Below are positions 1-64,000 of a stretch of DNA of 64,000 nucleotides, piece by piece. Under the pieces are notes generated by a model, which was not told the DNA's origin, ran no database searches, and saw only the letters and a list, made by a program, of their open reading frames with translations. The stretch's first letter is position 1; the number at the start of each line of letters is the position of its first letter. The translations under genes and the position numbers were made by a program. Origin of the DNA: an uncultured Gammaproteobacteria bacterium (GTDB taxonomy: Bacteria > Pseudomonadota > Gammaproteobacteria > Steroidobacterales > BM003). Where the stretch lies: contig CAWGLN010000006.1 of NCBI GenBank assembly GCA_963823435.1, positions 69-64,068 of the forward strand, in the 5' to 3' direction.

Positions 1-51
1 TATAATCCGAGCTTGGAAAAATGCATGGCCTGTTCCGGGCGGGAGGATTTG

Positions 52-596
52 ATGTTTCAGAAAGCTTTTTTGGCGCTCGTCGCGTCGCTGGTAACAATCG
101 CTGCGGCCTACGCCCAGGCGCCTGCATCCCTGGCCGCAAGCCTGAATGTACAGGTGTTTCCCAAGGCCGGGCAGGATGCCGCTCAGCAGTCCAAGGATGA
201 AGCCGAATGTTACGACTGGGCAGTGACCAACTCCGGTGTCGATCCATTCCACTTGCAGAAAAAGGAGGCCGGCAGACTCAGCAGGCGCAACAGGCCAGCG
301 AGCAGGTTGCTGCGTCAGGACAGGGCGCCGGGGCCAAGGGAGCCGTGCGTGGCGCTGTGGCCGGTGCCGTGATTGGCGAAATTGCTGACGATGATGCCGG
401 CAAGGGTGCGGCTTACGGCGCCGCTGCCGGGGTGGTGGCGGGACGGCGTGGCGCTCGTAAAGCCCAGGAGGAAGCCCAGGCCGATATCAGCCAGCAGCAA
501 CAGCAGGCGACCCAGGCTACCGCGGAAGAAATGACCAATTTCAAGAATGCCTTTGGCGCCTGTCTGGAAGCCAAGGACTACATCGCGAAGTACTAG
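52..596 (+). CDS. Secreted glycine-zipper (YMGG-like) protein, one frameshift near 265
   Basis: GGGAGG RBS before ATG 52; signal peptide MFQKAFLALVASLVTIAAAYA; QQSKDEAECYDWA motif; Gly zipper GAVRGAVAGAVIG...GAAYGAAAG; C-terminal AFGACLEAKDY; joins ORFs 13..372 and 207..596. Confidence 0.7.
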
Positions 597-606
597 AGTC
601 GTCAGT

Positions 607-634
607 GGACCGGCCGGGCTTGCCCGGCCGGTCC
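607..634. terminator. Perfect 13-bp inverted repeat between convergent genes, probable bidirectional terminator
   Basis: ggaccggccgggc-tt-gcccggccggtcc between the stops at 596 and 644. Confidence 0.6.
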
Positions 635-643
635 CAATATCCG

Positions 644-1476
644 CTACGGCTTGCCGGATGTGACGCGATCTCGCCTGCCCAGACCCGCAAGTGCGAGAAC
701 TCCAAGCGTCAGCCAGCCCATGGATCCGCCACCACCCTCTACCAGGATCACTTCCGGCGGGGCGCTCACCGGCGTGTCGTACTGGATGTCCTCCAGGGGG
801 AGGTAGGCCAGATCCGCCCATTCGGGACCCAGGTCAGCCACCAGGTAGCCGGTGTAGGCGTCGTAGATCTCGATCAGAAGATCATAGTCGCCGGTGGGAT
901 AGCCGCTGGCCAGGGTAGTCTCGATCACGTACACATCATCGGGGCTGTCGGCATAGATGGTGAAGTCGTAGGTATAGGCGAATTCGTTCCAGGGTCCGCC
1001 TTCGTAGCTCAAATACACCACGGCAAACACATCGGCCACGCTGTAATAGGTGTCGGTATCGAAAGTCAGGCGGAAATCCGTGTAATAACCGTCACGGTCC
1101 TGGTCGTAGGACAGTTCGACCCAGGCGTCGTAAATCCAGAAATCGACATTGACAGCCTGGGCGATCAGCGCCGATGGCGTGCCTGACTTGCGGGTCGCGC
1201 GTCGGCCCTCGGAGCTGCTACCTCGTGTGCCGGCAAGCAGTGGCGCATAGCTGAACTGACGTTGCTGTTGGGCCACAGGGTTGCTGCATCGGATTGCAGA
1301 AATCCGACACTGGCGCTTTCACGAGGCGCGCCAGACGCGGCCACCGTAACAGCAGGTTGGGCGGCCAGGACGGGTCCGCCCAGGCTGCACAGTGCGAGTG
1401 TAAACCCGACGGCGATCCGTCTTGCCAGACCGGGGATTGATTCGAACTTTCGGCGGGTAAAATTTCGTGTTGTCAT
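644..1476 (-). CDS. Choice-of-anchor H-like secreted protein with GlyGly-CTERM sorting signal (frameshift near 1275)
   Basis: Signal peptide in ORF 1165..1632; Asp/Tyr-rich domain YDQDRDGYYTDFRLTFDTD...GYPTGDYDLLIEIYD; C-terminus EGGGGSMGWLTLGVLALAGLGRR (Gly run, TM helix, basic tail). Confidence 0.75.
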
Positions 1477-1533
1477 CGTCCTGTCCTCTTGCCACTTTAA
1501 TTCCTGTGTCAGGTTCATTAAAGACCAGGCATG

Positions 1534-1550
1534 CTGAATCAGAACTGAAT
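1534..1550 (-). promoter_or_regulatory. ATTCAG-N5-ATTCAG direct repeat with 11-bp period, possible OmpR-family regulator site
   Basis: Plus strand ctgaat-cagaa-ctgaat, about 60 bp upstream of ATG 1476, followed on the minus strand by a TTTAAT -10-like hexamer. Confidence 0.35.
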
Positions 1551-1580
1551 GGGGATCGGGGGCAACCATTGTATTACCTG

Positions 1581-1618
1581 AAAAGGAAAAGGCCGGAACC
1601 CTGGGCAGGTTCCGGCCT
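1581..1618 (-). terminator. Rho-independent terminator after the COG2403-like gene
   Basis: aggccggaacc...ggttccggcct stem followed by TTTTCCTTTT on the minus strand. Confidence 0.7.
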
Positions 1619-1650
1619 CGTATCCAGGGCACTGACTGCTTATGATTCGC

Positions 1651-2975
1651 CTATGCGGCGTGTTCCTTACCAGGGTGCAGGGCCAGCTGTTCCACCGCCT
1701 CGACCAGGGCGTTGCCTTCTTCTGCCAGGCGATAGCTGACTCGAAGGGAAGGCTTGTCGATGTCGATGATGCGGGCCAGGCTGATGGGTGTGCCGATCAG
1801 CACCAGGTCACACTCCACCGTATTGATGGTGGTCTCCAGATCCATTACCTGCCGATCACCGTAACCCATGGCCGGCAGCAGCGCGCCGATGTCGGGATAT
1901 TTCTGGAAGGTCTCGGCGATTTCGCCCACCGCCCAGGGTCGCGGATCGACCAGTTCTGCTGCGCCATACAACTTCGCAGCCACCACCGCGGCGCCAATTG
2001 CATACCGCCATGGGTCAGGGTTGGACCATCTTCCACTGCCAGCACTTTCTTGCCCGGATAAATCGAGCTGGGGACGCTCAGCGGTGAGCGGGCGCGTACG
2101 AACTGTGGCCTTGGGGTTCAGCTTCTTTGCGCTTGCCTCGATGGCGGCGATCCCCTCAGGCTCGGCGGAATCGATCTTGTTAATGATGATCATGTCGGCG
2201 CGCCTGAAGTTTTCGATACCCGGGAAATACTTCAACTCATGACCGGCCCGGTGTGGATCAGGTTACGTGATCCACAGGTCGGGCTTGTAGAAAGGCGTGT
2301 CGTTATTGCCGCCGTCCCAGATCACGACGTCTGCTTCTTTCTCCGCCTGGTCAAGGATGGCCTGGTAATCCACGCCGGCGAAGACCACGAAACCGTTTTG
2401 ATATGTGGCTCGATTCCTCGCGTTCCTCGATCGTGCACTCGTAGAAGTCAAGGTCTTCCGACAGGTGGCAAAGCGTTGCACGGCCTGGGCCGCCAGCTTG
2501 CCATAGGGCATGGGGTGACGAACCACCACCACTTTTTTCCCGGCTGCTTTCAGAATATCCATCACCCGACGGAGATCTGGCTTTGCCGCAGCCTGTACGG
2601 GTGGCGCACTGCAATCACCGGCTTGGTCGAGGGCAACATGGTCGCATCCACGTCATAGGTGGAGAACTTCACACCGTGAGACTCGACCAGTTCTTGCGCT
2701 CTTCCACATAGTCCAGGGTCACGTCGGAGTAGGCGAACACGACCTCGTCCACGTCCTCTTCCTGTAGCAGTTGGTCCAGTCCCTCTTCCGGTACGATGGG
2801 GATGCCGTCAGGGTACAGGTTACCGGCCAGGAGGGTGGGGATCAGTGACGATCGTCAATGTGCGGGATCTGCGTGGCGGTGAAGGCGAGCACGTCGAATT
2901 GCGAACTTGTCCCGGTAGCAGGGATTAAACACATGAAAATCGCGGCCGGCCGCACCATCGTACAATTCTATGACT
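1651..2975 (-). CDS. COG2403 P-loop enzyme (cyclic 2,3-diphosphoglycerate synthetase-like / arginine synthetase-like), heavily frameshifted
   Basis: Fragments GAAGRDFHVFN, TRTGCGK, VVVRHPMPYGKLAAQAVQRFA, VFAGVDY, WDGGNNDTPFYKPD, INKIDSA, VEDGPTLTHGGM, LPAMGY spread over several ORFs. Confidence 0.75.
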
Positions 2976-3189
2976 CCAGGCGTGATCGAGCTCCACGGGG
3001 TGTATTTTGAAAGGAACGCGAGCTGACCGAGCAAGGACAAAGCCGCTCGCGTCTCAAAGATTGTGCTGAGCGATCCAAGCGGAGGTCTGTTGAATTTAAC
3101 GGCCGATTTCGCCGTCTGTAGTCCAAAAAACACCCCGCCCAAAGCCCTTCCTGGGCCCTCTCGCCTGTCCCATACGCCCCGGGGATCTA

Positions 3190-3592
3190 TTCCTCGTGAA
3201 ATTGACCAGCGCGATCAGAATTTCAGTGGTCATGTCGCTGAACACCCATGCCACTTGGGCAGCGCTGCATTCTGCTAATGTGACCTGGTACCAGACTGAT
3301 CACAACGGGCATCCCGGGTGCTTGCTCCTACCCCGGCGGAGATCCACCCGCCAGTCTCCAGACTGACCAGTCGGGAAATCGTGCCCATACCACTCCCAGC
3401 CGCCCTTGAAGACGAGCTGCTGCTGCTGGCAAGGCGCATACCCACTGAGGCATCGGCGGAGCTCGGCGTCGGGAGATGGGGAAGCCCGCTGCATCGATAA
3501 CTTTCTGGGCGGCAGCCGGGATGTCATTACCGGCACCAGCCCGCGAGCACCCAGAGCACGACGTTGCGCAAACAGAGCTCAAATCTTCATGA
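3190..3592 (-). CDS. Small putative secreted hypothetical protein, fragmented
   Basis: GAAGGGG RBS-like sequence and ATG near 3591; fragments NDIPAAAQKVIDAAGFP, EWY, RFPDW, MTTEILIAL in shifting frames. Confidence 0.3.
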
Positions 3593-3699
3593 CACGCCCC
3601 TTCATAAGCAACTGGCTATTGCATCTTTATAGTACATACGGCTCGACCCCGCAGGCATGACTCATATACATCTGCGCAGGACCGCAGAAGGCTGAAACG

Positions 3700-4960
3700 T
3701 CATGTCTCCTTGCCACCCTGCTCGCGCAGCGGTCTAATGGCCCCTACCTTCGTCTTCTGGCACACCGCGGCGGTGAAGACCACGTCGGTGGAACTGTTCA
3801 GGGCGGTCTCGGCCGAGTCCCGCACACGCCGATCACAAAGCCTACAGCCACCACCTGCATGGCCACGTCGTTCGGGATGAACGAACAGGCTGCAACTCGA
3901 ACGGATCAGCAGCAGGGAACCACCGGCCACGCCGGAGGCGCCACAGGCCGACAGGGCCGCCACCACCGACAACAGCAAGGCGGTCGGGAAGTCCACCTGG
4001 ACGCCCAGGGTGTGGCGGCCGCCGCCAGCAGCTATGGGCGATCGCCGTGCTGCCCATGTTGATGGTGGCGCCCAGGGAGCTAAACCGCATAAGGTGTTCC
4101 GGTCCAGACCCAGTTTTTCGCACAGGGCCAGAGGCACTGTTCACTTGGGATGTCGCGGCGGACTGTGCGTGAAGAAGGCAGTGACCCCGCTTGCGCAGGC
4201 TGGTGAACACGATGGGGTAGGGATTGCGCCGGGTGCGCATCCAAGACAATCAGGGGATTGATCACCAGCGCCGCCAGCATGCAGCCATCTATACAATTAC
4301 ACCAGGACGGGCGTAGCCTTCCAGGGCCGACAGGCCGAACTGCGCGAGGTCGCCGCTCACCAGACGAAGATACCCAGCGGTGCAAGCCGAATGATCTCAC
4401 CTCTACGATCGCCGTCACGGCCGCGGCCATCTCGTCAGCATGATTGCATGGCCGCGGAGGCGTGACGCATGCCCGAACTCCGTACCCGCCATACCCTCAG
4501 CCTCACGCTGATGAAACTGCTGCTTGCGATGGCGCTGACCGGGTTACGACCTCGAACAGCAGGTTCTCGAGCACGGATGACGCCCTGGCGGCGACATTCC
4601 TCATCCCGCCCGACCGTCAGCAGCACAAGATCTGTCGGGAACAGGCTGCTGACCACCACCGCCAGCAAGGCCGCGCTGGAGGTTGCCGCCATGGACAGGC
4701 CGACGAACGGGTCGCAGGCGGGGCCGTTGCCGATTTCCTGTTGGCCATGGGCTGAGGCCACGAGTACCAGCACAAGGATCGGGGCGACCGCCTTGAGGGC
4801 CTGCACAAACAAGTGACCCAGCAACATCGCCCGCCTGAGGCGCCGGCTCCGGCCAACCAACGCCAGTACAGACCCGCCACTGATACCCACGGCAAATCGG
4901 CTATGAAGTGTGCCGCTGCGGGCCAGTTTTCTCGATTTATGCGTATTTGGGAGGTCTACC
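3700..4960 (-). CDS. sstT: Serine/threonine:Na+ symporter SstT (DAACS family), heavily frameshifted
   Basis: LFVQALKAVAPILVLVLV, RRNPYPIVF, LCEKLGLD, LGATINMG, ACGASGVAGGSLLLI, DSAETALNSSTDVVFTAA. Confidence 0.8.
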
Positions 4961-5166
4961 TGCAAAATTTCGCAATAAATCGGGATGTTGACCCTATAAA
5001 TGCAAGGTCTGGCCGATTCGCCGCGAGATGGCCTTCAGCGGTAGGGCGAGGTAGGTTTTCCCTGCATGGGTCTCCCGCGCGGCCGCAGAGTTGTGAGCTT
5101 GCCAGGCCTTTGAGTGATAGCGTCTGTGTATATACTCATGCTTCTTACAGATGGAGATCGACGAAC

Positions 5167-5923
5167 ATGGCAGGAGTCGAAGGCAGGGTGGCATTGGTCA
5201 CCGGAGCGGGTCGGGGCATAGGCAGGGCAACCGCATTGTTGCTGGCATCCCGCGGCGCCCGGGTGATGTGCGTATCGCGCAACCGCGAGGAATTGGAGGC
5301 GACCGGCCTGGACTACACGGTGGCGGACCTGGGCACCGTTGAGGGCTGTGAGCTGGCGGTCACTGAGACCGCCCGTCGCCTGGGTCCGGTTCAGATCCTG
5401 GTGTGCAACCACGGTCTTGGATCGGCACACGAGAAAGTGCTCTGGGAACAGACCCAGGAAGTCTGGGACCAGAGCATGCGGATCAACCTGGACGGTCCGT
5501 TTCATTTATCCCGCCTGCTGATGCCGGCCATGATCGCAGGTCGGTTACGGACGACTGGTCTACACCAGTTCCACCGCCGCCCAGATCGCCGAGCATGCCG
5601 GCTGCGCCTACAACGCCTCCAAGGCCGGCCTGCTGGCGCTCATGCGTTCGGCGGCGACCGATGGCGGGGCCCATGGTATTACCGCCAATGCCGTGCTGCC
5701 CGGCTGGGTGCGCACCGAGATGGCCGAGCGCTCGGCCCTGGCGGAAGCGCAACAACGTGGCATCACGACCGACCAGGTGTGGCAGGAACGCGCGGCGCTG
5801 TATCCGCCGAAACGGGTTGCCACCCCGGAAGAGGTGGCCCACATGATCGCCTTCCTGGCCTCGGAGGAATCCAGCGGAGTGAGTGGCGAGTCCATACGCG
5901 TGGCCCTGGGCAGCCACTGGTAG
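5167..5923 (+). CDS. SDR family oxidoreductase (frameshift near 5545)
   Basis: TGAGRGIG motif; YNASK (tacaacgcctccaag) catalytic motif; NAVLPGWVRTEM. Confidence 0.9.
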
Positions 5924-5939
5924 GGTCACTGTTGGTAAT

Positions 5940-5967
5940 GGGGCCGGAGACAACTGCATCCGGCCCC
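5940..5967. terminator. Hairpin between convergent genes
   Basis: ggggccgga-N10-tccggcccc. Confidence 0.5.
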
Positions 5968-5979
5968 TTATTCTTCCTG

Positions 5980-6453
5980 TTACTCTACCGCTGTCTGGCT
6001 GGTACCACTGCCGCCCATTACCGGCGACCAGTGGGAAGCACGGATTTTCCACTTGCCGTCTTCCTTCACGAACACCTGGGTGGCTCGGGTGAAGTAATGA
6101 TCCACCGCCGCGGAGCCCTTGGGCTTCCAGGACCCTTCTGAGTAAAACATGGCCACGGCCGCCTGGCCGGGCACCAGGGTAACTACCTGGATGTGTTTCA
6201 CGCTCAGGTTGAAGCTGTCGTACTCGCTGGGACTGCCGCCATTACCCAACTCCTGGACCAGGCCGCCACTGGACCAGAATTCCAGGGCGCCATGCTTTGA
6301 GTAGGTGTCGGCTTCGTCCTTCAGATTCTTTCTCGAGTAGGCGTTTCCATCCATGATCAACTTGGTGATCTCTTTTTCGGTGGCGGGATCTGCCTGGGCC
6401 AGGGCGCTGACCAGGAAGACTGTTGCTAGTAATAGTCCGAGTATTTTTTTCAT
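5980..6453 (-). CDS. Secreted NTF2-like / DUF4440 (SnoaL-like) protein
   Basis: Signal peptide ending AQA; RATQVFVKEDGKWKIRASHWS C-terminal NTF2 motif. Confidence 0.75.
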   Translation of the reverse strand: MKKILGLLLATVFLVSALAQADPATEKEITKLIMDGNAYSRKNLKDEADTYSKHGALEFWSSGGLVQELGNGGSPSEYDSFNLSVKHIQVVTLVPGQAAVAMFYSEGSWKPKGSAAVDHYFTRATQVFVKEDGKWKIRASHWSPVMGGSGTSQTAVE

Positions 6454-6693
6454 TTTTCTTATCCTTGGTTGTTTGCGTAGCTTGTCATTCCAAGGGAAAC
6501 GCGCTTGCTTCCCTTGAGATCCCGGTCACGCTACGCTCACTACCCGGAATGGTCAAATCAGTGCTGCGCTGCGGAATCGGTATTCCAATCCGCACATCCG
6601 TCCCTTGTGATTTCAGGCAGGCCCCGCCCCGGGTGTAAGTAACGCCTCGTCTCCTGTTATGCTCCGCAAAATCCAAATCAGGGTGCAAGGGAC

Positions 6694-7624
6694 ATGCAGT
6701 CCATCATTTCGGTGCGCGATCTGTCGGCAAGGTCTACGAAGGCGGTTTCCAGGCGCTCAAGAACGTCAGCCTGGAAATCCGGCGTGGCGAGATCTTCGCC
6801 CTGCTGGGTCCCAATGGCGCCGGCAAGACCACCCTGATCAGTATCATCTGCGGTATCGTCAATCCCGGGTCGCGGCCAGGTGTTGGCCGATGGTCATGAC
6901 ATCGTCACGCAGTTCCGGGAGGCGCGCTCGCGCATCGGCCTGGTGCCCCAGGAATTGACCACTGATTCTTTCGAAACCGTCTGGAATACAGTCAACTTCA
7001 GTCGCGGACTGTTTGGCAAGGCGCCGAATCCGGCGCACCTGGAGTCAGTGCTGAGAGAGCTGTCACTGTGGGACAAGCGGGATACCCGCATCATGAAATT
7101 ATCCGGCGGAATGAAACGCCGGGTGATGATCGCCAAGGCGCTGGCGCATGAACCACAGATCCTTTTCCTGGATGAGCCCACCGCGGGAGTGGATGTGGAG
7201 TTGCGTCAGGATATGTGGAATATGGTGCGGCGTCTGCGCGAAAGCGGTGTGACCATTATCCTCACGACCCATTACATCGAGGAAGCGGAGGAAATGGCCG
7301 ACAGGATCGGCGTCATCCACAAGGGCGAGATCATCGTGGTGGAGGACAAGGACGTGTTGATGAAGAAGCTGGGCAAGAAGCAGCTGACCCTGCAATTGCA
7401 GACCCCGCTTGTCCGAGATCCCGCCGAGTTGGCGGCCTATCCGCTGGAACTGTCTGCCGATGGCGCCCAGCTGGTGTATACCTTTCGATGCCCAGGGTGA
7501 CCGCACGGGCATTGCCGGTCTGTTGCGGCGCCTGGGCGAACATGGCATCGATTTCAAGGACCTGCATACCAGCGAGAGTTCCCTGGAGGACATTTTCGTC
7601 AGCCTGGTGAGGTCGCGCGCATGA
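6694..7624 (+). CDS. ABC transporter ATP-binding protein (YadG-like), frameshifted
   Basis: Walker A GPNGAGKT at about 6806, LSGGMKRR signature, LDEPT Walker B, LTTHY H-loop. Confidence 0.9.
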
Positions 7625-8383
7625 ACCTCTACGCATCCGCGCCATCTACCTGTTCGAAATGCACCGCGCCTGGCGCACCCTGATGCAGAGTCTTGCCACG
7701 CCGGTAATCTCCACTTCGCTTGTATTTCGTGGTGTTCGGCTCGGCCATCGGTTCGCGCATGGCGCAGGTGGACGGCGTCAGTTACGGCGCCTTCATTATT
7801 CCCGGCCTGGTGATGCTGGCCTTGCTTACCGAGAGTGTCTCCAATGCGTCCTTCGGTATTTATATGCCACGTTACAATGGCACCATCTACGAGGTGCTGT
7901 CGGCGCCCATCTCGTTCGTGGAAATCGTGATCGGCTACGTGGGCGCGGCGGCCAGCAAGTCCATGGTACTGGGCTTCGTGATACTGCTTACCGCAAGTCT
8001 GTTCGTGGATTATGACATCGAGCATCCGGTGTGGATGGTGGGATTCCTGGTGCTCACGGCGGTGACATTCTGCCTGTTTCGGCTTTGTGATCGGCATCTG
8101 GGCCGATACCTGGGAGAAACTGCAGGTCGTGCCGATCCTGATCGTCACGCCGCTGGCCTTTCTTGGCGGCAGCTTTTACTCCATCAGCATCCTGCCGCCG
8201 CTGTGGCAGAAGATCACCCTGTTCAACCCGGTGGTCTACCTGATCAGCGGTTTCCGCTGGAGCTTTTACGGGGTGTCCGATGTCAGTCCGGCCATCAGCC
8301 TGGGCATGACCATGATGTTCATGCTGCTGTGCCTGGTGACCATCGCCTGGATTTTCAAGACCGGCTATCGTCTGAAAACCTAG
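7621..8383 (+). CDS. ABC-2 type permease (YadH-like), frameshifted
   Basis: ATGA overlap with the ATPase; [36 protein letters not shown]. Confidence 0.9.
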
Positions 8384-8433
8384 CTTTTTCACGTCTGCCA
8401 CCGTAGGTTTGGCGTAGGCATCGATTACATACT

Positions 8434-8841
8434 ATGGACAGGAATATGAAGGCAATCGGAGAATTTGAGGTCAATTTGCGAGCGCTGGACGCCTACGCAC
8501 GCGGCAAGGAAGGCATCAAGCTCGGTCGCATGTCGATAGACAAGACCTTCCGCGGAGACCTCATGGGAACCAGCATTGGCGAGATGCTCAGCGCCATGAC
8601 CACGGTAAAGGGCTCCGCAGGCTATGTGGCGATCGAACAAGTCAGTGGAAGCCTGGCTGGAAAGAAGGGCAACTTCGTACTCCAGCATTTCGGGACCATG
8701 GACAAGGGCGTCAGTAACCTGGTTCTGGAGGTGGTGCCGGATTCCGGGTCCGGCCAGTTGGCGGGATTGTCCGGAACAATGACTATCAAGATCGATGAAG
8801 GAAGACACTATTACGAATTTGATTATGAACTGGCGGATTGA
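8434..8841 (+). CDS. DUF3224 family protein
   Basis: KTFRGDLMGTS, GSAGYVAIEQVSGSLAGKKGNFVLQH, VVPDSGSGQLAGLSG. Confidence 0.8.
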   Translation: MDRNMKAIGEFEVNLRALDAYARGKEGIKLGRMSIDKTFRGDLMGTSIGEMLSAMTTVKGSAGYVAIEQVSGSLAGKKGNFVLQHFGTMDKGVSNLVLEVVPDSGSGQLAGLSGTMTIKIDEGRHYYEFDYELAD

Positions 8842-8923
8842 ATCGGGGAGGGTAGCGGCTTGTACGAGGGACGAGCTCCAATCGATCACCTGAAGCCGTT
8901 GTCATGCTCTTGCGTCACGCAGT

Positions 8924-9346
8924 ATGATACGCGGCATGGCTAGTCCCTCGAAGCGTGTGTCGACCCCGAAAGCGAAGCGGTCTTCCGCACCGAAATCAAA
9001 GCCGCCAAAATCCTCCGCGAAACCATCCCTTCGTTTCTACCATTCCGTCCCGCTGCGTAAGCGAACGCTCGATTTGCTGGATACTGTCGAGCAGGCGGAA
9101 GATGCGACTGCGCACCGTGATGCCCTGTCGGAGCTGGTGATGGAGTTGACCCGAAGTGGCTTCGACGCCTACTTCTTGCAGCCGCTTAAACAGGCCAGGG
9201 CAGGCTTCATCCTGGAACAGACCGCGAGCCTCGGGCTGGCAGGTGCGCAGCAGATGATGGGTCCGGTCATTCGGCAAATGATCGGGCGTATGAACGGCCC
9301 GCAGCTGTTATCGGTATGCAGCTCGATCCGACAATTAATGCTGTAG
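8924..9346 (+). CDS. Hypothetical protein
   Basis: Intact 140-aa ORF in line with neighbours; basic low-complexity N-terminus. Confidence 0.6.
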   Translation: MIRGMASPSKRVSTPKAKRSSAPKSKPPKSSAKPSLRFYHSVPLRKRTLDLLDTVEQAEDATAHRDALSELVMELTRSGFDAYFLQPLKQARAGFILEQTASLGLAGAQQMMGPVIRQMIGRMNGPQLLSVCSSIRQLML

Positions 9347-9413
9347 ACTGCCTGGGAACGGCTGCTTGTATCACCACCAGACAGTCGTTTTTTCACATTG
9401 ACAGGAGTTCAAC

Positions 9414-9629
9414 ATGGCACAGGGTTCAATATTTTCGATGAAAATTATTGGTGTCGCGCTCGTGATTCTCGGCCTCGGCCTGGCCTATTGGGGTTATCAA
9501 CTGTCTGATTCGGTTGAGTCACAAATAACCCAGGCCTTTACAGGCTCAGATACAGATAAGGTAATGACCTTCTACATCGGCGGTGCAGTCAGTTTTTTTG
9601 TCGGCTTGTTTCTGTTCGCGAGAAAGTAG
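9414..9629 (+). CDS. DUF3185-like small membrane protein
   Basis: AGGAG RBS; two TM helices flanking SVESQITQAFTGSDTDK. Confidence 0.7.
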   Translation: MAQGSIFSMKIIGVALVILGLGLAYWGYQLSDSVESQITQAFTGSDTDKVMTFYIGGAVSFFVGLFLFARK

Positions 9630-9683
9630 AATCACAGGTGCTGCAGCTTTGCTATCCCATCAGCATTGTGAGAAGTGACGGGC

Positions 9684-10043
9684 ATGGCCTCCGACCAGGA
9701 CTTTGTCGACTATCTGCTTGAGCAAATCCGGGGTGCCGGCGCCATCGGCTACCGGAAAATGTTTGGTGAATACGCGCTGTATTGTGACGGCAAGGTGGTC
9801 GCGCTGGTCTGCGATAACCAGCTATTCATAAAGCCGACGCAAGCAGGAAGGTCGTTTATTGGTGATGTGGTCGAGGCCCCCGCTTATCCTGGCGCCAAAC
9901 CCTCCTTTCTGATTGACGAGAAAATCGAAGATGGAGAATGGATAAGCGAACTGGTGAAAATCACGGCAAGGGAGCTCCCGCCTCCCAGGCCCAAGAAGAA
10001 GCGCAAGGCGAAAAGCAAAAAGAAGACCGGTAAGAAGTCTTAA
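9684..10043 (+). CDS. TfoX/Sxy N-terminal domain protein
   Basis: RKMFGEYALYCDGKVVALVCDNQLFIK...APAYPGAK. Confidence 0.85.
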   Translation: MASDQDFVDYLLEQIRGAGAIGYRKMFGEYALYCDGKVVALVCDNQLFIKPTQAGRSFIGDVVEAPAYPGAKPSFLIDEKIEDGEWISELVKITARELPPPRPKKKRKAKSKKKTGKKS

Positions 10044-10140
10044 CGAGCATCTATGGATCCAATTGCCGGTTCGTGAATCCCGATGCGCGAAGCGTATAAT
10101 GTTCCCAGGGTAGAACACGGCATACATAGGGAAGATCAGG

Positions 10141-10539
10141 ATGGAATTCAAGGAAAGGCCTGCCGGCGGTGGCAGGAGTATTCTGGGCTCGGTAGCCACG
10201 ATTGCGGGTGTCGTCTTGATTTTCGCCATCGGCGTGGTGCTCTGGCACCTGCCCGGTTGGGTGGTGACGCTGTACCTGGTCGCCAGCGCGGTGACCTTTA
10301 TCCTGTACGCCATGGATAAATCGGCGGCTGGAAAAGACGGACGCAGGACCCCGGAAAGCACCCTGCACCTGCTGTCCTTGCTCGGGGGTTGGCCCGGGGC
10401 CCTGATTGCCCAACGTCTTCTGAATCATAAATCGACCAAGGCCTCATTTCAGATGATGTTCTGGATCACCGTGGCGCTCAACTGCGTCGCGTTCTTCGGG
10501 CTTTTCAGGAACACTGCCGGCAAGTTGTTGGGATACTGA
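10141..10539 (+). CDS. DUF1294 domain membrane protein
   Basis: YAMDKSAA...RRTPESTLHLLSLLGGWPGA...HKSTK. Confidence 0.85.
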   Translation: MEFKERPAGGGRSILGSVATIAGVVLIFAIGVVLWHLPGWVVTLYLVASAVTFILYAMDKSAAGKDGRRTPESTLHLLSLLGGWPGALIAQRLLNHKSTKASFQMMFWITVALNCVAFFGLFRNTAGKLLGY

Positions 10540-10597
10540 TTCTGGGAACGCATGTTGTACAGTGCGAGAAAGATCATAAGGACCTGGAGAACACCCA

Positions 10598-11500
10598 ATG
10601 AGTAGAACCGTCGTCGTGACCGGATCCAGCTCCGGGTTTGGACGCATGGTGTCCGAACAACTCGCCCACGAGGGTTATCGGGTGTACGCCACCATGCGTG
10701 ACTGCGAGGGTAATAATGCCGATGTCAGACGCGAGCTGTTGGCGCTCGCGGCCGCCGAAGACCTGGACCTTCGGGTGCTGGAGATGGATGTTACTTCGAC
10801 ACATTCTGTGACCGCCGCAGCAACTACCGTGATCACCGAGTCTGGTGCGCCCAATGTCGTGATCAATAACGCGGGCCAGATGTACATGGGTTTGACCGAG
10901 GCTTTCAGTCCGGAGGAATTCACTCGTCAGCTGGATGTCAATGTAGTGGGGGTCCACCGTGTGAACCGGGCGTTTTTGCCGGAAATGCGTGAGTACGGTA
11001 ATGGCCTGATCATTAATGTGAGTTGCGGGGCCGGACGCGTTGCGCTGCCGTTTTTTGGCTTGTACCACGCCAGCAAGTGGGCTCTTGAGGGCTACACCGT
11101 GGCGATGCGTACGGAACTGGCAAGCTCCGGTGTCGACATGGTATTGCTCGAGCCCGGCCCTTTCGCAACAGAGTTGTTTTCCCAAACCCCGATACCCGAG
11201 GACTCGGACGGGCGCGCAGATAGCTATCCGCCGGTGGCGCTGCAGACTTTTGAGCAGATGAGCAGCACATTTCTGAAAGTGATGGAGAATCCAGGCCTGC
11301 CCAATGATCCTGGTCTGGTGGTTAAGCGGATGATTGAATTGATCGAGATGCAGCCAGGTAGCCGACCGCTACGCTGCCTGGTCGGTGTGAATTTTGGAAT
11401 TGAACGCCTCAATACCGCTGCCGCGGAGCATGATACGGGACTCAAGGAGTCCATGGGGATAACTGCATTTGCAAAGCTGGCGCCACGCAAGCCACACTGA
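10598..11500 (+). CDS. SDR family oxidoreductase
   Basis: TGSSSGFG, NNAG and YHASK motifs. Confidence 0.9.
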   Translation: MSRTVVVTGSSSGFGRMVSEQLAHEGYRVYATMRDCEGNNADVRRELLALAAAEDLDLRVLEMDVTSTHSVTAAATTVITESGAPNVVINNAGQMYMGLTEAFSPEEFTRQLDVNVVGVHRVNRAFLPEMREYGNGLIINVSCGAGRVALPFFGLYHASKWALEGYTVAMRTELASSGVDMVLLEPGPFATELFSQTPIPEDSDGRADSYPPVALQTFEQMSSTFLKVMENPGLPNDPGLVVKRMIELIEMQPGSRPLRCLVGVNFGIERLNTAAAEHDTGLKESMGITAFAKLAPRKPH

Positions 11501-11543
11501 CAGCACGCCGGGGCCGCAAAAAAATAGATGAGAGGGGAGTGCT

Positions 11544-11981
11544 ATGACGGAACAATCAACAAACCAGGTGCCGCGCTCGTTTTGGGTGATCGGCGCCGTC
11601 GCCCTGGTCTGGAATTTACTGGGCCTGATGGCCTATTTGATGCAGGTGACCATGGATGAGGCAACCCTGGCCACCATGTCGGCCGCCGACCGGGCAGTCT
11701 ACGAGTCGATGCCGACCTGGGTGGTCTCGGCTTTCGCCATCGCCGTTAACGCGGGTGTGCTGGCGAGTTTGTTGTTACTGCTGCGCAGAACATGGGCGGT
11801 ACCGGTTTTTGTTGTTTCGCTGGCAGCGGTCGTGGTGCAGGACGTGGGCGCCTTTTTCGTGGCCGGCGCCCTGGAAGGTAGGGGTGCAACCAGCGCTGTC
11901 ATGCCCCTGCTGGTGCTGCTGATCGGTGGCTACCTGGTTATTTATAGTCGCTCAGCGAAACAAAAAGGTTGGTTGCGCTAG
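11544..11981 (+). CDS. Hypothetical 4-TM membrane protein
   Basis: Four hydrophobic segments; FWVIGAVALVWNLLG...KQKGWLR. Confidence 0.7.
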   Translation: MTEQSTNQVPRSFWVIGAVALVWNLLGLMAYLMQVTMDEATLATMSAADRAVYESMPTWVVSAFAIAVNAGVLASLLLLLRRTWAVPVFVVSLAAVVVQDVGAFFVAGALEGRGATSAVMPLLVLLIGGYLVIYSRSAKQKGWLR

Positions 11982-12107
11982 GCAGGGATTCACGCCATCC
12001 AGAAAAGAATAAAGGGTCAGTACGCTATTTCGCTTTTTCCGCATGAGTCACGGCGGCACAACAGTATACTGCCCCCAATTCTCCTTCCTCCCTACCCTGG
12101 ATTGACT

Positions 12108-12793
12108 ATGAGGCATTGGACCCTGATCGAAGAGGCACCCATTCCGGGTAGCGGGCAGTTGCTCGGCTTGTATCGGAACAAGGATGATTTCTTCATCAAG
12201 ATATCCGGCAACAGTTCCGGTTCCCAGGACCTGATGAACACCCGGGTGCATGGTTCCGAGGACGCCTTGGGTGAGGCGCCTTGCAAGCGGCTGCGTAATC
12301 CCGACACAGCGCGCGTGCTGGTCGGGGGCCTGGGGATGGGTTTTACCCTGGCTGCCGCGCTTAGGCAGGTAGGACCCGATGCCGAGGTGACAGTGGCGGA
12401 GTTGGTCCCACAGGTGGTGGAATGGAATCGCGGACCGCTGGGTGAACACAGTGGCCGTCCGCTGGACGACCCCCGCACACGCATTCATGTGGGTGACGTG
12501 GCCAAGCTGATGCTGAAGAAGCGCGGGTACTTCGACGTGATTGCGCTGGATGTGGACAACGGACCCGAGGGTCTCACCAAGAGCGCGAACGACTGGCTCT
12601 ATAGCACCTCCGGCATCAGTGCCGCCCAGGATGCGCTCAGACCAGGTGGAGTCGTGGCTTACTGGTCAGCAGGGCAGGACGAGGATTTCACGATCGCCTC
12701 AGGTGCAGCGGCTTCGTGGTCGAGGAACTGGTGGTACGCGGATATGGCAACAAGGGCAGTCGTTACATCATCTGGCTGGCCAGCCTGGATTGA
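12108..12793 (+). CDS. Spermidine synthase-like SAM-dependent protein (frameshift near 12690)
   Basis: LMNTRVHGSE, VLVGGLGMGFT, LDVDNGP. Confidence 0.8.
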
Positions 12794-13054
12794 CGCGCGA
12801 GCACACATTCGGGGTCGAAGAAAGTCGTGCAGGAAATACGCCGGCGAGCTGGTGCTTCCCGCGAGCCAGCCACCAACTCTGCGTTGCAGGCGCTATGCAT
12901 ATTGAACCAGCGGAAGAACTATGTGACATTCGTCGCCGGGTCATGCGTCAATGCCTGGCACAGTGAGCGAAAATTTCCTTCTGCAGTGCAGCCAGTGATC
13001 GCGGGCCGTGGCGCATTGCAAATACACATTACCGGAGAATCCTGAACTTGCCTC

Positions 13055-13891
13055 ATGTCTAATATCCTCTGGCTGGCTTCATATCCAAAATCTGGCAACA
13101 CCTGGGTGCGCGCATTTTTGGCCAACCTGATAGCGGATGGTTCCGATCCTCTGCCGCTGGCGGAATTGTCGAACTATTGCAGGGACGAGGCGCTGCCGGA
13201 CTTGTATACGGCCATCTCCGGGCAACCGAGTACTGAGCTCGACGCCACCCAGCTGTGCGCCCTGCGGCCCCGGGTACATGCCCGGATCGCCGCCAGCCAG
13301 CCAGGCACCGTGCTGGTAAAAACGCATAATATGAACGGGAGTTTTGAAGGCCACCCACTGCACAACCCGGACGTCAGCGCCGGGGCAGTGTATGTGGTAC
13401 GCAATCCGCTGGATGTGGCCTTGAGTATGACCTATCACTTCGGGCTGGGTATTGATGAAGCGATAGATCGCCTGGCATCGGAAGAGCTGGCCACCGGAAA
13501 CGACGAGTTGTTCGTGACCCAGATACTCGGATCCTGGTCGACCCATGTAGCGAGCTGGGCTGATATGGCGGGTCCCGACATCGTGGTCGTACGCTACGAG
13601 GACATGCTGGAGAAGCCGCTCAAGGCTTTTGGCAAGATTGCCGGCCTGGTCGGCCTGGGCGACAACCGCAAACGCCTGGAACGGGCGATCCAGTTCTCCA
13701 GTTTTCAAAACCTGTCCAGGCTGGAACGACGGGACGGATTCAGCGAAGTGTCGGACAAGACCAAGCGGTTTTTCAGGAAGGGACGGGCCAATCAATGGCG
13801 TGAGGCGCTTGATCGCGACCAGGTGTCACGCATCGTGAACGCTCATCGCGAGCAAATGGCGCGCTTCAAATATGTTCCTCACGGCTATTAG
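13055..13891 (+). CDS. PAPS-dependent sulfotransferase (cytosolic SULT-like)
   Basis: 5'-PSB LASYPKSGNTW, KTH, 3'-PB RNPLDVALS, FFRKG. Confidence 0.9.
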   Translation: MSNILWLASYPKSGNTWVRAFLANLIADGSDPLPLAELSNYCRDEALPDLYTAISGQPSTELDATQLCALRPRVHARIAASQPGTVLVKTHNMNGSFEGHPLHNPDVSAGAVYVVRNPLDVALSMTYHFGLGIDEAIDRLASEELATGNDELFVTQILGSWSTHVASWADMAGPDIVVVRYEDMLEKPLKAFGKIAGLVGLGDNRKRLERAIQFSSFQNLSRLERRDGFSEVSDKTKRFFRKGRANQWREALDRDQVSRIVNAHREQMARFKYVPHGY

Positions 13892-14027
13892 CAATATTCC
13901 GGCGCCTGTGTGATTGTGCGATCATCGGGGTGCTTCCTTGTACCCGGGTGACCGCTACGTTGGCGGGCTTGCCAGAATCTGCGACCCTTGCCGGGGCAAG
14001 GGTGCCAGCTTGAACCGGAGAGCCTCC

Positions 14028-15218
14028 ATGTCACGTCTCTCAACACGTTGTCTGATTTTGCTAGCTTGCCTGGCGCCGCTGGCGTCGGTCACGGCGGAGG
14101 ACGCCCCGCCAAGACCTCGTGCCCGCGATATCGGCCTGGTGGTGGGTACCTTTCCTGCCGGTCCCATGAACGCCATCACCGACGTCTCCGATGTACGGGT
14201 CGGTCATGCCACCCGCATTGAGGGTGACGACATTCGTACCGGTGTCACCGCCATCATCCCCGGCCCCGGCAATCTTTACACCCATCCGGTACCCGCATGG
14301 ATCCATGTGGGCAACGGTTACGGCAAACTGATCGGTGAGACCCAGGTGCGGGAGTTCGGCGAGATCGAAACACCCATCCTGCTCACCTGCACCCTGTGTG
14401 TGTGGAGTGCGGCAAACGCCCTGAAGGAATGGGTGTACGAGCAGCCCGGCATGGGCGAACACACCGTGAATCCGGTGGTCGGCGAGACCAACGATTCGCG
14501 TGTAAACAATATGTGGGCCGATCCGATACAACGTGAGCAGGTGTTCGCCGCCCTGGATAACGCCAGCGACGGACCGGTGGAAGAGGGCAGTGTCGGCGCC
14601 GGCACCGGAACCCAGGCCTTTAGCTGGAAAGGCGGTATTGGCACCAGTTCACGGGTGCTGCCGAAGTCCCTGGGCGGCTATACCGTGGGCGTGTTGGTGC
14701 AGACAAACTTCGGCGGAACCCTGAGCATGAACGGCGCCCCGGTAGGGCGTGAGCTGGGCAGTTACGCCTATGACGATGAACTCGAGGCTGGTCCCAAGGG
14801 CGATGACAGGGAGGACGGCTCCATCATGATGGTGGTGGCCACCGATGCGCCCCTGAATGCCCGCAGCCTGGACCGCCTGGCCATGCGCGCCATCATGGGC
14901 CTGGCCCGCACCGGGTCTTTCGCGCACAACGGCTCGGGTGATTACGTGATCGCCTTCTCCACTGACCAGGGGGTTCGCAGGCCCCGTGAAAGCCGCCGGC
15001 CCGTGGTCACCCCCGAATTGGTAAACGAATCCATGTCGCCGCTGTTTGCTGCAACAGCCGAGGCTACCGAGGAGGCGATCTACAACGCCATCCTCAAGGC
15101 CACCACGGTGAGCAGCACGCGCGGAACGCTGGAGGCGCTGCCGCTGGAAGAAACAATTTCAATACTAAAAAAATACCAGGTACTACACTGGGACGAGACC
15201 TTGCCCCCCAATAATTAA
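14028..15218 (+). CDS. DmpA-like P1/S58 aminopeptidase, secreted
   Basis: Signal peptide; NAITDV, PVVGETND, GSVGAGTG, KGGIGTSSR, autoproteolysis site DG/SIMMVVATDAP. Confidence 0.9.
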   Translation: MSRLSTRCLILLACLAPLASVTAEDAPPRPRARDIGLVVGTFPAGPMNAITDVSDVRVGHATRIEGDDIRTGVTAIIPGPGNLYTHPVPAWIHVGNGYGKLIGETQVREFGEIETPILLTCTLCVWSAANALKEWVYEQPGMGEHTVNPVVGETNDSRVNNMWADPIQREQVFAALDNASDGPVEEGSVGAGTGTQAFSWKGGIGTSSRVLPKSLGGYTVGVLVQTNFGGTLSMNGAPVGRELGSYAYDDELEAGPKGDDREDGSIMMVVATDAPLNARSLDRLAMRAIMGLARTGSFAHNGSGDYVIAFSTDQGVRRPRESRRPVVTPELVNESMSPLFAATAEATEEAIYNAILKATTVSSTRGTLEALPLEETISILKKYQVLHWDETLPPNN

Positions 15219-15249
15219 AGAGGGCTGGAATTTCCCTGAGGAGCCAACG

Positions 15250-16447
15250 ATGTCTGCGAGAATCCTTTCCAACAAGATTGCCCGTCGGCTGTTCGCACTG
15301 GCCGTGGGTTTCCCGGTCATGCTGGCCCAGGCCGCACCCGACCTGTCTGTGACCAAGACGGTTGACAACCCGCAGCCTGGCGCCGGGCAACCCGTAGAAT
15401 TCACCATTGAACTGACCAACGTCGGACCCGACCCGGCCCTGGGCGCCCAGGTGCTGGATTTGCTGCCGACAGGAACGGCGATTCCTGATGGCGCGGCGGC
15501 ATTTCCCAGCGTGGGTGTCTACGACCCGGTGACGCGGCATATGGGCAGTGGGCGGGCTGGATCCCGCACAGGCCGCAGACGCTGGTGGTGCCTGCGATCA
15601 TTACCGAGGCCCAGCCACCCGCCTGTATCGTGAACAAGGCAATCGCCTCCGATCCCGGTGATACGAACTCCGATAACAATGTCGCCCTGGCCGCGTTACG
15701 CCAACCGGGGGTAGAGCGTTGCGTCGATGTCGCTGCGACATTCACGGAGGCATCTCTCCTGCAGACCGGCTGTGACACCATGGCGTACTACGTCAGGGTG
15801 AGCCTGTTAATGCGGGTCCCGATGCGGCCCGTGACGTCGTCGTGGCGTTTTCACAGGACCCGGTTGTTTCAACGGCGCTGGGATTTGACGACGCCGATTG
15901 CACCTATGTCCAGGATGGCAACTGTCATATTGACGAACTGCCGGCCGGGGTCGAACTGGAGTTGGTGGTCAGGGCGCCAGGGCTTCAGGTATCCCGGGTG
16001 CAAGCCCAGGATTTCACGGTGGCGGTATCGACCAGCGACGCGGATTATGATTCCTCGAATGATCTCGATGAAAGAGCTCTCGATACCGGTGTTTTTGTGG
16101 CCTGCCCAGACAACCCCATCAGTTCCGGGGGCATGGCGTGCTTCATCGCCACCGCCGCCTATGGCTCGGTGCTGGATCCTCACGTCGACAGCCTGCGGCG
16201 ATTTCGTGATCGCTACCTGATGACCCATTCACTGGGTCGCGATTTTGTGGCTTTCTATTATCGTCACTCGCCGCCGCTGGCTGATTTCATTGCCCAGCGA
16301 CCCTGGGCGCGTGCGACAGCGCGGGTGGTATTGTCTCCACTGGTGTTCGCCGTGGCGTATCCGATGCCCGCGCTGGCCCTGACCTTGTTCCTGCTGCTGG
16401 GTCTGTCATATCTGTGGATAGCGCGCCGACGGCGGTCACTTGAATAA
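15250..16447 (+). CDS. Secreted DUF11-domain protein with C-terminal CFI-box-CTERM (frameshifted)
   Basis: DLSVTKTVDNPQP...FTIELTNVGP, DTNSDNN; C-terminus GGMACFIATAAYGS...LRRFRDRYL...FYYRHSP, then TM helix and RRRR. Confidence 0.8.
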
Positions 16448-16519
16448 GGACGATCAATCGACAAAGGCGCCGGCTTGGGCCATGATCCGTCAAATTATTG
16501 ACAGGTTAGAAAAAGAATA

Positions 16520-18339
16520 ATGTCGCTGTTCCAGGAATTGAAAAGACGCAATGTATTCCGCGTGGGCATCGCCTACCTGATCACGGCCTGGCTGGTATTG
16601 CAGGTGTCAGGACGTGGTGCTGGGTAACATCGTCGCACCCGACTGGGTGTTCAAGACCATCTTGCTGATCTGCGCCCTGGGCGCACCGGTGGTGCTGCTG
16701 TTCGCCTGGGCCTTCGAGATGACGCCCGAGGGTCTGAAGCTGGAAAGAGACGTGGACCGCACCCGATCGGTCACTCATGTCACCGGCCGCAAGCTGGATC
16801 ACACGATCATTTTCGTCCTGGTATTGGCGGTGGGGTATTTTGCCGTCGACAAATTTCTTCTTGAAGATCCACGGCGGGCGCCCGCGGTGTCCTCGCTGCG
16901 GGAAGACACCCGGCACGCCGACAGTGCTGTGTCTGCCCTGTCCGCCGCAGGTGCAGTGCAGGCCGGCATGACCTCCATCGCGGTGCTGCCCTTCGTCAAC
17001 ATGAGCTCCGACCAAGAGAACGAGTACTTCAGCGACGGCATCTCCGAGGAATTGATCACCGTGCTTTCCAAGGTGTCAGGCGTTCCGGGTGGCAGGGCGC
17101 ACCTCGTCGTTCGCCTTCAAGGGCAAGAATGAACCCATCGGACCATCGGCGCGCAATTGGGTGTCGACGCCAGTGCTCGAGGGCAGTGTGGCGCAAGGCG
17201 GCAACCAGGTGCGCATCACGGCGCAGCTCGTCAAGGTCGCGGACGGGCTTTCACCTCTGGTCGGAAACCTATGACCGGGAGCTGACCGATGTGCTGGCGG
17301 TACAGGATGAGATTGCCGGTGCCGTGGTCAAGGAGCTGAAAGTCACCCTGCTGGGTGAGGAACAGGCGCCCACGCATGGCCCCGATTCACTGACGGGAAA
17401 TGCCGAGGCTTACAACGCTTACCTGCAAGGCCTTTTCTTCTGGAACCAGCTGGGGCCGGACAATCGCGCCCGGGCGGCGGAGCAATTCGAGCAGGCAGTG
17501 GCGCTGGTACCTGATTCCGCCCTGGCCTGGGCCATGCTGTCCCTGGCCGACACTAACTACGCAGCCCAGTCCTTTGATGGCGGACCCGCTGCCCTGGCCC
17601 GGGGCCGTGAGGCTGCCGCCAGGGCATTGGAGCTGGATGACACCGTGCCGGAAGCCCATTTGGCAATGGCCACCCTGGAGACCCTTTACGATTGGAACTG
17701 GACGGCCGTCGAGGCGGCGGTACAGCGCGCTCTGGCATTGAGACCGGGCGACGTCACGGCACGCAAGATGCTTGCCGGCTTGAGAGTTAATGCGGGCAAA
17801 TTCGGGGAAGCCAGGGAAATCCTCCTTGCCGCCCAACAGCAGGATCCTCTCGATCTGGGGATTGCCAGTTCCATTGGGGACGTCTTGTTTTACGCGGGTG
17901 AATACCCGGCGTCGGAGCAGGTTTACCTGGAACTACTGGCAAAGGATCCATTCCGGGCATTCAGTCGCTATGGTCTGGGCTGGTTAGTCATGAGCCAGGG
18001 GCGGCTGCAAGAGGCCCTGGAGTATTTTGAATCAGAGCCGGTACGCTTCGCGCGTTTTACGGGCTTGGCCGTTGTCCAGAACAAGCTGGGTAACCCGACG
18101 GCGGCGCAAGCAGCCCGGCAGGAACTGTGGGATGCCTACGGTGAAGCAGCCTCGTATCAGCAGGCGGCCGTGTATGCGGAGTGGGGACAGCCGGATGAGG
18201 CAATCACATGGCTGGAACGTGCCTATGCCGTGCGCGCGATCCGGGTCTGCCGCAAATGAAGGTAGAGCCGGCGTTCGCCTCTCTCGGGGAGTTGCCGGGA
18301 TTTGTTGCCTTGCTCAAAAAAATGAAACTCGCTGATTAA
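16520..18339 (+). CDS. ELKRR-anchor TolB-N-like/TPR protein, copy 1 (3 TM; frameshifted)
   Basis: [26 protein letters not shown], third TM TIIFVLVLAVGYFAV, SIAVLPFVNMS..EYFSDG, TPRs. Confidence 0.85.
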
Positions 18340-18416
18340 CCGGAAGCACCCGGAAAAAGCGGCCGGATACCTTTATCCGCATCTGGCTCGTGCTCCGGAC
18401 CCAGCCTGCCCCGGCC

Positions 18417-19203
18417 TCACTGCACGGCGATGAACACCATGGTCATCGCTGCGTCACCCGCGTTGACCAATTCAAGTTCCTGGCCGGGTTCGACCACCAC
18501 GAATTCACCCGCTGAGTGCATGCCCGTGTCTTCACTGCCGGTTAACCGAATTCGCGCGCTACCGGGGCTGGTTTGTACGACCACCACCGGGTGGCGCGGG
18601 CGACTTGATAAAGGCGGACTTCCCGGGTGCGACACTGGCTCGTGACTGCTGGAACCAGGCATTCTGGATTTCTGCCTCACCGGGCAGCCCATCCGCAAGC
18701 GTGTCGCTGTCGGGACGGGGACGCTTGTTCGCCACACCAATCAGGCGAAACAGGTTGCTGCCAACATTCTTGACCCGGTGAACCAGCGGTTTTTCTGCGT
18801 AACTGATATTCGTATCCACTTCACCCGGTAACCAGGCGGGCGCTTCGAAGGCGCGGGCCCCCAGCCATTCCCCGCCCAGCACCTGGGCGTCGGTGACCGA
18901 GGAGGAAACCGCCACGTAGAACATGGGTGCGTCGTGCAGGTGAAACAGGGTGGTGTCGCCGGGCGGGAAGCTGATATCCAGGACCTGGAATCCGTCGCCC
19001 TGGTAGACCAGCTGATGGCGGGGCTCCTTGTCCATCTCGACCACACCGTCCTCGCCGGGCGTGGGCCGGGTGCGGGCCTCTTGCACCTGGGGCGGCGGGG
19101 CGTTGGGGGTTTCGGGTGGATGCTGCGGCAGGGCGGCGCCATACAATGGCAGGGCGCAAAGCATCGCTGCCATCGGGCCGGATACTCTCTTGAACATCCT
19201 CAT
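18417..19203 (-). CDS. Secreted cupin-fold protein, probably two cupin-like domains (frameshift near 18590)
   Basis: Signal peptide; EPRHQLV...PPGDTTLFHLH...HRVKNVG. Confidence 0.6.
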
Positions 19204-19480
19204 GGTTCCTCCACTCTGCAAATCAGGTCAGCGGAACTGGCGCTCCACCGAACGTCTTTGGCGCATGTCCCGTTCACCCGTGTGGGGCGTCCCCGGTCCG
19301 GCGCAGCAGCAGCGCCGGATTTCTGCAAAGAGTATCAATGTTTCGGGACCGGTGCGCCACCTGTCTTCTTAAACAGGCCGGATACACAATCCGGTTTCTC
19401 CCACCCGGTCCCGGCATCGACAAGGCGCAGTGGATCGGCCATCATCTGCGCATAATCATGATAAGCAGACATTATCCGCC

Positions 19481-21298
19481 ATGAGCTTCTTCTCCGAACT
19501 CAAACGTCGCAACGTCATCCGTGTGGGGATGTTGTACCTGGTTGGCGCCTGGTTGTTGCTCCAGGCCACCGACGTGCTGTCCTCCATCCTGCCGGTGCCG
19601 GACTGGACCGGATCCCTGGTGTTCCTGCTGCTGGCCATCGGATTTCTTCCCGCCCTGGTGTTTGCCTGGGTCTATGAGCTGACCCCCGAGGGCATCAAGC
19701 GCGAGCAGGACGTTCCGCGGGAGATCTCGGTGACCGCGGCCACGGCCCATCGTCTGAACATGACCATCGCCATACTGCTGGTGCTGGCCATCGCCAGCGT
19801 GGGTCTGAATCGCTTTCTGCCTCGCGCCGATCAGCAATCTACCGCGCCGATTGCGGCCGCGCCGGATGCAAAGCCTGCAGACTCGCGGGTCTCCATTGCC
19901 GTGCTGCCGTTCATGGACTTGAGCGCCGAGGAGGATCAGCGCTATTTCACCGACGGCATCTCCGAGGAATTATTGAACGTGCTGGTAAGGGTGGATGGTC
20001 TGCGGGTGGCATCACGTACCTCGTCCTTCGGCTACCGCGGCAGCACCCAGAATGTGCCCACCATCGCGAAAGAGCTCGGAGTGGGCTATGTGCTGGAAGG
20101 CAGCGTACGCAAGGACGGTTACCGTATCCGGATTACCGCCCAGCTTATCGAGGCCGAGACCGATGAGCACCTCTGGTCTGCCAATTTTGACCGGGAGCTG
20201 AAGGATATTTTTACCATCCAGGACGAGATCGCAAATTCCATCGTGGATTCGCTTGTGGATAAACTTGGGGTAGAGAAAGTCGCCAAAATGGTGACGGTGG
20301 TGCCGGCCACCGAGAACCTGGATGCTTACCAGTTGTACCTGCAGGGCAGGGACTTGTTCCAGCGCCGGACCAGGCTGGATTTATGCATCTCCTTGTATGA
20401 ACAGGCCATTGCCCTGGATCCCGCCTTTGCCAGGGCCTGGGAAGGGCTGGCCGCAGTTGAGGCCATCTACACAGACTGGAATGACGACGACGGTATCGAT
20501 CATCTGGGCAAGGCCATCAAGGCGGCAAACCGGGCGATTGAGCTGGATCCCAGCCTGTCAATGCCACACGCGGTGAAGGCGCTGATAGAGTTTAACTTTA
20601 TAGGAAAAGGCGATTACATCCAGGCTTGGAAGGACTTTGACCAGGCTGTGAAGAACGATCCCAAGAATGCCACGGTACGCTTGTGGCGTGGAATCATGCT
20701 GCGCAATGCGGGCTATTTCGACGCCGCCATCGAAGACCTGGAAATCTGCCTGGAGCTTGACCCGGCATACCTGAATTGTCGGCAACACCTGGCAACTCTT
20801 TACCTGGCCAAGGGTGACGAGGACCGCGCCATTGCTGAATTTGAGACCACCCTTGCAGCGAACTTTCATTCTATCGATGAGGTGTTTGTTCCTGTGTATG
20901 TGCGGCGTGGCCAGCGCCTGACGGCCCTGCTGATCGCCTCGGGACGTGCGGAATTTAACTCCCATGCACCGGTGGAAGAGTGGATAAAGGCGATTGAGAA
21001 TCCCGATGAGGATCACAGTGCCCAGATTGCCCATTTTGAACAATGGGCCGAAACGACCGGACATACGTACGGATTTGGCGCCTTTATCCGGCTTGCATTC
21101 AAGCAGTACGACAAGCTGGCCGGCGGAGGCGCGTGGAACACTTATGAAATGATCTGGACCCAGGATGCGGCAGAGTATCGACAGACCGAGTATTTTCAGA
21201 AGTTGATCCGCGAATCCGGAATCCTGACATTGTGGCAGGAAAAGGGTTTTCCCGCCCAGTGCCAGCCCGTGGGTAACGACGGCTTCCGCTGTAATTAA
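19481..21298 (+). CDS. ELKRR-anchor TolB-N-like/TPR protein, copy 2 (3 TM)
   Basis: Intact ORF; MSFFSELKRRNVIRV, SIAVLPF, TPRs, C-terminus GFPAQCQPVGNDGFRCN. Confidence 0.9.
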   Translation: MSFFSELKRRNVIRVGMLYLVGAWLLLQATDVLSSILPVPDWTGSLVFLLLAIGFLPALVFAWVYELTPEGIKREQDVPREISVTAATAHRLNMTIAILLVLAIASVGLNRFLPRADQQSTAPIAAAPDAKPADSRVSIAVLPFMDLSAEEDQRYFTDGISEELLNVLVRVDGLRVASRTSSFGYRGSTQNVPTIAKELGVGYVLEGSVRKDGYRIRITAQLIEAETDEHLWSANFDRELKDIFTIQDEIANSIVDSLVDKLGVEKVAKMVTVVPATENLDAYQLYLQGRDLFQRRTRLDLCISLYEQAIALDPAFARAWEGLAAVEAIYTDWNDDDGIDHLGKAIKAANRAIELDPSLSMPHAVKALIEFNFIGKGDYIQAWKDFDQAVKNDPKNATVRLWRGIMLRNAGYFDAAIEDLEICLELDPAYLNCRQHLATLYLAKGDEDRAIAEFETTLAANFHSIDEVFVPVYVRRGQRLTALLIASGRAEFNSHAPVEEWIKAIENPDEDHSAQIAHFEQWAETTGHTYGFGAFIRLAFKQYDKLAGGGAWNTYEMIWTQDAAEYRQTEYFQKLIRESGILTLWQEKGFPAQCQPVGNDGFRCN

Positions 21299-21374
21299 AG
21301 GCGCCGTGTATAGTCGAGTCGCATTATGAGCCTGCGCCATCATCAGTCAAAAAACAGGGACGGATAAAATAAGG

Positions 21375-23453
21375 ATGTCATTTTTCGAGGAACTCAAGCG
21401 CCGTAACGTATTTCGCGTAGGGATTGCCTACGTGGTCTCTGCCTGGGTGCTGCTGCAAGTGGTGGACCTGGTGCTGGACAATATCGCCGCGCCAGAGTGG
21501 GTCATGAAAGTCTTCATGCTGGCGGTGGGTGTGGGCCTGCCCCTGGCCTTGATACTCGCCTGGGCTTTTGAGATGACCCCCGAGGGCCTCAAGCGTGAAA
21601 CCGCCGTGAATCCTGATCAGTCCATCACTCCGCAAACCGGGCGCAAGCTGGATCGACTCATTATCGTGTCCCTCGGAGTTGCGGTAGCCTTTCTCCTGTT
21701 AGACCGGTTCATCAATGTGCCAGGCGAAGCCGAACCGACGGCGGACACCACCACAGAGTCTGTGCAGGTCGAGCAGGACGGTGGTACACCGATCCATGTT
21801 ATCTCGGACAAGTCCATCGCCGTGCTGCCACTGGCTAATCGCAGCGTGCGAGCGGAGGATGCATTTTTCGCCGAGGGCATGCACGACGAGTTGCTGACCC
21901 AGTTGAGTCGCATCTCGGCCCTACGGGTGATTTCACGCACCTCGGTGATGGGCTATGCCGGAACCACCAAGCGCATGCCGGACATCGGTCGTGAACTGGG
22001 AGTGTCCACCTTGCTCGAAGGCGGCGTGCAACGCTCCGGTAACCGGGTACGCATTAATGTCCAGCTAATCGAAGCGGCCACCGACGAACACCTGTGGGCC
22101 GAGGTCTACGACCGGGAATTGACTGCAGACAACCTGTTCGAGATTCAGTCAGACATAACCCTGGCCATCGCCTCCGCCTTGCAAGCAGTCCTGACCGGAC
22201 AAGAGCAGCAAGTGCTTGAGCAAAAGCCCACCGAGAACCTGGACGCTTACGCTCACTACCTGCGAGGCAAGGTTGCCGCATCAACCTACGGACGAACCTC
22301 CTCACAAATTGCGGCGAGCATTGCTTCCTATAGAAGTGCAATTGAACTTGATCCGAAGTTCGCCGCCGCCTACGCCGCGTTGAGTATCGACTTGATAGAG
22401 CACTTCTGGGTCAACGGACGGGTCGGCGACCTGGGTCCGGCCACCGAGGCACTGGAGAAGGCCCGTGAACTGGCGCCCGAAGCAGCCGGGACCCACATCG
22501 CGGAAGGCTATTATTACTACTGGGGGCACTTGAACTACGAGCTGGCCATCGACGCATTTGATCGTGCGCTGGAGTCCAGTCCCGGCGAATTGTTGGCGAT
22601 ACGCGGGCGCGCCTACACCTTGCGACGAATGGGTCGATTCGAGGACTGTCTCGAAGACTTCAACCGGATACTTTCGCTGGACCCACTTAATGGTCCGGCG
22701 GCGGTCGAAATGGCGTACTCCCTGACACAAATCGGTCGCTTCGATGAGGCTTTTGCGAAGATTGAACAGGCGAGAGCGCTGGGGACGAAACATGCGTTTT
22801 TTGTTTACGTTGAAGCGAACTTGATGGCGACCGAGCAGAGGCTGGATGAGGCTAGAGCGGTGCTCGGGACAGTTTCTGAATCCATGGCGCCCGTCGCTTT
22901 TGACTTGTTGTTTTCAATCGCCCGTTGGAGCCGCGATCCACAGTTTATCGAGCAAATGGATGAGCTCGGGGAACGCCGTAAACTCCTGAATCCGGACAGT
23001 GTTGAAAACTATCTGCCATCGCACGCCCGGGTACTGTGGGACAGGGGCCAATACACGGATATGCAGCCGTTGCTGGATGATTACGAGCCGAAGTTACTGA
23101 AATTGTTGGATACCAGTCCGGACCAGGCTGCACCGCTCGCCGGGCTTATCGAGCTCTACTCCATGCGGGGCGACCGGTCCCGCTTTGACGCCATGGTGCA
23201 TCGCTATGATCATGACCTGAAGCCGGACGCCTTGCGCCTGGTGGAGCAGGGCATGGTGATTCCAATTGGTTACGCCAGGTTCGGAGATGCCGATGCTGCC
23301 CTGGATCGGATTGATCTTGCGGTTGAACAGTTCGGAATCTGGGAGTTCTCCCGCTTTTCCATGGACCCGGTGTTTGACTCCATGCGGGATAATCCTCGCT
23401 TTCAAGCCCTGGACCAGCGTTTGCAGCAGTGGCTGGAGAGTCGCAAGAAATGA
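21375..23453 (+). CDS. ELKRR-anchor TolB-N-like/TPR protein, copy 3 (3 TM)
   Basis: Intact 692-aa ORF; SIAVLPLANRS...GMHDELL variant; DPVFDSMRDNPRF C-terminal motif. Confidence 0.9.
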   Translation: MSFFEELKRRNVFRVGIAYVVSAWVLLQVVDLVLDNIAAPEWVMKVFMLAVGVGLPLALILAWAFEMTPEGLKRETAVNPDQSITPQTGRKLDRLIIVSLGVAVAFLLLDRFINVPGEAEPTADTTTESVQVEQDGGTPIHVISDKSIAVLPLANRSVRAEDAFFAEGMHDELLTQLSRISALRVISRTSVMGYAGTTKRMPDIGRELGVSTLLEGGVQRSGNRVRINVQLIEAATDEHLWAEVYDRELTADNLFEIQSDITLAIASALQAVLTGQEQQVLEQKPTENLDAYAHYLRGKVAASTYGRTSSQIAASIASYRSAIELDPKFAAAYAALSIDLIEHFWVNGRVGDLGPATEALEKARELAPEAAGTHIAEGYYYYWGHLNYELAIDAFDRALESSPGELLAIRGRAYTLRRMGRFEDCLEDFNRILSLDPLNGPAAVEMAYSLTQIGRFDEAFAKIEQARALGTKHAFFVYVEANLMATEQRLDEARAVLGTVSESMAPVAFDLLFSIARWSRDPQFIEQMDELGERRKLLNPDSVENYLPSHARVLWDRGQYTDMQPLLDDYEPKLLKLLDTSPDQAAPLAGLIELYSMRGDRSRFDAMVHRYDHDLKPDALRLVEQGMVIPIGYARFGDADAALDRIDLAVEQFGIWEFSRFSMDPVFDSMRDNPRFQALDQRLQQWLESRKK

Positions 23454-25312
23454 GTTTTTTCGAGGAACTCGAAACGCCGCAATGTATTCCGCGTGGGTAT
23501 CGCCTACGCGGTGGTCGCCTGGGTGTTGCTGCAGGTGGTGGACCTGGTGCTGGATAATATCGTGGCGCCAGAGTGGATCATGAAGGTATTCATGCTGGCG
23601 GTGGCGGTGGGTTTCCCCCTGGCGGTGATCATAGCCTGGGCTTTCGAAATGACCCCCGAAGGACTCAAGCGCGAGTCTGAGGTGGATCGCAGCCAGTCCA
23701 TCACCCCGCAGACCGGGCACAAGCTGGATCGCATCATTATCGTCGTTCCTGGCGGTTGCGGTGGTCGTGCTTCTGGCCGAGACGATTGTATGTCGGCGAT
23801 GAAAGTTTGCCGCCAGTATCGACAGCGGCGAATTCTGAAAGGTCACCGGCCGATGCCACCGCACAGCCCGTGGGCCCGGTATCCCGCGCCCGGGGCAACT
23901 CCATCGCCGTGCTGCCGTTCGTCAACATGAGCGCCGACAAGGATAACGAGTATTTCTCGGATGGCATCTCGGAGGAAATCCTCAATGTGCTGGCGCGTAT
24001 ACCGGACCTGAAGGTGGCGGCCCGCACCTCGGCCTTTGCGTTCAAGGGCACGAACACCAACATTGCCGATATTGCCCGGACCCTGAATGTGGATATCGTG
24101 CTGGAAGGCAGTGTGCGCAAGTCCGGCAACCAGGTGCGGGTCACGGCCCAGTTGATCAAGGCCGCCGACGGTTATCACCTGTGGTCGGAAACCTACGACC
24201 GGGAGCTGACCAATATCTTCGCCATCCAGGACGAGATTGCGAAGTCCATCGCCGATGAGTTGAAGCTTACCCTGGATATCGATACGGCGGTTGCCGGCAA
24301 CATGACCGGCACCACCAGCACCGAGGCCTACGATGCCTACCTGCGGGGTATGAACCAGTGGCATCTGCGAAGTGGAGAATCCCTGCACAACAGTGTCGAG
24401 CTGTTTGGCCAGGCCATTGCCATCGACCCGAATTTTGCCCGGGCCTATGGAGGTCTTGCACTGACTTACGCCATCATCATGGATTACACGGATATGCCGG
24501 CTGCCGAGGCACGGCAGAAAGCGCGCATCGCGGCGGATGCTGCGCTGGGCATCGATCCGCACCTGGTCGAGGCGGCCACCGCCCTGATCTACACGACCAA
24601 CGATATCGACCAGCAACTGGTCTATGCCCAAAGAGCCATCGAGTTGGGGCCATCATTTGCCACCGCGCACCAGTGGTACGCAACGACTCTCTCCCTGACC
24701 GGCGATCTTGAGGCCGCCGAACGAGAGTACCTGGCGGCCTATGAACTGGATCCGCGGTCACGCATCGTGGGCGTCAACCTGGCGGGAAATTACCGGCTGA
24801 TGGGACGTTTTGAGGACGCCGAGCGGAACTTGCAGCAGGTCCTGTCCTTTGCACCGGACTTTTATTTTGCCCATGACTCCTTGTTCCAGCTGCGACTGCA
24901 GACCGGGGATATGCAAGGCGCAGAGTCCGCGGGCAGGCAGCTGGCCCGGGAACTGGGGCGAGATGAGGCTGCTGTGCAGGTCTACCTGGATTTGTTTTCC
25001 GACAGTACGAAGAAACAGGATGCACTGGAGACCATCATGAGTTGGCCCAGGCGCGACCGGTGGAGCGGAGCGAGTCCCGCCCTGATCGGCGAAGGTCTTT
25101 CGACGCTGCTGGCGATTGCAGGCGCGTGGCCGGAAGCCCGGACCGTACTGAAGGAAGAGATTCAATACACTCCCGTTTACATTTACGGGGGCGTGAGAGT
25201 TGATCGCAGCCTTGCCGCCTTCAATTGCAGCCCCGAGACCCAGGCTATCTACGCCACTACAAATTTGCCGCCGCTTGCCGTGCCCTATCCTTGTGAAGGC
25301 TTGACGAAATGA
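23450..25312 (+). CDS. ELKRR-anchor TolB-N-like/TPR protein, copy 4 (3 TM; frameshifted)
   Basis: ATGA overlap with copy 3; joins ORFs 23493..23930 and 23756..25312. Confidence 0.85.
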
Positions 25313-27196
25313 GTTTCTTCACTGAACTCAAGCGACGCAATGTTTTCCGCGTCGGCGCCGCCTACCTGGTCGCCGCATGGCTGGTGATTCAACTCGTCGA
25401 GACGATTTTCCCGGCCTTTGGCTTCGGCGATTCGGCCGTGCGTCTTGCGGTCATCGTGCTCGCCATCGGTTTCGTACCGGTGCTGATCCTGGCCTGGGCC
25501 TTCGAGATCACCCCCGAGGGTGTGAAGCGGGACAGGGAAGTGGATCGCAGGGAGGCCGGCGCATCGATAACTGCCCACAAGCTAAATCGTGCCGTGGTGG
25601 TATTGCTGGTCGCCGCGGTGGGCTACTTCGCGGTGGACAAGTTTGTGCTGGCCCCGCCGCAGCCGGGCGAGCAATCAACGGCTGCACAGCGGGACGCGAC
25701 GTCACAGCCACCAGGCGTCGAAATCTCTGCCCCCGCAGTGCAAGGTCGCTCGGTGGCGGTGCTGCCCTTCGTCTCCATGAGTAGCGGTGAGGATGACGAG
25801 TATTTTGCCGACGGCTTGACCGAGGAAATCCTCAACTACCTGGCCAGTGTTCCCGAATTACTGGTTACCGCACGCACTTCGGCGTTTCATTTCAGGGGCA
25901 CCAATCTGCCGGTGCCCGAGATTGCCGCCACCCTGGGTGTGGCCAACGTGGTGGAAGGCTCGGTCCGACGGGCCGGTGACAGGGTTCGTATCACCGTCCA
26001 GTTGATCCGGGCCGCCGACGGCTTCCACCTGTGGTCCCAGACCTATGACCGCACCCTGGAAAATGTGTTTGCGGTGCAGGAAGATATCGCTCGCAACATT
26101 ACCGAGGTGCTGGACGTGGTGCTGGACGAGCAGGAGCTGGCTCGCATGCGTGCCGCCGGCATTGGCGACGTGGAAGCCTTCATTGCTTATCAGAAAGGGC
26201 AGGAGGCCTTCACCGCGGCTCACTCGGACATCGAGCACATCTCCGATGCGCTGGCGACGGCCAACCAGTATTACGACCAGGTACTGGAAGTGGCGCCAGG
26301 GCTCACCGGCGTGCATTTGCGGCGGGCTGACCTTGGTGGTCATGTGTTATTCGAATTGGTGGCCGGGTTTCGCCCTGAAACCTACCCCGGGAGAGTCCCG
26401 GGATGTGCTGAAGACCTTGCAGGAGGATTACTCCCGGGCCTGGGAGTCCGCACGCCCCGGGGCCGAGCGGACCATGGTGGAAGTCGAGCGCACGATTTTC
26501 TCCGATAACTGGGAGGGCCTGGCCGCCAGGTTGGACCAGGTGTTCGCCCTGCTGAGTGCCTGCAAGGCAACTGGATAAGCCAGTTGGGTCAGCAGTTTGG
26601 CCGGGCCGCAGAATCGGCCGCCTGGCAGCAGAACAACTTGCGCTGCGACCCCCTCGCCGGGATGACCTACATGGCCCTGACCCAGGCGCTGGTCTGGGAC
26701 GCAAGGCCCGAGGAGGGTCTGGAGTTGATTGCCCGGGGAGAAGCGCTGAAAATCTACATTCCCTTCAAGCGCGATATGCGACAGGTCGCCCTGTTGGCGG
26801 CAGGCCAGTTCAAGCAGGACGCCGAGGCGTATATGCCCGCCGCCCACGGCACTATCTACCCCTTTCCCGACCGGCTCATGCTGGAGGCCAGGGTAGGAGA
26901 TCAGGTTCGTGCCCGGGAAATCTCCGATGCCTATCTGGCTCGTCCCGGCGTCGATGACTGGTCGTCCATGGTCGCAGCCGCGGTGGTGGGAAACCGCCAG
27001 GGGGCCAATGCCGCCGCAGCGCGTATTGACGGTCGTCCCGGCGGGCCATTCATGCTTGCTCGTCGGCTCGCAGATGTGCTTTTGCGGCGCACCCTTCGAC
27101 CTGGATGCAACGCCCAATTTCAAGGCGCGGTTAGGGGAGTCGGGTTTCCCCTGGCCACCGCGGGATCCGGTCGGTTACCCGCTCAAGACCTGGTAA
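25309..27196 (+). CDS. ELKRR-anchor TolB-N-like protein, copy 5 (3 TM; divergent helical C-terminus; frameshifted)
   Basis: ATGA overlap with copy 4; [17 protein letters not shown]; ends [15 protein letters not shown]...YPLKTW. Confidence 0.8.
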
Positions 27197-28812
27197 TTGC
27201 TCAGGCGACGCGAACTTTGCCGCTGAGAGCGCTGCGAGTCCAGGTATTCGTCGTAACTACCGTTGAAGTCGATGACCCCGTCAGGTGTTAACTCGATAAT
27301 GCGGGTCGCAAGCGATGACACAAAATCCCGGTCATGGCTGATGAAGATCAGCGTGCCGGGGTAGTTCTCAAGCGCAAGATTCAAGGCCTCGATAGATTCC
27401 ATGTCCAGGTGGTTGGTCGGCTCGTCCATGATCAGCACATTGGGTTTCTGCAGTATCAGCTTGCCGAACATCAAGCGTCGCTGTTCGCCACCCGATACCA
27501 CTTTCACCGACTTTTCGCTCTCGTCTCTCGAGAACAACATCCTGCCGAGCGTGGCCCGCAGCATTTGTTCGTCAGCACCCTTGGGTTGCCACTGGGTGAT
27601 CCAGTCGAACAGGCTTAATTCATGCTGGAATTCCGTCGAGTTGTCCTGGGCTGAATAACCCACCTGGGCATTCTCGGCCCACTTGACCTGGCCGCTGTCG
27701 GGTTCGATTTCCTGCATCAGGCAGCGAACGAGCGTGGTCTTGCCGATGCCGTTTTGCCCCAGGATCGCAACCCGTGATCCGGCTTCGATAGCCAGGTTCA
27801 AACCTTTAAACAGCGGACCCTCGTCATAGCCCTTGCTCAGGTTGGTCGCTTCCAGGGCGAAACGACGCAGCGGCTTGTCCTGTTCAAAACGAATATAGGG
27901 ACTCACCCGGCTGGATGGCGTGATGACTTCAAGCTCGATCTTTTCCAGTTGCCGGGCCCGGGAGGTCGCCTGGCGCGCCTTGGAGGCGTTGGCAGAGAAA
28001 CGGCTGACGAAGGCCTGCAGCTCGGCCATTTTCACTTTCTTCTTGGCGTTGTCATTCTGGGTGCGTTCACGTGCCTGGGTGGCCGCCGTCATGTACTCGT
28101 CATAGTTGCCCGGGAACAGCTGCAACTTGCCGTAATCCAGGTCAGCCATGTGTGTGCACACGGTATTCAGAAAGTGGCGATCATGGGAAATGATGATAAT
28201 TGTGGACTTGCTCTTGTCCAGGAATTCTTCCAGCCAGCGGATGGCGTTGATGTCCAGGTTGTTGGTCGGCTCATCCAGCAGCAGCACATCCGGATCGGAA
28301 AACAGCGCCTGGGCCAGTAGCACCCGGAGCTTCCAGCCGGGGGCGACGGCGCTCATGGGGCCCTGGTGCTGTTCCACGGGTATACCGATACCTTCCAGCA
28401 GATCACCTGCCCGGGATTCGGCCGAGTAACCATCCATCTCGGCGAATTCGACTTCAAGATCTGCGACCAGCATGCCTTCTTCGTCGCTCATCTGGGGCAG
28501 GGAATAGAGACGGTCGCGTTCCTGCATCACCTGCCACAATCTCTTGTAACCCATGATGACCGTATCGAGTACCCGATACCCTTCATAGGCGAACTGGTCC
28601 TGGGAAAGCTGACCGATCCGTATATTGGGATCGATGGACACATTGCCGGCGGTCGGCTCGATATCACCGGCCAGGATTTTCATGAAGGTCGACTTGCCCG
28701 AGCCGTTGGCGCCGATCAGGCCATAGCGGTTGCCGTTGCCGAAAGTCACGGAAACGTTTTCAAAAAGCGGCTTGGCGCCGAACTGGATGGCCAGATTTGC
28801 TGTAGAGATCAA
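27175..28812 (-). CDS. ybiT: ABC-F family ATPase (YbiT-like)
   Basis: TTG start [19 protein letters not shown]; two ABC domains ([18 protein letters not shown]); [12 protein letters not shown] signature; no TM helices. Confidence 0.88.
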
Positions 28813-29150
28813 TGTCTTGTACCGGTAATGCGCGTGTTTCAGTGGGCCGCACTCGCCGGTAAACAGACCATAACAATCTGATTTTAAAGGGAAAGCGGTA
28901 TGGGTAATGCAATGGGTGGAGGGCATGGTAGCAGAGTTTTGCCGACAGACCTACCCGCACCTGGGGAGTTCCAGCGTGCATGGCACAGCGGCACCCGGGT
29001 CAGTCACGGACTCCTTGTATGATTTCGGCCACATCGAAAAATGTCGGGCGGTTTTCGGGTTCCCCGAATGGGTTGGCGGCCCGGCAAAGCGGCGAATCCC
29101 GGTTTTTTCGCCCGGTAAGGGAATCGCGTGAAACAAAAATAACCAAATAA

Positions 29151-29163
29151 AATCAAAGAGTTG
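29151..29163 (+). promoter_or_regulatory. IHF consensus site
   Basis: AATCAA-AGAG-TTG matches WATCAANNNNTTR, with A-tracts upstream, in the AT-rich region before the TonB receptor. Confidence 0.45.
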
Positions 29164-29499
29164 ACGATAATTTCTGGTGTCTGCCGCGGAAAAAGTGTGA
29201 CGCATGTCGCGGAAAATTCACCTTATTAGGGTCTGGATTCAGGGCGCCTGACCTTTCGATATTAAATTGTGGGCAAAAAAGCAACAAATAAGCTGTTGTT
29301 TTTTAAGTAATTCGTTATTTTACGCCGTAAATCTGTATCAATTTGCTCACAGATTGTTGTGGTTTGATGTCTGTTGCTATAGGATCGGCCCGATCAATTC
29401 CCTGGTTTGTTCCTGTATAGACATGTCAAATCTATCTGGAAGAGGTCTCGGAATCGACTCTGCAACTACCAAATTATCCAAAATTTTGGGGGATTATAA

Positions 29500-32126
29500 A
29501 TGTTTACACGTAAGCCACTGTCTATCGCGATGGCAGCTGTGTTTGGCGTCGCTTCCGCCGGAAGCATGATGTCAACCGCTGTACACGCGCAGGAAGCGAC
29601 GGCCACTGACGACCAGATGATCGAAGAGATCGTTACTACCGGTTCGCGTATCAAGCGTTCCACCAACACCGAATCTCAGGAAATCATCACTTTCACCGCT
29701 GAAGAGATGAAGCTTAGCGGCGACATCAGTGTCTCCGACGCTCTTCGTTCATCCACCATGAACTCACTCGGTTCGTTCCGTGAGTCTTCTGGCAGCAGCG
29801 CCCAGTCCAACGCCACCGTCAACCTGCGTGGTGTCGGTACCTACCGTACCCTGGTCCTGCTCAACGGCCGTCGTATTGTAGGCTCCCCTTCCCTGGGTGG
29901 CGGCGGTTCTGTCAACCTGAACATGATCCCGTTCTCAGCGGTTGACCGTATCGAAGTGATCGCCGATGGCGCATCCGCCATTTACGGTTCTGACGCGGTT
30001 GCCGGCGTGGTAAACGTCATCCTGAAGAAGGACTATGACGGTCTGAAAATCACCGGTCGCTATGGCGATCGCAGCCGTGACGATGGCACGGAGCAGAGCT
30101 TCTCCATTCTGAGCGGCGCCACCTCTGAGCGTGGCAGCGTGACCTTCGGTGTGGAATACGACAAGCGTGACCCGATCTTTGATAAAGATCGTGATTACAC
30201 CAAGGCCAGGTATGGCGATTACAACGGCGACGGCGTTGTCACCGGTTACGAAGAGTCCGTCGGCGTATCCTTTTATGGCTACAGCCTGGTTAACCCGAAC
30301 TACGATCCCGATGTGGCGTATGATCCTAATGATCGGACCACCTGGTATGTCGATCCGGGCGCCAACTGCCCTGACGGTCCTGGCGGTTATGCCGGTCCGA
30401 TGGCTGCTGATGCCGTGTTCGGTCCCGAGTCCGGTTTCTACTGCGGTTATGCCTTCGCCCTGGTGTCGGCCAACCGTGCCGGTCTGGAACGTATCAACAC
30501 CTGGGTAAGCTCCGAGTACGAACTGACCGATTCCATTGACCTGTACGCTGACGCGATGCTTGCCTCCAACGAGTCATTCGGTCGTTACGCGCCTCCCGCT
30601 GCTACGGGCCCACCATTCCTGGTGACCCCCGTAATGACATCGGCGCAACCTATCGGTTACTTCCGCTGGACCGATATCGGTACCCGCGACAACGTCGTGA
30701 ACGATACCCTGACCGACATCAACGTTGGTTTGAGGGGCGATGTCTACGCGATACCGTATCCTGGGATGTCGGCTACACCTACTCCAAGTATGTGTCATCC
30801 TCAGTGGGTAACTATTACCTGAGCTACTCGGGTCTGGCTTACAACATTGCCAACGATATCGACGATTTCGATTCTTTCGTTGCCAACCTGAAGGCCACCA
30901 CCCTGAACGATGACCGCCAGGAAATGCAGAAGTATTTCGGTGGTGTGCAGTTCGACATGTTCGACATGGCGGGTGGAGCGGCTACCACGTACGTGGGTGC
31001 CGAGTACTACGAGATCCAGTACGACGCCCTGGTGGACGCGCAGTCTGAAGCCGGCCTGGTCGGTGGTTCTGCTGGTAACTCCGCCTCCGGCTACCGTGAC
31101 GTGACGGCTGTGTTCGCTGAAGCGATCCTGCCCGTGACCGACGGTCTGGAATTGGACGCTGGCCCTGCGCTATGACGATTACTCCGACTTCGGTGATGCG
31201 ACGACCTACCGTCTTGGGCGGCACCTGGGTAATTCCTGGTTTCGAGGCCCTCAAGCTGAAAGCGTCATACGGTACCGGTTTCCGCGCACCTGACCTGTCA
31301 AGTCTGTACGGTGTAACGTGCCTTCTCTGCTGAATTCGCGACCGACTACTGGGGTTGCGAGCGGTCCGGCGTTCTGCCGGCGGATTGCCCGAGGCGTCAG
31401 TTCGATACCTACATCGGTTCCAATCCGAACCTGGATGCTGAAAAGTCAACGACATGGTCTGTCGGCGCTGAGTTGACCTTCCTTGAGACCTGGGTTGCCA
31501 GCTTGAACTTCTTCAACCTGGATATGGAAGACCCGATTCTGTACACCTCTGCACAGGATCAGCTGGACGTTGATTACAACACGCAGGGTGGAAACCCGGC
31601 CGTGATACGTAACGTCCTGGGTGGCGTGGACGAGATCTCTGCCGGTTACCAGAACGGTGTGACGGAGTTCAACAACCAGGCCCTTGACATGTCTGTTCGT
31701 GGCACTCAGGACAGCGCCTTCGGTATGTGGGGCTTCGGCTGGAACGCGACCTACTACGTCAACTATGATGCAGAAAGGTCGTACGGCACCGGCGACCTCT
31801 ACAATGCTGCCGGCACTCTGGGTCTGCCCGAGTGGCGTCAGAACTTCCTGGTCAGCTGGGAAATGGATGGCATCTTCTCGAGCCTGAACTACGACTACAT
31901 TGGCGAGTCGAAGTCCAATATCGGCAGCGAGAAGTGGGATTCATGGGGCATCTTCAACCTTGCAGTTGGTTATGCTTCTGACGACTACGGCACCGTGACG
32001 ATTGGTGCGAATAACCTGCTGGACGAAGATCCTCTTCTGGATGCCGCGACAGGCGATCAGGTTGATGAAAATCAGTACGACAACACCGGTCGTGTGATCT
32101 ACATCAGCTACTCTATCGAATTCTAA
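29500..32126 (+). CDS. TonB-dependent receptor (several frameshifts)
   Basis: Signal peptide; TonB box EEIVTTGSRI; plug NLRGVG..RTLVLLNGRR, IEVIADGASAIYGSDAVAGVVN; GANNLLD; C-terminal Phe (YSIEF). Confidence 0.92.
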
Positions 32127-32145
32127 TTCGTTAGAGACTAGAATA

Positions 32146-32178
32146 GGGGGGCCTGCGCAAGCGGGCCCCTTTTTTTTG
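32146..32178 (+). terminator. Rho-independent terminator after the TonB receptor
   Basis: ggggcctgc-gcaa-gcgggcccc followed by a T run. Confidence 0.85.
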
Positions 32179-32206
32179 TCTATTTTTTATGCACTTAGGA
32201 AATTCA

Positions 32207-33145
32207 ATGAACCCATGGTCCTTGTTCTGGCGCCAGGGGCACAGCACAACCTTCGGCGATTACTTCAAGCGGGGGTATGAGGGTGCTGTTGCCGATTGGT
32301 GGAAATCGACCCTGGATACACTGCCTGCGAACCCGGTAGTCATGGAAGTGGGTTGTGGCAATTGTTCCCTGCTGCCCGCCATGATTGCGTCCGGTATCGG
32401 CGGCAAATACATCGGTGTCGACCTTGCCCTGGTAGAACCCAGCCCATTGGCCCGGGAGGGTCTGGCCGAGAGCGGTATCGAGGTGGTGTTGCACCCGGAA
32501 ACCCCGGCCGAGGAGATTCCCGAGCCTGATGAGTCTGTAGACCTCCTGGTGTCTGTCTTCGGGATAGAGTATTCGGACCTGGACAAGAGCCTGCCCGAGG
32601 CCTTGCGATTATTGCGGCCCGGGCGCCAATTGCGTGCGCTGTTGCACCACGATGCCTCCGTGGTGACGTCCATGTCACGCCGGGCTATCTCGGAGTTTGA
32701 CAGCGGGGACCTGGCCAGTGTAATCGAAGCCCTGGGTGTTATCAGTTCCGAGAGAGACAAGACAGCCTCTATCGCCGAACTCAAGGCAAGTCCCCAGGCC
32801 GAGAAGCATCGCAAGATCATTAACATGCTGGCGGAGAAGTACCTGAGCAGCACAGATCCGAGAACCGCGAATGCGACCATGTTCGAGATCATGACCAATG
32901 CCCTGAAGTTCTTCAAGATGATGGGGGCACAGAGCGAGGTCCGGCAGCAATTCATTGCTGCGCTGAATGACGAACACGCAGCTTCACATGAGCGATTCAA
33001 ACAGATGGTGGCTGTCGCCCTGGATGAGGCCGGAATAGAGGCCGTTCAGGAGAAGCTCCGTAGATTGGGATTTTCGGACATCCGGACCAATGTCATCTAC
33101 TCGAACAAAGACATACTTGGGTGGGAACTGTGTACACAAAAATAG
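32207..33145 (+). CDS. Class I SAM-dependent methyltransferase
   Basis: MEVGCGN motif I, GVDLA, SVFGIEY, LRPG. Confidence 0.8.
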   Translation: MNPWSLFWRQGHSTTFGDYFKRGYEGAVADWWKSTLDTLPANPVVMEVGCGNCSLLPAMIASGIGGKYIGVDLALVEPSPLAREGLAESGIEVVLHPETPAEEIPEPDESVDLLVSVFGIEYSDLDKSLPEALRLLRPGRQLRALLHHDASVVTSMSRRAISEFDSGDLASVIEALGVISSERDKTASIAELKASPQAEKHRKIINMLAEKYLSSTDPRTANATMFEIMTNALKFFKMMGAQSEVRQQFIAALNDEHAASHERFKQMVAVALDEAGIEAVQEKLRRLGFSDIRTNVIYSNKDILGWELCTQK

Positions 33146-33585
33146 TTATCGTCGTTGCACTTGCCTGGGCCAACTCCGCCCTGGGTGAGGAAACCCTGAT
33201 CGAATGCTCCAGGATTGAGGACCCGACAGCGCGTGTCGCCTGTTACGACAAGTTGGCGGGTCGGGTCGAAGAGAAGATGGAGAAAAGCTACTCCGGTACG
33301 ACCGAGCAGCGAGTCGAGGCCATGAAGCAGTCGATCACCGAGGAGGTTGTCGGTGATACCGCGAAGGCGCCCGAGATCCTGCAGCTGGAAATAAAGAGCG
33401 TCCAGCGTGATCGCAACGGCCGCGTCACGTACGTGACCACCGATGGGCGGTATTTCAAGCGCAGCAACGACGCCAAGACCACTTTCGAGGTCGGTGACAG
33501 ACTGGTTATTGAAGAAGGCATGATGAGTTCCAGATTCCTGGTCCGCGATGACGGCAGGAAGAACAAGGTCACTGAGGTCAATTAA
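33121..33585 (+). CDS. Secreted hypothetical protein with a Cys pair
   Basis: Signal peptide; CSRIEDPTARVACYD; overlaps the end of the methyltransferase. Confidence 0.65.
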   Translation: MGTVYTKIVIVVALAWANSALGEETLIECSRIEDPTARVACYDKLAGRVEEKMEKSYSGTTEQRVEAMKQSITEEVVGDTAKAPEILQLEIKSVQRDRNGRVTYVTTDGRYFKRSNDAKTTFEVGDRLVIEEGMMSSRFLVRDDGRKNKVTEVN

Positions 33586-33650
33586 TTTGCGGCGTGTACC
33601 TTCACGTGGTGTAGCCTTCCAGTAAGCCTCGTAGTGATTCGGGAGCCCGG

Positions 33651-35814
33651 ATGCCCCACAAGATTCCTTTTGTTGAAGCGGCGCTGGCCAGGGCAAAGAC
33701 CCTTGAGAAGCAGGGAGAGCTGGCCCAGGCCGAAGCCCTGTACCTTGCCATTCTTGATAGATTTCCCTCGGACGGGCGTACAAGCCGGCACTTGAAGGCC
33801 GTGCGCGAGTTACTGGCAGGGCAGGATAAGGGCGCGCCCACCCGTCTTGGGCAGGCGCAGATAGACGGGTTAATCGCGTTATACAGGCAGGGCCGGCTGC
33901 AAGATGCCCTGGTTAATGCCACGGCCCTGTCTGAGAAATACCCGGACGTTGCCCTGTTGCGCAATATTCTTGGGGCAGTCAATTCAAAGATGGCTCGTTG
34001 GCCCGAAGCGGTTGCCTGCTACCAGGAAGCCCTGCGCCTGAAGCCGGGTTACGCCGAGGCGCATAACAATCTCGGCAACACTCTTTCCCAACTTGGCAGG
34101 TACCAGGAGGCGATTGCCAGCTTTCAAGAAGCATCACAGATCAAGCCGGACTATGCCGAGGCGCACAACGGCATGGGCAACGCCCTGCACAAGTTGGGGC
34201 GATACGACGAGGCGATTAGCGGTTTCCGGCGGGCGCTGGAGATTAACCCGGACTATGCCGAGGCGCATAACAACCTTGGCAACGTGCTGAATGACCTGGG
34301 TAAACCGGTAGAGGCCCTGGCAAGCTTCACCAGGGCGCTTCAAGTCAACCCCGGGTCTTGTGACCGCCCGCAATAATATGGGCAATACCCTCGAGGGCGC
34401 TGGGCAGGATCGATGAAGCGCTCGCCAGTTTTGCAGAGGCAATCCGACTTAATCCCGATTACGCCGGGGCGCACAGCAGCCTGGGCAACTGTCTGAATGA
34501 ACTGGGACGGCACGATCAGGCTATCCAGTACTTCCGCCAGGCAATTAAATTGCGCCCCGGGTATGCCGAGGCCCACGCCAGCCTGGGTAATGCCCTGGGC
34601 GACATAGGCAGACACGAGGAGGCCGTGTCCAGTTATCGGAGCGCGCTACACATCCAACCGGGCTTTGCGCAATGGCATAACAATCTCGGCAATGCCCTGT
34701 ATGACCTGGGCAAGTATGCAGAGGCAGCGGCAAGCTATGCCGAAGCCTTGCGGCTGAAGCCTGATTTTGCCGAGGCCCATTACAATCTAAGCCTGGTCAG
34801 GACCTATGACCGTGGTGATGCGCAGCTGACCCAAATGATGACCAGACTGGCGAGTCCGGGCTTGCCCGAGACGGAAGCCATGCACCTTCGCTTCGCACTG
34901 GGCAAGGCCTGCGAGGACCTGGGTGACATGGAGGCGGCCTTCGCCCATCTGCTGGAAGGGAACCGGCTCAAGAAAAAGGCACTGGGCTACGACATCGGCG
35001 TCGACATCGAGCAATTCAAACACATCAAGTCCCTTTTCAACGCAGCCGCGCTACCGGTGTTGCCGGATACCGGCTCGTGCCCTGGCACGGCAAAGCGGCC
35101 CATTTTTATCGTTGGTATGCCCAGGAGTGGCACCACCCTGGTTGAGCAAATCCTGGCCAGTCACTCCCGGGTTCACGGCGGTGGTGAGCGCGAGACCCTG
35201 GGGAGAATTCTGAATCCGGTGCTGCGTGAGATGGCGGCTAGCGACAACCCCCGCATGGACCCGGGGCAACTCGACAATCTGCGCGACACTTATCTTGGCG
35301 AGCTGCAGAGCCTGCCCGCCGGCGCACCCTATGTCACTGACAAGATGCCGGCTAACTTCAAATGGATAGGCTTTCTGCTAGCCGCGATCCCCGGGGTGAA
35401 GGTCGTTCATCTCCAGCGTGACCCGGCGGCCACCTGCTGGTCCATATTCAAGCACCAGTTTGGCGGCGCAGGAAACGCCTATGCCTACGACCTGGTGGAT
35501 GTAGCGGAATATTTCCGGCTTTACACTGACCTGATGGATTTCTGGCGGAAAGAGTTTCCAGGGCCGGGTGCTTGATCTGAATTACGAGGCTCTTACGGAA
35601 AACCAGGAGCAAGAGACACGTCGACTGCTTGAGTATTGTGGCCTGGAGTGGGAGCCGGGGTGCCTGGAATTCCACACCAACCGCAGGGCGGTGCAGACCC
35701 TCAGCGGACAGCAGGTCCGACAGGCCATGTACACCGGCAGTTCGAAGCCTGGCGCAGATCCAGCTGCAGCTGCAGCCCATGCTGCAGGTGCTGGGACGAA
35801 CGTCCAGCCCCTAA
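33651..35814 (+). CDS. TPR-repeat sulfotransferase (TPST-like), frameshifted
   Basis: Many AEAHNNLGN TPRs; PIFIVGMPRSGTTLVEQILASH, DKMP, RDP. Confidence 0.88.
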
Positions 35815-35924
35815 TTACTGGGAACCGGGCACTCCCTTGGGATAAAATACGCCGTTTGCACAATCGACTGTAAATCTGTTTCCGAAAATACAGCGATTAA
35901 AGCGGCTTTATCGGCGGATGCCCA

Positions 35925-37288
35925 ATGAATGAATTGTCAAAAGAACTTGAACGTCTTGAAGATGCAGAGGAATACTTTGCGGCAATAAAAGTCCTCGAGC
36001 AGCTTATCGAAGCTGATCCGGATATCCTGGATCTTCATTACAAGCTTGGCTTGCTGTGCATGAAAGTCGGGCGAGGTTGAAAGGGCGGAATCTGCGTTCC
36101 GATTCTGCATTGAGGAATATTACGAAGAACCCCTGGTGCATCTCAACCTGGGTCATGCCTTGAAGGCGATGGGCCGTACGGCGGAAGCGGTCGAGTGTTA
36201 CCAGCGCCTGATCGATGGTGAAAACGACTCCCAGGCGGCCATCGGCTACTGGAGCCTGGCGGACTTGAAAGACTACCGATTTGACCGGGACGCGACAGAC
36301 AAACTGGAGGCGCGTCTTAAAACCCTGCAGGCCAAGCCCGGATACCGGGGCTTGATGTTGTTTGCGCTTGCCAATGCGCTTGAGCATCACTCTCACTATT
36401 CAGAAGCCTACCAGGCGCTGGCCGAGGCAAATGATATCGTTGCCATGCACAGGCCATTTCGCGGTGACTATTTTGGCGAGCTCGTCACATCGCTGATCAA
36501 GGACGCCCGCATTCACCCGAAGACGCCACAGAAGTACGGCGCAACACCGATTTTTATCGTCGGTATGCCGCGGTCGGGCACCACGTTGCTGGAGCAGATC
36601 CTGGCCAGCCACTCGATGGTCGAGTCGACCGACGAGCTGCCTTTCCTTGAGCGTATAGCGCTGGAGTTGGACAAGAACGGTGGTTACGCAAAAGGCCTGG
36701 CCAACATTACGGCCGAGGAGCAGGAGACCTACGCCAGGGAATACCTGGCCAGGGTTGAACCCTACCGCAAGCGTAATGCCCCATTTTTCATCGACAAGAA
36801 TCCCAACAACTTTTTGCACATCGGGCTGATCAAGGCGCTGTTCCCGGATGCGAGAATCATCAACGTGGTCAGGGATCCCCTCGACAACGCCATGAGCGTG
36901 TACAAGCAGTACTTTTACAAGGGGCATGAGTACAGCTACTCCATGAAGGGGATTATTTATTACTGGCAGGGTTACCTGAGTCTGATGCTGCATTGGAACC
37001 GCCTGTACCCGGGACTGGTGTTCTGCCTGGGCTATGAGGCCCTGGTGAAAAAGCCCGAGGAAGTCATCACGGCGGTGCTTGAGTATTGTAGGCTTGCCGG
37101 TGGAAGAGCAGTGCTTCCGGTTCTATGAATCCGACCGGCCGGTGCTCACGCCCAGCGCCAGCCAGGTGCGCCAGCCGATCACCGACCGCGCGGTGGGCAG
37201 CGGACTGAAATACCAGCAGTTTGTCGGGCCGTTCATCGCCGAGTTCGCCCAGATCAGGCGCAAGATTCCGGAAGCCCTGTATATCTAG
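35925..37288 (+). CDS. TPR-containing sulfotransferase (TPST-like), frameshifted
   Basis: PIFIVGMPRSGTTLLEQILASH, DKNPNNF, RDPLDNAMS, TPSASQVRQP. Confidence 0.88.
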
Positions 37289-37317
37289 CCTAAATTGAAG
37301 CGTGACAAGGTCTCCGC

Positions 37318-37926
37318 ATGAGCGAAGTTGACCGGGAAAAATGGAACACACGTTACCGCGAGGGCGCCTATGCCGGTCGTGATCACCCCGGCGCCTTGCT
37401 GGCAACGTGGCTACCGAAGCTGAGTCTGTTGAGCGACCGGCCCAGGGCCGTGGACCTGGCCTGCGGGGCCGGGCGCAACAGCGTGTACCTGGCGCGGCAT
37501 GGCTGGCAGGTGGACGCGGTGGATATCTCGGAAGTCGCCCTTGCACAGGTCAGCGCAAAGGCGGTTGCCGAAGACCTGCCGATTCAGTGTCTGCGCCAGG
37601 ACCTGGAACTGGATCTGCCGCAGGCCGCAGAATTTCTCGCGCCCGACACCTATGACCTGGCCATCATGTTTCGTTACACCAATCCACCGTTGATCGGGCC
37701 GCTGACCCGGGCGCTCAAGCCCGGTGGATACCTGATTGTCGAATCACACATGGTGACGGACCAGGAGGTGGTGGGGCCCAGCGGCGATCGTCATCGCGTA
37801 GCTCCGGGCGAATTGCGCCAGGCCGCCGCCGGGCTGGAGATTGTCGACTATCACGAGCGTATCGTGGTGGACCCGGATGGATGCTCCGCCGCACTGGCCC
37901 AGCTGGTGGCCAGACGCGCTCCCTAG
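37318..37926 (+). CDS. Class I SAM-dependent methyltransferase (TehB-like)
   Basis: KWNTRY, DLACGAGRNS, VDIS, LKPGG. Confidence 0.85.
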   Translation: MSEVDREKWNTRYREGAYAGRDHPGALLATWLPKLSLLSDRPRAVDLACGAGRNSVYLARHGWQVDAVDISEVALAQVSAKAVAEDLPIQCLRQDLELDLPQAAEFLAPDTYDLAIMFRYTNPPLIGPLTRALKPGGYLIVESHMVTDQEVVGPSGDRHRVAPGELRQAAAGLEIVDYHERIVVDPDGCSAALAQLVARRAP

Positions 37927-39752
37927 TCGCAGGCAAAATCGTCCTTGCCCACCGCGCGGCACTGGGGCGGATAGCCGGTTTCACGCCAGTAGTCCTGAAT
38001 ACCCACAGTCTTTATGAACTGCTTGAAATACGTTGATTGGCGATATCTTGCTGCCGCCGGGTACCACATCAAAAAGCGTATGTCGTTGTTGTGATCCGCC
38101 GTCGCGAGGAGGTCGTATTGTCGAAATGCAAGCAAGGCAAATGGCACCGATTCCAGGGCAGTACCGGTGTCTTCTGACCAGCGCTCGAGTCGGCGCATCC
38201 CCTCACTATGATCGGCTTCGGGATTTTGTAGCGCCTTGATCACATCGCCAACCGGGGCGTAGCTCATCCAGGATCTTACGTCCGCAATCAACAGCGCCGT
38301 GGCGACCTGTCCGCGGGCCAGGTATTCCGAGATAAAGACTTCATCCATGGAATGAAAGCTGCTGCCCAGGGTCTTCTCATACAGTTCAACCGCCCTGTCA
38401 TTTTCGCCCAGTAGCAGGTAGGTCGCCGCCAGGTGCTGCTCACAGTTCAGGTAACCGGGATCTACGCGCAGGCACTGCAACAGGTCAGCTAAAGCCCTGG
38501 TCGGAAAGCCGACCTGATTATGCAACAAGCCTCGCCACAACCACGCGGTGGCGTTTTTGGGGTCCTTCGCTATCGCCGAATCGTAGTGCTGGAAACTCAC
38601 GGCGAGGGAATCCCCGGCGTAACCAAGATTGCCCAATACCGCGTAGGGCATGGACAGGTCCGGGTCGATTTCCAGGGCGCGTTGCGCTGCCACCCGTGCC
38701 TGTGGCTTGTGATCAACATCACTGGGTATCCAGTTGTCGATGACAGTCAGCGTCGAGGCCAGACCCGCCCAGGCCCGGGCGAAACCCGGATCCAGCTCGG
38801 TAGCCCGGGTGAACAGCTCAATGCTGGTGTTCAGGCTTTGTCTTGCCTGGAACAGGGCCTGGGCCTTTAAAAACAGGTCATAGGCGTCGAGGTTGTCAGT
38901 AGCGGCAACTACGGTGACAGCTTTTTCCGCCGGATTGATACCCAGCTTGTCCTTGAGCGAATCCACGATGGCGTTGGCAATCTCATCCTGAATCTTGAAG
39001 ATATCCACCAGGTCCCGGTCATAGGTTTGCGACCACAGGTGCCGGTCCGTGACGCCATCGATGAGCTGCGCCGTGATACGTATGCGATCCCCATCCTTGC
39101 GCACACTGCCCTCCAGTACCGTGGCCACGCCAAGTTCGCGGGCAATCTCGGGAATATTCTGGTCCTTGCCGCGATAGGTAAAAGCCGACGTGCGCGAGGC
39201 CACCCGCAGACCATCCACGCGCACCAGCACATTCAGCAATTCCTCCGCGATACCGTCGGTGAAATAGCGCTGGTCCTGGGCTGCACTCAAGTCATCGAAC
39301 GGCAGCACGGCGATGGAGGCCAGCGCGTCATCCGCTTTCGTCATTGCGGCAGCTACCGGGTTTTCTGGAATTGCCTGGTCCGAAGCAAGTGGCGCTGACT
39401 TGTTGTTCTCGGGGATGAGCCGGTCGGCCACCAGGCCGGCGATGGCGATGACCAGCAGCACGGTGATCAGGGTGTTGATCTTGCGGGCGCTCTCGCCGGT
39501 GATGGAGCGGGAGCGATCCACGTCCTTTTCCAGCTTCAAGCCCTCGGGGGTCATTTCGAACACCCACGCGAACAGCAGGGCAGGGACGAAGCCCAGCACC
39601 AGCAGCATCACGACCAGGGAGCCGGCCCAGCCCGGCACAGGCAGCAGTGAGGAAAGCACGTCGGTGAGCTGCAGCAATACCCAGGCGGAGACCAGGTAAA
39701 GTACCGCGACCCGGATAACATTGCGGCGCTTGAGTTCGGCGATGAAAGTCAT
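37923..39752 (-). CDS. ELKRR-anchor TolB-N-like/TPR protein, copy 6 (3 TM), close paralog of copy 2
   Basis: MTFIAELKRRNVIRV; shares DPKNATAWLWRG, YLNCEQHLA and GYPPQCRAVGKDDFACD-type motifs with copy 2. Confidence 0.9.
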   Translation of the reverse strand: MTFIAELKRRNVIRVAVLYLVSAWVLLQLTDVLSSLLPVPGWAGSLVVMLLVLGFVPALLFAWVFEMTPEGLKLEKDVDRSRSITGESARKINTLITVLLVIAIAGLVADRLIPENNKSAPLASDQAIPENPVAAAMTKADDALASIAVLPFDDLSAAQDQRYFTDGIAEELLNVLVRVDGLRVASRTSAFTYRGKDQNIPEIARELGVATVLEGSVRKDGDRIRITAQLIDGVTDRHLWSQTYDRDLVDIFKIQDEIANAIVDSLKDKLGINPAEKAVTVVAATDNLDAYDLFLKAQALFQARQSLNTSIELFTRATELDPGFARAWAGLASTLTVIDNWIPSDVDHKPQARVAAQRALEIDPDLSMPYAVLGNLGYAGDSLAVSFQHYDSAIAKDPKNATAWLWRGLLHNQVGFPTRALADLLQCLRVDPGYLNCEQHLAATYLLLGENDRAVELYEKTLGSSFHSMDEVFISEYLARGQVATALLIADVRSWMSYAPVGDVIKALQNPEADHSEGMRRLERWSEDTGTALESVPFALLAFRQYDLLATADHNNDIRFLMWYPAAARYRQSTYFKQFIKTVGIQDYWRETGYPPQCRAVGKDDFACD

Positions 39753-39901
39753 GACTCTCGTTTGATTTATTGCATGAGCAGCGGCAATCATGACCCAAGG
39801 GTCCAGGCTTGTCACTAAGCCAGCAGGTTCGTGGCGCGTAATTGTCCGATTTGTGATCCAGACCACACCGTCATCCGACCTGCCGGCCCTAGCATTGAGG
39901 T

Positions 39902-40495
39902 ATGCAATCGATAGGACTGTTATTGACCCAGCCCGGACGCAACAGAAACTGGCTTTGCCTTTTGCTGTTGCTGGCCCTGGGCGCCTGTTCCTGGGCGCCG
40001 CCGCAGCCGACACCGTCTGCGAAAACCGCGGTCACGTCCCCGGTAAAGGGAACCGTGAACACATCGACCAAGACCAACGCAGGCTTGGCCAACTGGGGCG
40101 ACGGAAGTCCCGAGTCGTCCTTGCGGGAGCAGATAGTCCAGAGTGCGATGGCCATGATGGGCACACCCTATCGTTACGGTGGCGCGAGCCCCAGGGGATT
40201 TGATTGCAGTGGCCTGGTGGTCTATAGCTACAATCAGGCGGGGGTGAGTGTCCCGCGCACCTCGCGTGAGCAATACCGCAAGGCACAGCCCGTGCCGGTG
40301 AGCGCTGCACGCCCGGGAGACCTGGTCTTCTTCGGCAGTAATCGTACCGTCAATCACGTGGGAATCTACCTCGGTGATGACGAGTTCATCCATGCCCCTG
40401 AAGCGGGCCAGAGCGTAAAAATCAGCAGCATCCAGGATGACTATTACAAAGCCCACTTTGCCGGCGTTGGGCGCCTCAGCGGGCCACCCCGGTAA
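39902..40495 (+). CDS. NlpC/P60 (C40) peptidase lipoprotein
   Basis: Lipobox LGAC; GTPYRYGG, FDCSG, HVGIY, FIHA. Confidence 0.92.
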   Translation: MQSIGLLLTQPGRNRNWLCLLLLLALGACSWAPPQPTPSAKTAVTSPVKGTVNTSTKTNAGLANWGDGSPESSLREQIVQSAMAMMGTPYRYGGASPRGFDCSGLVVYSYNQAGVSVPRTSREQYRKAQPVPVSAARPGDLVFFGSNRTVNHVGIYLGDDEFIHAPEAGQSVKISSIQDDYYKAHFAGVGRLSGPPR

Positions 40496-40598
40496 ATCGC
40501 AACAGCCCCCATTTCTGAATGCCCGGCAGTTCCAATCTGGCTGTGCTTGGGCTAACTTGCCTGTTGGTCATGGCCGATACCAGGGGCGGGTACATCAG

Positions 40599-41392
40599 AT
40601 GGCGGTAAATCCGGTAAACCATATTGCACAAAGCCTGCTGGATCGTCGCTGGGCAACCTTCGCGGTGGAACTGGTATTGGTGGTGACCGGTATCCTGATT
40701 GCGCTCGCCATAGATGGCTGGTCTGCAGACAGGGAAGATCGCAGGTCTGAAAGAGCCTATTTGGAATTGCTGGCCAGGGACCTGGGTCAGATCGAGTCCC
40801 AGTTGCAGCAGCAAATCGAATTTCGAAACCAGTATGGCCAATACCTCCGTGGCGGCCTACGACCTGATACAAAACCTTGATCCCGCCGGCACAGCGACCA
40901 GATTGGCAAGATGCTGGTTGCCGTGTCAGTGCGCCGAACCCTGTTTCTCGACAGCGCGGCGTACACCGACTTGATCAGTACCGGTAACCTGGGACTGATC
41001 ACAGGATCGGGATTTACGCGATCGCATCACTCGATATTTTTCTGACGTCGGAACGTCGCGAATTGATTGTGGAGAAAAATAATCGGGTGTTTGTTGACGA
41101 TATGTTTCTGGCCTTGATGGTTGATCATGGCGTGAGCTACCACCTCTGGAAAGACAGTCCGGTAGGGGCGGCAATGAATTTTGAATCCATCAGCAGCGCC
41201 TTCAGTCCGGCCATGCGTGAGCCGATGGACAAGGTGTTGTCTCTTCCGAAAGATGCGCCGGAGTGGACGCGGGTAAAACAACTGCTCTCCTGGCGGGCAA
41301 TGGTTGCCGTAGTCGCCAGGGACAACGCAGCCAGCATATTGGCTGCCACTGTCGAATTGCGAAAGGACCTGGAAGCACACCTGGCGCAGTAA
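40599..41392 (+). CDS. DUF6090-like membrane-anchored hypothetical protein, frameshifted
   Basis: ELVLVVTGILIALAIDGW, YLELLARDL, AYTDLISTGNLGLI. Confidence 0.6.
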
Positions 41393-41421
41393 CGGCGCGA
41401 TTCCTGGCTTTCTTGCAAAAA

Positions 41422-41437
41422 TGTGACGTGGTTCGCA
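41422..41437 (+). promoter_or_regulatory. CRP/FNR-family-like site
   Basis: aaaTGTGA-cgtggt-TCGCA, 9/10 match to TGTGA-N6-TCACA, about 95 bp before ATG 41530. Confidence 0.45.
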
Positions 41438-41529
41438 GGTAGGGATAATGCTTGCGCGGGAGCGATTTTTCGTGCTCCCGATGTAAAATGGGAGCGATTT
41501 CTGTGAAACCCTGTCAGGATGCAAGACAC

Positions 41530-42288
41530 ATGAAGAAAGTACTCATTGCATTGGGAATTTCCGCGGGACTTGTTGCTTGCGGCGGAGTGACCTATCCGGA
41601 CCGCCCGCCGACGGTGGATCCAATCATTGGTGGAATCTGGTTTGGCTATAATTTTACCGACCAGGTGGGGGACTCCCGGGAATTCATTGGCATCGCTACC
41701 GAAGATGGAACGTTCCGCTTCCTTGAGCTGGCGACCCGGGTCCAGTTTATCGGGACTGTCACCTTCAATGGTGAGATCGCGGAAGGCAGCGGGGTTGCGC
41801 TGGCCGCGCCGGGAGCAAGCTGGAGCGATACGAGTACGGCAAGCCCGCTGGATATCAGCGGTTTCGTGGTCGAGAGAGAATCCATGGAGGGAGACTGGAG
41901 TCTGGCCGCTGGCGAGACTGGCAACTACTGGCTGTTGTTCGACCCGGTGTATTTCAAGGATTCCTCGCTGGACCTGACGGCAGGCGTCTGGACCATGCTG
42001 GACGATACGGGTGCCGGGATCGGGACCCTGACTATCGAGGTCGATGGTGGTCTCAACGGGCAGGATATTGCGGGCTGTCTGTATAGCGGAAGCCTCGGCA
42101 TTATTGATACGCAGTACGACGTGTATGACGTCAGCGTCACCATTTCCAACTGTGGTGATGCCGACGGTGTTTATACAGGATTTGGAGCCCTCGGCGACGA
42201 CCTTGAAGTGAACGACAGCATGGTGCTGATTACCGATGACGGCAGTCGTTCATTCGCGGCAAACATGATGCGCGTACCGGCTGGATAA
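41530..42288 (+). CDS. Acidic beta-rich lipoprotein, hypothetical
   Basis: MKKVLIALGISAGLVAC lipobox; Cys pair GCLYSG...SNCG. Confidence 0.7.
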   Translation: MKKVLIALGISAGLVACGGVTYPDRPPTVDPIIGGIWFGYNFTDQVGDSREFIGIATEDGTFRFLELATRVQFIGTVTFNGEIAEGSGVALAAPGASWSDTSTASPLDISGFVVERESMEGDWSLAAGETGNYWLLFDPVYFKDSSLDLTAGVWTMLDDTGAGIGTLTIEVDGGLNGQDIAGCLYSGSLGIIDTQYDVYDVSVTISNCGDADGVYTGFGALGDDLEVNDSMVLITDDGSRSFAANMMRVPAG

Positions 42289-42337
42289 TCGGGTCGCAAT
42301 AATGGTTGTGATGCCCCGCATCGCAACCGGTACGCGC

Positions 42338-43274
42338 CTAGCGCCAGGCGTACAGATACGCCAGGGCGAAAATTTCAAAGTCGGAGCCGACCTCGGTAAG
42401 AATGCCGGTGCTGTAGTTGGCGCGTATCAGGTGTCTGTTGTTGAAAGGGTAGCTCAGGGTCAGCCCGGCTCGGGAGTTGCGTTGTATATCGTCCCTTTCC
42501 ACCCCTCCCGTCGTGGACTGCCCTCCCTGGTAGAAATTCACATCGAGTGCCGCCCAGATTCCGGCCTTCATTACCCTTATCAGGTGAAACTCCGATGAAT
42601 AAATTGGATCTTGCTCCCTCGTAGTGCCCATAAACTCGTCGTTGTCGCCATATATCCAGACGCCCAGTTCACCCTCGAGCAACCAGCCGGGAGCAAGCGG
42701 GACGATCACGCCCACGGCTGGCTTGGCAGACCAGCGGTTGGTGCCGGCGTTCAAGACCCTGTCGGTCTCATAGGCTCCGGTTGGAGCCTGAATCACCAGG
42801 CTGGCGCCGACAATGGTTTTTGGATCACCCAGCATTTCTACGGAATCCGGCTGGGTCCATGGCCGGGGCGCCACGCAGATTGATCGCAAAGCGGACGCGC
42901 GCATCGGCAAACGCGTCGATGTCCCGGGTCAGGAACTGCCCCTCTACGGTCCCCTCGGTCCGGCCCCAGGCATACGGAAGATTAAGCTGTACGGTGGCGG
43001 TGCGGTCAAACAGGCCAAAGAATCGCTGATAGGTCAGTGCGGCCCCGTTGAGCGTCGAATCCACGCCATAGATGGGCAGGGACGGATCGGTGAGAACGTC
43101 GCCGGTAGATAGCTGGTAGCCGATGCCGAATACATTGGTTCCGGTGGGCGCGGGCCAGTAGGCGCGCGGCGTCAGTTCCTGGGCAAAGCCGACACGGCAG
43201 AGCAGGCTTAGCGCGAGCAGCATCAGGGCACCGAGCAGGAAACGGTGCCGGTGCAGTCCGGGTGTTCTGGCCAT
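42338..43274 (-). CDS. Outer-membrane beta-barrel, MetA-pathway-of-phenol-degradation / transporter family (frameshift near 42840)
   Basis: QELTPRAYWPAPTGTN, APTGAYE..LNAGTNRW, REQDP, C-terminal YLYAW. Confidence 0.75.
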
Positions 43275-43569
43275 CTGGAATTATCTCGTTAGCAAAACAA
43301 TGACGAGTCAGTGCAAACAGCGACCGTATGATACGGTATCACGCGGGATGCTAGATAAGTCGGAAAAGGGTGACAGGCACCTGTTGCCTGGGGACCTTCA
43401 ATCAAGGGATTGAAAAAGGCGGCGGGAAATCAGGGGGACAGTAACCATAACCCCCGAGCAATCGAAGAGTGCAACGGTCGCCAGGACAGCGACTTCACTT
43501 GTGCTGGCAGAGTCCCGGGTTATACTTTTTGACAGGACATGCAACGAGGCTCGGCCACCGGCCACCAAT

Positions 43570-43792
43570 ATGACAAACTTCAAAGACAAGCTGATCGACA
43601 AATACCGTCACAAGATCCGGGAAAAGGCCATCGTGCAGGCGAAAAAACGCATCGCCCTTTCCGGGAAGAAGGTTGCAGATTTTTCCGCAGGACGAGCTTG
43701 AGTTCATCGTTGTCGATGAAGAAAAGAAGATCAAGGCAGGCATGAGAAATACCGGCATAGTCGCGTTGCTCATCGCGCTGGGATTGAGTTAA
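43570..43792 (+). CDS. Small hypothetical protein with C-terminal TM helix, frameshifted
   Basis: MTNFKDKLIDKYRHKIREKAIVQAKKRIALSG...ELEFIVVDEEKKIK...GIVALLIALGLS. Confidence 0.55.
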
Positions 43793-43796
43793 GCCA

Positions 43797-44192
43797 GTGC
43801 TGAACCAGATACTCAGGTTCACGCTCTTTACCTCTCTCTGGATGTGGCTCAGACCCCGCTGGCGTGGTCTGTTGGCCTCTACGTGTTTTTGTCGGCCTGG
43901 TTACGCTCGGTCATCGGGAGTACCTGGATTACGTGACCCTCTCCGGGGACAGCAGCTTTTTGATCTGGTCCTATGCGGTCAAGTGGTTGCTAATCGCCAG
44001 CGGCTTGTTGGCCTACTTCCTGCTGGTGGTCATGTGGCCCAGGCCCCGCCAGACGAGGGCGGGCAAGTCCACCGGGAGCAAGGGCCAGGCCGCCATGACT
44101 GCCGGCAGAGCCGGAAGATGATGGTTTCGATTTCCTGCGCAGCAAGAAACGTCTGCAGAAGCCGCGCCGAGAAGCTACTGGACAAGAAGTAG
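43797..44192 (+). CDS. Small 2-TM hypothetical protein, frameshifted
   Basis: HREYLDYV, YAVKWLLI TM helix, DDGFDFLRSKKRL. Confidence 0.55.
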   Translation: MLNQILRFTLFTSLWMWLRPRWRGLLASTCFCRPGYARSSGVPGLRDPLRGQQLFDLVLCGQVVANRQRLVGLLPAGGHVAQAPPDEGGQVHREQGPGRHDCRQSRKMMVSISCAARNVCRSRAEKLLDKK

Positions 44193-44199
44193 CGACGTC

Positions 44200-45011
44200 T
44201 TGGATACAAAACCGGATATCGATTTGGACATCACCATCAGGAATGTGCTCTATGCCTGGAGCCGGGAAGAGCTGGTCAACCTGGCGCGCGATACTGGAGC
44301 TGGAGTCAGGGCGCGCTTCGGTGGCGGACATCGAGGAGCGAATCAAGTGGCTGTATCACTCGAGGACCCGGGCCCAGGTTATGTCGACGCTGTCCGGAAC
44401 CGCGGCAAAAGTCCGCTCACTGATCGATAACAAGCAACGTCCCGGACGCAGTGTCGATGAGCAGTATCCGGTGCCTGCTTACCCGGAGCTTGTGTTCGGA
44501 CTGGCCGACAAACTCAAGGTAAGAGAAGAAGACGCGACGCTTGAGGATTGCGAGGAGGCCGATGTCTCACGAGGTGATCATCCAGGCCCTGCAAAAGATG
44601 ACACCGTCGCAGCGACGCACGTTCTTCAACCAACCTATCGACCTGGGCGAGGTGCTGGAAGCGGCGAACGCACGCAGCGGTGGCCTGGTCGGGCCGAAGA
44701 CAACCGTGGTGGCGCTGCAAAGCACCCGTCCTCGCGGGTTGTCACTGTACGTGGCCTCATCAACCGCCCTGGGTTTTATGACCCACGCCATGGGCATGAG
44801 TCTGCCGTTTGCGGCGATCAAGGGCCTGGGTGCCACGGTTGCCTTCGTCATCGGCCCGGTCGGCTGGTTGGCGGCTGGTGGCTGGGCGGTGTGGCTGGCC
44901 ACCGGCCCGGAGTGGAAGAAACTCCTGCCGGCGATCCTGTATATCACCGCGACCAACAGTTACGCAGGATTGACTGGCTCGAGCGACGCTCAAGCGAACA
45001 CCGATGAGTAG
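44200..45011 (+). CDS. YaaW/UPF0174-like protein, frameshifted
   Basis: YPELVFGLADKLKV..TLEDCE..IQALQKMT pattern and C-terminal hydrophobic VIGPVGWL...GPEWKKLLPAILYI resemble the YaaW family. Confidence 0.5.
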
Positions 45012-45504
45012 CTTTGTCGCAATAGACTTTGAAACCGCGGCCTACAGTCGGGCCAGCGCCTGTGCTCTCGGCATGGTGTATGTGCGCGACCGACAGATTG
45101 TCGAAGAGAAGACTCTTCTGATACGACCCCCGAGCCGGGAGTTCGTCTTTACTTACATTCACGGCCTGAGCTGGACTGATGTCCAGTATCAACCGACTTT
45201 CGCCGGGCACTGGGACACCATCGAGGAATTCATACACCGGGGTGATTTCCTGGTGGCGCACAATGCAGGCTTCGACCGTGGCGTGATGGGCGGTTGTTGT
45301 GAGCGTTACGCTTTGCCGAAACCGGTGTTGCCCTTCGTATGCACCGTGCAGTTAGCCAGGCGTCTATGGGATATCCGCCCCACGAAGTTGCCCGATGTCT
45401 GTCGCTACCACGGTATCGACTTGAAGCATCACGATGCCGCCTCGGATTCCCGTGCCTGCGCGAAGATCGTGATCGCCGCAGAGGAAGACGGCTGGACCTA
45501 CTAG
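45004..45504 (+). CDS. DEDDh 3'-5' exonuclease (DnaQ-like, stand-alone)
   Basis: AIDFET, VAHNAGFD, HHDAASD. Confidence 0.9.
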   Translation: MSSFVAIDFETAAYSRASACALGMVYVRDRQIVEEKTLLIRPPSREFVFTYIHGLSWTDVQYQPTFAGHWDTIEEFIHRGDFLVAHNAGFDRGVMGGCCERYALPKPVLPFVCTVQLARRLWDIRPTKLPDVCRYHGIDLKHHDAASDSRACAKIVIAAEEDGWTY

Positions 45505-45604
45505 ACGTGCCCCGGGTTTTGGAGATTCTATGGCCCAGCGGGGCTTTTGCTGTAGGATATCAACCTGTTCCGGCTTGCCGACAGAGTACTGCAAGAGAAA
45601 AAAT

Positions 45605-47194
45605 ATGAGTGAAAAACAGTCTGGTATCGGCGGGTATTTCGAAGAACTCAAGCGCCGCAAGGTGATCCGTGTCGCTATCGCCTACGTGGTTGGCGCATGG
45701 GTATTGATGCAGGTTGCCGATGCCACCTTCGAGCCCCTGAACCTGCCGCAATGGTCGACCACCCTGGTATTGTGGCTGCTGGCGCTGGGTTTCCCTGTGG
45801 CGCTGATCCTCGCCTGGGCACTGGAAGTCACGCCTGAAGGTATTCGCCGCACCAGGAAACAACGCCGCAAGCCCGCCAGCGCAACCAAGCAAGCGACCAG
45901 TACCCAGACCGAGCACTCCATCGCGGTGCTGCCATTCAGCGATATGAGTCCGGAGAAAGACCAGGATCATTTCTGCGAGGGCATGGCGGAGGAGATCATC
46001 AACTCGCTGGCTTGTATCCCGGGTGTGCAAGTCGCCTCGCGCACCTCCTCGTTTCAGTTCAAGGGCACCAGCATGGCCATCGACGTGATCGGCGAACGCC
46101 TGAACGTAGATACCGTGCTTGAGGGTAGCGTGAGGAAGGATGGCAACGATTTGCGTGTGACCGCACAGCTGATCAATGTCGCTGATGGGTTCCACATCTG
46201 GTCGAAGAGCTTTGAACGTGAATTAAAAGGCGTATTCGGGATCCAGAAAGAGATCGCGGAGAGCGTGGCCAGGGCATTCAAGCTGTCCATCAGCCCCAGC
46301 ACGGAAAAGGCCATTGAGCACCAGCCCACGCAGAATATGGAGGCGTATGAGGCCTACCTGCGTGGCCGCCGGCACTTCTACCAGTTCAACGATGCGGAAT
46401 GGAAAAAGGCGAGTGTGGAGTTTTCCCGCGCCGTTGATCTTGATCCGGATTACGCCCTGGCCTACGCCGGTCTGGCGGATTGTTATTCACTGATCTACAT
46501 GTATACCGACAGTTCCGTGTCGAATCGTCAGCAGGCGGAGACCAACAGTCGCCTGGCCCTGCAACTTGCACCGGATGTTGCCCAGGTACACGCATCACGT
46601 GGCCTGGCCTTGTCGCACAGCAAGCGTGAGGGTGGTGCCGAGGGCGCCTTTGAGCGGGCCATCGAACTGGATCCCATGTTGTATGACGCGTACTACTATT
46701 ACGGTAGGTATGCCCTGGCAAAAGGCAAATTCGAACAGGCGGTCGAGTTATTCGAAAAAGCCTCGAAGCTGCGTCCCGATGACTACCAGGCGGTGAACCT
46801 GCTGACCCAGGTATACCGGACGCTGGGGCGGGAGGAAGAGCGTGCCGAGGCGACCAGGCGCACCCTCGATCTCATCAAGAAACGCCTGCAAACCACACCG
46901 GATGATATTCGGGCCCTGTGTCTGGGCGCGGGCCGCGCAATTGAGGCTGGTCAGCCTGGGTTAGGACTGGAATGGCTTGAGCGGGCCAGGGCCGGTTCCC
47001 CCGATGACCCGGTGACCTATTACAATATCGCCTGCGCCTACGCCGGTCTGGGAGAAATCGACAAGGCGCTTGAGTGCCTTGAAAAATCCATGTACGGGAT
47101 TTCAGATGCCTCCCTGGAATGGATGGAGAACGACAGCGATCTCGATCCTCTGCGTGAGCACCCGCGTTATAGAGCCCTGGTGGAAAAGCGATAG
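45605..47194 (+). CDS. ELKRR-anchor TolB-N-like/TPR protein, copy 7 (2 TM only)
   Basis: After WALEVTPEG comes basic RRTRKQRRK and then SIAVLPF with no third TM; DSDLDPLREHPRY C-terminus. Confidence 0.9.
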   Translation: MSEKQSGIGGYFEELKRRKVIRVAIAYVVGAWVLMQVADATFEPLNLPQWSTTLVLWLLALGFPVALILAWALEVTPEGIRRTRKQRRKPASATKQATSTQTEHSIAVLPFSDMSPEKDQDHFCEGMAEEIINSLACIPGVQVASRTSSFQFKGTSMAIDVIGERLNVDTVLEGSVRKDGNDLRVTAQLINVADGFHIWSKSFERELKGVFGIQKEIAESVARAFKLSISPSTEKAIEHQPTQNMEAYEAYLRGRRHFYQFNDAEWKKASVEFSRAVDLDPDYALAYAGLADCYSLIYMYTDSSVSNRQQAETNSRLALQLAPDVAQVHASRGLALSHSKREGGAEGAFERAIELDPMLYDAYYYYGRYALAKGKFEQAVELFEKASKLRPDDYQAVNLLTQVYRTLGREEERAEATRRTLDLIKKRLQTTPDDIRALCLGAGRAIEAGQPGLGLEWLERARAGSPDDPVTYYNIACAYAGLGEIDKALECLEKSMYGISDASLEWMENDSDLDPLREHPRYRALVEKR

Positions 47195-47324
47195 AATTAG
47201 GGGGACAGCAACCTTAGAATTAGGGGGACAGCAACCTTATCTCCCACAAAGTAAGACCGTAAATGCAGGCAACGGTTGCCTTCGGCGCCGATCACCCAAG
47301 AGTTAAGGTTACTGTCCCCGAATT
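47192..47324. repeat. REP-like element: 2 x 23-bp tandem repeat plus an inverted copy
   Basis: tagaattagggggacagcaacct twice (47192-47237); internal palindrome aggcaacggttgcct; inverted copy taaggttactgtccccgaatt (47304-47324). Confidence 0.85.
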
Positions 47325-47339
47325 TTTAAAGAGAAAAGC

Positions 47340-48926
47340 ATGAGTGACAAACAGTCTGGCATCGGCGGCTATTTCGAGGAACTCAAGCGCCGCAAGGTGA
47401 TCCGGGTCGCTATCGCCTACGTGGTTGGCGCCTGGGTGCTTATGCAAGTTGCCGATGCCACCTTCGAGCCGCTGAACCTGCCGTCCTGGTCAACCTCGCT
47501 GGTGCTGTGGTTGCTGGCCCTCGGGTTTCCGGTGGCCCTGATCCTTGCCTGGGCGCTGGAAGTGACTCCTGAAGGCATTCGTCGCACAAAGAAGCAGCGC
47601 CGCAAACCGGCCAGCGCGGCCAAGCAATCGGTTGCTGTCCAGACAGAACACTCCATCGCGGTGCTGCCCTTCGCCGACATGAGTCCGGAGAAAGACCAGG
47701 ATCATTTCTGTGAAGGCATGGCGGAGGAAATCATCAATTCCCTGTCCAGGATCCAGGGCGTGCAGGTCGCCTCGCGTACCGCCTCGTTCCAGTTCAAGGG
47801 CACCACCATGGATATCGACTCCATTGGTGAACGCCTGAACGTAAACACCGTGCTTGAGGGCAGCGTGAGAAAGGCCGGGAATCACCTGCGTGTGACCGCC
47901 CAGTTGATCAATGTGGGTGACGGTTACCACATCTGGTCGGAAGGTTTTGATCGTGAACTCAAGGATATTTTCGGGATTCAGAAAGAGATCGCCGAGAACG
48001 TGGCCAGGGCTTTCAAGCTGACCCTGAGCCCGAGCACGGAGAAGGCTATCGAGCATCAGCCGACCCAGAATATGGAGGCCTACGAATATTACCTGCGTGG
48101 ACGTCGCCACTTCTATCAGCTGTGCGACTCGGGCTGGAAAAAGGCACGTGAAGAATTTTCACGCGCCATCGACCTGGATCCGGAGTACGCGCTTGCCTAT
48201 GCCGGGCTGGCCGACTGCTTCTCGTTTATTTATATGTACGCCGACAGTGCGGTCTCTGTGCGTCTGCAAGCCGAGACCAACAGCCGACTGGCGTTGCAAC
48301 TTGCACCGGATGTCGCCCAGGTGCACGCGTCCCGCGGATTGGCCTTGTCGCATAGCAAACGCCAGGAGGGTGCGGAGAAGGCATTCGAACGCGCCATCGA
48401 ACTGGATCCGAAACTCTATGACGCGTATTACTTCTATGGCCGTCATGCTTTTTCGAAGGGGAAATTTGAAAAAGCGGCCGAGTTGTTCGAGAAAGCGGCG
48501 GTAGTACGTCCTGATGATTACCAGGCGCTGGCGCTGCTGGCCCAGGTATACCGGGCGCTGGGTCAGGAGGAAGAAGGCAAGGATGCCCGCAGACGGACCC
48601 TGGAAGCTATTGAGAAGCGCCTGCAGACCTCGCCGGATGACGCCCGGGCGCTGTGTTTTGGTTCGGTAAATTTGATGGCTGCAGGCCAAAAGGAAAAGGG
48701 TATCGAGTGGCTGGAGCGAGCCAGGTCCAGCCAGCCGGATGATGCGCTGAATCTGTATAACGTGGCCTGCGTGTACGCCACTATCGGCGAGGTCGATGAG
48801 GCGCTCGACTGTCTGGAGAAATCCATCCGCAAGGGTATGGCGGAACTTGACTGGATGAAGAACGACAGCGACCTGGATAACCTGCGCGAGCATCCGCGCT
48901 TCAAGGCTTTACTCGAGAAACAGTAA
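47340..48926 (+). CDS. ELKRR-anchor TolB-N-like/TPR protein, copy 8 (2 TM only), tandem duplicate of copy 7
   Basis: Colinear with copy 7 with long identical peptide blocks; ends DSDLDNLREHPRF. Confidence 0.9.
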   Translation: MSDKQSGIGGYFEELKRRKVIRVAIAYVVGAWVLMQVADATFEPLNLPSWSTSLVLWLLALGFPVALILAWALEVTPEGIRRTKKQRRKPASAAKQSVAVQTEHSIAVLPFADMSPEKDQDHFCEGMAEEIINSLSRIQGVQVASRTASFQFKGTTMDIDSIGERLNVNTVLEGSVRKAGNHLRVTAQLINVGDGYHIWSEGFDRELKDIFGIQKEIAENVARAFKLTLSPSTEKAIEHQPTQNMEAYEYYLRGRRHFYQLCDSGWKKAREEFSRAIDLDPEYALAYAGLADCFSFIYMYADSAVSVRLQAETNSRLALQLAPDVAQVHASRGLALSHSKRQEGAEKAFERAIELDPKLYDAYYFYGRHAFSKGKFEKAAELFEKAAVVRPDDYQALALLAQVYRALGQEEEGKDARRRTLEAIEKRLQTSPDDARALCFGSVNLMAAGQKEKGIEWLERARSSQPDDALNLYNVACVYATIGEVDEALDCLEKSIRKGMAELDWMKNDSDLDNLREHPRFKALLEKQ

Positions 48927-49136
48927 TTCCCGCCGGATCAAGTTGCTCCGCTCCCTGATGTCAAATTGAGGAAACAGCGGCTCGTCCGCCCACACGAGCC
49001 CGTTTGCGCGCCAAGCCTGCCAGCCTAATAATAACTTCTTGTTTCTGGACACTATTTATTTCGGCTGGCAGGGAACGCCGGGGACTATAATTTCAGCTAG
49101 ATGTTTTCGGTCTTCAGGGATGGGGGGTGAAAATAC

Positions 49137-50465
49137 ATGAAACGCGTTTTCGACTGGCTGCCTTTCACTTTCCAGCCACACGTCCTGGTGCTTTGTCTTG
49201 TCTTCCCGGTACTGGCCGCTTGTGGCGGAGGCGGGGGTGGCGACGACGGCATCCCCCAGACGATGACCCTCACTGCCTACGCCGTCACGCCCAGTGAGGT
49301 GCGCATCGAGTGGACCTCTCACCCCGGCGTGATCATTGGCTATGACCTGTATCGCGATGGCGCATCAGCTTACCCCTACCACCTCGACGGCACCGGTATC
49401 ACCGACTGGGAACTCACGCCAGCCACCCGCTATTGCTACCTGGTGTATGCCGTGTCCTTTCTGGGCGTAGAGGGTCAAAGCAACCAGGCTTGTGTCACCA
49501 CGCCTTCACTCGCTGGCTGGAATATCGAGACTGTGGGCGCCGGCGACAGTCCCGGCCTGGCCCTGGATGCAGCCAATCAGCGTCATGTCAGTTATCGCAG
49601 TACCGGCGGAATCATGCTGGCGGTCAAGACCGGCGCCTGGCAGTACTCTGTGGTGGATGCGAATGCCGGCGGGTTCGGCGACACCGATGTGCAGGTAGAC
49701 CGCAACAGCGCCAATCACCTGAGCTACTGGGACTACACCAACGCACGCCTTATGGCTGCGACCGACGCTACCGGCGTCTGGATTTCCGAGCTTGTCGACA
49801 ACGGGGGCAACGTCAATGCCCTGGCCCTGGACGGGGCCGGCAACGCCCATCTGCTTTACAACATTCACGAGGACGGCACGATCAATTACGCGACCAATGC
49901 GTCCGGCGCCTGGGTGAGCCAGTGGTTGGCGGGCTTCTCCAGTGGCACCATTTACGACACGGACATCCTGGTGGACAACGGTGGGGTTGTGCACGCGCTA
50001 TTTGCAATTGGAAGCCCGCAGGCCTGTTATGTTTACTACCTGACAAATCCCGGTGGTGTGTGGTCGGATCAGGTCATTGCCAGCGATACTAACTGTGGAG
50101 CAGCCCTGGCGCGGGCCTCAACGGGCGCCCTGCACATGGTGTATTCAACGCCATTCGGCCTGTCGCATGCCTTTTACGGCGGTGGTATTTGGCAGAGCGA
50201 GCAACTGGACAGTTTCAGCTGGATAGGAGGCGACCGTGTGGCCCTGGCAATCGATGACGCCGATCACCTGCATATTGCCTATCGCGATCAGAACTTCGAT
50301 TTGAAATATGCCACCAACTCCACGGGCAGTTGGGAACTTGCCTACGTGGACGGCGATGGGCGAGTGGGTCTCGATCCCTCCATCCTGGTGGATCCCTTAG
50401 GCCGGGTCAGCATCGCCTATACAGACGAGACGCGGGGAACGGTGAAGTTGGCGACCAGCCCCTGA
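49137..50465 (+). CDS. Lipoprotein with FN3 domain and beta-propeller-like repeats
   Basis: VLAAC-GGGGGG lipobox; LTPATRYCY FN3 motif; repeated LALDxxxxxHxSY...YATN..GxW units. Confidence 0.75.
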   Translation: MKRVFDWLPFTFQPHVLVLCLVFPVLAACGGGGGGDDGIPQTMTLTAYAVTPSEVRIEWTSHPGVIIGYDLYRDGASAYPYHLDGTGITDWELTPATRYCYLVYAVSFLGVEGQSNQACVTTPSLAGWNIETVGAGDSPGLALDAANQRHVSYRSTGGIMLAVKTGAWQYSVVDANAGGFGDTDVQVDRNSANHLSYWDYTNARLMAATDATGVWISELVDNGGNVNALALDGAGNAHLLYNIHEDGTINYATNASGAWVSQWLAGFSSGTIYDTDILVDNGGVVHALFAIGSPQACYVYYLTNPGGVWSDQVIASDTNCGAALARASTGALHMVYSTPFGLSHAFYGGGIWQSEQLDSFSWIGGDRVALAIDDADHLHIAYRDQNFDLKYATNSTGSWELAYVDGDGRVGLDPSILVDPLGRVSIAYTDETRGTVKLATSP

Positions 50466-50510
50466 GGGTAGCGGTCTAAAAGGGTGACAGGTGCCTGGTT
50501 TGTCGGGAGC

Positions 50511-52180
50511 TCAGATGAATCCGACCTCTGTCATCAACTTGGTGAATCGCGGATCGTCACGTAATGGGTCCATCAGGGGGTCGACCAAAATCTGACTCAC
50601 GCCCGGATCACCGATATCCCGCGCCCGGTAGCAGGGCGTCAAATGCCTGGTCGATGTTACCCCACTGGGCATGGACCTGGGCCTGCTGATACAGGCCGTT
50701 GTCGCGATAGCCGGCCAGCAGCATACGCCATGGCGGCATCGGCTTCCTCGATGTTGCCCAGCTTGTGCTCAAGGATTGCCAGGCCTGAAAATCGCATCCA
50801 GTCCAGCGGTTCCTTGGCCACCTCAAGGGCGGCGGCTTGTGCATCTCCCAGCATATACTGGCTCATGGCGATACCGTATCGCGGCCTGGGATAATGGGGG
50901 TCCAGCTCGAGTGTGTGGCGACATGCCCGGATGGCCTCCTCGTAGCGACGGGAAAAATACAGGGCGTGCCCCAGCGACTGGTTGGCAAAGGTCGAGATGG
51001 GATCCAGTTCCTGTGCTTTTCTCGCAGCGGCCAGGGCGGCCTCAATGTCACCGGTATTCATACAAATATGTGAGTATTCAATCTGCACGCCCACATTACC
51101 CGGGTCCAGCGCCATGGCGGTTCCAATAGCCTTGCGCGACGCGGCCAGATCCAGCTTGTAGGCGAAGGTGATGTTGGCGAGGACCTGGTAACCGTCCGCC
51201 AGGTCGGGCGCGAGCGCTATGGCCTTCCTGGCAGCGTCTTCGGCCTGGCTGACCACCTGGTCCAGGTCCGCAAAATTATTCCTGGCCAATTGATCCAGCG
51301 AGTCCGCCAGGCCGGCATAGGCATTGGCGTAGTCCGGATCCAGTTCGATGGCACGCCGGTAGGCCGCCACCGCACTGTTGACCGCCGCTTCATCCGAACC
51401 CCGGTTGTGGTAATGCAGCCCCTTCAGGTAGGCCTTGTAGGCTTCCGAGTTGGTGGTGCCGCCGCTGTTGATCTTCGCGGTTTCCTCGCCGAGCAGTTTG
51501 CCCTTGAGCGCCTTGACCACGGCGCTGGCGATCTCGTCCTGCACGGCGAAGATGTCGGTCAGCTCGCGATCAAAGGTCTCTGACCACAGGTGGTAACCGT
51601 CACCGGCATTGATCAGCTGCGCAGTGATTCTCACCTTGGCGCCGGATTGGCGCACACTGCCTTCCAGCACCGTCGCCACGCCCAGGCGTTTTGCCACCTC
51701 GGCGATGTCGCCGGTATGTCCCTTGAAATGAAACGAGGAGGTCCTGGCAGCGACTTTCAATTCGCTGACCTTGGCCAGCATATTTAGTAACTCCTCGGAC
51801 AAGCCATCGGAGAAGTACTCGTTTTCTTTATTACCGCTCATGTTCACGAATGGCAGCACCGCGACAGACGCGCTTGCCGGCGCGTGTCTATCAGCCGGCT
51901 TGGGCTCCTCGGAAGCGACGGGCGTAGCGGCAGCCGAGGGCGTTTCTCTCGCCTCGGTGCGCTTAAGCCCGTCCGGGGTCAGGTCAAAGGCCCAGGCGAA
52001 TACCAGTACCAGGGGAAAGCCGATACCGACCAGCAACATAATGACGCTGAATACCCAGTCCGGCGCATTGATGTTGCCCAGGATGACATCGGATACCTGC
52101 AAGACAATCCACGCCACAACGACATAGGCGATGCTGGCCTTGAATACGTGACGGCGCTTGAGTTCGGCGAAAAAAGACAT
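50511..52180 (-). CDS. ELKRR-anchor TolB-N-like/TPR protein, copy 9 (2 TM only; frameshifts near the C-terminus)
   Basis: MSFFAELKRRHVFK; polar linker with no TM3 before [11 protein letters not shown]; ends DPLMDPLRDDPRF..VGFI. Confidence 0.88.
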
Positions 52181-52346
52181 CGTTATTTTGATTCCCGGTT
52201 GTCGCTGGCAATGATGGGACAATTTGACTGCGTTGTCGACAGCGCGAATTAGTATGCCCCATTGGTACCTGGGTTGTGATCGTGACTTGAGGTCAATTTT
52301 TCGGCAATAATGCCGTCAGGATATAGTTGAGGGACCGGCTAAAGTC

Positions 52347-53876
52347 ATGACCGAAACCATGAACCGCCTTGCATGCGTATTGCTGTTGTCCTGCCTGGTC
52401 GGGAGCGGCCTGGCGGGCTGTACTACAATGGCTCCGGATGTGCTGCCCGAAGAGGACGCGCTTCCGGCGGCTGATACCGCTTTCTGGCACGACATCGTCA
52501 ACGCCCACCCCGCCGACTGGTATCACGTGCTCAATCATGGTGATGAAGCCCTGGTCTGGCGCCTGCGGGCCATCGACAGCGCCACTGTCTCTATCGACAT
52601 GGAGACTTTCCTTTGGAAACCTGACCGCAGTGGCCTGCAGATTCTGGCCGGGCTGCTGGCTGCCGCCGATCGCGGTGTGCGGGTCAGGGTCATGCTGGAT
52701 GACTCCTTCACCATGCACGAGGACCTGGCGCTGCATGCCATGGATGAACATCCCAACATTGAGTACCGTATCTACAACCCGTATCGGTATCGCCAGGACA
52801 ATATGCTGCTGCGTCAGCTGTTCAACCTTGGTGATTTCTCCCGTGTGAATCACCGCATGCATAACAAGGCCCTGGTAGTAGATGGGCACGCGGCCATCAT
52901 AGGCGGGCGCAATCTCGGTGATGAGTACTTCGGCTACGACGAGGCGTTCAACTTTCGTGACATGGAAGTGCTGACGGTTGGCGCGGGCGTCCAGGGCGTG
53001 TCGCATCACTTCGACAAGTACTGGAACAGTGGCTGGGCATTCCCGGTGCACGAGATCATAAAACCGGGCGAGGGCGCCCCCGATCTGCAGGCCATGCGTG
53101 AGTACCTGGCCGCCAATACGCCGCCCGCTGTAGCGCGTGATCCGCTTGCCCTCGAGGCCTTGTGGGTTTCCACCGCAAGGTATGCACATCCAGGAAATTC
53201 GGTATTTTTCTCCGATGCCCCGGCTCACATAAACCCGGCGGCCGAGGAGGAGGCGCCAAACCAGTTGGCCGCCGCACTGATCGCGCTGATCGATGACGCC
53301 AACACCGAGGTGATCCTGGTGTCGGCCTACCTGATCCCAACGCCCGAATTTGAAGCCGCTATCGAGCGTGCCGAGAAGCGCGGAGTGCAGGTACGTATCC
53401 TGACCAACTCATTACGTTCCAACAATCACCTCGCGGCCCATAGCGCCTATCGTGGACACCTGGAGAGCCTGGTGTCTCACGGTGCCGACCTGCACGAGGT
53501 GCGTGTAGATGCGGCAGACCGCCAGCTGTATATGCAAGAGCCGGTGCAGGACAAGCGCCTGGGCCTGCACGCCAAGATGCTCGTTATCGACGATGACCGC
53601 GTCTATGTGGGCAGTTGCAACCTCGATCCGCGTTCACTCAAGATTAATACCGAGGTTGGCTTGATCATCGAGAGCGAGCCCCTGAACCAGGCCCTGCGCG
53701 AGGCGCTCGCTGCGGACTTCGATTCGCGTAATGCCTGGGCGGTGAGAATGTCGGAGGATGGCAATTTGCGATGGCATGGCGAAAACGTCGTGCTGGAAGC
53801 GCCGCCTGCTGATTCGCAGATAGAGCGTCTTGAGGACTGGTTCCTGGGGCTCTTGCCCATAGACGGACAAATGTAA
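52347..53876 (+). CDS. Phospholipase D family lipoprotein (ClsC-like)
   Basis: Two HKD motifs, HNKALVVD..GGRN and HAKMLVID..GSCN; LAGC lipobox. Confidence 0.9.
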   Translation: MTETMNRLACVLLLSCLVGSGLAGCTTMAPDVLPEEDALPAADTAFWHDIVNAHPADWYHVLNHGDEALVWRLRAIDSATVSIDMETFLWKPDRSGLQILAGLLAAADRGVRVRVMLDDSFTMHEDLALHAMDEHPNIEYRIYNPYRYRQDNMLLRQLFNLGDFSRVNHRMHNKALVVDGHAAIIGGRNLGDEYFGYDEAFNFRDMEVLTVGAGVQGVSHHFDKYWNSGWAFPVHEIIKPGEGAPDLQAMREYLAANTPPAVARDPLALEALWVSTARYAHPGNSVFFSDAPAHINPAAEEEAPNQLAAALIALIDDANTEVILVSAYLIPTPEFEAAIERAEKRGVQVRILTNSLRSNNHLAAHSAYRGHLESLVSHGADLHEVRVDAADRQLYMQEPVQDKRLGLHAKMLVIDDDRVYVGSCNLDPRSLKINTEVGLIIESEPLNQALREALAADFDSRNAWAVRMSEDGNLRWHGENVVLEAPPADSQIERLEDWFLGLLPIDGQM

Positions 53877-54282
53877 ATCTCCCTGTGCATGATGCAGATT
53901 CTGTCAACTGCCGACCTGCTCCAGTTCGAATTCACACACTGATCGCAGACGACGGAGGTAGCGCCCGGGGACCCTCTTATCCAGGTGCCTCACCGGCGTG
54001 TCCGCGCCGAGACACATTCCAGTCTGGATTCACTCCATTTTCTTGCGGCAATTACGAACTGGTTTCCGCAGCTATTCTGCGCTAGACATGACTAAAACCA
54101 AGAAAGCCGCCGCGCTAGGGAGCGTGCAAACATCGGCAAGAGAATCTGACCTTTTTCAGGCGCCTGGTCCCTGGAAACCCGTACGAACATCGTTCACCTG
54201 TTTTGACAGACCTAAGCAGCCATGGCGCTGGACCGGGTCTGGCTGATGTACGGGATCTGTTGAGGGAAACAGGAGAAAGGTT

Positions 54283-57200
54283 ATGGCCAGGTTAGCCAGG
54301 TTGGTATTGCTACTGCTTGTATTGTTGTCGGGTTGCGACGGGTATGACCCGGACAAGACCGCTGCCTATCTTGCCGACCTCGGCATCACGGGCTACCAAC
54401 TCGAACCGTCTTTCTCTTCCTCGACCTTCGATTATGTGGCGACCATACCTCCTGGCACCGATTCCATCACCGTGGAAGTCGACCAGCACCCACCAGGGCG
54501 CCACGGTAACGGTCAACGGCGTACTGGTGGAATCCGACGGCGGCAGTATCACCCTGCAGCTTGCCGCGGTGACGAACACGATCAAGGTCGTGGTGCTCTC
54601 GCCCGATAAAATGAGAACCAGGACGTATACGGTGTCGTGAGCAAGCAGTTGTTGAGCTATGCGGTTGGCGGCACGGTGAGCGGTCTGACCGGGACCGTGA
54701 CCCTGCAAAACAATTCGGGCGACGACCTGGCGATCGACGCAAACGGCGTGTTTGAGTTCACCGCCCCGGTCACCGATGGCGATGATTATGCCGTGACCGT
54801 CAGCACCCAGCCTGATGGACAACTGTGCAGCGTTACAAACGGTGCCGGCACGATAGACAGTGCCGATGTGACCGACGTTGCGGTGGACTGTGTCGACCTG
54901 TTTTCGGGTCTGTTCATCGATGATCTGGTCGAGGGTCTTGCCTACTCCTGCTCCTCGGGTATCTGGAATGAAACCACCGCGGCTGGAGAATTTTCCTGTC
55001 CCCAGGGAGATCAGATCACTTTCTGGCTGGGTACGATTGAACTCGGACCGGTATCAACGTCTTCGATCATTTCACCCTACACCCTGTTTCCCGAAGACTC
55101 CCTGGCAGCATCAACCTGGCGCGCCTCTTGCAATCCCTCGACTCGGATCACTCGCCGGATAATAATCTTGCACGTCTATTGCAGTCACTGGACTCGGACT
55201 TGCTCCCGGACAACGGTTTTATCGTAATCGATGACGCCCTCGTCGCCCTGCTGCCACAGACGCTGGATTTTTCTCTCGATGACCCGGAATTTGAAGCGGC
55301 AATGACCTCGTATGGCATTACCCTGGTGTCCGCAGAGGTGGCCGAGGAGAACCTGAGACAGGCCATTGCCGAATACGTTCCGGCCAATAGCGCACCTGTG
55401 GCACAGGCCGGACCCGACCAAGCCGTGGGCGTCGGATCAACCGTTACCCTGAACGGCCTGGCCAGCAGCGACCCGGATGGGGATGCCTTGCTTTATCGCT
55501 GGAATTTTGTGTCCAGACCCGCAGGCAGCAGTGCGCAACTCGTTGCACCGCTTACATACGGTCCGTCGTTTGTTGCGGATGTCGCGGGCAGTTATGTCGT
55601 TCGCTTGCTGGTGTTTGACGGGACCGTGACGGGTATGGACAGCGTAACGGTTACCGCGAATACCGGCGTTGTGGTCCCCGCCGCGCCACAGGGTTTGCAG
55701 GCGGTTCCCGGCGACTCGTCGGTGGCGCTCTCCTGGGACGCAGTAAGTGGCGCGACGGGTTACGTGATCTATTGGAACACTACCGGGAATGTCACCACCT
55801 CAGGCAACTGGATAGGACCGATCGCGAGCACCCAGGCTAACCTGGGCAGCCTGACCAACGGCACGACCTACTACTACCGGGTCGCCGCGAGGAATGCATC
55901 CGGCGAGGGTCCGTTGTCCAACGAGGCCTCTGCGACCCCGACACGGCCGACCTACACTGTCGGAGGCACGGTAAGCGGCCTTACCGGTACGGTGACCTTG
56001 CAAAACAATGGCGGCGACAGTCTCGTGATCAATGCGCCCGGAGGAGCTTTCGCGTTTTCGAACAGCATCCCGGATGGTGGCGGCTACAGCGTGACGGTCA
56101 GTTCCCAACCTGTCGGCCAGACCTGTAGCGTGACCGACCCGGCCAGCGGCACGGTGGCGGCGCCGACGTGACTGACCTCGAGGTGGTCTGCGTTACCCAC
56201 ACCAACACCGTGGGTGGCACGGTCAGCGGCCTCACCGGCACGGTGATCCTGCAGAACAATGGCGCGGACAGTCTCGAGATTTCCGCTAACGGGGAATTCA
56301 CATTCGCCACGGCGGTGGCTTACGGTGGTGATTACCTGGTGACGGTCAGCGCCCATCCCCTGGGCCAGATTTGCAGCGTGGCCAATGGCAGCGGCGTCAT
56401 GGCCGGCGCCGATGTGACCAACGTCAGCGTGAACTGCTTTGACAGCGGCACGCCGACGACCTCCGACTGGAAATGGGCCAACCCCCTTCCCCAGGGGAAT
56501 GATCTTACGGACGTCGCCTGGGGTAACGGCCAGTATGTTGCGGTGGGCCTGTATGGCACGGTCCTGACCAGTGACGACGGACTGACCTGGAGCGTTGGCG
56601 ATATTGGTACCGATGCGTGGCTTTACGGGATTGTCTGGGACGGAAACCGGTTTGTTGCGGTTGGAGAGGACGCGACCGGGGCAGGCAACAGCAACCTTGC
56701 GATCAGTGGGGACGGCGTGAACTGGACATTGCAGGAAGTGGGTGCCCGATATGCCTTTTCAGACATTGCCTGGAGTGGCTCCCGGTATGTTGCGGTAGGT
56801 TATCAGAATCCAGATCCCCAGTTGGGTGGCTCCATCGTTGCCGTCAGTGCCACCAGCACGGATGGCGTGACATGGACGACCCAGACTCATGCAGGATTTT
56901 CATGGGATGACGTCGCGTGGAACGGCAGCGTGTTTGCGGTGATGGAACGTTCGGGTCTGATTCACACAAGCGATGACGGTCGTGAATTGGGTGACGACGG
57001 ATATGGGTCTCACCGGCGCCAGTCTTGGCGACATCGGATCGGATGGTGCTCAATTCGTTGTCGTTGGCGGCGCAGACGGTGTGTACACGAGCCCCGATGG
57101 CCTGGCCTGGACACTTCAGCCAGGCACCAGCCTGGTCAGGGGTCCCAACATCACCTGGGATGGCAATCAGTTTGTGGTGGGAGGCTCTGGGGCTGTCTAT

Positions 57201-58199
57201 ACCAGCCAGGATGGAGTGACCTGGACAGGACAGAACCCGCTTCCGGTCCCCGGGGGTGCCTGGGTTGGTAGCTTGAGCGCGGTTGGCGGCCAGTATATTG
57301 CGTTGGGTAGTAATGGCCTGATTTTCCACACTGCGGACCTCGCGACCTGGACCTTGCTGACCTCCGGTGATTTCACCGGCTTGCAGGATGTTACCTGGGG
57401 CGACAACCTGTTTGTGGCAGTGGGGAACAACAAGACGGTTCGCACCAGCCCGGATGGGATCTCCTGGACAACCCGTGCGAGTAATAATCCGGACTGGGCG
57501 TTATTCGGCGTTGCCTGGGGCGCTGGTCGGTACGTAGCCGTGGGCGCTGGAGACAGCAACCAGGCATTGATCAGTACCGATGGTGTGACCTGGACGCCCC
57601 AAACGGTTGCCAGTGAGTTCCTGGTCCTGGAGAGCGTCGCATGGGGTGGCGGCCAGTTCGTCGCCGCGGGTGAAAACGGCGCGGTTTTCAGCAGCCCTGA
57701 CGGCATCACCTGGACCGCCCAGAGCAACGGTATAGTGGCTACTGACATTTTCTACGATATCAGCTCGAACGGTAGCCTGTTCGTGGCGGTGGGTTATTCA
57801 GACGCTGACCCCTATTACTCGGCGAACTTTATCACCAGCCAGGACGGGATAACCTGGACACCCCAGTTGCTGCCCTATGATCAGGGGGCCCAGAGCGTTG
57901 CCTGGGGTAACGGTCGGTTTGTGGCCGTCGGACACCAGGCCATCCTCACCAGCCTCGATGGACTGACCTGGACTGTGCAGCGCAATAGCATGGATCGGCT
58001 GACGCAAGTGACCTGGACCGGAACCCAATTCGTGGCAACCGGTGACATTGGCGGCGCCACTGTCCTCACCAGTCAAGACGGGGAGACCTGGACCAGCGAG
58101 CGGTCAGTCAGCGGTTTTTACCAGGGTGTCGCCTCGGACGGTAACCGGACGGTCTTTGTGACTGCCTGGGGAGGTATTGTCACCAACGATACGCTTTGA
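54283..58199 (+). CDS. Large surface lipoprotein: cadherin-like domain, three GGTVSGL Ig-like repeats, PKD-like, FN3 and Asp-box propeller (frameshifted)
   Basis: LSGC lipobox; GGTVSGLTGTVxLQNN three times; PVAQAGPDQ; LTNGTTYYYRV; many TSxDGxTW repeats. Confidence 0.8.
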
Positions 58200-58233
58200 A
58201 ACTGTTGGCGCCGTTGTATCGGCTGACCGCGGA

Positions 58234-59274
58234 CTACTTCTCCGTGTTCGAGGGTCTTGCCGGAATACCGATGTGCACCAGGCCATACCCGGACAGGGTG
58301 ATCTGCGGCACCGACATGCCGATGACATGGCCCGACCTGGTCGAGGTGATGACATGACGCTCATCGGTCAAGGGGTCCACCACTTCGCCAAGCACGTCGC
58401 CTTCCTTCACAGAATCTCCCGCCTTGCAGCTGGGAAAGAAGAAACCGCCCTGCTTCAAGGGCACACGAACCCAGGTGGATTTCTTGAATATCCTTGATTC
58501 CGGCACAAGCTCATGGGTTCCCTGCACCATGCCGAGGTACTGCATGACGTTCACGATACCGGTCACGCCCTGGGTGATCGGTTCTTCTTCGAACCTCAAT
58601 GGTTCACCGGCTTCGTAAATGATGGTGAGTACGCCTGCGTCCATGGCCTCTCTCCGCAGACTGCCCTGGGGACCGGCGCCACCGACGATGATGCCGACGC
58701 CAAAATTCCGCGCCAGCTCAAGGGCCTTGGCGTTCGTATCATCGACCCGGATTTGCGGCAGGTTGCTGCGGTGAAAGGACGCCGTATGCAGGTCTACCAA
58801 CACGTCGCAACGCTTGATCACCTGCTCGAATATGGCATAGGCCATTATCGAGGCGACGCTTCCCTGGCGATTGCCCGGAAAGTAGCGATTCAGATCACGC
58901 CGGTCGGGAAGGTAACGGTCGCCATTGCGAAAACCATCGGCGTTTAATGTGGGTAACACAATCAGCATGCCCGCCATGGTGGCCGGGTCGGTCTGGAGGA
59001 ATGCGCGCCTGGCTGACTCGACACCGTTCATCTCGTCGCCGTGAATGCCGGCGGTAACGCACAGGGTCGGGCCGGCGGTGAGGCCGCGGGCGACAAACAC
59101 GGGAATATTCAGGTATGAACCTTCGAATGAACGCTCCTGGATAAAGGAGTACTTGAGCTTCTCACCCGGCTGGATGGTTTGTCGGACCAGTTCCACTGCT
59201 CCCCATTCCTCGCCCTTGGCGACTGGAGTAGTCAGTACGGACAGGGTGGCAACGACAAGCAATAACTGTTTCAT
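58234..59274 (-). CDS. Succinylglutamate desuccinylase/aspartoacylase family (M14) protein, secreted
   Basis: GIHGDE, DLNRYFPG, DLHT, YEAG; signal peptide. Confidence 0.88.
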   Translation of the reverse strand: MKQLLLVVATLSVLTTPVAKGEEWGAVELVRQTIQPGEKLKYSFIQERSFEGSYLNIPVFVARGLTAGPTLCVTAGIHGDEMNGVESARRAFLQTDPATMAGMLIVLPTLNADGFRNGDRYLPDRRDLNRYFPGNRQGSVASIMAYAIFEQVIKRCDVLVDLHTASFHRSNLPQIRVDDTNAKALELARNFGVGIIVGGAGPQGSLRREAMDAGVLTIIYEAGEPLRFEEEPITQGVTGIVNVMQYLGMVQGTHELVPESRIFKKSTWVRVPLKQGGFFFPSCKAGDSVKEGDVLGEVVDPLTDERHVITSTRSGHVIGMSVPQITLSGYGLVHIGIPARPSNTEK

Positions 59275-59383
59275 GGGGACCCCGGGATGGGTTGCGGGGA
59301 ACGGTTCCGGGCAGGGCGGGACGGAAGAAGGAAGCGCAATTCTACGCCCGCGTATTCGCGCTCACAATACCCCTTTCCCGCAA

Positions 59384-60400
59384 CTATTGGGCGTCTTCCT
59401 GACCCGGGAACTTTGACGGGCTTGAGCCGGTCCAGCGACGGAATGCCCGGGTGAAGTTTGCCTGGTCGGAAAACCCCAGCAGGTAGGCGACCTCAGCCAG
59501 GCTGTGCCGACCGTCCTCGATATAGGCCTTGGCCAGTGTTTCCCGGGTTTCCTCCAGCAGGGATTTGTAGGACGTGCCCTCGTTCTGCAAATCCCGACGC
59601 AGGGAGCTGATGCTGCGATTCAGCCGTTTGGCGATTTCGTCCTGACTCAGTTGGCCAGAGGGCAGACCCTGCTGAATCAGGTGCTGAACCCGGACGCTGG
59701 TGGTGGGCGAATCCAGTTTTCGCAGGTAGTGCTCCGAAATCTTGTCAATTTCCCGGGCAAGCTCCGGGTTGCCGTATTCGCTGGGTTTGTTGAAGGTCTT
59801 GTTGTCGATACGCATGCTGTCTCGCGGGGCATCAAATTGCACTTCGCAGCCAAACACATCGCGGTAGCTTTTTGCCAGGCCAAAGTCGGCATGCGAGAGG
59901 GTGATCTTCAGGGGCAGAAAATCATTTCCGGCCACTGAGACCGGAATGCATTCATCAACAAGGCCAGCGTGCAGTCCCTGCCTTGCGGCGACGGCTGGAT
60001 CGTTTGGTGGGGAAAACGCAGAAGGAGATCCGTGTAAGTGGCGCCGGGTGTCACCTCCAGTTCGGTGCCGGTGGTGACGGTCTTGTCGTAGCGACCGATA
60101 CGCGCCACCGCGTCCGCGATGGATGTGCTGGCGAGCAGGGATTGACCCAGCGCATGGGTGATCGAGGGTCGAATAAAGCGGGCGACCGACAGGCCGAAGG
60201 TCGGGTCAGCTGTGAGTTCCACCAGCCTTGCCCACAAGCGGGTCGCCTGGGCGAGGGGAACCCTGGCCTCGTGTTTGATTGATATCCCCGACGTCCAGCC
60301 CGACATCGGCGAACACGGCATCCGCATTCAGCCCGCGCTCAGCCATGGCCATGCGGACGGCCACGCCGACACTGGCCAATGTGCTTGGTTCTCCTAGCAT
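59384..60400 (-). CDS. AraC family regulator (OruR/VqsM type), frameshifted
   Basis: C-terminal EVAYLLGFSDQANFTRAFRRWTG; N-terminal DPTFGL..HALG ligand-binding domain. Confidence 0.9.
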
Positions 60401-60501
60401 GCTTCAACCTTTGATCTGAATTGACAACGACTCGACCGGGGCGGACAAGAGCCCCGCAGCTCCAGTGGCTAGGATAGCGAAGCTTTCACTGGAGTAACAC
60501 T

Positions 60502-60849
60502 ATGCAAAAGCAAGCTGTGCTGGAAGAGCTTTCCAAGCTCTCCCTGGTCCACCAGGTGGGTCAGGCTGCATTCTTGTGGTCCCGCACCAGCAGTTCCATC
60601 CTGGGCCTGACTGACAAGACCAAGCGACAACAGCTTCTGGGGGGGTTTTTGCACGTCGTGTGCGAAACCGCCAGGTTGTCGGCGGCCGAGACTGCGGCAG
60701 CTGCCTACGTTGTAGGGCTGCTCACCGGGAGTGATACGGACGCCATGTCTGCGGCGCGGAAAACCCTGTGTGCGACTCAGGATGAGCACCTGTTCCGGCA
60801 AGGCATGGAAGAAGCCACCCGAATCTTCGAGAGTGCCTGGCATCACTAG
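60502..60849 (+). CDS. Hypothetical protein
   Basis: GGAG RBS and intact 115-aa ORF. Confidence 0.55.
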   Translation: MQKQAVLEELSKLSLVHQVGQAAFLWSRTSSSILGLTDKTKRQQLLGGFLHVVCETARLSAAETAAAAYVVGLLTGSDTDAMSAARKTLCATQDEHLFRQGMEEATRIFESAWHH

Positions 60850-60908
60850 TGACGCGGTGCCCGGGATATACACATGCCTGTGGGGCGCCCCTGGAGTGGA
60901 GAAAACCT

Positions 60909-61916
60909 ATGACGATGTACAGACTGGGGAAAACGCCGGATCTGCAGACGGAAGCCGATGCGATCGCATGGCGCAAGATTGCCGAGGTGCTTCCGGCGGC
61001 CACCGATACCTTGATTCATGCCGTCTGGGGTCATAAACCCAGCGCTGAAGCGGAACAGGATTTACCGACGTACACCCTGGCTGAGCGTTATATCAATTAC
61101 CTGATTAAAGAGAGGTGCCTGGTGGAAGCACAAGCAAAGATTCGGGACATGGACGCAGGCCAGGAGACCCGGTTTATGCCCGGTCCGATACTAATGGAAG
61201 ATTTCGCCGAGTTGATCTCGTCGGAGGTTCGAGGCAAATCCGGCGCCGCGTTCTACTCGGGCAGACTGGCTTTCCAGTCTCCGGCCAGGCTGTACATGCT
61301 GGGTGTAAATCCCGAGGGGTACCCTGAGGAACACGCAGACCAGACCGTGGGGCTGCACACCAACAAGGTCCTTTACGACGCGCCTGATAACTGGTCTGCC
61401 TATCGTGACGAATCATGGAGTGGTGCGCATGCGGGAAGCCTGCCAATGCAGTCCCGGGTCCTGGGCTTGCTGGAGACCCTCGGGCTGAATCCGGGAAAGG
61501 TTCCGGCCAGTAACCTGGTGTTCCAGAGATTTCTCAATGCGAATCAACTTGACGCGAATTTTGAGGAGCTGGCCGGGCAGTGCTGGTCATTTCATCAAAG
61601 TGTGATCAATCGTCTTGATGTGAAAGTGGTTCTTTGCTTTGGCAAGACCGCCGGCGACTGGATACGCGCGCGTATGGAGGCGCACGCTGAGGTCAGCCCG
61701 TTTGCCGATAAAAATCGGCGTGGCTGGACCGGCCGCGTATACCAAAGTCCCACTGGCTTGAGAGTGGTGGTGGCGACTCATCCCGGCCGTGCTGACTGGG
61801 GGGTGCCCGCAGCTGATCCAAGCCGAGCTGGTGCGGTGGGCGATGGAAGAGTAAGGAGAAAATGCTTGTCAGGAGCAACGGGACAGGCTATTTACGACAG
61901 CACCAACAATAAATAA
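60909..61916 (+). CDS. Uracil-DNA glycosylase superfamily-like protein with about 95-aa N-terminal extension (true stop possibly 61854 after a frameshift)
   Basis: Motif A-like LGVNPEG, SNLVF, VVLCFGK and motif B-like THP. Confidence 0.6.
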   Translation: MTMYRLGKTPDLQTEADAIAWRKIAEVLPAATDTLIHAVWGHKPSAEAEQDLPTYTLAERYINYLIKERCLVEAQAKIRDMDAGQETRFMPGPILMEDFAELISSEVRGKSGAAFYSGRLAFQSPARLYMLGVNPEGYPEEHADQTVGLHTNKVLYDAPDNWSAYRDESWSGAHAGSLPMQSRVLGLLETLGLNPGKVPASNLVFQRFLNANQLDANFEELAGQCWSFHQSVINRLDVKVVLCFGKTAGDWIRARMEAHAEVSPFADKNRRGWTGRVYQSPTGLRVVVATHPGRADWGVPAADPSRAGAVGDGRVRRKCLSGATGQAIYDSTNNK

Positions 61917-62026
61917 ATCCCTGCCTGTCCAGGGCGGGGAGTGTCGAGTCTATCCTCACGCCATGCGTACATTGATGACCGGATTATAAACCAGGTACCG
62001 GTCGCGAGTTTCCGGGGGAAGTCTGA

Positions 62027-62776
62027 ATGAACATCCGCACTGTCCCTGTCCTGGCTCTCGCTTTCCTGTACGGTTGTGCGAGCACGCCCAAACTCCCCCA
62101 CATCGCCAGCGGCGAACCCGTGTCCATCGTGGTTGTGATAAGCCCGAAATCCAACGGCGAAAACAGTTTCCAGAATGACGCCTTTGGCAGTGACGTCGGC
62201 AAGGGTGCCGGAAGTGGGGCGCTGGCCGGCGGTTTGTATGGCCTGAGTTGTGGACCGCTCCTGATTCTGTGCGTCCCGTTTGGCGCTGCTGTTGGCGCGA
62301 TCGCCGGATCGGCGGGTGGCGCTGCCGCAAGCGTGGACGGTGTGTTGTCCAAGGAACAGGCTGATTTGCTGGTGGCCCGGCTGCTTCGTCTGAATGAGCA
62401 ACGTGACCAACTGGCCGAGCTGGAATCCCATATCACTGACCGTGCCGGCAGGTACTGGGATCTCAACACTGAGCATCCCACGCACGTTGTGAACGTGGAG
62501 GTGCAGGACCTGATTCTCGGGTCGACACATGGTGACCAGGTACGCAGCATTTTGCGGGTACTCGTCTCGGTCGGGAAGACCGGCGAACCTCCGGCCCGGA
62601 CGACGTCAAAAAAGACGTCAAAGAAAAAGCCGAAGACCAAGCAGTACGAATATGTCGGCCCTTACGCAAGCGTGGCGGTATGGCTGGACGAGGACAGCGA
62701 CTTTGTGGATACCAGTCTGAGCAGCGCCATTCAGCAGATTTCTACCCAGATCGTTTCCGACCTGGCCGTGAATTGA
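62027..62776 (+). CDS. Lipoprotein with glycine zipper, hypothetical
   Basis: LYGC lipobox; GAGSGALAG..CGPLLILCVPFGAAVGAIAG. Confidence 0.7.
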   Translation: MNIRTVPVLALAFLYGCASTPKLPHIASGEPVSIVVVISPKSNGENSFQNDAFGSDVGKGAGSGALAGGLYGLSCGPLLILCVPFGAAVGAIAGSAGGAAASVDGVLSKEQADLLVARLLRLNEQRDQLAELESHITDRAGRYWDLNTEHPTHVVNVEVQDLILGSTHGDQVRSILRVLVSVGKTGEPPARTTSKKTSKKKPKTKQYEYVGPYASVAVWLDEDSDFVDTSLSSAIQQISTQIVSDLAVN

Positions 62777-62843
62777 GGCGTAAAAAATCGGTTCGAGCCA
62801 TGGCCGGTAACCAGGGCCCAGTTGACGGTCAGATTGGGTTAAT

Positions 62844-62865
62844 TAAGGTTGCTGTCCCCCTAATT
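62844..62865 (-). repeat. Copy of the GGGGACAG REP-like repeat
   Basis: Reverse complement is aattagggggacagcaacctta, identical to the 47.2 kb unit core; overlaps the TAG stop of the TRAP gene. Confidence 0.85.
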
Positions 62866-64000
62866 GTTTCCCTGCGCACGGACTTTCTGGCTCATGTACA
62901 CCACACCTACCACCAGCAGACCCAGGCCGTCAGTGAGCAGGGTGGGCCAGTAAAGCAGGACCGTGCCTGCCGCGAGCAGCAGCCACTCGAGCAGGTTGGT
63001 TCGCCGTATGAAGAAGCCCATGGTCAGGGCCGAGAAGGCGAGCGTACCCAGCACGGCCGAGAACATCGAGGACGCGATCTTGGCAGGCCTCGCCGACATC
63101 TCGGCGATGACCGCCCCGGACTCGACCATGCCGCCGCCGGTCACCGTCAGTTTCTTGATCACGCCGTCACGGCTGGCAGTGATCTCGCGGATCTCCTCAC
63201 CGTCCATCACGGTCAGGATCGGGTCGCCCGTTTCCACCGTGTCGCCCGGGCCGCGCCTGGATGTCCAGGACCATCGCGCCCATGAATGTATCGTTCATCT
63301 CCGGCGCGGTCAGCGGTTTGCCCTCGAACAGGATCTGCGGTGTGAAGGCGAACAGTATCGGCACCACGTACAGCAGCTTGGCGAATTTGAAGGCTGTCCA
63401 CCCGGTCTTCCACGGGTCCGATCCGGCGATCGCTGCCCCCGCGTAGGCGGCCACGCAGACCGGCGGTGTGATGTTGGAGTCCTGGCTGAACCAGTAGACG
63501 ATCATGTGCGCCGCAATCAGCACCACCCCGAGTTCCATCAGCGGGGGAACTGCCAGCACGGCGACGATCAGGTAGGCGGCGGTGACCGGCACGCCCATGC
63601 CCAGGATCAGCGAGGCGAGCGCGATCAGCACCAGCGCGAGCATCAGGTTACCGCCGGCGGCGGAGATGATGATTTCGGAAAACTTCAGACCGATTCCGGT
63701 CAGCGAAATGGTGCCGACGATGATCCCGATCACGCCTACTGTGGCCCCGATTATCAGCGTGTTGCGGGCGCCATTCTGGATCGCTTCCCAGATTTCACGC
63801 GGTCCCATGCGGGTCTCCTTCCTGACCCAGCTGACCGCTATGCAGGACAGCGTCGCCCAGAACGCCGCGAAGCCGGGCGAATACCCCATCACCATCAAGA
63901 CGGTGATGATCACCAGCGGCAGTGAGAAGTACCACTCCTTTTTCAGCACTTCGGTCCAGTGCGGCAGGTCCGGGTCCTCGATACCCCGGATGTTGTGTTT
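62860..64000 (-). CDS. TRAP transporter 4TM/12TM fused permease (DctM-type), 5' truncated by the window, frameshift near 63245
   Basis: ILGMGVPVTAAY, AHMIVYWFSQDSNITPPVCVAAYAGAAIA, PILFAFTP. Confidence 0.9.

Follow-up and report, generated by a model that had tools for sequence, protein, structure and literature searches.

The window, a stretch of 64,000 nucleotides from an uncultured gammaproteobacterium, contains nine paralogous genes. Their products start with a strongly conserved hairpin of two hydrophobic helices (H1 and H2) and continue with a TolB-N-like alpha/beta domain and TPRs, here together called the module. Copies with a third hydrophobic helix (H3) between hairpin and module are referred to as 3-TM forms, those without it as 2-TM forms.

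Copy 1, about 16570-18259, plus strand: 3-TM form split over several frames by frameshifts; hairpin spread over two ORFs (16570-16692 and 16649-17197, plus strand); H3 seen, listed with a hydrophobicity of 2.14.
Copy 2, 19481-21298, plus strand: intact 3-TM form; hairpin H1-H2 about 19481-19705, H3 at about 19733-19816 and the module beginning near 19889.
Copy 3, 21375-23453, plus strand: intact 3-TM form; H3 about 21657-21713.
Copy 4, about 23493-25312, plus strand: hairpin, frameshift within H3, module in another frame.
Copy 5, 25309 to about 27100 (end approximate), plus strand: 3-TM form with its TPR part frameshifted near 26500.
Copy 6, 39752-37923, minus strand: intact 3-TM form; H3 about 39414-39470.
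Copy 7, 45605-47194, plus strand: intact 2-TM form sharing 79% identity with copy 8; the hairpin lies at about 45638-45841, then come a basic linker (about 45842-45913) and, starting near 45914, the module.
Copy 8, 47340-48926, plus strand: intact 2-TM form with the hairpin at about 47373-47576, a basic linker at 47577-47648, the TolB-N-like domain at 47649-48011 and TPRs at 48030-48917.
Copy 9, 52180-50514, minus strand: 2-TM form belonging to a second orthogroup, with the hairpin at 51965-52180, an acidic linker at 51869-51964 and the module below it; towards the 3' end two frameshifts, between about 50730 and 50640, the open frame ending at 50657.

Mean Kyte-Doolittle hydrophobicity over 19 residues (KD19) amounts to 1.6-2.1 for H1, 2.4-2.8 for H2 and 2.1-2.4 for H3. 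H1 is thus marginally hydrophobic, with a conserved Q and D/E within it. H3 consists of 15-17 apolar residues with charged flanks on either side; in copy 3 it is an RKLDR...LLLDRF helix with KD19 of 2.37 for LIIVSLGVAVAFLLLDRFI. The division into 3-TM copies 1-6 and 2-TM copies 7-9, proposed in the first-pass annotation, holds: H3 is present in five of the six, and in copy 4 the frameshift inside it leaves its start alone readable (HKLDRIIIVV). Beyond H2, copies 7-9 have no segment with KD19 above 1.2. Their TPEG or TPDG motif is followed by a polar linker of 24-32 residues, RRTRKQRRKPAS... in copies 7 and 8 and KRTEARETPSAAA... in copy 9, which leads directly into SIAVLPF or SVAVLPF exactly as had been quoted.

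The hairpin signature, ELKRRxV...Y...AW...Q / ...G...AW.E.TPEG, is almost invariant. Eighteen of its columns are unchanged among seven window copies, and 15 across 22 sequences of 30-55% overall identity. AlphaFold models the hairpin with moderate confidence (pLDDT about 59-77); the copy 2 model has helices at residues 12-36, 42-66 and 85-112 and strands from 137, and the copy 8 model has a pLDDT of 82.7. The hairpin is without a model in Pfam and NCBIfam: residues 1-80 gave no match at E <= 0.01 with one NCBIfam exception that we regard as noise: in copy 6, residues 15-108 match exosortase O (TIGR04489) with an E of 0.007 but score 15 bits where the cut-off is 250. With a 75-residue profile of the hairpin, window copies score E 1e-33 to 1e-37 and the 3.3-Mb genome yields 26 loci, a repetition that by sequence is far beyond chance. 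Eighteen of these loci have a scorable H3, four are broken right after the hairpin and four lack H3, namely copies 7, 8 and 9 and a locus on another contig (C1:1556676-1558478). The whole family comprises 19,932 representatives, and it reaches as many as 50 hairpin matches, a figure that does not stand for gene copies, in a single 2.8-Mb genome of a sediment gammaproteobacterium.

The module resembles periplasmic sensor domains. Among 969 chains, the copy 2 model is closest to the periplasmic domain of CadC (3ly8; Z 19.6, rmsd 5.3, 301 of 323 residues aligned), and it also matches FlgT (3w1e, Z 15.2) and the TolB N-domain (4pwz; Z 14.2, rmsd 2.9 over 126 residues, model residues 134-271). The copy 8 model reaches a target-normalised TM-score of 0.66 with the periplasmic domain of CadC in 3ly7. 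The predicted module accordingly combines the alpha/beta sandwich and TPR-like helical domain of the CadC fold, and its alpha/beta part, following the SIAVLPF strand, has the N-terminal fold of TolB, the type named 'TolB-like 6-stranded beta-sheet domain' in COG5616. Pfam TPR models (TPR_1/2/8/11/17) score above cut-off, at 40-66 bits, in six of six copies scanned. FlgO (PF17680) stays below its gathering cut-off of 22.6 in copy 8 (18.3 bits) and copy 9 (16.7 bits), and the FlgO domain is nevertheless related to the module because two relatives, P0145 and P0122, pass with 34.3 and 26.4 bits.

On which side of the membrane the module resides can be judged from several features. Charges and cysteines were counted in 111 2-TM and 50 3-TM homologs, the 111 belonging to one copy 7/8-type orthogroup and therefore not being independent. 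Mean K+R is 4.1-6.1 in the N-terminal flank, 0.07-0.48 in the H1-H2 loop, 5.9-6.1 after H2 and 1.6 after H3 (where D+E is 3.8). This pattern fits an N-terminus inside, H1-H2 loop outside, post-H2 segment inside and post-H3 segment outside, and it agrees with the earlier assignment of the N-terminus and the loop after H2 to the cytoplasm by the positive-inside rule. Cysteine density differs about four-fold: 3-TM modules contain 0.28 Cys per 100 aa, with an even count in 44 of 50, and copy 7/8-type modules 1.17, with an even count in 40 of 111. The 3-TM copies of this genome carry their cysteines in close pairs (286/296, 457/467, 466/475 and others). The parity signal is weaker in a second sample of plain 3-TM ectodomains, where counts are even in 28 of 39 and, among those with any Cys, 12 are even and 11 odd. 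Copy 9-type proteins have no conserved Cys pair, and their post-H2 linker is acidic (over its first 15 residues, K+R is about 2 and the net charge -1.2). The case for a cytoplasmic copy 9 module is consequently weaker; since the linker is acidic, this assignment draws on the shared hairpin and the absence of paired cysteines.

Domain fusions provide further reporters. Cytoplasmic domains stand N-terminal to the hairpin, reporting that the N-terminus is inside: a STAND/AAA ATPase in P0267/P0512, and a winged-helix DNA-binding domain in, for example, a protein on contig C13 of the same genome (Trans_reg_C at 61.6 bits, hairpin, H3, module). All 40 winged-helix fusion clusters examined have H3 (38 are 3-TM, two are borderline in scoring, none is 2-TM), and such headed hairpin proteins occur in 14 of 33 hairpin-bearing relatives. 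Hairpin and H3 also precede PD40 propeller and FGE-sulfatase domains in precomputed Pfam annotation; both domains are usually extracytoplasmic. In P0122/P0511 (1283/1284 aa, from two sources) a 2-TM unit is joined to a 3-TM unit, giving five helices, and the cytoplasmic start of the second hairpin requires the first, 2-TM module to be cytoplasmic as well. Finally, the nearest non-hairpin relatives found for the copy 8 module are soluble proteins in which a Ser/Thr kinase is fused to a module with 46% and 43% identity to that of copy 8; they have no hydrophobic segment, KD19 peaking at about 1.0. Charges, cysteines, N-terminal heads, the five-helix fusion and the soluble kinase relatives all agree with the proposed periplasmic 3-TM and cytoplasmic 2-TM modules. 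Dual-topology proteins of the EmrE/SMR type insert one protein in both orientations and have a weak charge bias; here the K+R bias is strong and fixed, the hairpin has the same orientation in both classes, and helix number alone differs.

We suggest that the nine genes are paralogs within an uncharacterised and very large inner-membrane protein family, whose hairpin would have both its ends in the cytoplasm. The majority of members continue with a short, conserved basic loop and with H3, which together would bring the module to the periplasmic side. Without H3, the two separate conserved lineages of copies 7/8 and of copy 9 would keep their modules in the cytoplasm, tethered to the membrane. 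Most likely, then, the extra helix places a sensor-like domain outside in six copies and three copies hold it inside. Because a minority of members have a winged-helix DNA-binding head before the hairpin, the family may be placed among one-component receptors of the ToxR/CadC type. This reading as a whole, hairpin-anchored CadC-fold sensors distributed to both membrane sides as a branch of that type, appears to us reasonably probable. Each form may recognise a ligand or client in its own compartment, and the conserved hairpin might, beyond anchoring, pass this on to other members of the family or to a partner in the membrane. Obligate 2-TM/3-TM pairs need not be assumed.

The same compartment might in principle house both classes, if H1 or H3 did not span the membrane (H3 being, for example, a juxtamembrane amphipathic helix) and the module remained unmoved. 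The marginal H1 with its polar residues, the shortness of H3 between charged flanks and the poor parity replicate would all suit such an arrangement. We consider it unlikely, given the charge flip over H3 (K+R 6.1 before, 1.6 after), the cysteine density gap, the absence of H3-less winged-helix fusions and the domains found behind H3. It is hardly credible that 2-TM copies are decayed or mis-assembled 3-TM genes with H3 deleted. Although the genome is rich in frameshifts, with copies 1, 4, 5 and 9 affected in the window, copies 7 and 8 are intact, and H3 is missing from 120 of 120 copy 7/8-type homologs and from all 118 classified copy 9-type homologs (120 listed). Both orthogroups recur at full length in many independent assemblies, with identities of 57-94% and 63-98% across the part of the query that was used, and are conserved orthogroups and not deletion artefacts. 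The 2-TM state appears in at least three places of the tree, and its starred branches force at least two changes.

The first-pass annotation had gone further and suggested that outward 3-TM sensors and inward 2-TM adaptors might be joined by their common hairpin in a single device for transmembrane signalling. The hairpin is indeed conserved far above the needs of an anchor, both classes occur together in 19 of 41 related genomes, no searched genome has 2-TM forms alone, and the P0122/P0511 fusion is a hint of the Rosetta-stone type. However, with copy 8 as query at E <= 1e-60, 2-TM forms were found in 19 of the 33 hairpin-bearing genomes and not in the other 14, one of them with 37 hairpin matches. 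Co-occurrence follows family size and kinship. Most copy 8 orthologs are solitary (a second hairpin gene lies within 5 kb at two of 11 loci with flanks), no conserved partner gene was seen adjoining family genes, and the fusion, a lone cluster of two members, resembles read-through of two tandem genes. Pairing of this kind seems to us quite improbable. Doubtful to a slightly greater degree is a combinatorial ToxR-like transcription switch, in which the hairpin would serve for both assembly and output: 3-TM and 2-TM receptors without a head, dozens of them, would dock through it on the one to four winged-helix-headed paralogs per genome to read signals from both sides, and P0122/P0511 would be a frozen example.

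Several known systems come close to the family. CadC of Escherichia coli, a ToxR-like one-component receptor, is given a two-domain description in a preprint (bioRxiv 10.1101/2022.04.08.487670). The window copies share with CadC (PDB 3LY7/3LY8/3LY9) the two-part fold and a weak match to positions 219-487 of its equivalog model NF007540, and some family members share its Trans_reg_C head. They differ in having a conserved hairpin with optional H3, that is two or three hydrophobic helices, where CadC and ToxR-like receptors have a single transmembrane helix. The nine copies also lack a DNA-binding domain (Trans_reg_C gave no match in a Pfam scan of the six intact ones), identity to CadC is 12-13%, and NF007540 gives 29-34 bits in this comparison, 16-34 bits over window copies, against a cut-off of 400. 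In the model for the virulence regulators HilA/EilA (NF009037), positions 110-408 match copies 7/8 with 54-60 bits. Since HilA is soluble and acts in the cytoplasm, a module of this type is already known on the cytoplasmic side. Unlike the window copies, HilA carries a DNA-binding head but lacks a membrane anchor, and window scores (38-60 bits) are far under the cut-off of 589. The Ser/Thr kinase or adenylate cyclase fusions (for example TIGR04510 mod_pep_cyc and loci L043 and L044) have a module that matches copy 8 with 43-46% identity across about 440 residues, and L043 has the FC[DE]G cysteine of copies 7/8; these fusions have a catalytic output and no hairpin, whereas the window copies have the hairpin and no catalytic domain. 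LapB/YciM, which is membrane-anchored with cytoplasmic TPRs, and proteins with periplasmic alpha/beta domains of the TolB/FlgO/FlgT type likewise hold a TPR or TolB-N-like unit at the inner membrane, but the window copies are without PD40 propeller and rubredoxin domain.

No enzymatic or DNA-binding output domain is found in the window copies. The phrase 'without kinase or cyclase' is accurate for them. But some family members have a ToxR/CadC-type DNA-binding head, and the supposed undescribed system is on that account a variant of a known receptor type. On its own, the family brings no new principle of signalling to light. If our reading is true, about 20,000 representative clusters form a branch of ToxR/CadC receptors that replaced the single helix by a conserved hairpin and mostly lost the DNA-binding head, which raises the question of how head-less receptors signal. 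Natural conserved pairs of one sensor fold on opposing membrane sides would also offer a test set for topology predictors and for adaptation of the CadC-type fold to oxidising and reducing compartments.

In databases, homologs are called 'TPR protein', 'TolB-like protein', 'adenylate cyclase' or 'serine/threonine-protein kinase', and the Atlas clusters nearest to the hairpin proteins 'hypothetical protein'. The two enzyme names reach hairpin proteins because the module is common to such enzyme fusions, and 'adenylate cyclase' is wrong as a name for the hairpin family.

The finding described here is a real, well-conserved architectural switch within a branch of ToxR/CadC-like membrane receptors that is large and unnamed. 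The window (contig C6, 69-64068) belongs to a genome of 3.32 Mb in 13 contigs (G000), whose nearest named relatives are uncultured Woeseiaceae, "Chromatiales" and "Xanthomonadales" MAGs originating from mud and sand. ORF listing and translation reveal nine paralogs in the window. Their first 72 or so residues are shared: a basic stretch (ELKRRxVxRV) leads into a hydrophobic helix H1, and a brief acidic loop closing in P.W connects this to a strongly hydrophobic helix H2 and the motif AW.E.TPEG. Further downstream, all nine continue with a SIAVLPF strand, an alpha/beta domain and TPRs, together called the module.

The nine paralogs of the window (3-TM, with a third hydrophobic helix; 2-TM, without it)
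about 16570-18259, plus strand: copy 1, 3-TM, with frameshifts
19481-21298, plus strand: copy 2, 3-TM
21375-23453, plus strand: copy 3, 3-TM
about 23493-25312, plus strand: copy 4, 3-TM group, frameshift inside H3
25309 to about 27100, plus strand: copy 5, 3-TM, with a frameshift
39752-37923, minus strand: copy 6, 3-TM
45605-47194, plus strand: copy 7, 2-TM
47340-48926, plus strand: copy 8, 2-TM
52180-50514, minus strand: copy 9, 2-TM, with frameshifts

Past TPEG, copies 1-6 continue with a basic loop of conserved sequence, K[RK]E.DVDRS.S.T...[RK]K[LI][DN], followed by the third helix, H3; in copies 7-9 a polar linker of 24-32 residues replaces both. Kyte-Doolittle means over 19 residues are 1.6-2.1 for H1, 2.4-2.8 for H2 and 2.1-2.4 for H3, and no segment of copies 7-9 downstream of H2 exceeds 1.2 on this scale. 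The division made in the first-pass annotation, a third helix in copies 1-6 and none in copies 7-9, is thus borne out by ORFs, translation and hydropathy, with the qualification that copies 1, 4, 5 and 9 carry frameshifts and that of copy 4 lies within H3 itself.

Models made by AlphaFold2 for copy 8 (39-row alignment, pLDDT 82.7) and copy 2 (22 rows, pLDDT 77.7) both consist of a helical hairpin, the alpha/beta domain and TPRs. H3 forms helix 85-112 in copy 2; residues 75-102 of copy 8 are a disordered linker. Among 969 re-aligned PDB chains, the copy 2 model best matches the periplasmic domain of CadC (3ly8, Z 19.6, rmsd 5.3, 301/323 residues), and its alpha/beta part also matches the TolB N-domain (4pwz, Z 14.2, rmsd 2.9) and FlgT. 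For copy 8, 3ly7 has the top target-normalised TM-score (0.66) among the Foldseek hits listed. A bioRxiv preprint (10.1101/2022.04.08.487670) describes the CadC sensor as an alpha/beta sandwich plus a TPR-like domain.

The earlier proposal that the module is periplasmic in 3-TM and cytoplasmic in 2-TM proteins is supported by six lines of sequence evidence: charge, cysteines, heads, cargo, a fusion and soluble relatives, less so for copy 9. In 111 2-TM and 50 3-TM near-full-length homologs, the mean number of K+R is 4.1-6.1 upstream of H1, 0.07-0.48 within the loop joining H1 and H2, and 5.9-6.1 past H2; past H3 it falls to 1.6, alongside 3.8 acidic residues. Modules of 3-TM proteins contain 0.28 Cys per 100 residues, in even number in 44/50; those of G000 lie in close pairs, such as module positions 286/296 and 457/467 for copies 2 and 6, and one pair closes the C-terminal beta-hairpin of these two copies. 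Modules of the copy 7/8 type contain 1.17 Cys per 100 residues, and the count is even in 40/111. A second cysteine sample is less clear: counts are even in 33/40 winged-helix 3-TM ectodomains and in 28/39 plain ones, among which those with any Cys divide into 12 even and 11 odd.

The heads are represented by a 793-residue paralog on another contig, C13, which combines a winged helix, the hairpin, H3 and the module:

C13:109137-111518 (L001:1137-3518), minus strand: winged-helix paralog with OmpR-type head (Trans_reg_C, 61.6 bits)

It resembles regulators of the CadC/ToxR type, but has three membrane helices instead of one. Among 120 relatives found with its first 290 residues, 81 have the hairpin, 40 of them behind a winged helix; 38 of these 40 score as 3-TM, two are borderline (Kyte-Doolittle 1.75-1.85) and none is without H3. 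In P0267/P0512 a STAND/AAA ATPase precedes the hairpin; the longest such member stops a few residues past TPEG, though its contig measures 48.6 kb. According to precomputed Pfam annotation, hairpin and H3 also stand upstream of PD40 beta-propeller, FGE-sulfatase and protease-like domains (P0462, P0482, P0476, P0502, P0457, P0481, P0495), so they form a portable anchor not bound to the TolB-like/TPR module. In a natural fusion found in two sources (P0122/P0511, 1283/1284 residues), a 2-TM unit is followed by a 3-TM unit on a single polypeptide. Because this chain has five helices, its second hairpin can have its basic start in the cytoplasm only when the first module lies there too; the junction itself looks like read-through of tandem genes. 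Finally, the nearest non-hairpin relatives found for the copy 8 module are Ser/Thr kinase fusions (46% and 43% identical), which contain no hydrophobic segment whatsoever; 3-TM paralogs of the same genome are 36-42% identical.

Speaking against opposite sides, H1 is marginal and contains Q and D/E, and the hairpin reaches a pLDDT of only 59-77. In the copy 9 type, moreover, the linker is acidic and has about 2 K+R in its first 15 residues. Judged from sequence, we consider the compartment switch quite likely for copies 7 and 8 and somewhat less so for copy 9. Most likely, H3 decides which side of the inner membrane this CadC-type sensor fold occupies.

The 2-TM forms are real genes. Not one of the 120 top relatives retrieved from the database with residues 1-200 of copy 8 (57-94% identical, mostly 520-535 residues) has H3, and an RRTKKRRKP-like linker is present in most. 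For copy 9, the 120 top relatives show 63-98% identity and mostly measure 550-570 residues; H3 is absent in all 118 classifiable ones, and they have no conserved Cys pair. An initial tally of 36 "2-TM" proteins among the top 150 representatives, obtained with a first Kyte-Doolittle threshold, consisted mostly of frameshifted fragments or borderline H3 and was dropped. We built a quick, unrooted tree of 83 rows from the hairpin plus 150 module residues, using 14 hand-picked copy 8-type homologs and full-length representatives from the hairpin-profile search. The 2-TM state shows up three times in it: in a clade of 17 (SH-aLRT 99) uniting copies 7 and 8, a paralog on contig C1 and the 14 picked homologs; in copy 9, which sits among 3-TM forms; and in the first unit of P0122. 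The starred branches require at least two changes between states, each either a gain or a loss of H3 in this unrooted tree. The kinase-fused relatives point to domain shuffling as the origin of copies 7 and 8, in place of a plain loss of H3 in an adjacent 3-TM gene.

The first-pass annotation further suggested that the two classes could pair as a signalling system if the hairpin mediates oligomerisation, and named as a check whether genomes with 3-TM forms consistently carry 2-TM or enzyme-fused ones. We detected 2-TM forms with copy 8 as query (E <= 1e-60, match unbroken from hairpin into module); an unbroken match marks the 2-TM form because 3-TM paralogs align only from residue 85-104 onward. 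Among 20 of the listed matches, 18 lacked H3, one was ambiguous and one had it (genome G040, left out of the tally). Co-occurrence holds in 19 of 33 hairpin-bearing genomes (18/32 without the unpublished G022). It fails at this threshold in the other 14, one with 37 hairpin matches and 13 with 1-11, one of these only 76% complete. No searched genome has 2-TM forms alone. These counts weigh little either way, as the genomes are kin, the count rises with the size of the family, and remote 2-TM forms escape the query. Another hairpin gene accompanies copy 8 orthologs at 2 of 11 loci with flanks. An operon partner for copies 7-9 was considered and rejected, because their neighbours (an RNase T-like exonuclease, an fn3 lipoprotein and a phospholipase D, suggesting no pathway) are kept at none of these 11 loci; synteny is shared only by the closest relative, L035. 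Complex prediction with residues 1-118 of copy 2 and residues 1-100 of copy 8, run without controls, returned no verdict (score 0.00) and counts neither for nor against contact between the hairpins. Winged-helix plus hairpin genes occur in 14/33 genomes (1-4 each), G000 having one intact (on C13) and one frameshifted (C10:1654-2440). We regard obligate pairing of the two classes as a minority possibility; hairpin-mediated assembly is our preferred guess for the signalling route of members without a DNA-binding head.

A profile built from seven readable window hairpins (alignment A1) finds 26 loci in G000: 18 with scorable H3, four without (copies 7-9 and C1:1556676-1558478) and four broken directly behind the hairpin. 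Against 1.84 billion cluster representatives it matches 19,932 proteins at E <= 0.001, of which 12,627 remain at E <= 1e-10. Matches occur in 33 of 41 genomes, namely G000 and others from its genus, family and order (32/40 without G022), with up to 50 per genome. Pfam recognizes only TPRs and a sub-threshold FlgO match; in NCBIfam, the models for HilA/EilA (positions 110-408), CadC (219-487) and the cyclase family TIGR04510 match weakly and below threshold, and the hairpin has no credible match in either database. Clusters retrieved from the Atlas with copy 3 residues 1-118 are all unnamed "hypothetical protein", and a PDB sequence search with copy 8 returned TPR proteins only, with no match to the alpha/beta domain or hairpin. 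A search of the openly accessible literature found no paper on the hairpin or on TolB-like/TPR expansion in Woeseiaceae.

The presence of this module type on both membrane sides is already known, in separate proteins: it is periplasmic in CadC, and cytoplasmic in the soluble HilA and in kinase or cyclase fusions. Relocation of sensor domains via gain or loss of a helix is likewise a familiar theme in chemoreceptors and kinases. The new elements here are a hairpin anchor that is conserved, a head-less expansion on this scale and a switch that recurs inside one family.

Several further features of the window deserve mention. Residues 466-527 of copy 8 (48735-48920), the C-terminal TPR end-cap, match NF047558 "TPR_END_plus" (84 bits) and chains named "PDZ domain-containing protein" (PDB 9is4, 9iox, 9imn, 9iiu). 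ORFs at 55128-58199, partly overlapping in different frames, contain PKD/fn3 domains and a repeated DG(I/L)TW typical of beta-propeller-like repeats. Genes are interrupted at 16570-18259, 23493-25312, 25309-27100, 50514-50730 and also 4813-6141, where the listed translation seems partly out of frame; the frameshifts could be assembly indel errors or real gene decay. Contig C7 (17167 bases, L003) is a second copy of window 14012-22262, syntenic with it and 76-87% identical in nucleotides, its first 811 bases being 98.9% identical to window 11987-12796. It carries an intact version of copy 1, and reflects a segmental duplication or else the presence of another strain in the bin.
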